Source: Rebecca billardiae RCC1528 (taxonomy: Eukaryota; Protista; Haptophyta). From it: a stretch of 64,000 bases of DNA. The notes under the pieces are model-generated. The model worked only from the letters and a program-made list of their open reading frames with translations, ran no database searches and was not told the origin of the DNA. Of this stretch, positions 1-64,000 are shown in pieces (position 1 is the stretch's first letter; every line of letters begins with the position of its first letter). The DNA is taken from assembly GCA_965240325.2 (NCBI GenBank), contig OZ251222.1:4030001-4094000 (forward strand), read 5' to 3'. A program made the translations under genes and the position numbers.

Positions 1-380
1 GAGGCCCACGCGGCACTGGCTCGCGCGACGGATGGCACTCACCCGCCAATCGCTTGTCCATGTACCTGCGAGAGCCGGGCAGTGCGTTGGGGGCGCGGAG
101 GGGGGCGAGCGCAAATGAGATGTGTGCACGACGCGAGGAGACCAGCTGCGCACGCCACCTCGCGAGCGGCGTGCGCGTGACGTACTTCTTCAGATCGGGG
201 CCCTTTCCACTCATGGCGGCGGCGAGACACGATGCCGACCGCGCGGAGGGGCGGAGGGCGAAAAGCAACCCACGCGAAAAATCGTCCGGACTCGCGGAGA
301 AAATGAGAAAATCAATGCCGGCTGGCGGCTGGATCTCGCGTCGTCGTCCGCGGTCCTGATCTCGCGAGTGCGGGCGCCGC

Positions 381-2009
381 ATGCCCGACCGCGCGCGACG
401 CCGCATGCCCGTCGCCCGGCGCGCTCTCCTCGCGCTCCTCGCGCTCGCTGCCCTCGCGAGTGCGGGCGCGGGCGCGGCCCCCTCCATCGAGCTTCGCCGC
501 TCGCGCCCACCTGTCGAGCGATCCCCTGACGATGCCACGCTCGTCACGCTGCACGAGTCGCGCATCGCGCTGAAGAAGTCCAAGATGTCTAGGCAGGCGT
601 TCGCGGCGACGCGCGGCGAGTACCGGCTCGCGTGCGCGGCGACTGGCCTGGCGGCGGCGCTCATCGCGTGGCTTGTGGACGTCCTGCTCACGACGGACTC
701 GCCGCTCGAGATGCCGCACACGGGCCTGAGCAAGATCACGGGAATCTCGCGCCCGACCGTGCAGCTCGGCCTGGTGGCGGCCGTAACCATCGCCGAGCTG
801 GTCGTCCTGTACCGGCTCACGCTGGCGTATGCCGTGCGCATGTCTACGGCGCTCGGCCTGGAGGACCGACCCGAGGTGCGGGCGGCGATCCGCTCCCTCG
901 TCCAGTCGACGGCGCTTGGTGCGCCGCCGCTGGCCACTTCGCCCGAGGCTGCGGTCAAGTCGCGGGAGCTCGCCACGCGGCTCGGCCTGCGGATGGTGGT
1001 GTCGTCGAAGCGCTCGACATCCGCCCTGCGCACGCTGTTGCAGACGATCGTCTCGCTCTTCACGCAGGTGCAGGCCGTGCTCACCCGCGCCTCCCGCCAG
1101 GTCTTCCGCGGCTGGTCCGGGCCGGGCAACCCGATGGGCTCGAAGGTGTTCATGCGGCTGCTCACGCGCTTCCTCGGGCGCGAGCTCACGCGCGTGGCCG
1201 TGCCGCTGGTGGCGATCCCGTTCTGGATGCTGTGGAACGTGGGCAAGGCGAAGGCGGTCATGACCGAGTGCGCCGCGCTCACCACCGGCCCCGCCCTCGG
1301 CGTCGAGGTCCTGGGCGAGCTGCTGCCGCACCGCAGGCGCATGCCGCTCGCGCACCGCGTCGCTGTTGTGCGCGCGGTCGCGGCGAGCATCCATCACAAC
1401 GTGAGGCGCGTCGAGCTGCCCTTCCCCGGCTTCGGCTACTCCGCCGCGGCGGGCAGCGTCCACCCCAACTCGGCCATCCTGCTCGAGGCCGTGGAGAGCG
1501 CCATGGGCGTGCGCCAGCCCACGCTGCTGCCGGACGAGGCGCTCGACTCAGTGCCCGCCTTCCAGTACAGGGTGCGTGGCCGCGCCGCGCGCCGCGGGCG
1601 GAGCTGAGCGCTGCGCATCGCGCGCATCTGGGGGCCTGGGCCGCCCGCGCGCTCACTCGCCCGCCGCCATCCCCGTGTGGCCGCCCACCAGGTGCTGCCC
1701 AACCTCGACCTGCCCGGCCGGGTGCTCACGATGCGCGTGCTCGCGCTCGCGCTCTGCCTGGACGGCCATGTCAACCTGCCGGACCGCTTCTTCTTTGTGC
1801 GCTGCGCGAGCTCCGCGGGGCTGAAGGTCGACCGGGCAACGATGCGCCAGTTCCACGCGCTCGAGCAGCTCTTCAGTGCGAGCATCCTCGACGCGAGTGC
1901 CATCAACCAGCTTTTCGAGGCCGACTTGCTCGCTTACGCCGGGGGAGCGCGCGGACGCACGCTTACGCCGTCGTGGTGGCGAGACCTGCTGACCGCGCTC
2001 GTGGTCTAG
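381..2009 (+). CDS. Hypothetical membrane/secreted protein (2 exons)
   Basis: ORF 381..1607 joins ORF 1677..2009 in phase 0 via GT-AG intron 1572..1691 (AGG|GTGCGT...CACCAG|GTG). Hydrophobic N-terminus (RRALLALLALAALASAG; Met at 405 is an alternative start), several hydrophobic segments and coding-like GC3. Family not recognised. Confidence 0.65.
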
Positions 2010-2443
2010 GATTATTAGTAGGAACTAGGAAGCATGATGCGCGTTACGAGGACTCCTCAGCTTAGTACAGGGTGCTCACCGTGTCGCGCAGCAAGATCTA
2101 TGGTCCAAGGCGAGTGGGCGCTGGCACTGGACGTGGCACCACCACCAGTTTCACTGACGGGTCAGCTGCGCCGAAATGAGATGATGACGACGCGACGCTG
2201 ACGCATACATTCGTCAAGATTAATCCTCGGTCTCTCTCGACAGTGAACAAGAATCACAGCAAAAGAGCCTTCCCTTCACTCTGAACTCTTTGAACTCCAA
2301 GCCACAGCGTCGTCGTCCGCCATCGTGTAAGATTTGGCCTTTTCGTCGCAAGCAGGCAAGCTCAGTAGCTCACACGCTCCGGTAGTCAGTGACTCAGTGT
2401 GGGCATCGCGGCGCCATCGCCCGGCCGCGATCGGGCGGCGCGA

Positions 2444-3924
2444 ATGGCCATCGACGATGGCGAGCCACGAAATATCGTCGTCAAGCGCGTCGTATTCATA
2501 TCGTGCTGGTGCGTGCACGACCCGTGCGATGGCTCCGGGCCCGCCCGCTCGGCCGCCGTCTTGCCACCCGCGTGGCATGCGCGTCAGGCGGTGTGTGTGG
2601 GATGGCTGCTGCCGCGCGCGCGCTGACCGGGCGATAAATGCTGCCGGTCTGGCGCGCAGGTACATCACGAGCGGCGTCACCTTGTTCGGCAACAAGCACA
2701 TCCTCAACACACTGCGCACCACTCCGAGCACACTCGCCACCTTTCAGATGATCTCAACTGCTGTGCTCGGGTGTGCAAAGATGTACCTGCCACGGTTGCT
2801 CGCCAGGCTCGTAAACGGGAAGCAGCCCGCTTTGGAGCGGAACGGCAGTGGCAGTGGCCTCCCGCTGCCGGGCCCTGGCGGGAGCAGCGGCGATGGGCTC
2901 TGTGCGCCCACCGTCGTGTCCAAAACATTCGTGCGCGACATGATGATTGTGGGCATACTGCGCTTTGTGACCGTCGTTGCCGGTTTGCTGTCCCTCAAGT
3001 TTGTGGCTGTGTCCTTCACCGAGACGATCAAGTCGTCGGCGCCGTTCTTCACGGTGATCTTCTCGCGCGCGATGCTGCGCGAGACGACGAGCATGGCCGT
3101 GAACCTCTCGCTCGTGCCAGTCGTCGGCGGGCTCGCGCTGTGCAGTGCGAGCGAGCTCTCGTTCAACATGATCGGCTTCTCAGCGGCGGTCTTCAACAAC
3201 TGCATCGACTGCGTGCAGAACGTCTTCTCGAAGAAGCTGCTCACGACGCAGTACTCGTACGTGCAGCTGCAGTTCTACACGTCGGCCGCCGCGCTGATCG
3301 TGCAGCTGCCCTTCGTCATGCTCACCTCGAACGGGCTCTCGCTCGGCGCGCCGCCGGGCGACGGCAGCGACGAGCCGGACGGGGCGGCGGGAGGCGGTGT
3401 GTTCGGCACGCTGCTCTTCCACCTCGTGCTCAACGGCGTCTCGTTTCACCTGCAGAGCGTGATGGCGTACGCGGTGATGAGCGTGGTATCGCCCGTGACC
3501 CAGTCCGTGCTCAACACGCTCAAGCGCGCGCTGCTCATCTGGCTGAGCATCCTGTGGTTTGGCAACCCGGTCACTGCGTCCTCGGCGCTCGGGACGGTGA
3601 TCTGCGTCTTTGGCGTGTTTGCGTACAACTACGCTAGGCAGGTGCGCACCGTGCGAGTGGCACGCGCCGCTGCGGAGCACCCTCCGCGCGCGTGTCGATC
3701 GCGCCGCGGCCCTGGGTGTGCAGCCGTGCACGCTGGCTTGTGCTCACCACGCGCCACAACGCTTTGTGCTGCGCCCACCCGTCCGTCCCGACGCTCTGCT
3801 CCGTCCGCGGGAAACGCGCGCTTCGGACCTCGCGCAGAACTTCCCGCCGCCGCCTTTGAGAGAGCGCAGCGGCTCTAAGCACGCAGCAATCGTGGCAGAG
3901 AAGGACTCGAGAAGGAGCGCATGA
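2444..3924 (+). CDS. Triose-phosphate/nucleotide-sugar transporter family protein (SLC35E-like), 3 exons
   Basis: Exons 2444-2508, 2660-3641, 3838-3924. Splicing restores the typical N-terminal 'WY...NK' motif. Family motifs VAVSFTETIKSSAPFFTV, QNVFSKKLL, SPVTQSVLNTLKR and GNPVT; multiple TM segments. Confidence 0.9.
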
Positions 3925-4118
3925 CGTCGGCTGAGGGTCAAATGACAGTACTGCTCGTCAATGATCGTCGTCCGACGTTGTCAATGTCATGTTGACCGAG
4001 GTCAAGCCAGTAAATCAATACGCAGCTTGAGTCCGGTGATCGCGCGACCGACGCCGCGCAGCAAAATTGCTCCATCAGCGCCGTCCGCCGCCTCCTTGGT
4101 CGTACAAGTAGTCCGCGA

Positions 4119-5693
4119 ATGGCGGTTGAGATGAGCGACGACTTTCGTCGCAAGGCCCTCGCGAAGCGGGACGAGCTCCTTCGCGGTGCTCCGCCGTCGG
4201 TCGGCACGGGCTCGGCCTCAACGGCCATCCGTGTCGTAGCGCGTGTGCGCCCTGTGCTCGCCGACGAGCAGCCGCGCTTGGGGCAGCCCATCGATGGCGC
4301 GACTGCGACTTCACACGCGCAGTCCGAGTATGAGGCTGTCGTCGCGCATGGGACGCAGGTCTTTTGCCTGTCGGAGGAGCGCAAGATCGGCACGCCAACC
4401 GGGAACATTGCGGCGCAAGCACACCCGACGCACCGCGCGTTTGGACCTGATGCGACCAACGCGCAGATCTTTGACACCGAGGTCGTGAGGCTCGTGGAGT
4501 GCGCGCTCGCAGGCGGCGCCGCCACCATGATCGCATACGGGCAGACGGGCTCGGGCAAGACGTACACAATATCCGCCATGCATGAGCTCGTGGCCGAGCG
4601 CGTGCTCAGCGGCACGGCCGGGGCCAGCCTCAGCGTGAGCTTCTTCGAGAACATTGGCGCCAAGTGCTTCGATCTGCTCAACGAGCGAGATCCGCTCGAG
4701 GTGCGAGAGTCCGCTGCTGGCGAGGTGGTGGTGGTGGGCCTGCGCGAGACGAGCGTGCGCTCCGCGGACGAACTGCGTGATGTGCTGGCGCGCGGCAGCG
4801 CCCTGCGCAAGACGCGCGCCACCAAGGCGAACGACCAGTCCTCCAGGTCGCACGCCATCTGCACGCTCGCGCTGCCGTCGGGCGGGAGCGTGCGGCTCGT
4901 CGACCTGGCAGGCTCGGAGCGGCGCGAGGACGCGATGGAGCACGGCGAGGAGGCTCTGCTCGAGATGAAGGACATCAACTCGACGCTGGGCACGCTGAAG
5001 GAGTGCATCCGGGCCACCCTGCGCCGCGCCACGATCGAGCCGGGAGCGCACGTGCCGTTCCGCCGCTCCAAGCTCACCATGTTGCTGCGCTCTGCGTTCG
5101 AGGCGCGCGACAGCACGGCCGCGGCGCCCGCTGCGGACTCGGAGGGCACCGACGCCGCGCGGGCAGCAGACCCGGCTGCCTCGGCAAGCAGCCCCGCGCT
5201 CGCGGTGCTCTTCATCGCGCACGTCTCGCCGCTGCGCTCACACGCCAAGCACACGGTCAACACGCTCGACTACGCGGCGCAGATGATCCAGGCGACGATG
5301 GCGGAGCGGCAGCGTGCCGAGTTTGACGAGGTCGAGAAGTGGTCGTCCAAGAAGCTGGTGGCGTGGGTCGCGCAGCTGGACGGCGGCAAGTATGAGCGCA
5401 TCGCGCACGCCTTTGCGCGCTGCACGGGCAAGATGCTCGCCGTCGAGTACCGAGAGGACGTTGCGCAGTGGGTGCGTGCGGCTGGCGGCTCGGACGCGGA
5501 TGCCGACCACATCTACGACTCGTTCCGTGCGCTCCATCAGAAGGCCAAGGCGGAGGCGAGGCGGCGCAAGGCGGCGGCGGGAGGTGCGACGACGGGCGCC
5601 GCGCGCAGCGCTGCCGCAGCCCGGGGTGCCGCGACGCAAAAAGGCGCCGTCGCTGATCCTCAGCCAGCCGCGGCCGTACCTGCCCAGCCGTGA
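4119..5693 (+). CDS. Kinesin motor protein (kinesin-13-like) with C-terminal SAM-like domain
   Basis: Motifs IRVVARVRP, P-loop GQTGSGKT, switch I SSRSHAI, switch II DLAGSER and HVPFRRSKLT. The C-terminal 'VEKWSSKKLVAWV' resembles the start of a SAM domain. Confidence 0.92.
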   Translation: MAVEMSDDFRRKALAKRDELLRGAPPSVGTGSASTAIRVVARVRPVLADEQPRLGQPIDGATATSHAQSEYEAVVAHGTQVFCLSEERKIGTPTGNIAAQAHPTHRAFGPDATNAQIFDTEVVRLVECALAGGAATMIAYGQTGSGKTYTISAMHELVAERVLSGTAGASLSVSFFENIGAKCFDLLNERDPLEVRESAAGEVVVVGLRETSVRSADELRDVLARGSALRKTRATKANDQSSRSHAICTLALPSGGSVRLVDLAGSERREDAMEHGEEALLEMKDINSTLGTLKECIRATLRRATIEPGAHVPFRRSKLTMLLRSAFEARDSTAAAPAADSEGTDAARAADPAASASSPALAVLFIAHVSPLRSHAKHTVNTLDYAAQMIQATMAERQRAEFDEVEKWSSKKLVAWVAQLDGGKYERIAHAFARCTGKMLAVEYREDVAQWVRAAGGSDADADHIYDSFRALHQKAKAEARRRKAAAGGATTGAARSAAAARGAATQKGAVADPQPAAAVPAQP

Positions 5694-5872
5694 CGCGAGC
5701 CGCCCAGCCCGCCCTGCTGCGCAACACTGCTCACTCAATAACAGCCAAGAGCAGCGCCGCCGATATTTTACCGGCGGACGAGCTTCACAATCACGGGCGC
5801 GGTTTGCACCGCGCGCCGCCTGCGCCCTCGTCGTCAAGGCTGCCATTGATGCTAGGCTCGTAACCTGACCTG

Positions 5873-7282
5873 TCAGTCAGATGACGCAGCCATGGCCCGA
5901 TCACCTGCCCATCGCACGAAACGCTCGATGCAGTACAGGCAGAGCTGCTGGCCAACGTTCTCGCCACAGTTGAAGCCGTGCGAGGCGCCGCTCACCCAGA
6001 AGAGCCAGTTGGGCACGCCAAACGCCGAGAGGCGCTCGTGTAGGCGGCGCGACGCCTCGGGCGGCACGAGCACATCAGCCGTGCCGTGGAAGGTGAGGAT
6101 GGGCGGGCTCTGCGAGCTCAGCCATGCGATGGGGTTGAACGAGTGCTCGCGCTTGGACACGTTGGCACTCGCGTGCTCGCGCACCAGCGCACGCCAGTCG
6201 GTCGCGTCGCCAGGCGGGCCGAGAAGCTTACGGATGAGCCACGGCGAGAGCTTTCGCACGACCCGCCAGCGCTCGTACTCGGGCTCCGTGTAGAACTCCA
6301 TCTCCGTGACACCGTAAAAGTTCACCACCCCAGCGGCGCGCAACGGCAGCCCGCGACTCGGCGGACGGGAGAAGTCACGGCGCAGCGGCAGCGCAGCAGC
6401 GGCGAGCACGGCGAGGTACGAGCCCGCGCTCTCGCCGACGAAAACGAGCTGGCGCCGGTCTATCCCCAGCTCGGACGCCTCTGCGCCGCCGAGCCAGCCG
6501 CACAAGGCGCGCAGGTCCTCCCAGTACCGTGCGGCCGTTGCGCCGCCGATGATCAGCTGGTAGTCCACAGAGACCACGTTCACGCCGCGGTGCACGAAGT
6601 AGCCGAACGGCAGAAGCGCCTGCGTGCGGTCACCGTACACGAATGCGCCACCGTGGAAGAACACGAGCGTCGGCGGCGGCACTGCCGCCTGGCCGTGGGG
6701 CTTGCCGGGCCGCCGCTTTGCAGCGTAAACGTCGAGCTGTAGCGGCTCCGGTCGGCCGGGCGCGGCCGGTGCGTACTCCCGGGTCTCCGGGTTCAGCGCG
6801 CGCTTCTGCTTCGCCATCTCGACATCCCATTTACCCGAGGTCAGGAACCGCACCAGGTCGAACGCGAGGGGGCGGTCGAAGGAGGTGGTGTTCGACATTG
6901 CGCCACATTCCAGCGCGGCCTGCCGCACAGCTGGCAACGCCAGCACCACAGGGCCGATGGACAGGGCGAAGGTCACCACGTTGAGGAGGATAGAGATGCG
7001 CGTGACAATTCCTCTGGACCGCCAGCACGCGCACTGGAACAGGAGCGCGAGGCCGCTCGCCCAGATGCACGCGGGGCCGACGATCGCAGACATCAAGCCC
7101 GAACCAGGGTGGCCGAATGTCGATCCCGCGCCCAGGAGCAGAGCTGCGTGCAGCAAGGACGCGACCAAGCAAAGCCGCGTACAGCACGGGGATCGTGAGT
7201 ACTGTCGGCGTCTGGTCGACCGCGTCTTCTGGCCGTCCACCAGAGACAGCGTCTCGTGCTCGTCAGCGCTCGTCTCCGACAT
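5873..7282 (-). CDS. Membrane-anchored alpha/beta hydrolase (HSL-type esterase/lipase)
   Basis: Oxyanion motif FFHGGAF, nucleophile motif GESAGS, HGTADVLVP (Asp) and GASHGF (His). About 3 N-terminal TM segments. Likely start MSETSAD at 7282. Confidence 0.88.
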   Translation of the reverse strand: MSETSADEHETLSLVDGQKTRSTRRRQYSRSPCCTRLCLVASLLHAALLLGAGSTFGHPGSGLMSAIVGPACIWASGLALLFQCACWRSRGIVTRISILLNVVTFALSIGPVVLALPAVRQAALECGAMSNTTSFDRPLAFDLVRFLTSGKWDVEMAKQKRALNPETREYAPAAPGRPEPLQLDVYAAKRRPGKPHGQAAVPPPTLVFFHGGAFVYGDRTQALLPFGYFVHRGVNVVSVDYQLIIGGATAARYWEDLRALCGWLGGAEASELGIDRRQLVFVGESAGSYLAVLAAAALPLRRDFSRPPSRGLPLRAAGVVNFYGVTEMEFYTEPEYERWRVVRKLSPWLIRKLLGPPGDATDWRALVREHASANVSKREHSFNPIAWLSSQSPPILTFHGTADVLVPPEASRRLHERLSAFGVPNWLFWVSGASHGFNCGENVGQQLCLYCIERFVRWAGDRAMAASSD

Positions 7283-7633
7283 CGTGTCGTAGTGCGTCGG
7301 CATCGGCGGCGTTCCCGGGCGCGGCCGCGCCCGCGCCTTTTCGTCGGCTGCTACTATGGTTCCATTTTTTTCCGCGCGAGGCGACTTTCTGACGATATGA
7401 TGATTTTTCGTTCCGGTCAACATCGATATGCTATGCATGCTCATAGTCATTCTATGATTTAACCACCGGGTAGGACGGGGCAGGTCTCCTGATTCGTCGT
7501 CGGCAGTGCCCGATCGTCGACACGGGCACGCTGATGATTTCCGACCATGCTGAGTTTTGATGAGGATTGAGGGCGCCGAGCCCGATGATTGTGCGGATTG
7601 TGAAGGCAGCAATCGGCGCGCAGCGGCAGAGCC

Positions 7634-9144
7634 TCAGCGCGCTGGCCGCGGATCATTTGCGCGTAACGCGGCGACAAGGGCGTCCGCCTCGCCAGGCATG
7701 CCGCTCTGCACGTGCCTCGAAGAGTTCTTCAGGTATTCACGCCGCCTGATGATGCACCACGCGGCGCTCGAGCAGGCGATCACGAGTGGGACGAAGCCTG
7801 CCATGACGTACGCGATCAGCGGTGACTCTTTGTGCGGCGGTTTGCCCGTGGCCTCGGGCACGGTGCCCTCGGGGCAGCCGAGCGCTGTGGGGAAGCGCTT
7901 TGTGAGCCAGTGGTCGGCTTGCAACTTCTGGCAGCCGAGCGAGCTGCATGGAGCGCAACCGGGCGGGTGCGGCGCGGGATCGGTAGGCGCGGCACGGTGA
8001 TGCGCCATCCATCAGCGCTGGACACGGCACGCGCAGTCGGGCAGTCGGCTGCGGCGAGCGCGCAACGGGGGCGTAGCCGACGCACAGAATAGACAAGTCC
8101 TTCAGCGCGAGGTGATGCATCTGGGTGGGAACCTTGCCGGACAGCCTGTTCTTATATATGCGGCTGCAGGTTTGTGCAGACAGGACGGCGGTGTGATGCG
8201 CACGCGCGCGCAGTGGCTGTGAGCCCCACCACTGGCGCGCGGATGGGCGCGGGATCGCATCCTCTGACGCAGCAAGCAGCAGTGCGCAGCGGCGAAGGGG
8301 CGCGCCGTGCGAAACGCGCACAGGTATTTGAGGTCCTCCATGCGCCCCATGGTTGTCGGCAATGTGCCCTCGAAGGCGTTCGACTCCTCGATGTTGCTGC
8401 AGCGCGCGCCCGGCGGTCGGGGTGGGAGGGCCGGGACGAGGGGGCGTGAGGCGAGGCGCGGGAAAGGGCAAGTGGGCCTCGGCACCCGTGTGCCCGCCAC
8501 GGGTGGAGGAGATCCGCTGAGCGTACAGTTTCTCCATTTCGGTCAGCTGCCCGATCTCCGTGGGGATCGTGCCCATCATCTTTGCGCCCAGCGTCCTGCA
8601 GCAGGGCATTGCGCAAGCGCGCGCGACGCACGAGATCGGCCCTGACATGAGCAGGTGACACCGGGCGAGAGTCGCAGCTGTGCGCCGGGTCCGACGTACA
8701 TCACGTCCAATCGAGTGAGCTCGCCAATCTCTGTTGGTAGCGTGCCCACCAGCGCGCTCCATTCACCAAAGTGGCTGCGCAGCGGGTCGCGTGGGCGCAC
8801 GGTGGCACGCATGAGCTCTCGCTTGTTGTGATGCGCACGCCGCAGCGCAGTCGTACATGTGGGTGATCTGCGTCGCACGCCCAAGCTCTGTTGGCAGCGT
8901 GCCAGGGGCAAAGTGTTCTGTATCCATGATCTTCCTGCCAGCACACGAGTGCAGGGCGCGTGGGTGAGGATGTCGCAAAGTGGCGAGCCTGGGCAAGCGG
9001 ACACGACGCGCACAGTTTGTAAACGGTCGAGTTGGGGGTGATGGCCGCGGCGAAGATGGGTGAGTCCTTCAAAGCCACGTCTTCGGTCGCGCCTGCTAGC
9101 CGGCTGAGGCCGGCCAACAACCACAAGCCCATCCACGAGTCCAT
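7634..9144 (-). CDS. Type I membrane leucine-rich-repeat receptor-like protein (7 exons)
   Basis: Exons 9144-9014, 8934-8857, 8774-8700, 8595-8527, 8396-8322, 8163-8086, 7943-7634; all introns GT-AG phase 2. Signal peptide MDSWMGLWLLAGLSRLAGA. Plant-type LRRs GTLPTELG, GTLPTEIG, GTIPTEIG, GTLPTTMG and GKVPTQM. TM LIAYVMAGFVPLVIACSSAAWCII followed by RRR; short cytoplasmic tail. Confidence 0.85.
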
Positions 9145-9237
9145 GTCCGCCGCGACTTCCCGCCCTCGGCGCACCGGAGCTCGGCCGCCTCGCTTCTGAA
9201 AATCCGCGGGCGGGGTTTTTAATGTTTTTCCTTCAGG

Positions 9238-10723
9238 CAGACTGGGACAAAACGGGAGAGGCCCCCCGTTCTGAACGTTCTCCAAAGCGTTTGGGGCCTC
9301 GCCGTTCCGAACGGTTTGCTGAACGGCTGTGAGTCCGGATCGCACATGAGTGGTCAGTTGTCATCCGGACTGCTAGCTAGTCGCGCGACTGGCAGTCGCG
9401 GCGGGCTGTGCGCCGGCTGGCGCGCCTGTAGACGACGCGAGCGCTGTGTGTGACTGTGACGGCCCCCGAGTGGCGAGGACGGAGGAGGCCGAGTGCCCTG
9501 AGGCCGACTTCATCACTCTTCATGGCATGGCTATGCTAGTGTCACGGCCTTGACTACGAGGCGATGCCGTGACTCGTGAGCGCAGCATGCTTGTCAGCCA
9601 GGCGGCCGCGCGCTGTGTAACCAGGGCCGGCTGCTCTGCGATGCCGCCGCCGTTGAGCGGTTGAGCAATATATTGCAAATATTGATGAAATAATCGGCAT
9701 CCGGTGCCGCATGTGCGGACCGCGCCCGAATCAGACTATCAGCCGGGAGCTAACTGTGAGTAGTAGTACTGTGACAGGCCGGGCCGCCGCCCGACCCGCC
9801 CGGGACCACGTCCACTGACCGCGCGGACCGTGGTCCGCTGCGACTTGCAGAGTGGCACGCCTGCACACGGTGTCGCTGCCGCGCGGAACCGTCAGTCTCA
9901 GTCTGACTACAGGCAATCGTTATCGCGGGCAATAAGAAGTCAGAGATCTCACGGCTAGTCTCGGTTTCTTAGCCCGCTTATATAGCCGTTCGGTAGCCCG
10001 AGCGCCTACGGATTCTCCGTTTCTTAGCTAGGTCCGCCCGCCGCGCAGGCGCGGGGGGGCGCATGGGGGCAGAGACCCCCGCTGAGTCTTCAGGCCTGGC
10101 CGGCGAGGCCGAAGGAAGTTTTGGGCCATTTTGGAGCAATAAATCTGGCATGATGTTGCATGGATGCTGCGGTGCACTGGCCAGGAGTCAGTCATCAGGA
10201 GAAGTCGGGACTTGGCCTCAGGCCTGTACTCGTAGTCGGGCCGCGCGCCGCGTCCCACGGGCCAACTGCGCCTCGGCGGACCACTCGTTCGTCAGCCGCG
10301 ACGACTGTAGTCCCCGGTATTTTAGTGTCGTGACTATGCGTATAGCGAACCAGCCAATCGCTAGTCTCAGTTTCTAGGCCAGATCCGCAGATAGCAAGCC
10401 CCAGTTTCTTAACGTGACAGCTCCTTCTTGCCCGCGATTGCCTGTAGTGTAATTGCGTAGTACAACTGTACACTATCGTTCGTACGAGTGACTAGAAGTA
10501 CATTCGGCACGCCCCGACCGCTGCAGGCCAGGGCCGCGCAGGCGTCGTCCGCTCCGGCCGCCGCCGCTGGCGGCGCCGGCCAGCCCGAGCCCGGGCTGCG
10601 CCGGCCGGCGGCCTGCGGCCGCCCGCCGGCAGTGGCGGCCGATGGAGGCCTGCCGTTCTGAACGTTCTCAAACGCGTTTGGGGCCTCGCCGTTCCGAACG
10701 GTTTGCCAAACGCTCCCAGTCTG
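9238..10723. mobile_element. Non-autonomous hAT-type DNA transposon (1,486 bp)
   Basis: Perfect 10-bp TIRs CAGACTGGGA...TCCCAGTCTG. 8-bp TSD CCTTCAGG at 9230-9237 and 10724-10731. A 54-bp subterminal block is repeated in direct orientation (9266-9319, 10653-10706). No transposase ORF. Confidence 0.85.
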
Positions 10724-10748
10724 CCTTCAGGCGGGCTTTGAATAATAA

Positions 10749-10857
10749 CGACGTGGTATGCAACGGGCAGGCGTCAGAGTCAGCAAGCTGTAGCAGCAGA
10801 TCGAGCAGCAGAGACAAGCACCAGGATCAGCGCTCCTCGCCGCCCCCCCCCCCCCCC
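10749..10857 (-). mobile_element. Short SINE-like retroposon, copy 1 (5' oligo-G, 3' TTA-rich end on minus strand)
   Basis: Flanked by a 16-17 bp direct repeat (C)GGGCTTTGAATAATAA at 10732-10748 and 10857-10873. C15 run at 10843-10857. A second copy lies at 37963-38090. Confidence 0.75.
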
Positions 10858-10873
10858 GGGCTTTGAATAATAA

Positions 10874-11340
10874 GTCGTATTATAATAATAATAAGCTTGA
10901 TCCCCTTGCCTGCGGCGCAGCGCAAGCTAAAGAAGCTTGCCCTGTTGAGTGTTGTCGCCTCCGCTCGCCCCCAATCGGCGCACGCGCGCCTCGGCTTTCC
11001 AAGTCGCCGATCGACCCGATCGTACGCCCCAGTGGTGAGGCGACGAGAAGGGAAGCTACCAGGCCGAGCGTCTGCATGCGGCCAGCCAGCAAGTGTGGGG
11101 ATAACACGCCGCCGCGTTTCACGCCCTCGAACCGCCCCCTGCGACCGCAAAATACTCACACAGGCCGCCGAGGCTTGCCGCCCTGGCCTCCCGCGGGCGA
11201 AGCCCGCCCGCAGCCACTCTTCCGCCGCCAGACCCTCCGCGGAGGCGGAGGGTGCCGTGTAACGGCTTGGCTGCAGACTGGTATTCCGCCAATCCGCCTC
11301 GCCTTCTCCCTTAATTGGCCTCGCTGACAAGGACTTCACC
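10874..11340 (-). mobile_element. Possible 3' fragment of a non-LTR element ending in a (TTA)n tail
   Basis: (AAT)n run at ~10880-10894 abuts a non-genic tract of different composition. No recognisable RT motifs; the far boundary is uncertain. Confidence 0.25.
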
Positions 11341-11787
11341 GTAGACGACAGACTCTGTGACAGTCACGGTGATGATAATCTTTTCTCTGTCGTCTCACTA
11401 GTCACTCTGTCAGACTGTCAAGCAGTAGTGCCGGGCTGAGGTTAAGAGTAAGACCGCGCCGCGGCTGCAGACTGGCGTGACAGTTGTAACTACTATAGTA
11501 GTAAGTCAGGAATACTGAATTGACGACTAGTCTATGTGAGTGAGACGGGAGCAGACCTCGGCAGTGACGGCCGCCCGCTGACGGCCGACCTCGACCTGTA
11601 AGGCTGTAACTGTCACAGCCCACTAAAGTCTAAATAACGGCCACTACTACTTAGTACTTCTGTCTGACTGATGTCTGATCGGCCTGCCGAGCGGGCCCGC
11701 GGATTTCATTATAGCGCGGCCATTAGCGGTCAGAAGCGAGGCCGGCCGATTGGAGGGCTTGAGTCGATTGGAATGGATGAGGCTGAC

Positions 11788-12450
11788 TCAAGCCGGCCCA
11801 TTGGCTCCAACCGCAGCCTGCTCCGTGCCCGGTGTCGCAGTGCCAGCCCCGGACTTCGCCTGCACCCTCTCCAGGTTGTTGCGGTACTTTTCGTTCGAGC
11901 CATCCATCGCGACGGCCTTGCCGAGCGCGGTCACCGCCTCGGCCACCTTCCCGTGCGAGGCAAGCGTGACGCCGTACGCATTCCAGAGCTTGGCGTTCTC
12001 CGTGTTCGCCGAGAGCAGGGCCTCGTACCGCGGGAGCGCCTTGTCCGTCTCATTCATGCGCGCCAGCATGTCAGCATGCATCCACATGTTGTCGCCGATG
12101 GGTTCCAGCACCTCGAGTGCCGCCGAGTAGACAGAGGCCTCTCGGAGCTCCCCGCGCGAGGCGAGGAGGCGAGAGAGCATGCGCAAGGCTGGCAGGGTCA
12201 TCCCAACCGCTTCGCGCAGGCACTTCTCCGCCTGCTGCATGGACTCGCCCTGCTGGACGAGCACCTGCGCAAGCACGTGCCGCTCGTTGAAACCGCCGCC
12301 ATTCAGCGGGCACGCCGTCTCGGAAGACTCCGTCGAGGGCGCCTCGGCGGTATCAGCGGCAGCGGTGGCTCCAGTCGCCGCATCATCGCTCAGCACGCCT
12401 GTCGCGAGCGCGGCGAAGAGCGCGGCGACCGCCAGCGAGTGCCCGCGCAT
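11788..12450 (-). CDS. Secreted/ER TPR-repeat protein
   Basis: Signal peptide MRGHSLAVAALFAALATGVLS (alternative ATG at 12558). TPR-like segments such as AKLWNAYGVTLASHGKVAEAVTALGKAVAMDGSNEKYRNNL. Confidence 0.78.
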   Translation of the reverse strand: MRGHSLAVAALFAALATGVLSDDAATGATAAADTAEAPSTESSETACPLNGGGFNERHVLAQVLVQQGESMQQAEKCLREAVGMTLPALRMLSRLLASRGELREASVYSAALEVLEPIGDNMWMHADMLARMNETDKALPRYEALLSANTENAKLWNAYGVTLASHGKVAEAVTALGKAVAMDGSNEKYRNNLERVQAKSGAGTATPGTEQAAVGANGPA

Positions 12451-12767
12451 GAGGCTGCCGAGGGCGTTGCGGCCCAGCAACCAGTCCAGACTCCAGACGC
12501 TTTCCGGAGGAGTCCGGTAACTCGGTAAGGGCCGGTCCGGAACCGTCCGGGCTGCCATCTTGGCTTTGGCGACGTGCTGTGCCCTGTGCGCCTGCGCCCA
12601 AGGCTTTGCGCGGCGGAGGCCAAGCAAGGGAGGGGTGCGTGCCCGCCGCCCGCGCGCTTGGCGCACGCGGGGCCCCGAGCCGAGGCTGGGCATCGCGCCC
12701 TTCGAGGCTCACAGGTCCCACGCTCGCCACCCCCTCTCGCGTGCCCGCGCGTCCGGCAGGGGGCACC

Positions 12768-13498
12768 ATGGGCGTCTGCCTGCGGGTGCAGAAGCGCCTC
12801 GCGGCGTCCGTGCTGAAGTGCGGCAAGCGGAAGATCTGGTTGGATCCCAATGAGTCCACCGAGATCTCGATGGCGAACTCTCGTGCGTGCTACGATGCGC
12901 CCCCGTCCCCGATCCCAAACCCGGCTGCCCCGTCGGCCGCTCGCGTGCTCTGCTGGATGCGCCGGCTGGGCCCTGGATGCGCATCTGACACCGCGCCTCG
13001 CTCACACCCGCGCCGTGCGCAGGCCAGAACGTGCGCAAGCTCGTGAAGGACGGCTACATCATCAAGAAGCCGCAGAAGATGCACTCGCGCGCACGCTGCC
13101 TGAAGCACCGCGAGGCGGTGCGGAAGGGCCGGCACTCCGGCCACGGCAAGCGCCGTGGCACGCGCGAGGCGCGTATGCCGACCAAGGTGCTGTGGATGCG
13201 CCGGCAGCGCGTGCTGCGCCGCTTGTTGAAGAAGTATCGCGAGCAGAAGAAGATCGACAAGCACCTCTACCACGATCTGTACATGAAGAGCCGCGGCAAC
13301 GTCTTCAAGAACAAGCGCGTGCTCATGGAGCACATCCACGTCGCCAAGAAGGAGAAGGCGCGCGAGAAGACGCTCCAGGAGCAGGCGGAGGCGCGCCGCG
13401 AAAAGAACAAGGCGGCGCGCGAGCGGCGCGAGGCCAAGAAGGCCGGCGCAGAGATCGAGTCGGAGCCGAAGGCCGCGGAGAAGAAGGGCAAGAAGTAG
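12768..13498 (+). CDS. RPL19: 60S ribosomal protein L19 (eL19)
   Basis: [25 protein letters not shown]...ANSR|[10 protein letters not shown], intron 12883..13022. Also [22 protein letters not shown] and [15 protein letters not shown]. Confidence 0.98.
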
Positions 13499-13913
13499 GC
13501 GCCCAGGAGTCCGCTCGATGCCGCTCATCCGAGTCCGTCAAACGAGTCTAGCTGACAGTTTGTCTCGTCTGCATCGTGTCTGTCTGCTGCTGCCACGGGG
13601 GCGTGCCGTCGCAGGATTGCGCGCACACACCAGCGTCAGTGTGGCAGGCATTGCGCAGCGTGCTGGCGCGCTGGTGGCGACTGTGGCCAGAATCCCGTCT
13701 GCTGGGTATGGACCGTCGTTATTAGACTTTATTAATTGATTATTTCTAATTACAAAACCCAATGATATAAAAGTAAAATGAGAGACAATCAGCGCATTAT
13801 ATTTTAATTTATCAGCCGTTCAGCCCTACCGTCCAGGTTCTACGGACAGCTAAATATCCCAATAATAGAATTTATTATAATACTAATAAAATAATATATA
13901 TACGTAGTACACA

Positions 13914-16900
13914 TCAGACGGGGACTGCATTCGCCTGCGCCGTTGCGCTGATGGCGACGTGCTGCAGGCGCTTTCCCGCGTACTTGAGCGCAACGGAGGC
14001 GAGCACAAACGCCAGCCGGGGCGCCTCTTCCTGCATCTGCGCCCAGCGGTCGAGGCTGAGGACGTACAGCTTTGAGTTGGTGATCGCGCGCACAGTGTTT
14101 TGCCTTCGCTCGCCCGTCATCAGCCCAAACTCGCCGAGCATGCAGCCCTGCACGTCGGCCACCTGCACGGCACCCGACTGGTCCTCCGCCTGGAGCGTCC
14201 CCGAGATGAGCACCGCCACCTGCTGCGGCTTGTCGCCCTCGCGCCACAGCACCTGATCGGCGTGCACCTCGGTCGGCTCGAACCACTCGAGCAGCTCGCG
14301 CTGCAGTTTGGCGCCGTCCGTCGCCTCCGAGGCGGAGGCGAAGTTGGGCGCGATCGTCTGCAGCACGAAGTCGAGGGACAGGCTGGGGCGCACGGCGAGG
14401 GAAGGGGAGGACGGCGTCTGCCGCGCCAGGATGCACCCCTCGCACCACGCCACCGCCTCGTCGAGCGTGGCCGCGAGGTGCAGCATCGGCCGGTCCGTGT
14501 CCACGTCGCCCAGCTCTGCGGACGTGCTGGCCGTCTTGGCGAGCCCGGCGTACGCGGGGTCGCCCGCCGAGGAGGGCATGCCGCTGAGCGGCTTGGGCAG
14601 CACGAGCGCCATGTGCGCCACGCCGAGGTCGCGCAGCTCGACGTACGTCTTCTCGAGCGCCTTGGCCGCCGCCGTGTCGAGGCAGGTGATCGAGGACATG
14701 TCGAGCACGATGTAGATCAGACCGGGCGGGCTGGGAGGCCGAGCGGAGGACTCGTCGCCGAGCCGCGCGGAGAGCACGGACGAGATCGCGCTGGAGACCT
14801 GCGAGAAGTTACCGAAGAAGAGCGTGCCCTGCAGCTGGATCAGGTGCATCCGCCCCGCGTGCTCCGTGAGCACGTCCAGCTCGGCGATCGAGCGCCACGC
14901 GGACGAGCGGATGCGCGCGCCGTGCAGCACGCTCTTCACGGCCGGCACGCGCGACGTCTGCAGCACAAACGTGAGGAGCGCGAGGACCGCGCTGACGAGC
15001 AGGCCCTCCGTCATGCCTGCGCCGCGCGCGCGCGCGGAGCGCCGCGCAGATCAGCGCCGCCCCGCCGGAGCACACACCGAGCACAGGCCGCCGCACCCGC
15101 GAACCAGAGCACCCCGCGCCAAGGCGCACACCCGCCGCCGTCATCGTGAAGGTGATCAGGCAGACGGCGATGTACTCGATGCGGTCGAGCTGGCCGAAGG
15201 GCTCGATGACGGCCTCGCGCACGAGCTCCGTGCCAATGTGCAGCATCAGCGCGCCTGCCATACACCTGCGACGCCCGGTAGGGCAACGGGGCACGCCCAG
15301 GCTGAGTGCGCGCGCGAGGGGGGGCAGCGCGTGGCGAGCGTGCGCGCGCCGTGCGCGCTACGGCGTCGTGCGGCGCGCGTGCGCGCACCTCGGCAGCATA
15401 GAGATGGCTGCTGGGCCGATCACCCAGAAGGCGAAGATGGACACGGCCAGGAGAGCGCGGAACACGTAGCCGCCGCCGCCGCACTTGAAGTACAGCGCGC
15501 TGTTCGAATAGCACAGGTAGTTTTGCAGCGTGCCCACGCAGCCGCTGAGCGCGTTGGCGATGCCGTGCACTTTGAGCTCGTGGTCGATGTCCGCTACCTC
15601 GTTGGTCGTCATGCAGAGCGAAGGGATGTTGATCGGCACGTGGATGAGCGAGAAGACGATGAGGGCGGCGAAGGTGCCGAGCTGCGTCGGCAGCACGTCC
15701 CACGCCACGTTCCCCAAGTCGTACAGCTGCCACATCAGCCGCCAGTCCGGCGTCTCCTCCTTGTCGAAGAACCAGCGCAGCGTGGACGGCTCTGGGAACG
15801 GCGTGCCGCGCCACACGAGCGCCGCGTGGAAGCCGACGGGGATGAGCACGAAGAAGATGGGCGTGAGCATGGGCGTGCGGATGAAGCGAGTAAGCGCGCG
15901 CAGGCAGAGCGAGAGCACCAGCGGCAGCGCCCACATCGGCAGCAGCTCCGCCGCGAAGAGCCGGCGGAGCACGGCCAGATCCCAGTGGAACGGCTCGCCC
16001 GTCGAGATCTCCACGCCCGTCTGCGTCACAAACACGCCGATGCCGCCGATGCACCCTTGGATAATGTAAGGCGGGATGAGGCCGATCACCGAGCCGAGCT
16101 TGAGCACGCCGAGCGAGTAAAACGCCACGCCCACCAGCACCGTGCTCGCCGCGTACGCGACCAGGATCGTCGGCAGCGCCTGCTCCACGCGGCCCTGCGC
16201 GCTGAGCATGCCGTGGATGTCAGTCGAGATCTGGTTCATGAACGGAATGTTTTCGCACATCATCAGGCCGGTCGCCACGTCGAACTTGGAGTACGCCGCG
16301 AAGACGGCCTGGCAGATCGCGGAGGAGAGCAAGAACATCTGGATCCCGAGCGAGCGCGGCGCGGGGAAGTCCTCCCACGAGCTCGGGAAGAAGGCGAGGC
16401 CGAAGGGCACCGCCTCGATCAGCACGAGCACGTTGATGATCACGAACGCAAACGCGCGCTTCACGTGCTGCTGGGCGTGCTCGAGCGCGCTCGGCTTGGG
16501 CGAGTCGCCCAGCAGGGGCTCGTGCCGCGAGTCCTGTGCGTCATGATCTTCGGGCGCGTCCGAATCCAGCGTGAGCGCGTGCCACTTGTGCACGCGCTGC
16601 AGCGCGTCCTCGTCCTTGTCGCCGGTCACGGTCGCCCACGCGGTGGGCCCAAACGTCTGGCGCACGACCGAGCGGCGCCGGACAAGCTGTGGGAGTGCGC
16701 GGCGTCTGGCATCATCGCCCAGCGTTGCCGTGGCCGCCACCGCTCTGTCTCGCTTGCGGAAGCTGGTTGCGTCCATCGTCTCGCGCCGGCTGTAGCTCGG
16801 CCGAGCTCGCGGGCCGCCAGCCGAGTGCACGCCCGGGGGCGTCTGCGGATCGGCATGCAGCCGCATGGAAGAGTGAGGCGCGTCCGACCCAGAGCGTGAG

Positions 16901-16944
16901 CGCACGGGCATGATGGGCCTCGGCTGCTCCGCTGGGGCGCTCAT
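13914..16944 (-). CDS. SulP/SLC26-family transporter with STAS and cyclic-nucleotide-binding domains (Vsb1/YGR125W-like architecture), 3 exons
   Basis: Introns 15388-15266 and 15131-15017. Motifs ENIPF, GCIGGIGVF, SLIHVPINIPSL, HGIANALSG...LQNYLCYSNS; STAS LQGTLFFG...LDMS..LDTAA; CNBD LWREGD...GEFGL...RQNTV. Confidence 0.9.
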
Positions 16945-17299
16945 TTTTTCGGCCGCCTGCACGACCTCACGGTCACGACCGAGGCTCGGTGCCTCACGAC
17001 GCACACTGGCAGCAACTTTCTACCTCCGCCGAAGGCTGAGAATGAAATTCTGTGCGCTGTAGTTCCCCGACGGGCTTCCGGAAGAAAGGGCGGCCCGACC
17101 AACGGGGTGCGCTTCGCGCGTCGCGGCGGCGCCGCGGCGGCGGTAGAGAGTGGCGACGCGCGCTCAGAAACTGATACTTATGGCTATTTTTACCATGCAT
17201 CATTTTCGCGACGATTCACCTGATTCGCAACCAGTTGTCCGCGGCCGCCATCGTGCACTCGCGAGGCACGTCGTCACCGCTGATCACGCTCATCCTCCG

Positions 17300-17696
17300 A
17301 TGAGCTCCCGCCGCAGGTGGCTGGCTCGCGCCCAGCTGGGCACGATGTACTTCGTGTCGTTTGGAACCTTGGGCACCATGGGCTTGCTGCTTCACTTGGA
17401 ACGCACGGGTCAACTCGGTGCGCGCTGCCAAGCTCTCTGCAGAGCTGCGGATTCATGCAGGACTCGAGCTGACGCGTTTGCGCGTGCCGCGCGTGCCCTA
17501 CCCTGCACTTGGTGATCCAGAGGACATCACTCCGAAGCGTGCGCCAGTGCCTGAAGCGCAGGAGCAACCCGGCGAGCTAAATGAGCACATCCTTCACAAG
17601 CTGATGACGCGCGGGTTCAACATCGACCACGTCGGCAGCAGCACACAACCAGCACCAGAAGCGCCACCGGCGTTCCGGCAGCCCCCATCGAGATGA
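17300..17696 (+). CDS. Small hypothetical single-TM protein (tentative, 2 exons)
   Basis: ATG at 17300 followed by a hydrophobic segment. A candidate 43-nt intron 17418..17460 (G|GTGCGC...TGCAG|GA) gives an in-frame 117-aa product. This intron is shorter than the others in the window. Confidence 0.35.
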
Positions 17697-17723
17697 TTGC
17701 CACCGAGATCACGGCTAGCCTGC

Positions 17724-17729
<6 letters not shown>

Positions 17730-17801
<72 letters not shown>
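17730..17801. repeat. (CT)n microsatellite
   Basis: About 36 perfect CT units. Confidence 0.97.
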
Positions 17802-17805
<4 letters not shown>

Positions 17806-18630
17806 CTCTCTCACTCTTTGACTCTGTTGCCCGTCGGACAGTCACCGCCGACTTCGTGTCGACGATCGGGCACTGCCGCCGACGAATCAGGAGACCCGCG
17901 TCGTCCTACCTGTGTCGTTTAAAATCACATAGTATATCGGACTGATAGAATACAGAATGACGCGACTCACACTAATCACAGTATATATCAGTCGGCGGCT
18001 CAGTATTGCCAATTATTCGTCAGATCAGTGATCGTCATCTAACGACGCGATATTCAGATTTCAGTACTAAGTTAGATGACCCGCGGTTTCAGCAATACTT
18101 GTCACACTCACAGTCACAGACTGCGCCGGCATTAATCGGCCGTAACAGTAATCAGTATATATATATATATATCAGACTAGCTAAGACAGTAGACGAATAC
18201 TCTAGTATCGGACCCAGTCACGGTGTGCCACAGTGGACGGGTGCAAATGAGCGGCCCAGAAGCAAGCGTCGCAGTGCTCGGCAGGGAGAACGGCTGTCAG
18301 ACCACTCGTAGCACGGCGCTCGCCGCTCGCATCACGCGAGGACGCGCCGAAGGCTCTAAGCGGGCCAGACCCAGCCGGCGCCGCAGGTGTGGGCGCGGTG
18401 TGCGCACGGACAGCGGCAGCTCGGTGTGCGTGCGTGCGGCACCGCGCCTCCGCAGCCGTCAAGATGGGCAGCGAGGGCGGGCACCGGGGCAGCTGGCAGC
18501 TCGTGCTCTCTGTGCGCCGGCGCCCGTCAGGCCAGCAGGTCGAGTCGATGATGAGAGGCGGCCTCAGTTGTTGGTGGCAGGGTCGCCTGGCGCAGTCAGA
18601 CAGCAGCGAGTGCGCAGGTGCGGCGCGTCG

Positions 18631-21065
18631 TCAGGCCAGCGGCGGCACGGCGCTCAGACCGCCAAGCGTCTGATTGAGGTTGTGCACCGGCGTCGGCCCC
18701 TTGGGCGAGGACGATGCCTTCTGGTTGTACAGCGAGTCGCACGAGCCCGAAGGCATCACCACATCCGCAGATCGGATGGGCAGCGTGGCCGCGGCAACCT
18801 CGGGCATCAGGCTGTTGTGCCGTGACAGGTTGGACGGACTCGCCACGGGCGCCGCCGCGTTGCCGCGCACACCCGAGCCGACCGTCGCCGCGCCGCTGGT
18901 GAGGAACGTGACGCCCGCGTTCGAGACGGACTGCCCCAGCCTGCGCGCCTCCTGCACGGCGAAGTACTCCTCGCCAATGTCGCCGGTCAGGTACTTGCCG
19001 TCAAAGACTGAGCCCTCGAACGTGCAGCCCTTCAGCACCGGGTTGATGTCCTGCACGGCGGACTTGAGGTCGTCGAGGTCCTGGTACACCACCCAGTCCG
19101 CGTTGATCAGCCGCGCGATCTCCGCCTCCTCGCGCCCGTTCGCGATCAGCTCCGACTTGGTCGGGATGTCGATGCCGTACACGTTGGGGTAGCGCACCGC
19201 CGGCGCGGCCGACGAGAAGAAGACCTTGTTCGCGCCCGCGTCGCGCGCCATCTGCACGATCTCGCGGCTGGTTGTGCCGCGCACGATCGAGTCGTCCACG
19301 AGCAGCACGTTCTGCGGCGAGTGGGGCGAGCGCGCGCGCGCAGGCGGGGCGTGAGCACGGCGGGCGCGGGCGGCTGGCTGTGCACTGCACTCGGCGCGCG
19401 CGGCGCACTCGGGGCCGGGACAGCGCCGCGCCGCGCGCGTGCGCACCCGGCCCTTGAACTCGGACTTGATCGTGTTGAGCTTGACGCGCACGCCCTTCTT
19501 GCGCGCCGCCTGCCCCGGCATGATGAACGTGCGCGCGATGTAGCGGTTCTTGATGAAGCCCTCGCGGTACGGCCGGTCAAGCGAGTAGGCGAGCGAGAGC
19601 GCAGACGTGCGCGCCGTGTCGGGCACCGGGATGACGACGTCGATCTCCTCCCACGCCGAGCCGAGCAGGCGCTTGATGCGCGCGGCGAGGTTGTCGCCCA
19701 TCCGCAGCCGCGCCTCGTACACCGGCACGCCGTCCATGATCGAGTCCGGCCGCGCGAAGTAGACGTACTCGAAGAGGCACGGGCAGAGCCGCGCGCCCGG
19801 CACGCACGTGCGCGTGATCGGCGGCCGGCCGCCCTTGGGGAAGAAGACGGCCTCGCCGGGGAACACGTCGCGCACGATGTCGAAGTTGTCGCCCGAGGCG
19901 CACGTGATCGTGTCGATCGCCACCGACTCGGACGCCACCGCGTAGTCGCACAGCCCGTGCGCCTGCTCGCGCGCGCCGTACACGATCGGCCGGATGCCGA
20001 GCGGGTCGCGGAAGACAACGACGCCCACGTCGTTGATCAGCACGGCGACGGCGTAGCCGCCGATGCACTTCTTGAAGACGGAGGAGCAGGCGTAGAAGAT
20101 CGCGTCCGCGTCGAGGTCGTCGGCGGGGTCCGAGCGCACCTTGGCCAGCGACTGTGCGACCGAGGGCGCAGCGTCGGAACCACCACGTGTCAGCGTGGGG
20201 CGCCATGGGCGCGCCGCGAGCGCGCGCGCAGGGAGGCGCACCTCGGAGAAGATGTTGAGCAGCAGCTCGGAGTCCGAGTTGGTGTTGATATGGCGGCACA
20301 TACCCTCCACCGAGTGCTTGAGCATGCTCGCGTTCGTCAGGTTGCCGTTGTGCGAGATGCAGAGGCCGTACCTGCACGCGCGCGCGCGCGCGCACACACA
20401 CACGGCCGAGCGCGCGTCTCGTAAGCTCGGCAGCGCGGCGCGAGGCGGGGCACGGGGACGGCGGGCGCGCGCACGCGCACGCGCCATTGCGTCCAGACCG
20501 CGTGGCGGTCGCACAGTCGCGCTGCGCGCAGCGCGGCTGGGCGAGGGCGCGCGCGCGCTCACGGGTAGTTGGTGTACAGCGGCTGCGCCTCGGCGCACGA
20601 CGAGGAGCCCGCGGTGGGGTAGCGGCAGTGGCCGATGCCCATGTGGCCCTTGAGCTGGATCATCGACTCCTGCGTGAAGACCGACTGCACCAGCCCGTTG
20701 TCTTTGCGCAGGTGCAGCCGCTTCTGCTCGCACGTCACCATGCCCGCCGCGTCCTGCCCACGGTGCTGCAGCACGGTGAGCGCGTCAAAGATCATCTGGT
20801 TGACGTGCTTCTGCTCGTCGGCGAGGATGACCGCGACGACGGCACAGCCACCGCGGACGCGGCCGAACGCGTGCAGCGTCGCCGAGGGACTGACGCCATA
20901 CTCGGCAAGCGTCCGCGAGTCGTCGTCCAGCTGCTTGCCCGCATACACCAGGCGCGCGCCACCCGCCGCGCGCAGGGCCAGCTGCCGGCGGACCTCGCCG
21001 ACCGTGGTATCCGCCTCAACAGCGATCGCGTACGTCCGCTCACCGCGCACGAAGATCTGGCGCAT
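18631..21065 (-). CDS. purF: Ubiquitin-like domain fused to amidophosphoribosyltransferase (glutamine PRPP amidotransferase), 4 exons
   Basis: Introns 20562-20372, 20241-20152 and 19446-19312. GATase motifs [38 protein letters not shown] and [13 protein letters not shown]. PRTase motifs [28 protein letters not shown] and YGIDIP. Codons 1-73 (21065-20847) are ubiquitin-like and end RVRGG; the Cys codon is 20846-20844. Confidence 0.95.
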
Positions 21066-21789
21066 CGTGGATCTAGTGGGGGTTGCACGCGCCGGCTGGA
21101 CGGCCGATGGTCCAAGGGCGCACGTTCGCGACGCTTGCGTCGTCTCTCCGCGTCAAGCTTTTGACGGACTCGATCGTGGACGTCGGGCGAAAAGGCAGCC
21201 GGAGGTAAAACGCACGTCGGATGCACGTGCCGAACCAGCACCGGGCCAAGCCGGGCTGTCCCACCCACGGCGCACCCACACGCACCTCACAAGGTGGGCC
21301 GTGGCTTGGCACACGTTCTGGTAATCATCAATGTTGACGATCATAAAAGCTCACCGTTGGCGAGCTAGTAGTGCCGCTCCGAATTCAGGCTCAGAGGAAT
21401 ATGATACCTGTAAAGTTTTGGTCGGCGCGGGTGATCATTATATGCGATTTTCCCGGACTGTCACTGGTTCCCCTGATCCGGCGGGAATCCCGATTTTTGC
21501 ATCGGCCGGTCCGGGTTTTAGGTTAGGTCGGCCCAGTCCGGGGCAGCTCTACTATTCCATTCGTCCGCGTCCTGGCTCCTGGACTCCTGCCGTACGGTCA
21601 TGCAGCACGTCGCGGGTCAGCACCGGAGATGTGACGACATCTGGACGAGTCACCCGGAGTGTGCCGCGGTTGGCGACGGACAACACTCTGAAACAGTCGC
21701 GGCACGGCCACGGGCACGGTCCCCGGCCCGGAGCCTGCCGACGGCGACGGTCACAGTGCTGACCAGCGTCACGGCAGCGGCGAGGCGTA

Positions 21790-22701
21790 TCATCGGAATC
21801 TCCAGTAGAGCACGAGGAGAACAATGCCGACGACGAGAACCACGGGTCCATACTTCTTCAGCAAGGCCTGCGTGTTCAGGTACTTCGCCTGCTTCGCATA
21901 CTCGCGGGCGCCGTCGCGCACTCGGCTCGACTTGGCCATGACGCCTGCGCGCGCAGACGCCGAGCACAAACGAGCGGGGGCGCGGCGGCCGTCGGCGCAG
22001 GCGTGCCCGCGCGACGGGCGAGGCGGGCAGGCGTCGGCAAGTACGACGCACGCGCGAGCACGCACTGTCCAGCCGCTCGCCCCGCCCCAGCACCTCCTGG
22101 ATGTTGGTCATCATGATCTTTTGAACGTCAGCGAGGTCCTCGTTGAGCTTGTTCACGTTGCGCTGTGCCCTCGTGTCCACGTACAGCCGCTTCGTCTTCT
22201 GGATGAAGGCGTCGAACTTGATGAAGGCGTACGGTCGCGTGGCGGAGTCCACTTCCCCTGCGTACAGCAGGTTGAACTCCTTCTGCAGCTCCTCCAGGTA
22301 GTTGAATGCGAGCCGCTTTGGGTAGGAGCGCTCAGTGAGCACCAGGTAGCACACGCCGCTGTCGATGATGTAGCTGGTGGCAGCGGCGACGCGGAGGGTC
22401 GGGCGGGGCCGGGGTGTGAGGGGAAGAGGGAGGGGGGAGCTCGTCCACACCAGCACAGGGCGCGGGCCACCGGATGACGCCCGCTGCGCTGCGCGGCGCA
22501 GCAGGCGCGAGGCGCGCACTGGAACACCTCGCTGCCCGACTCGATGGACAGGCGCGCGGGCGATGATGGGCTCAGCTGCTTGAAGATGCGCTTCGCCTGG
22601 TTCTTGTACACATCCAGGTCCCTATGGTACTTGTCGTCCTCCATGGACGCCGCCAGCGGCAGGCCGTCCACCACGCGCGCGATGATCGTCAGCTTCGGCA
22701 T
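21790..22701 (-). CDS. SEC22: Longin-domain R-SNARE Sec22, 3 exons
   Basis: MPKLTIIARVVDGLPLAASM, SYPKRLAFNYLEEL, RPYAFIKFD, NIQEVLGRGERLD and a C-terminal TM. Introns 22519-22374 and 22065-21945. Confidence 0.96.
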
Positions 22702-22930
22702 CGCTGCCAAGCCACGCCGACGCTGCCGCCGCCGCCACCGTTGTGCGGGTCTCGTCAATCTGGAAATCGGTTCAGCATGGCGGCGCCACTATCAGAATTC
22801 AGAACTCCTACTAGTACTATCTAACCAAACTAACTCAAATAGCAGCAGTATGGGGGTGGTAGTACTGCTGCTCGAAAAGTGCCGCCTTGCATCTTGCAAG
22901 CTCGACGGGCTTGTGGCGCGCGCTCGCGGC

Positions 22931-25771
22931 TCAGAGCGTCGCCGTGCATTCGAGCTGGACGACCGCGAGAGCCTCCGCCAGGCTACTTGCAAATGCCGCC
23001 GAGCAGCGCGAGACGCGCTCCTTGCACGCGCGCGCCGCAGCCTCAAACTGCACGCGCGCCGAGCAGACGTCGCGCTCGCGGTAGTACAGGCGGCGGCCCT
23101 CGTTGGCCATCCAGCGCGGCGGCAGCACGTCGCACGCGCACGCGCCGTCCTCGGCGGCAAACGCTTCGCGCAGCTGGCGCAGCTCCGCAGCCAGCTCCTC
23201 CTCGTCCGGCGAGTCGAGGCCGATCACGGCGGGCCCGCCGACGCGCGCGCCCGCGGGCGCGTCGCACACGCAGCCGCGCGTCGCCTCGACCTCCGGCCCC
23301 TCCGCGTCGAGGTACCGGCCGGCGTGCACGTAGAAGAACCAGGGCAGGCTCTGCGGCGGCACGCCCGCCTCCTGCAGCCACAGCGCCATCGAGACGTCCT
23401 CGCCCGCCACGCCGCCGGGCGCGCGCAGCCGGCCGGCGACGGCGCCGGCGGCCACCCAGCGCGCGAGCGGCGCTGAGAGTGCGTAGTGGATCCCCTGGTT
23501 GAACGGGGGCCACGCGCGCGCGCCGTACACCTCGGCGGGCACGAAGGCCTTGGAGCGCGGGTTGCGGTCGACGATGGCGCCGTGGCGCGCCGAGCCGATG
23601 TACGCGCGCGCCGACGCCTCGTGCGTCGCCGGGTGCTCCTCCAGCCGGCGCAGCAGCGTGGGCGTGTGCACAAACACGTCGTCGTCCGCCTTGAGCACCC
23701 AGCCGCTGGGGCACGCGCGCACCGCCCACGCGAGCGCGGCCAGCACCTTGCGCCACAGCTCCTGGTACGCGGCCGGGCCGTCCGCCACGTGCGCGAGGCG
23801 GACGACGTCGCCCGCGGCGTCGTCGGAGGGCGCGAGCGGCGGCGGCTCGGGCGTGCCGCTGCGGCCCTCCCCGACGAAGAAGCGCGCGGCCGCGTGCGCG
23901 CCCTCGCACCCCGCGCGCCAGGCCGCGCGCCCGCCGCCCCCCTCGGCGTCGCACGCGCCGTTCGTGTCCAGCACGCGGCCGGCCGCGCCGTGCGCGCCGC
24001 CGTCCGGTCTGAACCACGCGTGGCGCACGCGCTCGCGCCGCGCGGCGTTGCTCGGCGCGGTGATCACGGCGATGAAGACGGTCCACGGCTCGGGAGCGGA
24101 GGCTGCCCCGCCCGCGCTCGGGGGCTGCGCCGGCGCGCGCTCGGCGGCAGTCGGCGGCGGGAGGGCGCCGACGCCGCCGCCCTCCTCCGTCAGCGCGCGC
24201 GCGAGCGCGAGCCAGCGCATCCGCCGCTTGTCCGGGCCGCGCAGGCAGTCGTTGCTCAGCACGCGCTGGATCGGCGCGGGCGCGCTCGCGGCCGTCGCGT
24301 CCGCGAGCGCCTCGGCCTGCGCGCGCGTGCGCGGCACGGCGCCGCGCGCGTCCCGCAGCGTCCGCCACTCCGCGGCGCGCAGCCTGTCCGCGCGGCGCCA
24401 GAGCTGGCGCACGAGGCGTTGCAGGCGCTGCGACAGGCAGCCCGACTGCACGACCCGCGCGGCCCACGCCGCCGTCCCCGCCGGCGCCGCCTCGGCCGCG
24501 GCGAGCGCCTTGCGCGCGGCCGGCTCGAGCGATGCGCGCGGCCGCTGCGCGCACGCAGCCGTGAGCCGCCCATCCGCCGAGACGAGCAGCTCGAGCACGC
24601 GCGCGAACGGCTCGCGCGCGTACGCGAGCGCGGCGCGCGCGTTCGCGTCGATGTACGCGCGCTTCGCCTCGTAGTCCGCCAGCCGCAGCTCCGCGCTGCG
24701 CAGCGGCCCCGCCAGCAGCGCGCCCAGCTCGTCCGCGCCGCCGATCGCGTGCACGCCGCGCGGGTCAAAGAGCTGCGCGGCGCGCGGCGCTCCCCAGTAG
24801 ATCGGGACGGCGCGCGCGAGGAAGGCGTCGACGAGCTTCTCGGTGACCCACCACTCCTCGCGCGAGTTCTCGATCACCACGGTGTGCGTCGACTCGCGCA
24901 GGCACGCCTCGCGCTCCGCCGCCGACCACCTGCGCCCGTCCACGCCCGAGCCGCAGCCGCGCAGCGCCGCCGCCGCCGATCGCGCGCCCGCCGCGCCGGC
25001 CGGCTGCCCGCCAAACCGCTCCCAGATCGTGTGGCGGAGTTGGTGGCCCTCGAGCGAGCGCTTGCGCGAGAAGACGATCGAGACGGGCGCGTCCGCCGGG
25101 ATCGACTCGCGCGGCCGCTCCGCCACGGGCGCGCACACGGCGAGCTCGCACTTGCCCAGCGGGAAGGGCAGCACGGCGCTGACGCCGTCCGCGCGCGCGG
25201 CGCTCAGCAGACCTGCAGAGTGCGTGAGCACGACGTCGAAGTGCGCGCGGGTGCCGGGCTCCTCGACCATGCGCTGCGCGTTGGCGAAGCTCACGGACAG
25301 CGGCGAGACCGCCTCCGACTCCACGCGCAGCGCCACCTTGCAGTCCGCGCGCACGGCCGCGGCCGCCGCGAGCCTGAGGTCTGAGAAGACATCAGCGACA
25401 GTCGCCGGCCCCTCCTCGTCCTCGCGCGCGTCGAGCGCGGCGTCGTCGGCGGTGCGCGCGCCCTCGGGCCAGGAGGCGTTGTGGATCGCCACGCCGCTCG
25501 AGCGGAAGAGCTCGACGCCGTCGTACCGCGGCGCGTCCTCGTCAAAGCTGCCGTCGAGCACGCGCACCCATCGCACGCGCCGCCGCGTCCACTGCGGCTC
25601 GCCTGCTGTGCGCCAGTCCGCCGCCCGCGCGTCCTCCGCGGCGGGGGGGCCGAGGCGGGGCACGATCAGCGCGTTGGACGTCGCCGCCGCGCCATCGGCC
25701 TCCTCCCATGCCTCGTGCGACGCCGCGGCCGCGAGCAGCGCGCCGACGGCGACGAGTCGCACGACAGCCAT
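22931..25771 (-). CDS. Two-domain glycosyltransferase: GT10 (fucosyltransferase-like) + GT31 (beta-1,3-galactosyltransferase-like)
   Basis: N-terminal signal/anchor. GT10 signature VIENSREEWWVTEKLVDAFLARAVPIYWGAP. GT31 motifs RRERVRHAW, LKADDDVFV, WPPFNQGIHYALS and EDVSMALWL. Confidence 0.85.
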   Translation of the reverse strand: MAVVRLVAVGALLAAAASHEAWEEADGAAATSNALIVPRLGPPAAEDARAADWRTAGEPQWTRRRVRWVRVLDGSFDEDAPRYDGVELFRSSGVAIHNASWPEGARTADDAALDAREDEEGPATVADVFSDLRLAAAAAVRADCKVALRVESEAVSPLSVSFANAQRMVEEPGTRAHFDVVLTHSAGLLSAARADGVSAVLPFPLGKCELAVCAPVAERPRESIPADAPVSIVFSRKRSLEGHQLRHTIWERFGGQPAGAAGARSAAAALRGCGSGVDGRRWSAAEREACLRESTHTVVIENSREEWWVTEKLVDAFLARAVPIYWGAPRAAQLFDPRGVHAIGGADELGALLAGPLRSAELRLADYEAKRAYIDANARAALAYAREPFARVLELLVSADGRLTAACAQRPRASLEPAARKALAAAEAAPAGTAAWAARVVQSGCLSQRLQRLVRQLWRRADRLRAAEWRTLRDARGAVPRTRAQAEALADATAASAPAPIQRVLSNDCLRGPDKRRMRWLALARALTEEGGGVGALPPPTAAERAPAQPPSAGGAASAPEPWTVFIAVITAPSNAARRERVRHAWFRPDGGAHGAAGRVLDTNGACDAEGGGGRAAWRAGCEGAHAAARFFVGEGRSGTPEPPPLAPSDDAAGDVVRLAHVADGPAAYQELWRKVLAALAWAVRACPSGWVLKADDDVFVHTPTLLRRLEEHPATHEASARAYIGSARHGAIVDRNPRSKAFVPAEVYGARAWPPFNQGIHYALSAPLARWVAAGAVAGRLRAPGGVAGEDVSMALWLQEAGVPPQSLPWFFYVHAGRYLDAEGPEVEATRGCVCDAPAGARVGGPAVIGLDSPDEEELAAELRQLREAFAAEDGACACDVLPPRWMANEGRRLYYRERDVCSARVQFEAAARACKERVSRCSAAFASSLAEALAVVQLECTATL

Positions 25772-25825
25772 TGTGGGGCTTGACCTCCGCGGTAATCGCG
25801 CCCGCCGCCCGCGTGCAAAGGCATA

Positions 25826-28303
25826 AGGCTGTCTTGACGAACCCGAGTCGGCTCAGTAGTTGGAGGAATGCGGGCCGCTCCCCAAAACGACGAAACTTGA
25901 AAGCCAAGCGCGATGACGGACGTCGGTGCGCCCTCCTGACCGACCCGGCGCTGCCTCGCCGCTGCTTTCGAGGCATGGGGCGGGCTGGTGCACGCTCTGA
26001 GGGGCGACGATGAGGGTGAAGTGTATCGTCTGGCCGTACGGTGCGTCCGTGCTCACGCCAGCTGCCGTGGCGCGCTCTTGCAGCCGGCCGCGACAGATGT
26101 TTGCGAGATCTCTCGGCGACGGATGCGGGGCCGCGCCGGTGGGTACATTCGCGAGAGCGTGAGCGTTGGGTGCCAGTGGATTGCGCGGGTGGGCATTCGT
26201 GCATCGGGACGCCACGTCCCGTCCAGTCCAAGCCACTGGGCTCGACACTGCCCCGGCAGGAGCTGCCCTTGGCGTAGCTGGTGCAAGGCCAGCTTGCATG
26301 CTTGCATTCAACAGTGAGGGGGGCAAAAGCGGTGGGTGCGGAAGCCAGGCGACGTGCGCGTCTGTCACGATCAGGTGTGATATGTGAGTCGCACCGCGAG
26401 GGCGCCTTGCTGTTGGCACGGCGCTAGACATGGGCGTGTTGAGACTGCCGACACGAGCGCACAAGCTAGGCGTCCATTAGCAGCACGTGGTCTCATGCTC
26501 AAGGCAGCACTACCTGGTCGGGATCCCGAGCGGGACTAGGCGGCGCCATGAGGCACGCGTCATTGGTACGAAACTGCGGCATAGGCTGTGCTCATCCGGG
26601 CGCGAGCACATGGCTCGCCGCTCGGCGGCGGTGCGCTCCGCAACGCAAAGCACAGTCCGGTCAACTGCGAGCGTCATGGGCTGCGTGGGCCGGACGGCAC
26701 GCTTGGGAGCGCATAGGTCTGACCGGAAAGTCGGGCGCTGCTGACGCTGCGCGGTAGTGCTTGGGTTGTGACAAGTGAAGCGGCAAGCGGCGAGGCCAGC
26801 AAGCAGTTGGCGGCACGAGCAGCACAGGCACGCTAGGCTCAAGGCTGGCCAAGCCGGGCCAGTGACTCGTCGCTTGCTGAATGCTGGCGATAGCCGCTGA
26901 TGATGGATCTGAATTGGGCGCCTACCTGAAGCGTGATGCTCTAGCTGCTGCTAGTTGATGGAGTATACCTCGCCGGCGAGTCTAGATTCAGTTGCAGGTA
27001 GACGCTACTGCTGCCACGTCATTGAGCTGGTCACCCGCGGTCCAACCGCGACTGGCTGACACGCCGTAAGCCGCGCCGCCGCTGCACTCACTACTCCGAA
27101 GGCGATGCAACCGTATTGCCGAGCACTGTTGTCGGTGCCCTGATCGACGAGCTCGACCCCAGGCTGGCCATGGCGCGGGTCGAAGCCGAGCCCACGATCA
27201 AGCCGCGGTGCCACCGTATCGACTGCGGGCGCCAGTGCACGAGTGCTGCGTACAGCCCGCCTGGGCTGCCCCTGCTGCGCTGCCGCCATCAGCTCCGGAA
27301 GGTGGCAGAGGCCGGAGCGGGTTAGGTGAAGATGGCGCTGGAGTAAGTGCACGCAGTCCTCCAGCACATGTGCCACAGCAGGCTGGTTGTCGAGGCCGCA
27401 TTCGACTTGATGCACGGCTGCTGTAGTGCACACCTAGTTTGGAGCACTGGTGACAGAAGCCCAGCGCGCTCGGAGTGCTGCGCACACAGCTGGCAGCGGC
27501 CGCAGCAGCAGCTGCCACTGCTTTCGCGCCAAAAGGACGACTGCGGTGGAGTAGGTCGGCATAGGGGTGCTCTCCACCTCACCGCCCAGCGAGCATGCAG
27601 GCGGTGCTGCCGCATACCGCGCTGTCGGCAGCAATGCAGCGAGCTCTGCGCCGGTGCTGCGCGCAAGCCCTCGTTTAGCGCCGTGCCGCCAGCCAGCAAG
27701 GCGCCCTCGCGGTGCGACTCACATATCACTCCTGATCGGGACAGACGCGCACGTCGCCTGGCTTCCGCACCCACCGCTTTTGGCCCCCTCACTGTTGAAT
27801 GCACGCTTGCGAGCTGGCCTTGCATCAGCTGCGCCAAGGGCAGCTCCTGCCGGGGCAGTGTCGAGCCCAGTAGCTTGGAGTGGACGGGACGTGGCGTCCC
27901 GATGCACGAATGCCCGTCCGAGCAATCCACAGGCACCCAACGCTCACGCTCTCGCGAATGTACCCACCGGCGCGGCCCCGCATCCGTCGCCGAGAGATCT
28001 CGCAAACATCTGTCGCGGCCGGCTGCAAGAGCGCGCCACGGCAGCTGGCGTGAGCACGGACGCACCGTACGGCCAGACGATACACTTCACCCTCATCGTC
28101 GCCCCTCAGAGCGTGCACCAGCCCGCCCCATGCCTCGAAAGCAGCGGCGAGGCAGCGCCGGGTCGGTCAGGAGGGCGCACCGACGTCCGTCATCGCGCTT
28201 GGCTTTCAAGTTTCGTCGTTTTGGGGAGCTACCCGCATGGCGAATACTGGGGCTGTGTCGCTCTAGTCAGTATCGTCAGTTCTCCGCTTCGTCAAGACAG
28301 CCT
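25826..28303. mobile_element. Foldback-like non-autonomous DNA transposon (2,478 bp) with bipartite inverted repeats
   Basis: Termini TA|AGGCTGTCTTGACGAA...TTCGTCAAGACAGCCT|TA (TA TSD; an AT TSD is also possible). Internal ~560-bp inverted repeat 25868-26426 vs 27676-28238. No recognisable transposase. Confidence 0.85.
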
Positions 28304-28418
28304 TATCAGCACTTCTGAGACGAAACCCGGCAAGAGCAGCGAGCGCCCTGCCGGCGGCGGCGGGGACTGGGGCGCCAGGTGGACGGGCGCCGGGCGTCGG
28401 GGGTGGTCGGCGCGCAGG

Positions 28419-30206
28419 ATGAGTGGCGAGCGCGCGGGCGGGGTGGTCCGTCGGGACTCGGGCTCCCCTGTCGTTCGCGCCAGGCGCGCGGCCGCCGGCG
28501 ACGCGTTCATCCCGCTCCGCTCAGCGTCCGACCCGAACCTTCACGGCGGCTTCTTCGATGCGCGCGGCAGCGACGAGGACGAGTTCCGCGGGGTGGATCG
28601 GGCGCGCGCGTACGCGCTGCGGCGGCTGGGCACGGAGTCCGCCAGGCTTCTCGCCGAGGCGCGGCACGCGTCGGTCGAGCGGCTGCGCCGCGAGCGGCCC
28701 GTGCCGACCGGGCTGCTCCTCGTGCTGCTCATCACCATCTCGTGCCTTGCGCTGCGCGAGGTGGTGTGGGCGATCACGCACCAGCGGCAGTACGAGGAGT
28801 TCCGCGACTACGTGCAGGCGGAGTGCGCGAGCGACCGCCCCTGGATGCACGAGTCCATCCTGTGCCAGTCCGCGCAGGGCAACTGGATCGCGCGCGAGCT
28901 CGCGCGCGCCAAGCTGCACGAGAGGGACGCGGACCACTGCGCCTCGGGCTCGGCGCTGCACCGCGCGCCCGTGCGGCTCGACGGCTGCCGCTCGGCGCCG
29001 TGCCCCGCGTCGGGCCTCTCCTCCGCGCTCAACTGGCTCGTCCGCGACCGCCGCTCGCCCATCAACAAGCTGCACTTCCTGCTGCCGATCAAGGGCAAGC
29101 TGCGCACGATCCTGCTCGGGCTGGCCAACGGCACGATGCCGCTCTCCGAGCTCAACCGGCGCGTGCTCGAGTTCCCGCAGCCGGCGCGCACGTGGGCGCT
29201 GCCGCAGTTCGTCTACCCGCACCTGCGCGACTGGGGCGTCGTCATCGCCGACGCGCCGCTCCCGCCGCCGGAGCCGTGCCCCTGCTCCCGCTTCGAGACG
29301 TGCGTGTGCCGCTTCCCGTATGATATGGTGGCGTGCTCCATCCCGTCTGCGCGGGCGAAGATGCTGACGGACGGGGTGAGCCTGCCCACCGACGCGGACG
29401 AGACGTCGTGGTCCGACTGGGTCTCGCAGCTCACCGAGCAGCTCCACCCGCAGCGCCTCAGCGACACGCTGGACACGCTCGCGCTCGCCCTCGGCACGCC
29501 GATGGAGCGGTTCGTCTCGCGCATGCTGCGGCGCGCAGACAACATCTACCGCGAGTACAACAGCGCGGAGGCGCTCGCGATCCCGCCGCCGGCGGCGCCG
29601 CCGCCGCCGCCCAGGCGCTCGGCCTGGCTGCTCGGCTGGGTGCCCGGCTGGGGCCGAGGCGCGGCGGGCAGTGCGACCGCGGCCGCGGCCGCACCGCCCT
29701 CGCCCGCGGCGGCGCCGCGGCCCGCGCCGCCGGCCTCGACTGCGGCGCTCCTGGCGGCGGTGGCCTCGTCGGTGCCCCCGTGGCTCGGCGAGTGGCTTCC
29801 GGACTGGCGCGACTACGTGAGCAGCATGTACTCGCCGATGGTCGGCGCGCAGCCGCCCAGCCCCGCGCCGGCAGACGCGGCCGAGTCGGCTGCGGCCGCA
29901 TCGCGCGGCGCGGGGGGCGCGGCGCCACCGCCCGGCCGGGGCGGCCCGGCCGGCGCGGGCACGCTGGCGAGCGGCGCTCGGGGAGGGCGCGCCGATGAGG
30001 CGGTGAGAGGGTCAGCGACGGCGCGGCCGCCTCGCTCGCCGGCCGCGCGCTCGAGGGCACCACCGGCGCTGCGGCTGCCGTCGCCCTCGAGCGGCGGCGG
30101 CCGTGGGCGCGGCTTTGGCTGGCTGCCTGGCTGGCTGCACGTGGGCGGCGCCGGTGCGCACGGAAGGCGGCACCCTACTACCGCTACTACGGTCGTGAGC
30201 AAATGA
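28419..30206 (+). CDS. Hypothetical type II membrane protein with Cys-containing luminal region and Pro/Ala-rich tail
   Basis: Coding-like codon usage begins at ATG 28419 (MSGERAGG). TM segment GLLLVLLITISCLAL. Family not recognised. Confidence 0.7.
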   Translation: MSGERAGGVVRRDSGSPVVRARRAAAGDAFIPLRSASDPNLHGGFFDARGSDEDEFRGVDRARAYALRRLGTESARLLAEARHASVERLRRERPVPTGLLLVLLITISCLALREVVWAITHQRQYEEFRDYVQAECASDRPWMHESILCQSAQGNWIARELARAKLHERDADHCASGSALHRAPVRLDGCRSAPCPASGLSSALNWLVRDRRSPINKLHFLLPIKGKLRTILLGLANGTMPLSELNRRVLEFPQPARTWALPQFVYPHLRDWGVVIADAPLPPPEPCPCSRFETCVCRFPYDMVACSIPSARAKMLTDGVSLPTDADETSWSDWVSQLTEQLHPQRLSDTLDTLALALGTPMERFVSRMLRRADNIYREYNSAEALAIPPPAAPPPPPRRSAWLLGWVPGWGRGAAGSATAAAAAPPSPAAAPRPAPPASTAALLAAVASSVPPWLGEWLPDWRDYVSSMYSPMVGAQPPSPAPADAAESAAAASRGAGGAAPPPGRGGPAGAGTLASGARGGRADEAVRGSATARPPRSPAARSRAPPALRLPSPSSGGGRGRGFGWLPGWLHVGGAGAHGRRHPTTATTVVSK

Positions 30207-30441
30207 TGATCGATATACGACGCCCCTCATGGATCGCGACAGTGCGGCGTCACGAGTGGCTCATTACGCTCTGTCGCGCGTCGCTTTGTCAACGCGTCGA
30301 TTAAACTCTCGCCTGCCTGAGCTGTGTGCGTCTCTTATTCTTAGTAAACTGTACAAGCGGAAGATGACGAACCATAGCAGCAAACGGGCGGACCGGGCTC
30401 CAGCACAGCTGCAAACCGGACTCGCAGAACACGGTCGCACG

Positions 30442-33400
30442 ATGCAGGCCGCGCTGCGCGCGGCGGGTGCCTGCCGGCTGGTCGCCCGGCGGGGTGCGTG
30501 CACACCGCGCCCGGCGCTGGCCACGGCCGCGCGCTGGCACCTGGCCGCCCCCGCGCGCCCCTCGAGCGCAGCGCAGGCGCACGCCGCCGAGCCAGCCTCG
30601 CCCTCGCCGTTCGGCTGGCAGCTCGACCGCGCGCAGACGACGTCGCACGTGCTGCGCGTGTGGAGCGACCGCTCGAGCGCGTTCGCGCCGTCCGACTACG
30701 CGCGCGCGGTCCGGCGCCTGGTGCGCACGGCGTGCAACGCCCCCGAGCTCCGGCGCGACCTGCGCTTCAGGCAGCTGGTCGCCGAGCTCGCCTCCCAGCT
30801 GGACGCGCGCGCCGAGGCGTTCGACGGGCGCTCGCTCGCGCAGCTCGCGAGCTCGCTGGTCAAGCTGGACCCGATCTCCGCCGAGGCGAAGCTCGCCCTG
30901 CGCGCCATCGCGCACACCGCGCGCGAGCGCGCGCCCGCGTTCGACGGCGGCGCGCTCTCGACGCTGGCGGTCGCGTTCGCGTCCGCGCGCGTGCCGGGGC
31001 GCGGCGCGCTGTACGACGCGCTCGAGACGGCCGTGCTGGGCCGCGTGGCCGAGCTCGACGGGCGCGCGCTCGCCAACCTGCCGTGGGCGTTCCGCCGCGC
31101 CGGCGTGCCCGCGCCGCGCCTGCACGCCGCGCTCGCGCCCGCGTGCACGCGCGCGCGCGTCGCCAGCCTGCGCGAGGGCGAGCTTGCCATGCTGGCGTGG
31201 GCGTACGGCCAGTGCGCCGAGGGCGCGGGGCGCTCGAGCGCGGCGCGCGTGCTGGACGAGGTGGCGCGCGCCGCCGAGCCGCGGATGGCGGGCCTGCACC
31301 CGCGCAACGTCTCGACCATCGCGCTCGCGCTCGCGCGCGCCGGTGGCGGCGCCGGCGGCAGCGACGCCGCGCGCGCGTGCCTCCGCGCCGCGGCCGCGCA
31401 GCTGCGCGCGCGCGCCGACGGCTTCGACACGCAGGGGCTGGCCAACACGGCGTGGGCGCTGGCGAAGGGCGGGTGCGGCGACATGCGCGCGTTCACCCGC
31501 GTCGCCGAGGTCGCGATCTGCCGGCTGCCCTCCATGCGGCCGGACGAGATGTGCATGCTCGCGCGCGCGCTCGCCACAGCGGCGACGGGCCACGCGGCGG
31601 CGGCGCGCGGCGCGCACGCCGCCGCGCCCGGGCCGGACGCGGGCGTGGAGCCGAGGGCGCGCGCCGTGCCGCCGCCGCTGCGCGCGCTCGTGAGCGCGGT
31701 CGCGCGCCGCGCCGGCTCCCCGGCCGAGAGCCTGCGCCCGGCCGAGCGCGCCGCCGTCGCGTGGGCGCTCGCGAGCGTCGGCGTGGGCGAGGCCGAGCGC
31801 GGCGCGTTTGACTCTCTCGCGCGCGCGGCCGCGCGGCACGCGGCCGAGCTGCGGCCGCACGAGCTCGCGCAGCTGTGCTGGGCGTGCGCGAGCGCCGGCG
31901 GCGCGCCGGCGGACGCGGTGGGCGCGCTCGCGCGCGCGTGCGCGGACGTGGCCGACGCGCGGCTGCAGCCGCAGCACCTGAGCACGCTGCTGTGGGCGTG
32001 GGCGCGGCTGGCGCGGCGCGACGGCTGCCGGAGCGCGGCGGAGGAGCAGACGCTGTTGCGCCTCGCGCGCGCGTGCGAGGCTGGCGTGGGCGCGCTCTCG
32101 CCCGCGCAGCTCGCCACCGCCGTGTGGGCGCTCAGCCGGCAGGATGAGCAGCAGCAGCAGCAGCAGCCGGCATGGCCGCCTGCCGCGCGCGCGCCGGGCG
32201 ACCGCCCGGCGGCGCGCGCGGACTGGGCGGTCGCGGCGGGGGCGGCGGGCGCGGGCGCCGATGGCGCGGCGTTCCGTGCCGCGGCAGTGCCGACTGGCGC
32301 GAGCGCCGCGCTGCGCTCGAGCCCGAGCGCGCCCGGCCCGGACGGCACGGCGCGCGGCCGCGCCCTTGCCGCCCTCGGCGCGCGCGCGCAGGCCGTGGTG
32401 CCGGCCATGGCCCCCAACCAGCTCGCCTCCGCGGCCGAAGCCTTCGCGACCGCGGGCGTGCGCGCGCCCGCGCTGTATGGCGCCATCGCGGCGCGTGCCG
32501 CCGAGTGCCTCGACCGCTTCGAGCCCCGGCACCTCCGGCCGCTGGCGTGGGGGCTGGCGAGCGGTGCGGCGGGCGCGCAGCCGCCGCTGCATCTCCTCCG
32601 GCGCGTGGGCGAGCGCGCCCTGCGCGAGCGCGCGCGCCTCAGCCTGTACGAGCTGGCGGGCATCGCGCGCGCACTCTCGTGCGCCCTCGGCGCGCCCGCG
32701 CCGCTCGAGGCGGAGTCGGCGCACGCTCGGCACACACCGCCGCACGCCGATGACGGCGTGGGCCTGGCGCCGGGCGGCTCGGGGGAGCGAGCCGGCGGCA
32801 GCGCGCACAGCAGCGGCGCAGGCACGGACGAGCGCGCGCCGCTCATCGCCCTCCGAGCCTCGCTCGACCGGCTGGGCGCCGAAGCGGCGCCGCGCGTCGA
32901 CGCGCTGCGCGCGCGCGCGTCGCGCGCGCGGCTGGGCGCGGCGGAGGAGAGGCGAGCGGCGCGCATCGCCGTCGACCTCGCCTCGGCGTTTGCGCACGCG
33001 CCCGACCCCCCGCTGCCGCTGCTCTGCGCCTCGGCCGCCCTCGGCGCGGCGGTCGCCCCGGCCCTGCGCGGCCACGAGGCCAGCCGGCTGGCGTGGGCGC
33101 TGGCGAGTGCGCGCGTCTCCGCGCCGACCGTGCAGCGCGCGCTCGGCGCGCGGCTGACAGAGCACGCGCGCGCGTCCGAGCTCGAGCCGGAGCAGATGCT
33201 GCACGTCGCGTGGGCGTACGCGCGCACGGGCGAGGCGGCGCCCGAGCTCCTCGACGCACTCGCCGCGAGCGCGCGCGAGCGCGCGTGCGTGCCGCGGCTG
33301 CGCGCGCGCGCGCTGTGCGTGTGGCTGTGGGCGTATGCCGTGCAGGGCGGCACCGCGCGCGCCGCGCGCGAGCCGCTGCTCAGCGCGCTCTGGGCGCAGG

Positions 33401-33951
33401 TGTGCGCCGCGCCGCCCGGCGCGTTCGACCCGTCGATGCTGCGCGCGCTCGGGCAGGCGTGGCTCACGATGAGCGCCGAGGGCAGCGCCGCGCTGCCGCC
33501 GCCCGACAGCGCCGCGGCGGTGCTGCGCGCGGTGCGCGCGCAGCTCGAACAGAGGCGGCAGGCGGGCCCGTCGCGCCCGCACCGCGCGGCCTCGCGCGAG
33601 CTCCGCGCGTGCGGCTGGGCGCACGAGTGCGAGCTCGCCGTCGAGGGCGGCGCCCTGCTGCTCGACATGGCCGACACCACGCGCCGCATCGCCGTCGAGT
33701 ACGACGGCCCGACGCACTTCTTGCACAGCTGCTGCGCGCACCAGGCGTGGGGCGGGCGCGGCGCGGTGGAGGACGGGAGCACGCGCTGGCACACGCGCAT
33801 GCTGCGCGCCCTCGGCTGGCGCGTCCTCCGCCTTCCGTACGCCGAGCACGACCTGGAGGAGGACGGGCGGGAGATGCGCGCGCGCGTGCGCGCCTTCTAC
33901 CACGACCGGCTCGCCCCGCTGCTGCGAGGGCCGTCGCGGGCCGGCGAGTGA
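30442..33951 (+). CDS. Organelle-targeted helical-repeat RNA-binding protein with C-terminal RAP domain (FASTK/OPR/HPR-like)
   Basis: Arg/Ala-rich transit-peptide-like N-terminus. Repeats such as FDTQGLANTAWALAK, LRPHELAQLCWACA and LQPQHLSTLLWAWARL. RAP motif LLDMA...IAVEYDGPTHF...TRMLRALGWRVLRLPY. Confidence 0.88.
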   Translation: MQAALRAAGACRLVARRGACTPRPALATAARWHLAAPARPSSAAQAHAAEPASPSPFGWQLDRAQTTSHVLRVWSDRSSAFAPSDYARAVRRLVRTACNAPELRRDLRFRQLVAELASQLDARAEAFDGRSLAQLASSLVKLDPISAEAKLALRAIAHTARERAPAFDGGALSTLAVAFASARVPGRGALYDALETAVLGRVAELDGRALANLPWAFRRAGVPAPRLHAALAPACTRARVASLREGELAMLAWAYGQCAEGAGRSSAARVLDEVARAAEPRMAGLHPRNVSTIALALARAGGGAGGSDAARACLRAAAAQLRARADGFDTQGLANTAWALAKGGCGDMRAFTRVAEVAICRLPSMRPDEMCMLARALATAATGHAAAARGAHAAAPGPDAGVEPRARAVPPPLRALVSAVARRAGSPAESLRPAERAAVAWALASVGVGEAERGAFDSLARAAARHAAELRPHELAQLCWACASAGGAPADAVGALARACADVADARLQPQHLSTLLWAWARLARRDGCRSAAEEQTLLRLARACEAGVGALSPAQLATAVWALSRQDEQQQQQQPAWPPAARAPGDRPAARADWAVAAGAAGAGADGAAFRAAAVPTGASAALRSSPSAPGPDGTARGRALAALGARAQAVVPAMAPNQLASAAEAFATAGVRAPALYGAIAARAAECLDRFEPRHLRPLAWGLASGAAGAQPPLHLLRRVGERALRERARLSLYELAGIARALSCALGAPAPLEAESAHARHTPPHADDGVGLAPGGSGERAGGSAHSSGAGTDERAPLIALRASLDRLGAEAAPRVDALRARASRARLGAAEERRAARIAVDLASAFAHAPDPPLPLLCASAALGAAVAPALRGHEASRLAWALASARVSAPTVQRALGARLTEHARASELEPEQMLHVAWAYARTGEAAPELLDALAASARERACVPRLRARALCVWLWAYAVQGGTARAAREPLLSALWAQVCAAPPGAFDPSMLRALGQAWLTMSAEGSAALPPPDSAAAVLRAVRAQLEQRRQAGPSRPHRAASRELRACGWAHECELAVEGGALLLDMADTTRRIAVEYDGPTHFLHSCCAHQAWGGRGAVEDGSTRWHTRMLRALGWRVLRLPYAEHDLEEDGREMRARVRAFYHDRLAPLLRGPSRAGE

Positions 33952-34159
33952 AGGAGCCGCGCCGCAGCCGCAGCTCACCGGCTTGCGCGCCTCTCGTTGA
34001 CGCGATGCTGCAGCTGCTGCATGTCATCGGGCCCGATGAGCTTGGGGGCTGCCCTACTGAGGCTCATTATTGGCTCCTGGCTGGGCCCCGGGCCCCAGAC
34101 TGCCCTGTCATTGGCCCGTCCCCCCGGGGTCGGGTGGTGCCAATCAATCAATAATAAAT

Positions 34160-34198
34160 AATACGTATATATATTATAATATATATATACATATGTAA

Positions 34199-34252
<54 letters not shown>
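34160..34252. repeat. (TA)n microsatellite / AT-rich tract between convergent genes
   Basis: About 25 perfect TA units at 34202-34252 plus degenerate flank. Confidence 0.95.
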
Positions 34253-34253
<1 letters not shown>

Positions 34254-34416
34254 TGCTACCACTATACGACAGGCGACGTGTCTCAGGTAATCGAGTTATG
34301 AAGCATGCGCTACTGGCGGTCGTGGCGGTTGCAGCAGCCGTCGTGGCATTACGGTCGTAGTAGTCGTGATGCCCGCCGGGGCGTACCTGTTGCAGGCGAT
34401 CTGACTGGGTCACCGG

Positions 34417-36797
34417 TCAGCCGTCGCCGCGACTTAGCGGTAGACTGGTTGTTGATGCTCGGGGGCAGGATTGTCCGAATCGCCTGCGCAGCTCGTAGGC
34501 CTCGCGCTCCAGCCTCTGACTGCCATTGAACTCACCATAGCACGTAATAGCGCTGCCCTTGACGATAGATGCCTCACCGTGCGCCTTCAGGGTCGGGATG
34601 CGCTTGACCAGCTTGACGATGCTCTCGCTGACGTAGTTGGCGATTTTGGGGTGCAGCATGACAATCTTGCTGGAGGTCAGCCAAGGGCCGCACATGTTCA
34701 GCTGGCGCTGCTTCGGGTACTGCGAGAGGCGATGCAAGCCCGAGGCGCGACAGCATCGCGCGCGCGCGCGTGGGCAGGAACGCGTGAGCACATGGGCACG
34801 CGGAGCGCTCAGTGCACGCTGACGCGCGCGCACGCTCGAGGGCGCGGGCGCTGCGCGCACGTAGAACACAAAGTCGATGCACATCTCCGACTCTGACTTG
34901 AAGCCGAACGACAGCTCCTTCTCTCGCGCGATTCGCTCCGGCACGCGGTACGTGCAGTCCACCGTCCACCAGTCCCCGCGCTCGATCGTCGAGCCGGCGC
35001 CCACCGAGCGTGCCTCGGGCGCGGACGACGCGCCAAAGTCGAAGTACTCGATGCTGTCCGCGCGCTTGACGCGGCCCTTGGCGTCGTACTGCGTCGTGAC
35101 CATGTGCGACCCGTAAGTGTGCATGTGCAGCCCGCGGCGGAAGATGTGCAGCGCGGGCACCTTCACCTTCTCCATCGTGCACCTGGGCGGGCACACGTAC
35201 GTGAAGCGATTCAAGCCCGAGCCCACCTGCAGCCCCACGGAGGCCACTGCCGGGTCACCGAGCTGGAGAACACCAACGTCGTACTTGCGCAGCTGGTCCG
35301 TCACGTAGAGATCGACACCGGACGAGTCGTACACCTCCGCGCCCGGCGCGATCTCGTAGTGGAACTGCAGTGGTGGGAGGGATCGGGCGCGGGGGGCAGC
35401 AGCACGGCATCCGGGCGGAGGCGAGGCGTCCATTGGTGGGTGGCAGTGCCCGTTTGGAGCCACTCGGCATCAAGCTCTGTTGACAGCCTGGGCTGATGCT
35501 CGGAGCGCCTCGCGCGGACGTCCGTGCCGCGCGCGGTGCAGACGGCACACGCGCGCGTCGCGGGACGCGGCTGCACCTGCAGCGTGAACGAGCGGTAGTG
35601 CTTGTCGCCCGCGCGGATCCCCGCCTCGGCGGGCGTGATCAGCGGCCCGACGCCCTTTGTCCAAAACCAGAGGTCGTCCGCAAAGTACTCGCTCACCATC
35701 TTCATGCACGGGGCCTCCGAGCCCTTGAAGCCAAAGTGGTGAATCATGTTCACGTTCTCCTTCGGCTCGATGTGCGCGTCGATCGCCACGATGTGCACCG
35801 ACTGCCCCTGCAGCAGCCCCGACACCGCCTTCGCGTCGAAGCACACGTTTGTGTACATGGCCGCCGCGTCCTGCGCCATGCGCTGCGCGCGCTTGTGCTG
35901 GCTGGCCAGCGTGACGACGCGCACGTTTGGGTCGGCCCTGAGGTTGGCGAGCGGGTCGTACACGCAGTTGCGCGCGTGGAAGCGCAGCTGCGTCACGATC
36001 AGCGCGTCGCGGCCGTGCACGTGCTCGCCTGGCGGCGCCTGCGCGTGCTCAGCCAAGTACGCGCCCACGCCCGCCATCAGCACCACCTTGGTTGGCAGCC
36101 ATGGCATCTCGCCGTCGATCTCAAAGTCACGGTCTTGCGTGCGGTCGTCCGAGCGCACGCGGCGCACCATCTGCACGTACGCTCGGAGGCCGCCGTCCGG
36201 CGTGGGCTCGGCCCTGGCGCCGAGCAGCTGCCAGTCCGCACGCGTGTCTCGGATGAGGTGCGGCGTCTCGCGCGTGTGCGCGTCCATCAGCACGCCGGTG
36301 GAGGACTGGAAGTAGGCGACGTCCGCGCCGAGCATACGCCCAGCCTCGCCGAGGCCGAAGAGGATCCACCACCCCTTGCTCCTCGCGAGCGCGGCGGTGC
36401 TGTTGTCGAAGCGAGCGACGAGCATGAGAGCAATGGATCTGTTGCCGCACGCCGTGCGCTCGGGCGGCTTTGGGGGCTCGCCGAGGGGGCGCTGTCGCGC
36501 CTTGGATGCGGACGTCTTGATGCCTTTAGCCGACGTGGACCAGCCCATGGCGAGCTCCCTGCCGTGGCCTCGCAACAGTGGCGGCAGCGCGTGATGCACC
36601 TTGCGCGCGACGAGATTCTGGTATTGGCAGCCGTCGTGCCGTGCAGATGCTGACTCGAACGTCCAGTGCACCTCGATGCTCGGCTCATGCTGGCGCTCGT
36701 ACACCGCTGAGCACGTGAACCCACGCTCAGTCGAGCGCCCAAGCGAGTCGGGCGCCGAGTGCCCCAGCAGCAGGGCGAGCACCGCGGCGGATGCCAT
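34417..36797 (-). CDS. Secreted DOMON + copper type II ascorbate-dependent monooxygenase (DBH/MOXD1-like), 3 exons
   Basis: Introns 35576-35365 and 34860-34720. Signal peptide; DOMON-like WILFGL...MLGADV; CuH ligands MIHH and LQFHY; CuM ligands LHMH and EMC (SEMCIDFVFYYP after splicing). Confidence 0.88.
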
Positions 36798-37005
36798 GCC
36801 CGCCTCGCGTCAGCCACCAGGAAACGTTCATCAGTCAGACCGTCTGATCGTGAGCCCCGTATTCGCTCAGACCGGTATCTAGAATATTGCTCTGATGAGC
36901 GACGATGTATCGGCGCACATGGATGAATATGAATGGATGAATATGAATATGCATATTACCATCCCGAAGCCAAATCGATTGCATATGAGCGGAACGATCA
37001 TACTA

Positions 37006-37881
37006 TTGATGGTGCAAAGAAACCTAGAGCCCCGGCGCCCGGCGATGATATGACGACCGTCAGCTGTCTTAAGTATGACGCTGCGGCTGCCAGCTAACCA
37101 TCAATCTGAGCAGTTCATTTAAGACGAAGTCCTCAGGGCTGGCACGTGCGCACGGCGGCGTCGTCTGCATCAGCGAGTGCCGAGTCTGCAGCGCGCTGTC
37201 TGCACCCGGCTATCAACGTCTGAAGGTGGTCGTGATTCGTGAAGCTGCCGCCGGCGTGCAGCGGCGGCTGCAACTCACTCTCTAGTGTGACGCGAATATT
37301 ATTAGCTCCCAGCGGCATGGTGGCCGTGCGGCCAATAAGTCATTCTGGGTCTCCTCGACCACGCTCAGAAGCCCAGTCAACCCGCTGGCCTGGTTCACAC
37401 GCCCAGAGCTAATATTGCAGTCTGAAGTTGGGTGGGTGGCACTCTCGACGACGGCACGCGGACGGTCGTGATGCACGCGGGACAGCACATCAGGGGCATT
37501 CGGTGCACTAGCGAGGGTGGCATACGATGCCATCTCGACGTATGCATCCGTAGTATACTTGCCCGGCCCCAGGCGCCCTGTCATCCGGCACAATGTCACG
37601 TGCGTGGGCTTCACGCGGTCGTGATCGCGGGGTTCAACATGCTGTTCCGAACGATTACGAGCGCACACACGCGCGCCGGCGCGAGGCGAGCGAGAGGAAT
37701 GCACCCCTCGCGTGCTCGCGCGGGCAAACGCACTTCACGAGCATCCCACAGGCGCCAAGAACTTTCTCCGATGGCGATGCGCAAGCCGCTAGCCCCCACA
37801 AGCGCGGGGCGAACCACGCCGCGGGGCGGTGTCGCCGCTTCCCGCGCTGGGCCGGGGCTCTCGGTTTTCTTGCAACGTCAA
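37006..37881. mobile_element. Degenerate TA-flanked non-autonomous DNA transposon (~876 bp)
   Basis: Imperfect ~40-bp TIRs: left TA|TTGATGGTGCAAAGAAACCTAGAGCCCCGGCGCCCGGCG; right (reverse complement) TA|TTGACGTTGCAAGAAAACCGAGAGCCCCGGCCCAGCG. Confidence 0.6.
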
Positions 37882-37962
37882 TATCAGAATAGACGCGCGC
37901 TCACAGGTATGTATGATAGCGCGCCGACGAAACTACTGCTGAAACAGTGTTTATAATATTAA

Positions 37963-38090
37963 CGACGTGGTATGCAACGGGCAGGCGTCAGAGTCAGCAA
38001 GCTGTAGTGTCAGCAGATCCGGAGCCAGCAGCAGTAGACAAACACTACTGTCACCAGGATCAGCGCTCCTCGCCGTCGTCCCCCCCCCCC
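37963..38090 (-). mobile_element. Short SINE-like retroposon, copy 2
   Basis: First 45 bp identical to 10749-10793; ends in C11 (38080-38090); AT-rich flank TTATAATATTAA. No clear TSD. Confidence 0.7.
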
Positions 38091-38271
38091 TCGTAGTCGC
38101 CCATCACTCCATCGCCGAGCGGAAGCTCGACGCAGTACGCACCGTCTGGCGTCGACGCGTGAGATAATATATTGTCAAAAATAATGCAATCGAACAAATA
38201 ACGAATATCTATTACAGCCACGAGTGACGGCCCGCCGGCCCGCGGAACGTGTCGCCACGCCCCGATCGAAG

Positions 38272-39971
38272 TCATGACGCCACCGCCGCCCCGCCCGGCT
38301 GGATGCTCTTGCGCGACACTGGCTTCTTCGCCAGCTGGCGCCGCCGCCCCTGCTTGGGCCTGCGCACCGAGAGCAGCCACTCGGGCACCTCCGAGCCCGA
38401 CGCCTTGATCACGTTGGCGATCGGCCGCAGGAACTCGACGTCCGCGTCGGTGAAGAAGGTGATGGCGCGCCCGCGCCGGCCGGCGCGGCCCGTGCGGCCG
38501 ACTCGGTGGATGTAGCTCTGCGTGGTGGTGGGGATGTCGTAGTTGATGACGAGGCTGACGCCCTTGAAGTCGATGCCGCGCGCCATCAGCTCCGTCGTGA
38601 TCAGCACCCAGATCCGCCCCGCGCGCAGCCCGCTCACCACGGCCTCGCGCTGCGCGGCCGTGCGCTGCGCGTGCATCACGTCAGCGTTCACGTTGGCGTA
38701 CACGAGCATGCTGCGCGCACACACAGAGCGCAGGGGGTTAGGGGGAGGGGCGGGCGCGCAGGGTGCGACTGAGCGCGCTGCGGCGCATGCCTCGACGCGC
38801 CCACGCAGCCGCGCCCGCCGCGCGCACGCCCTCACCGGAAGAGCTGATCCGCGCGCTCCTTCGACTGCACAAAGATGAGGACCGGCGGCGTGAGCCCCTC
38901 CTGCACCAGCTGCTTCATCGCGAGGATCTTGCCGTCCTCGCGCCCCACGTACACCAGCCGCTGCTCCACGTCGTGCGCCGCGGCGTTGCGCTCGCCCACC
39001 GTGATCGCGAGCGGGTCGCGCAGCACGGAGCGTGCCAGCTCCTCCACAGCGGGCGGGATGGTCGCCGAGAACATCGCGCGCTGCACCTCGGCGCCCTCGC
39101 ACGCGGCGAGGACCTCGTCGACCTGCTCGACGAAGCCGAGCTCGAGCAGCCGGTCCGCCTCGTCGAGCACCACCACCGAGACGGCGCCGAGCGACAGCTG
39201 CGCGTTCGCCAGCAGGTGCACGAGCCGCAGCGGCGTGGAGACCAGGACGTCGTGCTTGCGCCACGCGACGGGCCGCTCCTTGCCGCGCACGGCCGCTGGC
39301 TTGGCGAGCACGCAGAGGCCGAAGCGCGGGCCCTCGGCGAGGCGGCTGAGCTCGCGGTGGATCTGCTGCGCCAGCTCGCGCGTCGGCGCCACGACCAGCC
39401 CGCGCACGCCGCGCTTCGCCGGCGCGCGCAGCCTCGCGAGCAGCGGGAGCAGGTACGCGGCCGTCTTGCCCGAGCCGGTGGGCGCGCACACGAGCACGTC
39501 GCGCCCGCCGAGCATGGCGGGGATGCACTGCATCTGCACCGGGGTGAGCGTGGTGTACCCCGCTTGCGTCACGTTGCGCGACAGGTACGCGCGCACGCCG
39601 GGCAGCGCGGCGAGCTCGTCGGACGTCGAGATGGGCGGCGGCGCGCCGTCCGACACCTTGATGCGGTGCGCACGGCGGAGCGCGCCGGCGCTCTGGGGCG
39701 CGCGAGCCGCCGGTGCGTCGTCCGCGGCTGCGTGCGACGGGTGCTCCTTCTGGGAGCCAGGCGCCGGCGCGCCGCCCTCAGCAGCCCCCTGCTTGCGCCG
39801 CTTCGGCGCGGGCGTCTCGTCCCCGAAGAAGTCGAGGGAGCCGATCACGTCGCCCGACGCCGCGGGCGTGACCGCGTCGAAGTCGGCGGGCTGGGCCAGG
39901 CCGGAGCGCTCGCGCACGCGCCGGTCCTTGAAGCGGGCCCCCGCGGACAGCTTGTGGAAAAAGTCGTCCAT
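38272..39971 (-). CDS. ROK1: DEAD-box RNA helicase ROK1/DDX52, 2 exons
   Basis: APTGSGKT, PTRELAQQ, DEADRL, SAT, PPVLIFVQSKERA, ARGIDFKGV, YIHRVGRTGRAG and a ROK1-type tail IANVIKASGSEVPEW. Intron 38835-38711. Confidence 0.93.
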
Positions 39972-40169
39972 CGCAGCCCGCTGCTTTGCCCAAAGGTGGT
40001 GAGGCTCTCGTCGTCACGAGGGCGCAGCCATGGACTGCGTGGCGACGACGGGCGCGCGCGCCCGGACCGCCGACCGCCGACCGGCACGGACGTGTCCGGT
40101 ATTGCCGTCCCAGTCAGCTTTCGGGCCGCGCCCGCCGCCGCCACCCTCGCGCGCGCGCTGGCCGAGGAG

Positions 40170-42078
40170 ATGCACCGTCCCCTACTACGCCAGCCCTCGG
40201 CGGTGACGGTCGACTTTGATGCAGACCCGCTGCTCGAATCGCTCGGCTCCACAGACGCCGTCCACGCCGTGATGGGCGAGCTCGGCGTCGTGGCAATGTG
40301 TCGGCTGGCATGCGTCTCGCGGCAGTGGCGAGACCTCGTCACATCCGACGACGTGGCATGGCGCGAGCTCGCGCGCGGCATCGGGCTGAGCGAGCCACCA
40401 CCAGGGCTCACGTGGCGCCTCGCCGTGCGCGAGGCGTGGTCCATCCTCGTCGGCGACGCGCTCGTGGTCGTGGACACGTACGACATCCCCTCGGTGGCGC
40501 GCGTGATGGCCAAGGTGGACGACCCGGCCCTCGGCCCGCTGCTGCTGCTGCACTACGAAGGGTGCGCGCACGCCGCGCGCACGCTCGCGCGATGCCCTCG
40601 CTCACGCCCGCCCGGCCGCGCGCCCGCCCGCCCCCGCCCCTCTGGGGTGCAGCTGGTCTGAGCAGTGGTTCATGTGGGTGCACCGGCTGCACGACCGCGA
40701 CCGCATCCGGCCCCTCTCCAACTCGTGCCCGGGCGTCGGCTCGCGCGGGCAGTACACGGCCGCCATGTTCGCCGAGAAGGTGGAGCACGCGCACTCCGTG
40801 CTCATGCAGGGCACGTCCACGTGGCCGGTCACGGCCGGGCGGCGCGCTGGCCGCTGGCCGTGGCCGTACACGCAGGGCCGCAGCCGCTCGGCGCCGCAGC
40901 CGTTCACCGTGCGGATCGAGGACCCCGAGCGCTGGCGCGCCTCGCAGCTCTACCGCCCGTTCAGCACGTGCACGGAGCTCGCGCAGGACCCGCGCGACTG
41001 CGCGCGCGTGCACGCGGCGGCAACCCTCCGCGGTGACCCGGACGCAGACGCCGCGTACCAGGCCGGCCTCGTGGCTGAGAGCCTCGCGGCCGCGGCGGCG
41101 GCGGAGGGGCGGCCTGAGCAGCCCGCGGCGCACGGCGGGGACGGCGAGGCGGGCTCGGGGGACGAGGAGGAGGAGGAGGACGAGGAGGACAACGGGGAGG
41201 AGGAGAGCGCCCACCAGCCCCCGCCCGCCGCTGGCGCCGGCGGCGCGGCTGCGTCCGACTGGTCTGTGGGGCAGCGCATCGAGGCGTGTGACTATGTTGG
41301 CGAGTGGTACACGGCGCGCGTCGCCGACGTGGCCGTGGAGAACGGGCAGCGCAGGGTCCTGTGCCACTTCGAGGGGTGGAGCGATCGGTACGCCGTGCGT
41401 GCGCACGCCCGTGGAGACGCGCACCGCGTCCGGACATGCGCCGTGCCGCCGCGCGTGGCTGGCGCGTGCGCCGAGCCGTGCTGCCACGCAGCTGCGGCTG
41501 CTGCGCTAACTCTGTGCTGTGCGCGCGCCCGCTGTCCGGCGCCCGTGTGCCCACCTCCACGCGCGAGCAGCTGGGACGAGTGGCACGCGGCGAGTGCCCC
41601 CACGCTGCGGCCGTACATGGGCCTGGAGCGATACGGCGCGGCCGGGTCCGAGCTGCACGCGCCCCGGTGGACAGGGGCGCTCGCAGGCGGGCACGGCGCG
41701 CCGGGTGGTGGCGGCGCGCCACACGAGCTGCGCGCGCCGCCGGCGGCACTCCTCAGCTTGGCGGTGGGTGGCGCCGCGGGCGCCGACGGCGGGGCCTCCT
41801 GGCGCTTGCCATTCGCCGTGCAGGTGCCGCCGTCCTCGCCGCCGCCGACTTCGCTCAGCGTGCGCGAGGCCGCGGCAGATGCAGACGTGTACGCGCGGCT
41901 GGTGCGCGTGCACGAGCTGCTCGAGCGGCTCGTGTCCGTCTCGCCGATGCTGCAGCAGCTCGTGCGCCGCGCGCTGCCTGTGCCGGGCGCCGCGTGGCGC
42001 GTGCTGCTCCGCCCCGCGCTCCGCTTGCTGCTCGGCGTGGTCGAGGCCCTTCTGCAGTGGATGCTCAGCGGTGCCTAG
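40170..42078 (+). CDS. F-box-like protein with two Tudor/MBT/chromo-barrel-like repeats, 3 exons
   Basis: F-box-like CRLACVSRQWRDLVTSDDVAW. Splicing introns 40562-40652 and 41388-41570 restores LHYEGWSEQWFMW and CHFEGWSDRWDEW; acidic linker between them. Start codon uncertain. Confidence 0.72.
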
Positions 42079-42399
42079 CGCTGCGATTGAGTCTGCCTGA
42101 CTGTCACTGGCGGTAGTATTGACTATTGTCGTACACTGTATGCTACTCAGTAGTCAGTGTGGCGGCGCCACCGCCCCGCCGGCGCGGGCGGCCGTTACGC
42201 AGCAGGGCCATTATTGGAAGCGTTGGCGGATTTAGTCAGCGTGGCTTCCGATACTCGCCAGTCGCCACGTTACCCGCCCTGTATGGGGGTACCTGGACAC
42301 TTTACGGTAACCGGTGCTGGCAGCACCGGCAAGGAGCTCGCCGTCAGGTGCAGCCGTCTGTTGGGCTTCGCCGCGCGGCTCAGCTCGTGGGTCGGGCGC

Positions 42400-42433
<34 letters not shown>
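42400..42433 (+). repeat. (GCA)n trinucleotide repeat in the presumed 5' UTR of the giant gene
   Basis: About 11 GCA units, ~60 bp upstream of ATG 42496. Confidence 0.9.
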
Positions 42434-42435
<2 letters not shown>

Positions 42436-42495
42436 GCGGCGAGTGCCGATCGCTCGCGCGCCCCTCGAAGCCACCGCTACCCCTCAACTCGGCCC

Positions 42496-45400
42496 ATGGC
42501 TGCTGCCCATTCGCGCGTCGGGCTGCTCGCTCGCGGCGTCGGCCTGGCGCTGCTGGCGCTCGCGCTGGGCCGCCCCGCGTCGGTTGCCGTGACCGCCCAG
42601 TCGCCGCCGCCGCCGCGCCCGCCGCCGAGCCCGCCGCCGAGCCCGCCACCCAGCCCGCCGCCGTCACCACCGCCGAGCCCGCCGCCAAGCCCGCCGCCAC
42701 CCTCGCCGCCGCCGAGCCCGCCTCCGTCGCCACCGCCGTCGCCACCGCCGTCGCCACCGCCGAGCCCTCCACCGAGCCCTCCGCCATCACCGCCGCCCAG
42801 CCCGCCGCCGAGCCCGCCGCCGCCCAGCCCTCCGCCCAGCCCTCCACCGAGCCCGCCACCATCGCCGCCGCCTTCTCCGCCGCCAAGCCCGCCGCCGAGC
42901 CCGCCACCGAGCCCGCCGCCGAGCCCTCCGCCCTCGCCGCCCCCGAGCCCACCGCCGAGCCCACCACCAAGCCCGCCACCCTCGCCGCCGCCAAGCCCAC
43001 CGCCGTCGCCGCCGCCGTCGCCACCACCGCCTTCGCCGCCACCGAGCCCGCCGCCGAGCCCGCCGCCCTCGCCCCCCCCGAGCCCACCGCCAAGCCCACC
43101 ACCAAGCCCTCCGCCGTCGCCGCCGCCGAGCCCTCCGCCGTCGCCGCCGCCGTCGCCACCACCGCCGTCGCCGCCACCGAGCCCGCCGCCGAACCCGCCG
43201 CCGAGCCCACCGCCTTCGCCGCCGCCAAGCCCACCGCCGAACCCGCCGCCGAGCCCACCGCCTTCGCCGCCACCAAGCCCACCGCCGAGCCCGCCACCCT
43301 CGCCGCCGCCGCCCTCGCCACCGCCCAGCCCGCCGCCCAGCCCGCCGCCCAGCCCGCCGCCGAGCCCGCCGCCGAGCCCCCCACCGTCGCCGCCGCCGAG
43401 CCCGCCGCCGAGCCCGCCGCCGAGCCCACCACCTTCGCCACCGCCGAGCCCGCCGCCCTCGCCCCCGCCCCCGTCGCCACCACCCAGCCCGCCGCCGAGC
43501 CCGCCGCCTTCGCCGCCGCCGTCACCGCCGCCGAGCCCGCCGCCGAGCCCACCGCCAAGCCCACCGCCTTCACCCCCGCCGAGCCCGCCGCCCTCGCCGC
43601 CTCCGTCGCCGCCGCCTCCCTCGCCACCGCCGAGCCCGCCACCGAGCCCGCCACCCTCGCCGCCGCCCAGCCCGCCGCCGTCTCCGCCACCCAGCCCGCC
43701 GCCCAGCCCGCCGCCCAGCCCGCCGCCCTCGCCGCCCCCCAGTCCACCTCCTTCGCCGCCGCCAAGCCCGCCGCCAAGCCCGCCTCCGTCGCCGCCGCCA
43801 TCGCCGCCTCCGCCCTCGCCGCCTCCCAGCCCGCCACCGAGCCCGCCGCCGTCGCCGCCGCCGAGTCCGCCCCCCAGTCCGCCGCCGTCACCGCCTCCGT
43901 CGCCTCCGCCTAGCCCGCCGCCCAGCCCGCCACCATCGCCGCCGCCGTCGCCACCGCCACCGTCACCGCCTCCCAGCCCGCCGCCTTCGCCGCCGCCCTC
44001 GCCGCCGCCGAGCCCGCCGCCCTCACCGCCGCCCAGCCCGCCACCCTCTCCGCCGCCGAGCCCGCCGCCGTCCCCGCCGCCGTCCCCGCCCCCGTCGCCT
44101 CCACCCTCTCCACCGCCCAGCCCACCGCCCAGCCCGCCGCCGTCGCCCCCGCCTCCGTCACCGCCACCGAGCCCGCCGCCCTCGCCGCCGCCCTCGCCGC
44201 CGCCCTCGCCACCGCCGAGCCCGCCGCCGAGCCCGCCGCCGAGCCCGCCGCCGAGCCCACCGCCATCGCCACCGCCGAGCCCGCCCCCTTCGCCGCCGCC
44301 GCCCTCGCCGCCACCAAGCCCGCCGCCGAGCCCGCCGCCCTCGCCGCCACCAAGCCCGCCGCCGAGCCCACCGCCAAGCCCACCGCCGAGCCCGCCGCCC
44401 TCGCCACCGCCAAGCCCGCCGCCCTCGCCACCGCCCTCGCCGCCACCGCCCTCGCCGCCGCCGAGCCCGCCGCCGAGCCCGCCGCCGAGCCCACCTCCCT
44501 CGCCACCCCCGAGCCCGCCGCCGAGCCCGCCGCCCAGCCCGCCGCCCTCGCCGCCACCAAGCCCGCCGCCGAGCCCGCCGCCAAGCCCGCCGCCGCCCTC
44601 GCCGCCGCCCAGCCCGCCGCCCAGCCCGCCGCCGAGCCCGCCGCCAAGCCCACCACCGTCGCCTCCGCCAAGCCCGCCACCCTCGCCTCCGCCACCCTCG
44701 CCACCACCCAGCCCGCCGCCGAGCCCACCGCCTTCGCCGCCGCCGTCGCCGCCGCCGTCACCGCCGCCGAGCCCTCCTCCAAGCCCGCCCCCGAGCCCGC
44801 CGCCTTCACCACCGCCGAGCCCACCGCCATCGCCGCCGCCGTCGCCCCCGCCGAGCCCGCCTCCCTCACCGCCACCGTCGCCCCCGCCACCATCGCCACC
44901 TCCGAGCCCGCCGCCGAGCCCGCCGCCGTCGCCGCCGCCAAGCCCGCCGCCGAGTCCACCGCCGAGTCCGCCGCCGTCACCGCCACCGAGCCCGCCGCCG
45001 AGCCCGCCGCCGAGCCCGCCGCCCTCGCCGCCACCTCCGTCCCCGCCTCCTAGCCCGCCGCCCTCGCCGCCGCCCTCGCCGCCGCCGAGCCCGCCGCCCT
45101 CACCGCCGCCCTCGCCGCCACCCTCTCCGCCGCCGAGCCCGCCGCCGTCCCCGCCGCCCTCGCCGCCACCCTCTCCGCCGCCCAGCCCACCGCCCAGCCC
45201 ACCACCGTCCCCGCCCCCGTCGCCTCCACCCTCTCCGCCGCCCAGCCCACCGCCCAGCCCGCCGCCCTCGCCCCCGCCACCGTCGCCGCCACCGAGCCCG
45301 CCGCCCTCGCCGCCGCCCTCGCCACCGCCGAGCCCGCCACCAAGCCCACCGCCCTCGCCGCCGCCCTCGCCACCACCACCGAGCCCGCCGCCGAGCCCGC

Positions 45401-48400
45401 CGCCGAGCCCGCCGCCGAGCCCGCCGCCCTCGCCGCCGCCAAGCCCACCGCCATCGCCACCGCCGAGCCCGCCGCCCTCGCCACCGCCAAGCCCGCCGCC
45501 CTCACCACCACCCTCGCCGCCACCGCCCTCACCGCCTCCGAGCCCGCCGCCGAGCCCGCCGCCCAGCCCACCTCCCTCGCCGCCACCAAGCCCACCGCCG
45601 AGCCCGCCACCATCGCCGCCGCCGCCCTCGCCGCCGCCCAGCCCACCGCCCAGCCCGCCGCCAAGCCCGCCGCCAAGCCCACCACCGTCGCCACCGCCCA
45701 GCCCGCCACCCTCGCCTCCGCCACCTTCGCCACCGCCGAGCCCGCCGCCGAGCCCACCGCCTTCGCCGCCGCCGTCACCGCCGCCGTCACCGCCGCCGAG
45801 CCCTCCGCCAAGCCCGCCCCCCAGCCCGCCGCCATCACCGCCGCCATCACCGCCGCCATCGCCGCCGCCATCGCCCCCGCCGAGTCCGCCTCCCTCACCG
45901 CCACCGTCGCCCCCGCCACCATCGCCACCTCCGAGCCCGCCGCCGAGCCCGCCACCGTCGCCGCCGCCGAGCCCGCCGCCGAGTCCACCGCCGAGCCCGC
46001 CGCCCTCGCCGCCACCGAGCCCGCCGCCGAGCCCGCCACCCTCGCCGCCGCCCTCGCCGCCACCTCCGTCCCCGCCTCCTAGCCCGCCGCCCTCGCCGCC
46101 GCCCTCGCCGCCGCCGAGCCCGCCGCCCTCACCGCCGCCCTCGCCGCCACCCTCTCCGCCGCCCAGCCCGCCGCCGTCCCCGCCGCCCTCGCCGCCACCT
46201 TCTCCGCCGCCGAGCCCGCCGCCCAGCCCACCACCGTCCCCGCCCCCGTCGCCTCCACCCTCTCCGCCGCCCAGCCCGCCGCCCAGCCCGCCGCCATCGC
46301 CCCCGCCACCGTCGCCGCCGCCGAGCCCGCCGCCCTCGCCGCCGCCCTCGCCACCGCCGCCGAGCCCGCCACCAAGCCCGCCGCCGAGCCCGCCGCCGAG
46401 CCCGCCGCCCTCGCCGCCACCAAGCCCACCGCCATCGCCACCGCCAAGCCCGCCGCCCTCGCCGCCGCCAAGCCCGCCGCCCTCGCCACCGCCCTCGCCG
46501 CCACCGCCCTCGCCGCCGCCGAGCCCGCCGCCGAGCCCGCCGCCGAGCCCACCTCCCTCGCCGCCGCCGAGCCCGCCGCCGAGCCCGCCGCCCAGCCCAC
46601 CTCCCTCGCCACCCCCGAGCCCGCCGCCCAGCCCGCCGCCGTCGCCGCCACCCTCGCCGCCACCAAGCCCACCGCCGAGCCCGCCGCCATCGCCGCCGCC
46701 GCCCTCGCCGCCGCCCAGCCCACCGCCCAGCCCGCCGCCGAGCCCACCGCCCAGCCCACCGCCCTCGCCACCGCCGAGCCCACCGCCCAGCCCGCCTCCG
46801 AGCCCCCCTCCCTCACCACCGCCGAGCCCACCGCCTTCGCCTCCGCCGCCCTCGCCACCACCCAGCCCGCCGCCGAGCCCTCCGCCTTCGCCGCCGCCGA
46901 GCCCGCCGCCCTCACCGCCTCCAAGCCCTCCGCCAAGCCCGCCCCCGAGCCCGCCGCCTTCACCGCCGCCGAGCCCACCGCCATCGCCGCCACCGTCGCC
47001 CCCGCCGAGTCCGCCTCCCTCGCCGCCACCGTCGCCCCCGCCGCCATCGCCACCTCCGAGCCCGCCGCCGAGCCCGCCACCGTCGCCGCCGCCGAGCCCG
47101 CCGCCGAGTCCACCGCCGAGCCCGCCGCCGTCACCGCCACCGAGCCCGCCGCCGAGCCCGCCACCCTCGCCGCCGCCCTCGCCGCCACCTCCGTCCCCGC
47201 CTCCTAGCCCGCCGCCCTCGCCGCCGCCCTCGCCGCCGCCGAGCCCGCCGCCCTCACCGCCGCCCTCGCCGCCACCCTCTCCGCCGCCCAGCCCGCCGCC
47301 GTCCCCGCCGCCCTCGCCGCCACCCTCTCCGCCGCCCAGCCCGCCGCCCAGCCCACCGCCGTCCCCGCCCCCGTCGCCTCCACCCTCTCCGCCGCCCAGC
47401 CCGCCGCCCAGCCCGCCGCCATCGCCCCCGCCGCCGTCGCCGCCGCCGAGCCCGCCGCCCTCGCCGCCGCCCTCGCCACCGCCATCGCCACCGCCAAGCC
47501 CACCGCCCTCGCCGCCGCCCTCGCCACCGCCGCCAAGCCCGCCGCCGAGCCCGCCGCCGAGCCCGCCGCCGAGCCCGCCACCGAGCCCGCCGCCCTCGCC
47601 GCCGCCAAGCCCACCGCCCTCGCCACCGCCAAGCCCGCCGCCCTCACCACCACCGAGCCCGCCGCCATCACCGCCGCCATCACCGCCGCCATCGCCGCCG
47701 CCAAGCCCGCCACCAAGCCCCCCCCCGCCGTCGCCGCCTCCGAGCCCGCCGCCGGCGCCGCCGCCAAGCCCGCCACCCTCGCCGCCGCCGTCGCCGCCGC
47801 CCTCGCCGCCGCCGTCGCCGCCGCCGTCGCCGCCGCCAAGCCCACCGCCCAGCCCACCGCCGTCACCTCCGCCCTCGCCGCCGCCGAGCCCGCCGCCAAG
47901 CCCGCCGCCGTCGCCGCCGCCTCCATCGCCGCCGCCGAGCCCGCCACCATCGCCCCCGCCGAGCCCACCCCCTTCACCGCCGCCTTCGCCACCGCCCAGC
48001 CCGCCGCCATCGCCGCCGCCGAGCCCGCCGCCATCACCGCCGCCGAGCCCGCCGCCATCACCGCCGCCATCACCGCCGCCATCGCCGCCGCCAAGCCCAC
48101 CACCAAGCCCCCCGCCGCCGTCGCCGCCTCCGAGCCCGCCGCCAAGCCCGCCGCCAAGCCCGCCACCCTCGCCGCCGCCCTCGCCGCCGCCCTCGCCGCC
48201 GCCCTCGCCGCCGCCCTCGCCGCCTCCGTCACCGCCGCCCAGCCCACCGCCGTCACCCCCGCCCTCGCCGCCGCCCAGCCCGCCGCCCAGCCCGCCCCCG
48301 TCGCCACCGCCTCCATCGCCGCCGCCGAGCCCGCCGCCATCGCCGCCGCCGAGCCCACCCCCTTCACCGCCGCCTTCGCCACCGCCCAGCCCGCCGCCAT

Positions 48401-51400
48401 CGCCGCCGCCGAGCCCGCCGCCGAGCCCGCCGCCGAGCCCGCCGCCATCGCCGCCGCCATTGCCGCCGCCGTCGCCGCCGCCCAGCCCGCCGCCATCGCC
48501 GCCGCCATCACCACCGCCATCGCCGCCGCCAAGCCCACCACCAAGCCCCCCGCCGCCGTCGCCGCCTCCGAGCCCGCCGCCGTCGCCGCCGCCAAGCCCG
48601 CCACCCTCGCCGCCGCCCTCGCCGCCACCCTCGCCGCCGCCCTCGCCGCCGCCCTCGCCGCCTCCGTCACCACCGCCCAGCCCACCGCCGTCACCCCCGC
48701 CCTCTCCGCCGCCCAGCCCGCCGCCCAGCCCGCCCCCGTCGCCACCGCCTCCATCGCCACCACCTTCGCCTCCTCCGAGCCCGCCGCCGAGCCCGCCGCC
48801 AAGCCCGCCGCCAAGTCCTCCGCCGAGCCCGCCGCCGTCGCCGCCGCCGAGCCCGCCGCCAAGCCCGCCACCAACGCCGCCGCCGTCGCCGCCGCCGTCG
48901 CCGCCGCCGAGCCCGCCCCCAAGCCCGCCGCCAAGCCCGCCGCCCAGCCCGCCGCCCAGCCCGCCACCCAGCCCGCCACCCAGCCCACCACCTTCGCCTC
49001 CTCCGAGCCCGCCGCCGACCCCGCCGCCTTCGCCGCCGCCTTCGCCGCCACCCAGCCCGCCCCCCTCGCCGCCGCCGAGCCCGCCGCCGAGCCCGCCGCC
49101 CTCGCCGCCACCGAGCCCTCCTCCGAGCCCGCCGCCCTCTCCGCCGCCCTCGCCACCACCAAGCCCGCCGCCCAGCCCGCCTCCGTCGCCACCGCCTCCA
49201 TCGCCACCGCCAAGTCCACCGCCGTCGCCGCCGCCCAGCCCACCGCCTTCACCACCGCCTTCGCCACCGCCCAGCCCGCCGCCATCGCCACCGCCATCGC
49301 CACCGCCGTCGCCGCCACCCAGCCCGCCGCCATCGCCGCCGCCCAGCCCGCCGCCCAGCCCGCCGCCAAGCCCGCCACCCAGCCCACCACCTTCGCCTCC
49401 TCCGAGCCCGCCGCCGAGCCCGCCACCGAGCCCGCCGCCAAGCCCGCCGCCGAGTCCACCGCCCTCGCCACCGCCGAGCCCACCGCCGAGCCCGCCGCCA
49501 TCACCGCCACCATCGCCGCCGCCGTCGCCGCCACCGAGCCCGCCGCCCAGCCCGCCGCCCAGCCCGCCGCCCAGCCCGCCGCCCAGCCCGCCGCCCAGCC
49601 CGCCACCCAGCCCACCGCCTTCGCCTCCTCCGAGCCCGCCGCCGTCGCCGCCGCCGAGCCCACCGCCGAGCCCGCCGCCAAGCCCGCCGCCAAGTCCACC
49701 GCCCTCGCCGCCGCCGAGCCCGCCACCGAGCCCGCCGCCGTCGCCGCCGCCGTCGCCGCCGCCGTCGCCGCCGCCGTCGCCGCCGCCAAGCCCGCCGCCA
49801 AGCCCGCCGCCGAGCCCGCCGCCTTCGCCGCCCCCATCGCCGCCACCCAGCCCGCCGCCCTCGCCGCCGCCGAGCCCGCCGCCGAGCCCGCCACCCTCGC
49901 CGCCACCGAGCCCTCCTCCGAGCCCACCGCCCTCGCCGCCGCCCTCGCCACCACCAAGCCCGCCGCCGAGCCCGCCGCCGAGCCCGCCGCCGAGCCCGCC
50001 GCCAAGCCCACCGCCCTCGCCGCCGCCCTCGCCGCCGCCCTCGCCACCGCCGAGCCCGCCGCCCTCGCCGCCACCCTCGCCACCGCCGAGCCCGCCGCCC
50101 TCGCCGCCGCCGAGCCCGCCGCCCTCGCCACCGCCCTCGCCGCCACCGTCCCCACCGCCCTCGCCACCGCCATCTCCGCCGCCGTCCCCACCGCCATCGC
50201 CACCGCCGAGCCCCCCGCCCTCGCCTCCTCCGAGCCCACCGCCGAGCCCGCCACCCTCGCCACCGCCGAGCCCTCCGCCGAGCCCGCCGCCCTCGCCGCC
50301 ACCCTCGCCACCACCGAGCCCGCCACCCTCGCCGCCGCCAAGCCCGCCGCCCTCGCCACCGCCCTCGCCGCCACCGTCCCCACCGCCCTCGCCACCGCCA
50401 TCTCCGCCGCCGTCCCCACCGCCATCGCCACCGCCGAGCCCCCCGCCCTCGCCTCCTCCGAGCCCACCGCCGAGCCCGCCACCCTCGCCACCGCCGAGCC
50501 CGCCGCCCTCGCCGCCGCCCTCGCCGCCGCCATCGCCGCCGCCATCGCCACCGCCGAGCCCTCCGCCAAGCCCGCCGCCGAGCCCGCCGCCCTCGCCGCC
50601 GCCCTCGCCGCCGCCCTCGCCTCCGCCGAGCCCGCCGCCCTCGCCCCCGCCGAGCCCGCCGCCGAGCCCGCCACCCTCACCGCCGCCCTCGCCGCCGCCA
50701 AGCCCGCCGCCGAGCCCGCCGCCGAGCCCGCCGCCAAGCCCACCGCCGAGCCCACCGCCGTCGCCGCCGCCGAGCCCGCCGCCCTCGCCGCCGCCAAGCC
50801 CGCCGCCCTCGCCGCCCCCATCGCCTCCGCCGAGCCCGCCGCCCTCACCGCCACCGAGCCCGCCGCCCTCGCCACCGCCGAGCCCGCCGCCGAGCCCGCC
50901 GCCGAGCCCTCCGCCGTCGCCGCCGCCATCACCGCCGCCCTCGCCGCCGCCGAGCCCGCCGCCGAGCCCACCGCCGAGCCCGCCGCCGTCGCCGCCACCG
51001 TCGCCGCCACCGAGCCCGCCGCCGTCGCCGCCACCAAGCCCGCCGCCGAGCCCGCCGCCCTCGCCACCGCCGAGCCCGCCACCGAGTCCGCCGCCATCGC
51101 CGCCGCCATCGCCGCCGCCGAGCCCGCCGCCAAGCCCACCGCCAAGCCCGCCGCCATCGCCACCTCCGTCACCGCCGCCGAGCCCGCCGCCGTCTCCGCC
51201 GCCGAGCCCGCCACCCTCGCCGCCACCCTCGCCACCGCCGAGCCCGCCGCCCTCACCGCCGCCCAGCCCGCCGCCGAGCCCGCCGCCACCTTCGCCGCCA
51301 CCCAGCCCGCCACCGAGCCCACCGCCGAGCCCGCCGCCATCGCCGCCCCCAAGCCCGCCGCCAGCGCCGCCGCCCAGCCCTCCTCCATCGCCGCCACCCA

Positions 51401-54400
51401 GCCCGCCGCCAGCCCCGCCACCCAGCCCACCGCCGAGCCCGCCGCCCAGCCCGCCGCCGGCCCCGCCGCCCAGCCCGCCACCCAGCCCGCCGCCGAGCCC
51501 GCCACCCAACCCACCGCCGTCGCCGCCGCCGAGCCCGCCGCCCGGCCCACCACCATCGCCGCCGCCCAGCCCGCCGCCCAGCCCGCCGCCGTCGCCGCCG
51601 CCCTCACCGCCACCCTCGCCCCCGCCGAGTCCACCGCCCTCGCCACCGCCGAGCCCGCCGCCCTCGCCGCCCCCGAGCCCGCCACCCTCGCCGCCGCCAA
51701 GCCCGCCGCCAAGCCCGCCGCCGAGCCCGCCGCCGAGCCCGCCGCCGAGCCCGCCGCCGAGCCCGCCGCCCTCGCCGCCGCCCAGCCCGCCGCCGAGCCC
51801 GCCGCCATCGCCACCTCCCAGCCCACCGCCAAGCCCACCGCCCTCGCCTCCCCCAAGCCCACCGCCCTCGCCGCCGCCCAGCCCGCCGCCCAGCCCGCCA
51901 CCGAGCCCTCCGCCCAGCCCGCCGCCGAGTCCGCCGCCCAGCCCGCCGCCTTCGCCTCCGCCGAGCCCGCCGCCGCCCCCGCCGCCCAGCCCGCCACCGA
52001 GCCCGCCGCCCTCGCCGCCGCCGTCACTGCCGCCCTCGCCGCCGCCCACGCCGCCGCCGAGCCCGCCTCCGCCGTCGCCCCCGCCGTCGCCTCCGAGCCC
52101 GCCTCCGGCGCCACCACCCACGCCGCCACCGTCACCACCGCCGTCGGCGCCACCGTCGCCGCCGCCGTATCCGCCGCCATCGCCGCCGCCGCCATCGCCC
52201 CCGCCGACTCCGCCACCATCGCCGCCACCGCCGTCCCCGCCGCCGTCCCCGCCGCCCAGCCCGCCGCCGCCGAGCTCGCCGCCGCCGCCGCCGCGCGTCG
52301 TGCCCTACCCTCCGCCGCCGCCGTCGCCGCCGCCGAGCCCGCCGCCGTCGCCGCCGCCCAGCCCGCCGCCGTCGCCGCCGCCGAGCCCTCCACCCACGCC
52401 GCCGCCCAGCCCGCCGCCCAGCCCTCCACCGCCCTCGTCGCCGCCATCGTCGCCGCCCTCGCCGCCCTCGTCGCCACCACCGCCGCCGCCCTCGCCGCCG
52501 CCGCCCAGTCCGTTCCCGCCGCCGCTGCCGCCGCCGCCACCGCTGCCGCCCAGCCCGCCGCCGCCACCGAGCCCGCCGCCGCCCAGCCCGCAGCCGCCAC
52601 CGAGCTCGCCGCCGCCGAGCCCGCCCTCGCCGCCGCCGCCCTCGTCGCCGCCGCGCCCGCCGCCGCCCTCGCCACCGCCGCCGCCGCCGCCGAGCCCGCC
52701 GCCGCGCACGACCGAGTTCGTCGTCGCCGTCGTCGGCACGCCGGAGACGATCGACCTCGCGGTCGCCGCCGCGGCGGGCGGGCTGCCCGCGGCCGGCGAC
52801 ACGATCTTCCTCGCCACGGCCTCGTGCGACGGCGCGAGCGCGGACGCGGCGCTCGGCGGCGAGTTCACCGCCGCCGAGCAGGACGGCACGAGCGTGGCCG
52901 TGGTGACGATGCCGAGCGCCATCACACGGCTGCGCTTCTGCCACGCGCCCGCGGGCGGCGGCGCGGTCGTCGAGCTGCCCAACGCCGAGCTCGACGTGTA
53001 CGGCATCGACGCGGCCGCGCTGGTCGCCGTGCGCGCCGTCGCGTCGGAGCAGCAGCTCGTCGGCACCGGCGTCAACTCGAACGAGAACCTCGCCGACCAG
53101 GCCGCGTGGCTGGCGGCGGGCACGGCGGCCGCGGCGTGCGCCGGCCTGAGCGGCAGCGCGCTCGCGACGTGCGTGGACACAGAGTGCGCGTCTGCCGCCG
53201 GCGCGGGCGCGCCGCAGGCGGCGGTTGGCTCGGGCGGCCGCGCCACCTTCACCTTCGCCGCCGCCGGCTCCTTCGAGCTGTGCTTCAAGTTTGGCGACAC
53301 GGCCGGCCGGCCGTGGTCGCTGTTTGCGGACACGCTCGTCGAGTCGAGGGGCGTCGACTCGATGGCCGACCCCGGCGCGGCGGACACGAGCGCGGTGGTG
53401 GGCTCGAGCCTGCTGCTCGAGTTCAGCGGCGCGGGCGTCGCGCAGGGCGACCGCGCCTACCTGCTGCCGGCCAACCTCACCGCGTGCCCGCGCGCCGCGG
53501 CGTACGCGCTCGAGTACGGCGATGCGTACGGCGGCGTGCAGCCGCTCGACGCCGGCCTGCAGGCCGCCTTCGCCTTCGCGCAGCCCGAGGCGAGCCTGCA
53601 GCTGTGCTACGGCTTCGGCGGGTACGACGGCGGCGCGTTTGTGCCGTACCCCGCGCTCACCGCGTCCGCGCTCGCCGTGCTCTCGCCTGCGCGCACCGTG
53701 GGCGTGGTGGGCGTGGCGGAGGCGGTGACCTTCAGCGGCGTGGGCGTGGGCGCGGGCGACAGCGCCTTCTGGACGGTCGAGGCGGACTGCTCGGCCGGCG
53801 CGCTGCCCAGCCTCGGCGGCGAGCAGGCGGTGGACGCCAGCGGCAGCGCGTCCTTCACGTTCACGAACACCACCGCCGCCGGCCTCGCCAGCCTGTGCTA
53901 CCAGTTCGCCACGGAGGGCGCGCACGTGCACGTGCCCGCCGTGCAGTACGACGCGTTCGCCCTCGACGAGCAGGCGCTCGTCGTCGTCAAGGGCGTGGCC
54001 GAGCCGCTGCCGCTGAGCGGGTACGGCGTGGCCGACGGCGACCTCGCCTTCTTTGCCGACGCGTCCGCCGGCGCGCCCGACTGCGCGTCACTCACGCCCG
54101 ACCCGGCGCTCGGCGGCGAGCTGACAGTGGCCGACGGCGCCATCTCCCTCGTTACGAGCGCGGGCATCGTCGCCGCCGAGCTGTGCTTTAAGTTTGGCGC
54201 CGAGCCGTACGTGCACTACCCGGGCGCGCAGCTGTCGTCGTACGAGGTGACGGGCCCGAGCGCGGCCGTGTTTGCGGTCGTCGGCCTCGAGGAGAGCGTC
54301 GCGTTCAGCGGCGTCGGCGTGAAGGCGGGCGACCAGGCCAAGTGGGTGAACACGTCGCTCGGCTGCGACGCGCCGCCCTCGGGCCACGCCGGCACGCTCC

Positions 54401-57400
54401 TCTCCGACCCGAGCGTGCGCACCGCCGCGTACCAGACGGTGCGCGCGGGCGGCGTGACGCCGTTCAGCTTCTTCGACGGCCTCGCCGAGCTGCACCTGTG
54501 CTACCGCTTCAGCCGGCCGGACGGCGGCTTCGAGCCGTGGGTGCTCGTGCCGGAGGTGACGGCGAGCGCGGCGCAGGTGTCCGCGCCCGCGCTCAGCTCC
54601 GCCACGGCCGGCGTGCCCACGACGATCACGCTGCGCGGCATCGGGCTCTCGGCCGCGGACCAGGAGGCGTTCTACGCCGCCGACTGCTCGGTCGGCGCGG
54701 CCGCGTCCTTCAGCGGCCTGCTCGTGCCCGCCTTCCTCGGCGACGGCGCCGCGAGCGTCACGTTCACGCCGCCCACGTACTCGAGCGCCGCGCTCTCGCT
54801 CTGCTACAACTTCCGCGCCAAGGGCGTCGCCGCCTTCGCCGCGGTCTCGCTGGAGGTGTTCGAGCTGCTCGCCTTCTCGGACGCGGACATCCCGGACGCG
54901 CTGCGCCTGGGCGGCGTCGGCGCGCCCACCAGCGGCGCCATCATCGTCAGCGCCCCGCGCACCTTCTGGTTTGGCGGCGTGGGCGTCTCCGACGCCGACC
55001 GCGCCTTCTTGGTGCCGCCGGGCGCGACGAGCTGCGCGTGCACGGCGCCGGGCTGCCGGCCGTGGCAGCAGCAGACGGGCGGGTTGCAGAGTGTCGGCAC
55101 CACACGGCTCGGCGACGCGACCGCGACGTTCACCTTCCTCGCCGACAACGGCGGCGTGGGCTACCAGCTGTGCTACTCGTTCGCGGGCAACGCGTTCAAG
55201 CTGTACCCTGCCTTCACGCTCGACGTGTACGAGGTGACGGCGCCCACCGTGCGGATCGCCGCCACCTCGACCGTCGCGACGTTCGCCGAGGTGATCCAGT
55301 TCGAGGGCGTGGGCGTGGGCGCGGGCGACCTCGCGCTGTGGGTGCTGCTCAGCGGCGACACCGCGTCGGGCGCGCAGGTCGCGACGGACTGCGCCTCCGC
55401 CGCCGCCGCCGGGTACGAGTACGTCGCGCCCGTGCAGTCGGTGAGCGCCAACGGCACGATCGGCCCGACCGAGTACACGCGCGAGGTCTCGGGCGCGGTG
55501 CTGTGCTACAAGTTCGTCGGCTTCGAGTGGCACCTCTTCGCCACGTCGACGCTCTCGGTCACGCTCTCGCGCAACCCGTTCGCGCTCGCGGAGATCGGCT
55601 CGATCGAGCCGGTCGGCGCCGCGCTCGGCTCGTCGACGGAGGTGACCATCTTTGGCTCGGGCTTTGCGGCAGCCGAGGGCGACCCGTTCGACCGCGCGCT
55701 CGGCTGGTTCAACGCGCGCGGCGCGGGCTCGCTCGTCTGCGTGTTCGGCGGGAACAAGGGCGAGCGCTCGTCCGTCACCGCGGTCGCGAGCGACCACATC
55801 ATCTGCCCCGCGCCGGCCGCGTACGCCGTCGCGCGCGAGGTGTTCCTCGAGCTCGAGGCGGCGCGGTGCACGGCGGACGAGCTGGCTGAGGGTGTGTGCT
55901 GCACGGCCGCCGAGCTCGAGCGCGACTCGGCGTGCGAGAAGCGCATCGCGGTGAGCTCGGGCTTCACGTTCTACGAGCTCTCCGCCGTGCGCGCGCTGCG
56001 CCTCCTCCCGCCGGGCTCGCCGCAGGGCCTGCTCCCCGCGGACAACCTCCTCACCGTCGCCGGGTACGAGGAGGGCGCGGCCGAGGTCGACGCGTACGTC
56101 GACCTCGGCCGGCTCACCGTGCGCTACGTGCGCGACGGCTCCGTGCTCGCCGAGCTGCCCGGCTCGCTGCCGGACAAGGGGCTCGCCGAGATGGTCGCGG
56201 GCGTGCCGTACGCCTCGCCCACCGGCGTGGGCACCTTGTTCAACCTCACCGTCGACGTGTCGCTCGACGGCGCCTCCTTCTCGTCGGACGGGCCGCAGTT
56301 CGTGCTGTACAACGCGGTCGTCGAGGCCGGCTTCCCGGCGGGCGCGCCGATCGGCGCGCCCACGGCGCTCACGCTGCTCGGCGGCGGCTTCGTCGACCTG
56401 GACGGCGCGGCGGTGTGCGTCTACACCGACGCGTCCGGCGCGGAGGCGCTCGCGCCCGCCACCATCCTCGCCACCACCACCGCCGTGTGCGCCGCGCCGA
56501 GCGCCGTGCGCGCGGGGTCGTACGCGGTCCGGCTCTCGCTCAACGGCGGGTACAACGTCGAGCCCGTCGTCTTCGACGAGATCGGCTTCGAGCTGTACGA
56601 CCTCGCCAGCGTGAACGTGACGGCCGTCGAGCCGCCGGGCGGCCCGACGACCGGCGGCACGCTCGTCACGCTCTCGGGCTCCGGCTTCGCCGCGTACGGC
56701 GACAACCAGACCGCGTGCGTGATTGACTTTGGCGGCGGCGACGTGCAGCTCGCGGCCGCGCGGCTGCTGGAGGAGCCGCCGCGGCTGCTGTGCGAGATGC
56801 CCGCGTTCACGGGCGGCGGGCGGCGGCTGGCGGGCGAGCACCTGCGCAACGCGACGATCAGCGCCACGCTCAACGGCGGCGCCGACGGCTCGATCGCGCC
56901 CGGCGGCGTCCCCTTCTACTTCTACGACCAGCCGAGCGTCGAGGGCGTGACGCCCGACACGCTCGACGCGGAGGGCGGCGCGGCCGTGCGCGTCACGGGC
57001 TCGGGCTTCCGCGCGCTCGCCGACATCGACGCGGCGTTCGAGGCGTACGTGCGCGTGCGCTTTGGCGAGCAGGTCACGAGCGGCACGGCCTCGGACGACG
57101 CCGAGCTGGGCGTGACCTCGCCCGTCGGGCTGGGCGCCACGCCGATCGAGGTGTCGCTCAACGGGCAGCAGTACGCGCCTCAGGCCGCGTCCGCCACCTT
57201 CTCCGGCTCGTACGCGCCCGTGATCAACCGCGTGGTGTTCGACGACACGGCGACGAAGCTGCTCGTGATCTTCGACGCGCAGGGCACGAACCGCGCCAAC
57301 CAGCTCGGCACGTTCGCCTGCGCCAACGTGCTCACCGCCGCGTCGGTCGCGACGCTGCGCGGCAGCTCGGCGAGCGCGCCCACCTGCAACTGGCAGGACT

Positions 57401-60400
57401 CGCGCACGCTCGTCGCGTTCCTCTCGGCGAGCACCGCCGCCGGGCCGGGCAGCACGATCAGCGTGCGGCCGAACACGATCGCCGCGCCGACGGTCGGCGG
57501 CGTCGCCTCGACCAAGTTCTCCACCGCCTCCGGCACCGTCGACCGCGACTTCCCGTGCCTCACGACGTGCCCGGTGCCGACGATGGCGCTGTCGGGCAGC
57601 GCGCAGCTCTCTGCGTGCGACGGCGACTCGCTCACCGTCGACGCGTCCGCCTCGTCGGGCGGCGGCATCGTGCCGCTCGCCTTCGAGTGGGGCGTCGACG
57701 CGTCGGTCACCGACTTCTCCGCCACGCTCAGCGCCGCGCTCAAGCGGCCGGCCGGCACGCCCAACGCGGTGCTGAGCGCGCAGAGGGACGTGCTCACGCT
57801 CTCCAACGACATTGTGCCCGCGGACGCGCGCACGATGACCTTCCTCGTGCGCGCGCGCTCGTTCACAGGCAGCGCCTCGCCGATCTCGCGCTGGACGGTG
57901 GCCAAGGTGGGCAAGGCGGCGCCGTCGGTGCAGATCCTCGCGCCCGCCACGCTCGACGCGCGCGCGTCGCAGCCCACCGGCCTCCTCGCGCGCGGCCAGG
58001 CGGCCGCGTGCTGGAGGGGCTCCAAGGCGCTGCTCTACACGTGGACGCACGACCGCACGGTGGCGGGCGCGCCCGCCACGCCCGCCGCGCTCGCCACCGC
58101 GCTCGGCTCCACCGCCGGCTCGTCGCTGCTCATCCCGGCGAACACGTTCGTCTTCGGCCGCACCTACCGGCTGCGCGTGCGCGTCGCGATGGCGGCGGAC
58201 CCGACCTTCTCTGCGGAGGCGAGCGTGGACGTGCGCGTGCTCACGGAGCCGCTGCAGGTGTTCTTCGCGCAGGGCGAGCGCTCGGCGTCGGCGGACGAGC
58301 CGCTCGTCCTCGACGCGTCGGGCTCGAACGACCCGGCCGACGCGCTCTCGGCGCTCGGCTCGATCGCCTTCGCCTTCTCGTCCGCGCAGGCGGCCATCGA
58401 TCCGGCGTGGGTGAGCGGCGGCGTGCTCACCGTGCCGGCCAACGCGCTCGCGCCGGGCGAGTACACGTTCACGGTCACGGGCACCAAGGGCGCGCGCTCC
58501 GCGTCGGCGTCGGTCGGCGTCACGGTCCAGGCGGGCGAGCTCTTCGACGTCACGGTCGACCTGAAGCGCGCCAAGGTGCCGGCGAACGGCCAGCTCGTGC
58601 TCGAGGGAGGCGCGTCGTGGGCAGACCGGCGGCGCGACCGCTTCAGCTATCTGTGGAGCTGCGACGAGATCGACCTCGACAAGGCGGGCGCGGTGCGAGG
58701 CACGGGGCGCACGCGGGCGAGCATCGTGATCGACCCGTCGGTGCTCTCGCCCGGCCAGACGTACACCTTCCGCCTCGACGCGACCTCGAGCGGCGCGGCG
58801 GGCATCTCGAGCTTTGCCGTCGTGAGTGCGACGACCAACGTTGCGCCGTGGGGCGGCTCGATCGTCGCCTCGCCCGAGGTGGGGCAGGCGATCTTCACCG
58901 AGTTCTTCCTCGCGGCGCGCGGCTGGACGGACGACCCGGAGGACAAGCCGCTGTACTACGAGTTCCGCCGCGACGGCAACCTCCAGCTCACCTCGCGCTC
59001 GCTCGCCAAGTTCGTGCAGGTGTACCTGCCGGCGGGCGTGCACAACGTGAGCCTCTCCGTCTCAGACGTGTACGGCGCCACCTCGACCGTCGAGTGCCCC
59101 GTGGTCGCCAGCGACGCGGAGCTGACGGGCGCGCAGGTGGACGAGGTGAGCGCGCTGATCGACGAGCTGATCTCGCAGGCGGACACGGGCGCCGCGCTGC
59201 AGATCATCTTTGCGCTCATCGACTCGCAGCAGGGCTCGGGCGGCGGCGCGCGCCGCCGGCTGCTCGAGCGAGGCGGCGCCGGCGGCGCGCGCGCGCTGCA
59301 GCAGGCGGGCGACGGCGACACCGCGCTCAAGCAGTCGCTCATCTCGCAGATCTACGAGCTGCAGCAGCTCGCCGCCGTGTCCGAGTCGGAGCAGCTGCAG
59401 CAGCTGCAGACGCTCAGCGCCACGCTCGCCACCTCCTCCGACGTCGAGCCCGAGGCGCAGAACATCGCGCTGGACGTGCTCGAGGCGCTCACCGCCTCCA
59501 CGACCGTCGACCTCGGCGCCGACGCGCGCGCCGCGCTCGCCGCGTCGATCGGCTCGCTGCTCGACGCGGCGGAGCTGTACGCGGCGAACGAGAGCGTCGC
59601 CGAGCTCTTCAACGCCACGTCGGCCGACGTCGGCTCGGTGCGCCTCGTGCTCGCGCGGCTGATCGAGTACGTGCAGGACGAGGTGGCGCCCGCGCTGATT
59701 GCAGACGCGGTCGCGGGCGAGGGCTCGCGCCTCTTCGACCTCGCCAAGGTGAAGCTGCTCGTGGAGCGGCGCGTGGCGCTCGAGCTGAACGGCGCGGTGA
59801 TCGACTCGCCGACCGGCAACATCACCGTCACGCTGCCGGGCGACAACCGCGTGCTCAACGCCGCCGGGCTCTCCGAGGCGGCCGGTGTGACCCTCAACCT
59901 CGTCGAGTGGACGAGCAACGTGTACGCGCTCATCGAGCAGTCGGGCGCGCAGCTGCGCACCGCGCCGTTCGCGCTGTACTTCGCGGACGGGGCGAACGCG
60001 CCGCTCGCGCTGGACCTCGCGTCGAACGAGTCCGCCTTCGACGTGACCATCCGCTCGGTGAGCACCGCCCCCACCAAGGACAAGGGCGACCCGTCGTACA
60101 ACTGCAGCGCAGACGAGTCGGGCCGCGCGTGCAACGGCCGCGGCACCTGCTCGGGCGGCGACGCGTGCGCGTGCGAGGCGGGCTGGTACGGCACGGCGTG
60201 CAACCACTGGCTGGGCTGCGCCGTGTGGGACGGCGCGACGCTCTCGTGGGCGCCCACCGACACGACGTACGCGCCGACGCTCGGCAACTACGACGAGTAC
60301 TGGGCGGGCGTGGGCTCGAGCGGCGCGCTGCGGTGCAAGCCCACCAGCCTCGGCGACTTTGCGGGCACGCTGCAGGCGGAGCCGATGCCGCCGCCGCCCG

Positions 60401-62629
60401 CGCCGCCGCCGCCGCCGCCGGGCGCGCCGTCGCCGCCGTCGCCCGCGCCGCGCGCGCCGCCGCCGCCGCTCGAGATCGTCGAGATCGTCACGCTGCCCGT
60501 GATCTCGCAGATCTACACGATCGCGATCGCCGTGGTGGGCGGGCTCAACTTGCTGCTGGTCGGCGCGGCGTGCGCGCGCGAGATGCGCGTGAAGCCCGAG
60601 GCGCGGCGCAGCGCGCTGCTGAAGAAGATGGCGGCGCGCTCGGGCGCGATCGAGCGCGCGCGCTCGCGCAGCCACGGCCGCCTCCCCTTCCACCTGCGTG
60701 CGCGCTTCGCCCTCGAGGACGGGCTGTCTCTGCTCGGGCTGGCGCAGGGCGAGACCGCGCCCGGGCTGCGCACGCCCGAGATTGTGCAGATCGTCTTCAC
60801 GCAGCTCATGTTCCAGCTGTGGCTGCAGGCGTTCCTCTTCGCGGGCGAGGGCGAGCTGGGCGTGCCGCTGCCCGCGCCCGAGTCGCTGCAGGCCGGCCGC
60901 CGCGCGCTGCAGCAGGCGGCGGGCGGCGGCAGCGGCGCCGCCTTTGTCGCGCACGTGGCCATCAGCACGGTGCTGGCCGCGCCCGCGCTGTACGTCACGC
61001 GGCTGCTCTTCGTGCTCGTGCTCGGGCTGGCGTGGGGCGCGACGCCGTTCGGCGTGGCGCGGCGGCTCCTCGTCGCCACCACCGTGTGCCTCTTCCCCGC
61101 CGCCGCGCGCAAGAAGTGGAAGGTCGGGCGCGGCGCGGGCGGCGCGCGGCCGATGCAGACGACACCCGTGCGCGCGGGCGGGGCCAGGGCCGGCGCCGAC
61201 CCTGCCGTCGTCGGCTCCGGCGGCTCGGGCAGCGCGGCGGGCGCGGGCAGCGCGGGCGGCTCGCCGAGCGCGGGCAGGATACCGACCACCATCGCCGACG
61301 TGCTCGCCGAGCAGGACGACGGCACGCAGTACCTCCCCTCCTACGCGCCGCGCCGGCTGCCGCCGCTCGCCGGGCCGGGCGGTGATCTGCGCTCGGGCAT
61401 TCGCGAGCGCATCGCCGTGCCGCGCCTGCTCGACGACGGCGACGGCCGGCCGGCGCCGCCGCCGGGCGAGGGCGGGCCGCGCCGCGCCGCGCTGCCCTGG
61501 TCCGAGGACGCCGACAAGAACGCCACGCGGATGAAGCCGCCGTGGGAGCTCGCGGGCGCGCCCGCCGCGGCGAGCGGCGCGCCGCCGCCGCCGCCGCCCC
61601 GGCCGCCGCCCGCCGCGCCGCCCCCGCGCACCGACTCGTCGGCCGCGCGCTCGGGCGGCGAGGGCGGCGGCTCCGAGCGGCGCGGCAGCGGCGCGGCGTG
61701 CTCGAACCGCGTCGCGCCGACCCGCGCCGTCGCGATCCCGCCGCCGACGCAGCCCCAGCCGGAGGGCGGCGCCGCCGGCCCCGCGGGCTTCCGCGCGCGC
61801 GGCATGGACGGCTCGACGGACGGAGCGCCGCCGCCCTCGCCGAGCCCGCCGAGCCCGCCGCCGTCGCCGCCGTCGGGCGCGGAGCGTGACGAGGACGGGG
61901 CGGAGCGCGTGCACCCCGAGGGCGCGGACGCCACGGCGACGGCGCTCGTGTACCCCGGGGACGCGCGCGAGGGGGAGACGGCGACGACGCGCCCGGCGCC
62001 GCCGCCCGAGGGCGGCCCCTCGCCCTTCCTGCGCGAGGCGACGGTTGCCCGGTACAAGGTGGACGGCGGCGAGAGCTTCGCCTACGGCACCGGCGAGGTG
62101 CCCGAGGCCAAAACGGAGTTCACCGCCGTCGACAAGATTCGGGTACGACGCGCGCGCGCGCGCGCGCGCCGTGGCCGGGCGGGCGGCGTCACGTGCCGCG
62201 CGCGCGCGCCCCGGCGTGGCGGCGCTTGGCGCTCACCCGTGCACGCGCGCCCGCCCGCCCCTCCGCCATGCCCTCCGCAGACGGCCTTGGCCTGGATGCT
62301 GCAGCTTGGGATCTTCGGCATCCTCGCCTACTTTGCGCTGGAGAGCTCGTTCAAGCACACGGAGCCCGTCGCGACTGTCGCGCTCGCAGCGTTTGCGGTG
62401 CGTGCGAGCGCGCCATTGCGCGGAGCGGAGCCAGTGACGCGCGTGAGCGTGAGCGAGGGCGCGCGCGCGGCCGTCCACCGTCGGCTCACAAACGGAACGG
62501 TCGCCTCGCGCCCCGCCACCCACCGCGCAGGTCGCCACCTTCGCGACCTTTGTGGTCGAGGAGCCCATCGTCATCCTGCTCTTCGCAGGCATTTCGCACA
62601 TGGCCGCTGACGTCGCAGGCGGCATATGA
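42496..62629 (+). CDS. Giant (~6,620 aa) polycystin-1-like surface protein: signal peptide - (SPPP)n stalk - 9 beta-rich repeats - ~5 IPT/TIG - PKD/REJ - GAIN/EGF/GPS-like - ~5 TM
   Basis: Exons 42496-62142, 62281-62397, 62531-62629. Signal peptide MAAAHSRVGLLARGVGLALLALALGRPASVA. IPT motifs (VTAVEPPGGPTTGGTLVTLSGSGF). REJ-like motifs (LVLDASGSNDP, FSYLWSC, APWGG...GWTDDPEDKPLYYEF). GPS-like CAVWD...W...CKPTSLGDF. The last exon ends FVVEEPIVILLF. Confidence 0.85.
42601..52704 (+). repeat. Coding tandem repeat, 12/15-nt units encoding Ser-Pro3 / Ser-Pro4 (~10.1 kb, ~3,370 aa)
   Basis: Uninterrupted reading frame; nucleotide variation is almost entirely synonymous (Ser AGC/TCG/TCA/TCT/AGT, Pro CCN). 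Confidence 0.98.
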
Positions 62630-63175
62630 TCCGCGTCGGATCATATGGGACATGCCGCCGGTCGACATCATGTCTTATTCATGACATGCCGCCATCGGAA
62701 GCCAGCACACTATACAGACTATACTCAGCATGTCACTGCGCATGATGTCACGACTGCTTGCTGTCAGTATCGTCATACTGTAACAGTTACAGTAGCAGTA
62801 AGACTTAGTCGCGCGTCAACATGATATGTGTAGTCATGGCGGGGCGGAGTTATATGGCGGGCGGCCGTTAATATTGGAATATATAGTCGCGTAGTAGTGG
62901 TCGGCCATTGATGATGCCACTATAACTCGTCTAAGACTACTGCTAGCCACTGCGGACTACCGATGCTCGATACCCGGCGCCCGCCGCTGGCACTCCGCAC
63001 TGCGCCGCGTCGATCGAGTAGGCTCCAGCTCCGCCGGTCCACCCCCCCGGCCCCAGCTCCGTTACGTCTTGGCCCCGAGCCGAAGTCAATCAACCAAGCG
63101 AACCATGCAGCGCAGAGTCCCTTCCGACCCCCGATTGATGACTTCGTCAACGAGAAATGCCCGATCTGACCGACC

Positions 63176-63363
63176 ACCTCCCAATGATAGATTCAGACTC
63201 TATTTTTACAACTACTATGTATTTAACCGTCCCTCACAGGCTCACTCAGATCTCAGCACAGTCCGGGGGTGTTCCGGACACTACCTGTGTACATCTGCGA
63301 AAATGGCTTCCGGACTAGCTGGGTATTTCGTTAGAGAAAATAGAGTCTGAACCTATGGGAGGT
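63176..63363. mobile_element. MITE-like inverted-repeat element (~190 bp)
   Basis: Left ACCTCCCA(ATGA)TAGATTCAGACTCTATTTT vs reverse complement of right ACCTCCCATAGGTTCAGACTCTATTTT. No clear TSD. Confidence 0.5.
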
Positions 63364-64000
63364 TTGGCTGATGATCCATCTCAATCTGGCCATAATATTT
63401 TCAAATATATATCGTCCAAGGGACCGGCCTGGGATGGCCTCTAGGAGCTATGATTGTAAATCACCAGAGGCGGCGATCCCGCCTATTGCCGTGTCAAGAT
63501 CGGTAACGCTCCAGTGACCGGACTGGGGGGGGGGGGGGCTGAACTTGAAGCCGGAGCTTCGAGTCCGGTTCGGCTGCGGCAGTGCTGCAGACCTGACTGA
63601 GACCCATGCCATCGTCAACTGATGAATAGTATGCGGCGCGCGAGGCCTATTATTCGCTCACTGTACTGGCGGACGAGAGTCTAATCATCACTGCATATGC
63701 TACATCCTACTATATCATCATCAACATTACCCAGTCGATCTCGCACGACATGCACCGTAGTTGGCGGATATCCAGTGCGACTCACCGTGCGATCCTATCG
63801 TCCCGCCATTGACTCCGAGCCATTGACGCGCGACGCCTCGACCCGCGGCGCTCTGCCTCTTGGATTCAGAGTGGGCTCGTGGTCCACAAGGACGGCCGCC
63901 ACCACTGCAGTGGCGCAGTGACACATTATTCATCACATTGCATCAGCAAGTCAGATGTCATCGTCATCAGTCATCACCTGCTCGGGAGCTTGGGCTTGGT

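Follow-up and report, generated by a model that had tools for sequence, protein, structure and literature searches.

The window, the whole 64,000-nt stretch of DNA that was analysed, encodes on its minus strand a protein in which a ubiquitin-like domain (UBL) and the start of the purine biosynthesis enzyme PurF share one exon. The open reading frame (ORF) concerned (20559–21065; all features described here lie on the minus strand) comprises 168 amino acids plus a stop codon and opens at an ATG at 21065, which is the first start codon after an in-frame stop and aligns with Met1 of ubiquitin. Residues 1–73 (MRQIFVR...GRVRGG; 20847–21065) were identified as the UBL by Pfam and PDB searches and by AF2 and Foldseek. 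The domain ends in Gly72-Gly73 (GGT GGC, 20852–20847) and is followed directly by the catalytic Cys74 (TGT, 20846–20844), so that this junction (20844–20852) contains the predicted scissile bond. The first-pass annotation had described a 73-residue UBL fused to the first purF exon without an intron or stop, and both the ORF and a match to the Pfam ubiquitin family (PF00240) bear this out.

Structure of the purF gene and type of enzyme

The PurF part of exon 1 (20563–20846), which alignments A1 and A2 trace from Cys74 to the split codon of Pro168, encodes the N-terminal part of the class II (Ntn) glutaminase domain and contains the motifs [10 protein letters not shown] and GHCRYPTAG. The ORF closes with a TGA that overlaps the GT in the splice donor (GTGAGC) of intron 1 (20372–20562; 191 nt, GTGAGC...TGCAG), which contains a (GT)n(GC)n microsatellite and is placed by a gapless exon junction against relatives. 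Alignment likewise defines exon 2 (20242–20371), with the HNGNLTN and NSDSE glutamine-site motifs; exon 3 (19447–20151), with the remaining glutaminase domain and the start of the PRTase domain; and exon 4 (18631–19311), with the PRTase domain ([13 protein letters not shown]), a C-terminal tail and the stop codon. The tail (approximately 110 residues) is of low complexity and has a conserved end, CDSL(F/Y)NQ...NL.QTL. Intron 2 (20152–20241; 90 nt, GTGCGC...CACAG) is in frame and stop-free, so prokaryote-style ORF calls such as P0001 read through it; intron 3 (19312–19446; 135 nt, GTGCGC...CCGCAG) is also in frame and has a counterpart at the same position in a relative (P0006), where it is read through. 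Splicing at 20563/20371, 20242/20151 and 19447/19311 (all GT..AG) yields a four-exon purF and a 672-residue protein, the exon junctions of which align without gaps to full-length relatives.

The glutamine-site motifs (RG, RYPT, HNGN and SDSE) and the Cys74 column are invariant in A1, A2 and the model alignment. ORF call P0001 matches GATase_6 and GATase_7, and the orthologues match GATase_6, GATase_7 and Pribosyltran; the Diacronema lutheri orthologue scores 518.6 bits against E. coli PurF (1ECF) and 252.5 bits against B. subtilis PurF (1AO0). Judged from these comparisons, the enzyme is a class II (Ntn) glutamine PRPP amidotransferase of the E. coli type. It differs from the short-propeptide, self-processing PurF of B. 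subtilis and vertebrates in that its leader is a 73-residue folded domain and the enzyme favours the E. coli type twofold in score.

A diverged ubiquitin-like domain

Residues 1–73 match PF00240 over profile positions 1–71 of 72 (E = 3.2e-10; 40.1 bits against a curated cut-off of 25.4 bits) and match PDB ubiquitin over their full length in both phmmer and profile searches. The identity to ubiquitin is approximately 42%, with deletions of two residues in the β1–β2 loop and of three residues before β3. An AF2 model of the domain (pLDDT 85.9), for which the input alignment included ubiquitins, shows a β-grasp fold (strand-strand-helix-strand-strand) with a flexible tail of low confidence (residues 70–73), and Foldseek superimposed it on ubiquitin with TM scores of 0.84–0.87 and an r.m.s.d. 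of 1.5–2 Å. Full-length AF2 of the D. lutheri protein modelled the enzyme well and left the UBL at pLDDT <50, because only four alignment rows cover it. A search of the ESM Atlas returned only generic ubiquitin-family leads with scores within the reach of chance.

In place of the near-invariant 76 residues, seven lysines and Leu8/Ile44/Val70 patch of ubiquitin proper, the domain has a single lysine, equivalent to ubiquitin Lys48 (four relatives have none), lacks Leu8, which was lost with the deleted loop, and retains only part of the Ile44 patch, with Val at the Ile44 position (Val, Leu or Ala across the UBLs). The UBLs also carry Gly at ubiquitin position 71, and four lineages have Pro at position 74. 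On these features we classify the domain as a UBL and not as a source of ubiquitin. Leu8, Ile44 and positions 71 and 74 of ubiquitin are contacts of many general deubiquitinases and, as they are altered here, it is not guaranteed that housekeeping deubiquitinases could cut the divergent UBL. The short β1–β2 loop and the Gly at position 71 are features that the domain presumably shares with FUBI; an origin from FUBI found no support, as the UBL profile ranks ubiquitin first in the PDB and its best 60 matches do not include FUBI.

The junction and its distribution among relatives

Between the UBL and Cys74 there is no stop, intron, ATG or AG acceptor. With no Met preceding the Cys, Met removal cannot expose Cys74, and an alternative start or splice that would yield Met-Cys is ruled out by the lack of an ATG or AG ahead of the Cys codon. 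The closest unfused PurFs begin with Met-Cys at the same column, the Met standing where the last Gly sits in the fusions. We found the UBL-GG|Cys junction in D. lutheri, Pavlovales sp. CCMP2436, transcript-like contigs and metagenome fragments. In all nine related sequences Gly-Gly abuts Cys without a linker, and GG|C is invariant while the UBL diverges. The tails read GRVRGG (one), GRLPGG (four), GRLRGG (three) and GSLKGG (one), which gives the consensus G-[RS]-[LV]-[RKP]-G-G; the equivalents of ubiquitin Arg72 (8/9), Leu/Val73 (9/9) and Gly75-Gly76 (9/9) are conserved, and that of Arg74 is not. The first-pass annotation had stated that the UBL is strongly diverged yet keeps an RxRGG end: the divergence and the invariant GG|C hold in the algal relatives that it had proposed to check, but the Arg at −3 does not, being replaced by Pro in four lineages and by Lys in one.

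The fusion gene of D. lutheri is intronless, whereas that of Pavlovales sp. CCMP2436 starts with ATG-CAG followed by a 108-nt intron (GTGCGC...CAG) and has its UBL in frame upstream of a truncated public gene model. As it stands, that model describes an enzyme without its nucleophile, and the annotation of pavlovophytes needs correcting. The D. lutheri fusion is invisible in domain databases because its UBL scores below the Pfam threshold; UBLs of Diacronema-clade orthologues reach 19.4 bits, 23.3 bits or no match at all to PF00240. Three transcript-like contigs (L004, L005 and L008) from RNA libraries of relatives, which may contain DNA, carry the UBL and PurF together. Contigs of relatives from four lake metatranscriptomes (libraries that can likewise contain DNA) are approximately 86% identical to the window and span 20567–20942 across the junction; their loose end runs on into the UBL as ...QRLLF. 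For positions 18500–21400 no RNA run of the source organism was listed, and a search of sequencing runs with exon 1 gave best runs that hold no more than 6% of its words.

In a PurF tree, the six sequences with a confirmed UBL and one fragment without its N terminus form a single clade (SH-aLRT 100). Identity to the window is 42–57% for the UBL versus 77–86% for the PurF core, and dN/dS for the closest pairs is 0.30–0.38 versus 0.17–0.28; by these measures the UBL is evolving faster than PurF. An exhaustive HMMER search with exon 1 against 1.84 billion representatives yielded no fusion outside pavlovophytes among its best 150 matches, of which only P0121 and P0007 span both parts and the others are polyubiquitins or PurFs. 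Using D. lutheri residues 1–110 as the query also gave no fusion outside pavlovophytes, and an exon 1 search of 90% clusters added only two close relatives (P0271 and P0272) and none outside the group. Upstream extensions on other PurF matches proved to be unrelated ORF over-calls ahead of an internal Met-Cys. The fusion probably arose once, in an ancestor of the sampled pavlovophyte haptophytes.

Predicted maturation of the precursor

The glutaminase of PurF needs an N-terminal Cys, and the E. coli enzyme is matured by Met removal alone, without a propeptide (PMC3261824). We consider it likely that the gene studied here encodes an obligatory UBL–PurF precursor that is cut after Gly-Gly by a deubiquitinase-type protease, freeing Cys1; the cleavage itself, the class of protease and the cytosolic location of PurF are what we infer. 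A single diverged, almost lysine-free UBL would be synthesized as one polypeptide with a PurF of the E. coli type, and the cut would have to fall exactly after Gly-Gly because glutamine activity needs Cys as residue 1 and no Met precedes it. The most likely agent would be a USP/UCH-like or dedicated UBL protease, by analogy with ubiquitin–ribosomal protein, FUBI–eS30 and ubiquitin–NiSOD precursors. Mature PurF would probably be cytosolic, as the N-terminal UBL leaves no space for an N-terminal targeting peptide. The proposal of a precursor that requires cleavage after Gly-Gly, already made in the first-pass annotation, thus gains support at the level of sequence from the invariant junction, the missing Met, the intact glutamine motifs and the RNA-library contigs of relatives.

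Alternatively, the glutaminase domain might cut its own Gly-Cys bond through an N-to-S acyl shift, the mechanism proposed for other Ntn hydrolases and for short-propeptide PurFs, with the UBL acting as a large propeptide and its flexible Gly-Gly end being convenient. B. subtilis PurF exposes Cys1 by shedding a short peptide from its N terminus (PMC3261824), autoprocessing is described as general among Ntn enzymes (PMC9140057, PMC11947121), and the variable Arg74 position would suit self-processing. We nevertheless regard it as unlikely, given that the enzyme belongs to the type whose E. coli member matures through Met removal and has no propeptide and that the folded UBL keeps the Arg72, Leu/Val73 and Gly75-Gly76 equivalents at the frequencies given above, which would be expected for recognition by a protease and superfluous for self-cleavage. 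It is very improbable that the UBL is never removed and serves as a permanent N-terminal regulatory or interaction domain of an enzyme that uses ammonia or has another role, even though uncleaved internal UBL domains occur in many proteins and E. coli PurF retains its use of ammonia after replacement of Cys1 (PMC3261824). Retention is at odds with the strict conservation of the Cys and of all glutamine-site motifs, with a domain that ends exactly in Gly-Gly, linker-free, in every sequence, and with the D. lutheri matches listed, none of which is an additional purF of the E. coli type without the fusion. In UBL domains that are permanent, a Gly-Gly end is typically missing. That a mis-assembly or gene-model error joined a small ubiquitin-like gene to purF, or that transcripts start downstream of the UBL or splice it out, is scarcely credible: contig L008 has a 1-nt frameshift within its UBL, but the same continuous frame recurs in independent assemblies from at least nine lineages, contigs of RNA libraries among them, neither an ATG nor an AG acceptor lies ahead of the Cys codon, and without the UBL exon the protein would be unable to begin with Met-Cys.

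The predicted cut after Gly-Gly has parallels in several known systems. Algal ubiquitin–NiSOD fusion proteins also consist of one N-terminal ubiquitin-family domain joined through Gly-Gly, without a linker, to an enzyme with a catalytic first mature residue, which in NiSOD is His1 of the nickel hook. Their distribution is likewise patchy and algal, and automated annotation easily misses such fusions. They differ in the partner (NiSOD there, a class II amidotransferase here) and in the leader, which is near-canonical ubiquitin in contrast to a UBL of approximately 42% identity with indels and zero or one lysine; UBL–PurF has so far turned up in pavlovophyte-like sequences alone. The study that reported the NiSOD fusions (Sibbald et al. 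2019; PMC6332867) mentions PurF neither in its text nor in its fusion tables. A full-text literature search, covering journals outside subscription, also found no description of a ubiquitin– or UBL–PurF fusion, in line with the first-pass annotation, the author of which knew of none. FUBI–eS30 (FAU), ubiquitin–eL40 and ubiquitin–eS31 resemble the precursor in that a USP-type protease, which for FUBI–eS30 is USP36 (PMC8354635, PMC10611586), cuts after Gly-Gly to remove an N-terminal ubiquitin or, in FUBI, a diverged UBL, and in that the function of the partner requires cleavage. Here the partner is a metabolic enzyme, and the predicted cleavage would create a catalytic nucleophile, whereas in those precursors it frees a ribosomal protein. 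As for PurF itself, the predicted end product is the same as in E. coli, B. subtilis and vertebrates, a Cys1 with a free α-amine as the glutaminase nucleophile (PMC3261824), but a 73-residue folded ubiquitin homologue takes the place of the Met or short propeptide, with cleavage expected to occur in trans, through a ubiquitin-type protease. The same end is achieved by the laboratory ubiquitin-fusion technique: cellular deubiquitinases cut Ub-X fusions, and the residue placed after ubiquitin becomes the N terminus, one example being Thr1, the nucleophile of an Ntn hydrolase. That technique is an engineered tool rather than a natural, conserved gene. When Arendt and Hochstrasser (1999) fused mature proteasome β-subunits to ubiquitin, the exposed Thr1 was reportedly inactive because it had been N-acetylated, and one may ask how a Cys1 exposed in UBL–PurF would avoid this modification.

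After the fusion, the UBL would have been constrained mainly for its fold and tail, that is, for cleavability. The suggestion in the first-pass annotation that it is released as a conjugatable modifier found no support; a cleavable leader is the better fit because the UBL is fast-evolving and almost lysine-free. Its idea that purine flux could be coupled to the ubiquitin system gained no support here either and is speculative. A neutral 'ratchet' origin of the fusion fits equally well. Going further, the UBL might be a dedicated lysine-free leader for a specialized protease that does not cut until PurF is folded or assembled. This would make PurF a true zymogen, with activation open to regulation and Cys1 shielded from co-translational N-acetylation or oxidation, and pavlovophytes may equip further proteins with such a leader where a particular N-terminal residue is needed. 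We offer this as a rather long shot.

The step catalysed by PurF is the one that commits a cell to de novo purine synthesis, and the glutaminase of the enzyme is active only if residue 1 is Cys. In the literature covered, Cys1 is exposed either by removal of Met or by way of a short propeptide. A conserved UBL leader would add a third route and be the natural counterpart, on an Ntn enzyme, of the laboratory ubiquitin-fusion technique. UBL–PurF would also be a simple system in which to ask how much divergence of a UBL (no lysines, no Leu8/Ile44 patch, Pro at position 74) is compatible with its cleavage, which protease is responsible and whether the leader protects the α-amine of the nucleophile.

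A single reading frame joining a ubiquitin-like domain to PurF

The reading frame proposed in the first-pass annotation was borne out: it spans 21065–20562 on the minus strand and encodes 168 residues, in which a ubiquitin-like domain (UBL) ending in GRVRGG runs directly into PurF. UBL residues 1–73 matched 71 of the 72 positions of the Pfam ubiquitin profile PF00240 (E = 3.2e-10, 40.1 bits; gathering score, 25.4 bits), and the domain could be aligned with PDB ubiquitin from end to end. No stop, ATG or AG acceptor is present between the codons for Gly72-Gly73 (20852–20847, minus strand) and Cys74 (20846–20844, minus strand), and the TGA that closes the frame shares bases with a GTGAGC splice donor. 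The splice model comprises four minus-strand exons (21065–20563, 20371–20242, 20151–19447 and 19311–18631) separated by three GT..AG introns (191, 90 and 135 nt) and yields a product of 672 residues that is gap-free against full-length relatives at every exon junction. The first start codon past an in-frame stop is the ATG at 21065, the counterpart of ubiquitin Met1 in the alignment. The G+C content of the window is 72%. Introns 2 (20152–20241) and 3 (19312–19446; both minus strand) are stop-free multiples of three, so prokaryote-style ORF callers read through both; one such call on this gene (P0001, 618 aa) starts inside intron 1, reads through introns 2 and 3 and is a wrong yet plausible-looking protein. 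A compound (GT)n(GC)n microsatellite (20375–20405) lies immediately upstream of the intron 1 acceptor.

Downstream of the UBL, the gene encodes an entire glutamine PRPP amidotransferase, with the motifs of the class II glutaminase domain (GHCRYPTAG, HNGNLTN and NSDSE among them) and that of the PRTase domain. The orthologue of Diacronema lutheri scored 518 bits against Escherichia coli PurF and 252 bits against that of Bacillus subtilis, which assigns the pavlovophyte enzyme to the E. coli type. Window-clade PurFs (window 18631–18960, minus strand; P0002, P0003 and P0006) also carry a low-complexity C-terminal extension of ~110 residues that ends in a conserved CDSL(F/Y)NQ...NL.QTL and is missing from the Diacronema clade.

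Upstream on the same strand, and ending ~720 bp from purF, is a multi-exon, Sec22/VAMP7-like longin-SNARE gene (21650–22758; Pfam Longin, E = 3e-18; Synaptobrevin, E = 7e-7). Further upstream, a single 946-aa ORF (22931–25771, minus strand) encodes a GT31 galactosyltransferase domain in its C-terminal part (Pfam Galactosyl_T, E = 7e-16, residues 624–809); its N-terminal half shows by eye, though not in Pfam, a fucosyltransferase-like ...ENS...W.TEK... motif.

Relatives and transcript-like sequences

The nearest proteins among 5.8 billion clusters were from pavlovophyte haptophytes. The N-termini of relatives and their underlying DNA gave nine sequences with UBL-Gly-Gly directly before Cys: the window, three metagenome or Logan fragments (P0121, P0271 and P0272; 72–83% identity to the window), P0002, P0004, P0007, D. 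lutheri KFE25_008513 (P0005), whose genomic gene is one uninterrupted ORF, and Pavlovales sp. CCMP2436. The tails read GRLPGG (four), GRLRGG (three), GRVRGG (one) and GSLKGG (one). The public CCMP2436 model (P0003, 555 aa; GCA_026770615.1, MU631576.1) begins at MIFDAL and thus lacks the nucleophile Cys. Its annotation is truncated: the UBL and the Gly-Gly/Cys junction lie in frame just upstream in the genome (L001, positions 3620–4240), where removal of a 108-nt intron (GTGCGC...CAG) between ATG-CAG and ATC TTC GTG restores MQIFVR. A maximum-likelihood tree built from the PurF parts (quick IQ-TREE search) placed the six confirmed UBL-bearing sequences and one fragment without its N-terminus in a single long-branched clade (SH-aLRT 100), consistent with the fusion having arisen once. 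Dedicated searches with window exon 1 and D. lutheri residues 1–110 returned no UBL–PurF beyond this clade among the matches listed.

Contigs L004 and L005, from two JGI samples, each contain a 5′ leader, the whole 623-codon UBL–PurF ORF free of introns and a 3′ trailer; introns are present in the genome of the closely related CCMP2436. A similar contig (L008, JGI 3300016802, encoding P0002) bears a 1-nt frameshift at a C-run within the UBL, which leaves the first ~17 UBL codons (positions 67–145) out of frame with the remaining ORF; the frameshift is due either to misassembly or to a genuine lesion. Lake-water metatranscriptome contigs (~86% identity to the window) cover 20567–20942 and so cross the junction, and their loose end reads on as ...QRLLF, the expected UBL sequence; given that such libraries can contain DNA, they are supportive, not conclusive, for one mRNA.

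The leader and its predicted removal

The UBL is a homologue of ubiquitin, not ubiquitin itself (~42% identity for the window). A profile of the pavlovophyte UBLs matched the whole length of ubiquitin (60 bits, E = 2e-15), and an AF2 model, from an alignment that included ubiquitins, was a beta-grasp fold with a floppy tail (pLDDT 85.9) for which Foldseek retrieved ubiquitin (TM 0.84–0.87). In ubiquitin numbering, Leu8 is lost through a two-residue deletion in the beta1–beta2 loop, and one to three residues are missing ahead of beta3; position 44 is occupied by Val, Leu or Ala, and position 71 by Gly in every sequence. The tail has Arg72 in eight of nine sequences, Leu or Val73 in all nine, Arg, Lys or Pro at 74, and invariant Gly75-Gly76. 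The window UBL has a single Lys, the counterpart of Lys48, and those of four relatives have none, against 10–12 Arg; the remainder of each protein has ~20 Lys to 35–39 Arg. Identity of relatives to the window is 42–57% in the UBL versus 77–86% in the PurF core. Nei–Gojobori dN/dS in the three closest pairs was 0.30–0.38 for the UBL and 0.17–0.28 for the adjoining PurF segment, ratios that are rough because extreme G+C bias compresses synonymous sites. These patterns indicate purifying selection on fold and tail and none for ubiquitin's signalling surfaces. Against PF00240, the UBLs of D. lutheri (19.4 bits) and P0004 (23.3 bits) fall below the cut-off and P0007 has no match; with the truncated CCMP2436 model, this hides the fusion from domain databases.

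E. coli PurF matures through Met removal only (PMC3261824). The closest PurFs without the fusion have Met exactly in the column of the last Gly. UBL–PurF is a conserved single-ORF precursor with an intact glutaminase site, and Met removal cannot yield its Cys1; an obligatory cut exactly after Gly-Gly would free it. The core of the first-pass reading, a real precursor that would need this cut, is thus upheld by the junction in all nine sequences, the intact site and the lack of a Met route. Retention of Arg72, Leu73 and Gly-Gly on a folded ubiquitin homologue suggests that a ubiquitin-type protease would act in trans, which we consider the probable route. Self-processing of the Gly-Cys bond by the Ntn domain is unlikely: it leaves the conserved tail unexplained and, to our knowledge, is without precedent among E. 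coli-type PurFs. A UBL that is never removed is more improbable still, being at odds with a Cys and glutamine site that are strictly conserved and with a Gly-Gly end that abuts the Cys without a linker. Nine independent sequences all but rule out an artefactual fusion.

Origin and precedents of the leader

The further proposal that the fusion releases a modifier or creates a coupling between purine flux and the ubiquitin system found no support; the Lys-poor to Lys-free, fast-evolving UBL, made 1:1 with the enzyme, has the look of a leader. In relatives that begin Met-Cys, Met aminopeptidase is an efficient means of exposing the Cys, so a leader is not required merely for this purpose. A neutral ratchet fits the data: a ubiquitin unit would have fused in frame ahead of PurF and been cut by DUBs anyway, the original Met codon would then have been lost, making the leader indispensable, and the leader would have drifted, constrained only to stay cleavable. 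Alternatively, it may be adaptive, possibly by delaying PurF activation, aiding expression or shielding the alpha-amine from N-acetylation, a modification reported to inactivate Thr1 of the proteasome (Arendt and Hochstrasser 1999, as cited in PMC11947121).

The predicted cut after Gly-Gly parallels those of ubiquitin–ribosomal precursors, of FUBI–eS30, which USP36 cuts (PMC8354635, PMC10611586), and of ubiquitin–NiSOD (PMC6332867). A survey of ubiquitin fusions in algae includes actin, NiSOD, ribosomal P1/P2 and HMG-box proteins among the partners; PurF is absent from it and pavlovophytes are unmentioned (PMC6332867). We found no description of a ubiquitin– or UBL–PurF fusion in full-text searches of the literature outside subscription journals. 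N-terminal UBL fusion precursors are a known device, which the pavlovophyte gene extends to an Ntn amidotransferase.

What the first reader, a model, noticed from the sequence alone, without database searches (positions are those of the whole stretch)
42496..62629. Polycystin-1-like receptor carrying a ~3,370-residue Ser-Pro3 stalk (about 1 micrometre): candidate filament, hair or tether protein
Seen: signal peptide, then 10.1 kb of in-frame (SPPP)n, then beta-sandwich-like repeats, IPT/TIG, REJ, a GPS-like motif and ~5 TM segments. No PLAT or channel domain is visible, and there is a long Pro-rich loop. Established: SP3-4 repeats are extensin/HRGP motifs that are hydroxylated, glycosylated and form polyproline-II rods (~0.31 nm/residue, so ~1 micrometre here). 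Chlamydomonas mastigonemes use polyhydroxyproline-rich proteins associated with PKD2. Inference: this is a membrane-anchored glycofilament or long-range mechanosensory/adhesion antenna, possibly partnering a PKD2-type channel. The rod is distal (N-terminal) to the globular domains, the reverse of a head-on-a-stalk adhesin.
Basis: partly seen in the sequence, partly recalled or inferred. Interest (0 to 1): 0.85.

Follow-up and report, generated by a model that had tools for sequence, protein, structure and literature searches.

The report
Headless micron-long proline-rod membrane protein
A haptophyte alga has an intact gene for a 6,666-residue membrane protein whose outer half is a bare Ser-Pro-Pro-Pro rod about one micrometre long; it is most likely a sugar-coated surface or flagellar hair made from one molecule, but nothing yet shows that it is expressed.

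Summary
A two-exon gene (42496-62397, 62531-62629) encodes 6,666 aa:
- a signal peptide
- a 3,370-aa (SPPP)n tract
- ten uncatalogued ~100-aa repeats
- IPT/TIG domains
- a REJ domain (Pfam 8e-41)
- a helical-then-strand region with an EGF insert and a GPS-like motif
- a conserved multi-helix membrane domain

The rod is under protein-level selection. Its 736 SPPP units use 103 different 12-mers, both serine codon families are interleaved, and no exact repeat reaches 200 nt. A 38%-identical, collinear homologue from another organism also follows an in-frame SP tract.

The GPS cleavage triad is degenerate here (SL-G, not HL-T). Three more conserved helices follow the Pro-rich loop. No PLAT, channel half or other link to PKD2 was found.

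The genome is from a pavlovophyte-related haptophyte. The scan had already found at least a dozen paralogues on other DNA of this genome, two of them headless.

The closest described systems are Chlamydomonas MST3/Mstax and the TLP-4 glycofibril. My best reading is a single-molecule, membrane-anchored glycofibril.

Expression, glycosylation, location and the GAIN and membrane folds are all untested; both AlphaFold models were poor.

The parts
42496..42597 (+). Start codon and predicted signal peptide (aa 1-34, cleavage inferred after VTA)
   Evidence: basic n-region, hydrophobic LALLALAL core (Kyte-Doolittle 1.7), small residues before Q35. The rod starts at aa 36. The upstream in-frame sequence is a (GCA)n, Ala-rich leader.
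42601..49200 (+). Rod part A: (SPPP)n punctuated by SPPPP
   Evidence: 33 of the first 40 gaps between SPPPP units are multiples of four units (8, 12, 16, 20).
49201..51276 (+). Rod part B: uninterrupted run of 173 SPPP units (aa 2236-2927)
   Evidence: The DNA is still codon-diverse.
51277..52710 (+). Rod part C: degenerate membrane-proximal end of the rod (T, A, N, Y, L, F substitutions, SSPP, longer Pro runs)
   Evidence: of the rod's 31 non-S/P residues, 7 lie in its first 2,860 residues and 24 in its last 509.
52711..55530 (+). Ten ~100-aa repeats (consensus ..VVG..E...F.G.GV..GD.A......C....GG......A.FTF.......LCY.F), probably beta-rich, uncatalogued
   Evidence: alignment A4. No Pfam hit, no PDB hit below E 0.2, no named ESM Atlas cluster. 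Conserved repeat for repeat in P0001.
55591..57210 (+). Four to five IPT/TIG domains
   Evidence: Pfam PF01833, E 9.2e-20, four stretches; the first also hits Anth_Ig weakly.
57211..59214 (+). REJ domain (best Pfam stretch 58114-59214)
   Evidence: Pfam PF02010, E 8e-41, 140.5 bits against a cut-off of 25. 1,268 REJ-region relatives in 1.8 billion representatives.
59116..60366 (+). GAIN-like region: about nine predicted helices, then strands, with an EGF insert (60103-60201) and a GPS-like motif (60208-60366) that ends LRCKPTSLGDFAG
   Evidence: Secondary structure (model pLDDT only 43). EGF: Pfam EGF_Teneurin 25.1-26.8 bits (cut-off 24.3) and EGF_2 22.9-24.5 bits (cut-off 22.1). GPS by alignment to P0001 (Pfam GPS 21.1 bits, cut-off 22.5), P0025 (1.5e-9) and P0065 (3e-5). 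The fold is not established.
60367..60474 (+). Pro-rich juxtamembrane linker
   Evidence: present in all homologues.
60475..61110 (+). Membrane block 1: strong TM1, a basic loop with conserved RFALED...GE..PGLR.P, a weakly hydrophobic Q-rich helix, then a 36-50-aa hydrophobic stretch (1-3 helices)
   Evidence: No Pfam or PDB similarity.
61111..62280 (+). 390-aa Pro/Ala/Gly/Arg-rich loop with conserved short motifs (RERIAVP at 61402-61422; PPWEL)
   Evidence: RER[IV]x[VLM]P is present in 4 of 5 homologues, so this is coding sequence, not an intron read through.
62281..62397 (+). Membrane block 2, first part (end of exon 1)
62398..62530 (+). Intron, 133 nt, GT..AG, phase 0
   Evidence: the reading frame changes at the same place in the window and in L001. 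The spliced product matches the C-termini of P0002, P0003 and P0006.
62531..62629 (+). Exon 2: last helix ...VATFATFVVEEPIVILLFAGISHMAADVAGGI plus the stop codon
   Evidence: the C-terminal signature [EI]EP..I......[QS]H.......GG[IV] is shared with P0002, P0003 and P0006.

Best explanation
Shown by computation: this is a real, intact two-exon gene of a pavlovophyte-related haptophyte. It encodes a 6,666-aa (654 kDa before modification) multi-pass membrane protein. A signal peptide sends the N-terminus outside, and the first 3,370 mature residues are a bare (SPPP)n tract with nothing at its tip.

Inferred, as for plant extensins, MST1/MST3 and TLP-4: the prolines are hydroxylated, and Hyp and Ser are O-glycosylated. 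That would give a stiff polyproline-II glycofibril about 1.0 um long.

The rod is carried on a protein stalk (ten novel repeats, 4-5 IPT/TIG, REJ, and a GAIN-like module with an EGF insert). The stalk is fixed in the membrane by a family-specific domain of about 7 (6-8) helices split by a long loop. By the positive-inside rule that loop is probably cytoplasmic. It carries conserved short motifs that could dock it to intracellular partners.

The GPS triad is SL-G, so this copy probably stays one covalent chain from tip to membrane. Most likely function: a single-molecule surface or flagellar hair, one member of a large paralogous family whose other members carry binding heads on the same kind of rod.
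For: Gene integrity and architecture.

Protein-level selection on the rod:
- 103 different 12-mers encode the 736 SPPP units.
- Ser is AGY in 54% and TCN in 46% of units, interleaved along the array.
- Pro codon positions 1 and 2 never vary in those units.
- Only 7 non-S/P residues occur in the first 2,860 rod residues.
- No exact DNA repeat reaches 200 nt.

Conservation across organisms:
- P0001/L001 is collinear over 3,016 aa at 38% identity. Its contig begins inside an in-frame SP tract that ends ...PPPRT just before the same first repeat.
- The intron position and the C-terminal helices are conserved.
- Loop motifs are conserved.

Known precedents: MST3/Mstax is an N-distal Hyp-rich axial chain anchored by a polycystin-type membrane domain (PMC11015965; 10.1101/2024.12.24.630281). 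TLP-4 is a free single-chain tetrapeptide-repeat glycofibril with a rise of 12.4 A per four residues (PMC11725842).

Haptophytes have extensin-type glycosyltransferase homologues (PMC5371791). Earlier unchecked scan notes report P4H, HPAT and GT77 genes in this genome.
Against: There is no expression evidence at all. The only public run holding the sequence has short, low-depth contigs. Hydroxylation, glycosylation and location are inferred from sequence and analogy. The GAIN and membrane-domain folds could not be confirmed: AlphaFold pLDDT was 42-43, Foldseek gave nothing meaningful, and PDB profile searches found only the EGF. The helix number and topology are unresolved. An upstream head-encoding exon cannot be strictly excluded without RNA, although the neighbouring ORFs look like unrelated intracellular genes.
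Confidence: 0.55

Rival explanations
1. Mechanosensory antenna. The rod transmits drag or contact force to the REJ/GAIN base, which gates or recruits a PKD2-type channel, as proposed for PC1-PKD2 and for the MST3-SIP-PKD2 complex.
For: A REJ domain and a GPS-like motif are present. MST3 sets a precedent for a Hyp-rich rod tied to PKD2 (PMC11015965). Earlier unchecked notes report PKD2 genes elsewhere in this genome. Remoter REJ homologues carry C-terminal EF-hands, which hints at Ca2+ signalling in the wider family.
Against: There is no PKD_channel, PLAT or PKD2-like segment by Pfam. The family profile of the membrane domain finds no match among all PDB sequences, which include solved polycystin structures such as the PKD1-PKD2 complex cited in PMC11015965. 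So the element that contacts PKD2 in PC1 and MST3 is not detectable. The GPS triad is degenerate (SL-G), so no cleavage-dependent tethered agonist is expected. This copy has no EF-hand.
Confidence: 0.2
2. Component of a general cell coat (glycocalyx or brush), or an anchor for scales or mucilage, rather than a discrete hair. Many such rods would together form a micrometre-thick hydrated layer for protection, anti-fouling or virus and grazer avoidance.
For: The rod is headless, so it has no obvious ligand-binding tip. Earlier notes report a large paralogous family and other giant SPPP proteins without a REJ base in the same genome. Pavlovophytes bear knob scales (PMC10341766).
Against: An elaborate conserved stalk and multi-helix anchor with conserved loop motifs is more than a coat polymer seems to need. 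There are no data on copy number or location.
Confidence: 0.18
3. Assembly artefact or dead gene. The 10-kb tract would be an assembler's expansion or a non-coding satellite, and the open frame would be a by-product of 85% G+C.
For: In very GC-rich DNA, long open frames arise by chance. All three forward frames of the repeat lack stops, and long ORFs run on the opposite strand. No RNA evidence exists, and no read-level check of repeat length was possible.
Against: The codon-position pattern is that of a translated gene. Two serine codon families that cannot be exchanged by a single synonymous change are interleaved. Every length change is in whole codons. The frame links a signal peptide to Pfam domains 10 kb away. 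K-mers of 60 nt are about 96% unique. A homologue from another organism has the same junction.
Confidence: 0.05

Closest known systems
Chlamydomonas reinhardtii MST3 / Mstax (Cre06.g309951), axial protein of the mastigoneme
   Same: Both are giant proteins (about 8,000-8,572 aa against 6,666 aa). In both, a signal peptide is followed by a Ser-Hyp-rich N-terminus at the distal tip, then a micrometre-scale hydroxyproline-rich extended chain. Both have a C-terminal polycystin-related membrane anchor and a long intracellular part (PMC11015965; 10.1101/2024.12.24.630281).
   Different: MST3's shaft is made of 34-42 complex repeats (P13...P11(XXP)3) that bind an MST1 sheath. Here the rod is plain SPPP with a longest Pro run of 7. 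MST3 has C-type lectins and a partial PKD2-like channel domain completed by SIP. Here there are IPT/TIG, REJ, a GPS-like motif and an unrelated membrane domain. The lineage also differs: a haptophyte rather than a chlorophycean green alga.
TLP-4 glycofibril (CryoSeek II, pond water; gene and organism unknown)
   Same: A single linear polypeptide of tetrapeptide repeats with Ser/Thr next to a modified Pro. It rises 12.4 A per repeat, is held rigid only by its glycan coat and needs no partner protein (PMC11725842). At that rise, the 3,370 rod residues here would span about 1.04 um.
   Different: The TLP-4 sequence is unknown (PT/Sxx or T/SPxx) and carries 3,4-dihydroxyproline. Its paper does not mention a membrane anchor or haptophytes. 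Any link to this protein is conjecture.
Polycystin-1 / PKDREJ / sea-urchin REJ receptors
   Same: A REJ domain is followed by a GPS-type motif just outside the first membrane helix, and Ig-like or IPT-type repeats lie upstream.
   Different: There is no PLAT, no six-helix channel-like half and no detectable sequence similarity in the membrane part. The GPS triad is degenerate. From memory, not tested here: some sea-urchin REJ proteins are also channel-less.
Plant extensins (Ser-Hyp3-5 hydroxyproline-rich glycoproteins)
   Same: The SP3/SP4 motif. The expected chemistry is prolyl 4-hydroxylation, Hyp arabinosylation and Ser galactosylation, giving a polyproline-II rod (PMC5371791; PMC11015965).
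   Different: Extensins are secreted wall proteins a few hundred residues long with Tyr cross-link motifs. This rod is ten times longer, has only 2 Tyr and no Lys, and is membrane-anchored.

Membership tests
Polycystin-1 family (PC1, PKD1L, PKDREJ: 11-TM REJ receptors) | REJ domain | tested here: met
   Pfam PF02010, E 8e-41, 140.5 bits.
Polycystin-1 family (PC1, PKD1L, PKDREJ: 11-TM REJ receptors) | GAIN domain with a cleavable GPS (HL|T/S) next to TM1 | tested here: inconclusive
   The motif aligns with the GPS of homologues (P0025 Pfam GPS 1.5e-9; P0001 21.1 bits against a cut-off of 22.5). The window reads SL-G, has no Pfam GPS hit of its own, and its GAIN fold is not confirmed.
Polycystin-1 family (PC1, PKD1L, PKDREJ: 11-TM REJ receptors) | PLAT domain in the first cytoplasmic loop | tested here: not met
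   No Pfam PLAT at E up to 10. The loop is about 60 aa and carries a different conserved motif, RFALED...GE..PGLR.P.
Polycystin-1 family (PC1, PKD1L, PKDREJ: 11-TM REJ receptors) | C-terminal six-helix PKD/TRPP channel-like half | tested here: not met
   No PF08016 hit. No PDB sequence hit with the single sequence or the family profile. The gene ends at 62629, and the homologue L001 has a TatD gene about 0.8 kb downstream.
MST3/Mstax-type HRGPs with a partial PKD2-like domain (Chlamydomonas) | Very long Hyp-rich extended chain on the N-terminal side of the membrane anchor | tested here: met
   3,370-aa Pro/Ser tract between the signal peptide and the ectodomain. Hydroxylation itself is not testable here.
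MST3/Mstax-type HRGPs with a partial PKD2-like domain (Chlamydomonas) | MST1-binding repeats P13...P11(XXP)3 | tested here: not met
   The longest Pro run is 7, and the units are SPPP or SPPPP.
MST3/Mstax-type HRGPs with a partial PKD2-like domain (Chlamydomonas) | Partial PKD2-like transmembrane/TOP domain completed by SIP | tested here: not met
   No Pfam PKD_channel and no PDB similarity for the membrane profile. A fold-level test failed for lack of a usable model.
Extensins | Ser-Pro3-5 repeats | tested here: met
   736 SPPP and 48-49 SPPPP units.
Extensins | Tyr-based cross-linking motifs (YXY, VYK) in a secreted wall protein | tested here: not met
   Only 2 Tyr and no Lys in the rod, and the protein has membrane helices.
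Adhesion GPCRs (GAIN + secretin-like 7TM) | 7tm_2 domain directly after the GPS | tested here: not met
   No 7tm Pfam hit at E up to 10. A 36-aa Pro-rich linker separates the GPS-like motif from TM1.
TLP-4-type single-chain glycofibrils | Long tetrapeptide repeat with Ser/Thr adjacent to a modified Pro, coated by glycans | not testable with these tools
   The sequence pattern fits (SPxx), but the glycans, the diHyp and the identity of TLP-4 are unknown (PMC11725842).

The most novel reading that the evidence does not exclude
These headless (SPPP)n genes would encode a so far undescribed kind of eukaryotic appendage. Each would be a micrometre-long hair made of one polypeptide held rigid by its glycan coat, like the orphan TLP-4 fibrils seen by cryo-EM in pond water. 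It would be planted in the membrane by a channel-less REJ/GAIN-like base with its own novel multi-helix domain. That would give pavlovophyte flagellar or body hairs, and possibly free environmental glycofibrils, a genetic identity.
Probability: 0.3. Interest if true: 0.8.

Novelty: new variant of a known kind. Interest (0 to 1): 0.6.

Why it matters
If the protein is made as predicted, three things follow.
- It extends the 'hydroxyproline-rich rod on a polycystin-type anchor' design, known only from the Chlamydomonas mastigoneme, to haptophytes. This version is simpler: one chain, no sheath protein, no channel half.
- It offers a candidate gene class for single-chain glycofibrils such as TLP-4, whose genes are unknown.
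- It shows that plant-type extensin chemistry may build micrometre-scale structures outside the green lineage.

There is also a practical point. Such genes are broken or missing in public assemblies and protein sets. The homologous contig L001 stops inside the rod, and the CCMP2436 gene model sits just after a 2.9-kb gap. None of the 150 best REJ relatives carries a long SP tract.

Tried and rejected
- Word-indexed homologue searches. The one on the REJ-to-TM region found nothing. The one on P0003's membrane part found only P0002. The exhaustive HMMER search was needed.
- AlphaFold2 on the membrane domain (P0003:705-1115, five-sequence alignment) gave pLDDT 41.9. On the window's GAIN-like region it gave pLDDT 42.9. 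Both are too poor to use. Foldseek on the second model gave only meaningless helical-repeat hits, so I ran no further fold searches.
- PDB sequence and profile searches found only EGF modules for the GAIN-like profile. They found nothing real for the membrane profile and nothing below E 0.2 for the repeat profile.
- ESM Atlas feature searches on the novel repeats and on the membrane domain returned only unnamed clusters.
- Sequencing runs: a single run holds 6% of the sampled words, as short low-depth contigs 98-99% identical at three places. It gives no information on expression, splicing or repeat length.
- I first thought this might be an MST3/Mstax orthologue. I rejected that because it has no MHR-type repeats, no C-type lectins and no PKD2-like domain.
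- I considered the 390-aa low-complexity stretch after TM block 1 as an intron read through. I rejected that because homologues share RER[IV]x[VLM]P and PPWEL there.
- tblastx between the window's tail and L001 was noisy because of the G+C content. Only the collinear chain around the last two exons was used.

Full report
**Observation.**
The + strand is open from 42157 to 62610. G+C rises to 0.80-0.86 with strong C-over-G skew across 42-52 kb. From the ATG at 42496 the product starts with a signal-peptide-like segment. From residue 36 it runs through 3,370 residues made of 2,532 Pro, 807 Ser and only 31 other residues. Tandem Repeats Finder sees a 12-nt period with about 807 copies but only 71% matches. 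After the tract come about 3,260 residues of ordinary composition.

**Is the rod real coding sequence?**
- In the 736 exact SPPP units, Pro codon positions 1 and 2 never vary, while third positions use all four bases.
- The units are written with 103 different 12-mers.
- Ser is AGY in 54% and TCN in 46% of units, and the two families are interleaved along the whole array. They cannot be exchanged by a single synonymous change.
- Only 7 of the first 2,860 rod residues are not Ser or Pro.
- DNA identity at the 12-nt lag is 73%. No exact repeat reaches 200 nt, and 60-mers are about 96% unique.

This is the signature of long-standing selection on the protein. It is not that of a young satellite or an assembler's expansion. 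All length variation keeps the frame that joins the signal peptide to the Pfam domains 10 kb downstream.

**Gene model.**
Comparison with a homologous contig (L001) shows that both sequences change reading frame at the same point after '...AAFA/AAWG'. Both resume at a conserved last segment that ends in a stop. The spliced protein has 6,666 aa and weighs 654 kDa.

**Domains.**
- Pfam finds REJ (8e-41), IPT/TIG (9e-20, four stretches) and one EGF. It finds no PLAT, PKD_channel, 7tm or lectin.
- Residues 3406-4345 are ten ~100-aa repeats with the signature GxGV..GD.A...C...GG...FTF...LCYxF. No Pfam, PDB or named Atlas family matches them.
- After REJ comes a region predicted as about nine helices followed by strands. 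It carries an EGF insert and ends in C..WD...W....C.....SLGDFAG.
- In homologues the same columns read C.C.HLTDFA and reach or approach the Pfam GPS threshold: P0025 1.5e-9, P0065 3e-5, P0001 21.1 bits against a cut-off of 22.5.
- The window's copy has Ser for His and Gly for Thr. So the motif is homologous to a GPS but probably no longer self-cleaves. P0002 (VL-G) and P0003 (SS-G) are also degenerate, while P0001 is canonical.

**Membrane part.**
- A strongly hydrophobic TM1 is followed by a very basic loop with the conserved RFALED...GE..PGLR.P.
- Next come a weakly hydrophobic Q-rich helix, a variable loop, and a 36-50-aa hydrophobic stretch that could be one to three helices.
- A 390-aa Pro/Ala/Gly/Arg-rich loop follows. 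It shares RER[IV]x[VLM]P with three homologues and PPWEL with one.
- Three further helices end in the family signature [EI]EP..I......[QS]H.......GG[IV].
- The total is therefore about seven (6-8) helices in two blocks, not five. The topology is unresolved, but the positive-inside rule puts the two basic loops in the cytoplasm.
- Neither the single sequence nor the family profile matches any PDB chain.

**Relatives.**
The exhaustive HMMER search found 1,268 proteins with the REJ region, but only four that share the whole REJ-to-C-terminus module.
- P0001 (3,102 aa, a Logan contig of 70% G+C) is collinear with the window's non-rod part over 3,016 aa at 38% identity. Its contig begins inside an in-frame SP-rich tract ending ...SPPPRT, directly before the first repeat. 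The rod-then-stalk junction is therefore conserved, and short-read assembly broke at the rod.
- P0002 and P0003 are metagenome fragments.
- P0006 is KAJ1620141.1 of Pavlovales sp. CCMP2436. Its model starts right after a 2.9-kb run of N.

None of the 150 best REJ relatives contains a long SP tract. Remoter relatives combine TIG, REJ and GPS with C-terminal EF-hands.

**Organism.**
The window's PurF is 66% identical to that of Diacronema lutheri and 63% to that of Pavlovales sp. CCMP2436, its best named matches. The genome is therefore from a pavlovophyte-related haptophyte, but from neither of these two.

**What the scan already had.**
Earlier notes on other DNA of this same genome describe at least a dozen giant genes with an SPPP rod on a REJ/GAIN base. 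Most carry a propeller or LRR head, and two are headless. Other notes report P4H, HPAT and GT77 genes and PKD2 genes. I did not check those notes. This finding is one more family member. Three features are shown here for this member:
- the degenerate GPS
- the second block of three conserved helices after the loop
- the conserved loop motifs

**Mechanism.**
- Shown: the architecture, selection on the rod, and conservation of the junction and the anchor.
- Inferred from established extensin, MST1/MST3 and TLP-4 chemistry: hydroxylation and O-glycosylation would make a stiff polyproline-II glycofibril of about 1.04 um (0.31 nm per residue, or 12.4 A per tetrapeptide; PMC11015965, PMC11725842).
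- With no head and an uncleavable GPS, the simplest reading is a passive, covalently continuous hair or coat filament.
- A sensory role with PKD2 is possible, but the element that contacts PKD2 in PC1 and MST3 is not detectable here.

**Limits.**
- There are no RNA data and no read-level check of repeat length.
- Both structure predictions were poor.
- A literature search found no paper combining haptophytes with REJ or polycystin and hydroxyproline-rich proteins, but that library is incomplete.

Noticed in passing
window 42601-49200: The SPPPP 'punctuation' units are not randomly placed. 33 of the first 40 gaps between them are multiples of four units (8, 12, 16, 20), so blocks are 16n+1 residues long. 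DNA autocorrelation peaks at 48, 147 and 195 nt. Then comes a run of 173 pure SPPP units. It is not known whether this reflects a 48-nt higher-order repeat or a structural phase rule.
   Followed up: partly
window 22934-25771 (-): A 946-aa ORF has a GT31-type Galactosyl_T domain (Pfam PF01762, 7e-16) about 17 kb upstream of the rod gene. From memory, plant GT31 enzymes include Hyp-O-galactosyltransferases. No link to the rod gene was shown.
   Followed up: no
window 42400-42434: A perfect (GCA)11.7 repeat lies in the leader just upstream of the start codon. It would read as poly-Ala if translated from the upstream ATG at 42283.
   Followed up: no
window 30229-33948 (+): A 1,240-aa ORF in the most GC-rich part of the window (0.78-0.81) ends in a RAP domain (Pfam 4.6e-6). 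A nearly full-length ORF lies on the opposite strand.
   Followed up: no
window 38763-42078 (+): The neighbours upstream of the rod gene look intracellular: a weak F-box match at about 40.2-40.4 kb, and an acidic-tract protein with a 'GEWYTARV...HFEGWSDRY' segment. They are not head domains of the rod protein.
   Followed up: partly
L002 7026-9956 (Pavlovales sp. CCMP2436, MU631812.1): A 2.9-kb run of N lies directly upstream of the partial gene model KAJ1620141.1, which holds only the membrane part of the family. The public assembly appears to have lost the ectodomain and any rod.
   Followed up: partly
L001 1-160 and 9416-10520: The homologous contig starts inside the SP tract. Its last two coding segments were called as a separate gene because of the conserved short intron, so automatic gene calls split this family.
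   Followed up: yes
window 62700-64000: G+C drops to about 0.60 and stops appear in all frames right after the gene. Earlier notes place a composite transposon 6 kb beyond the window's end.
   Followed up: no
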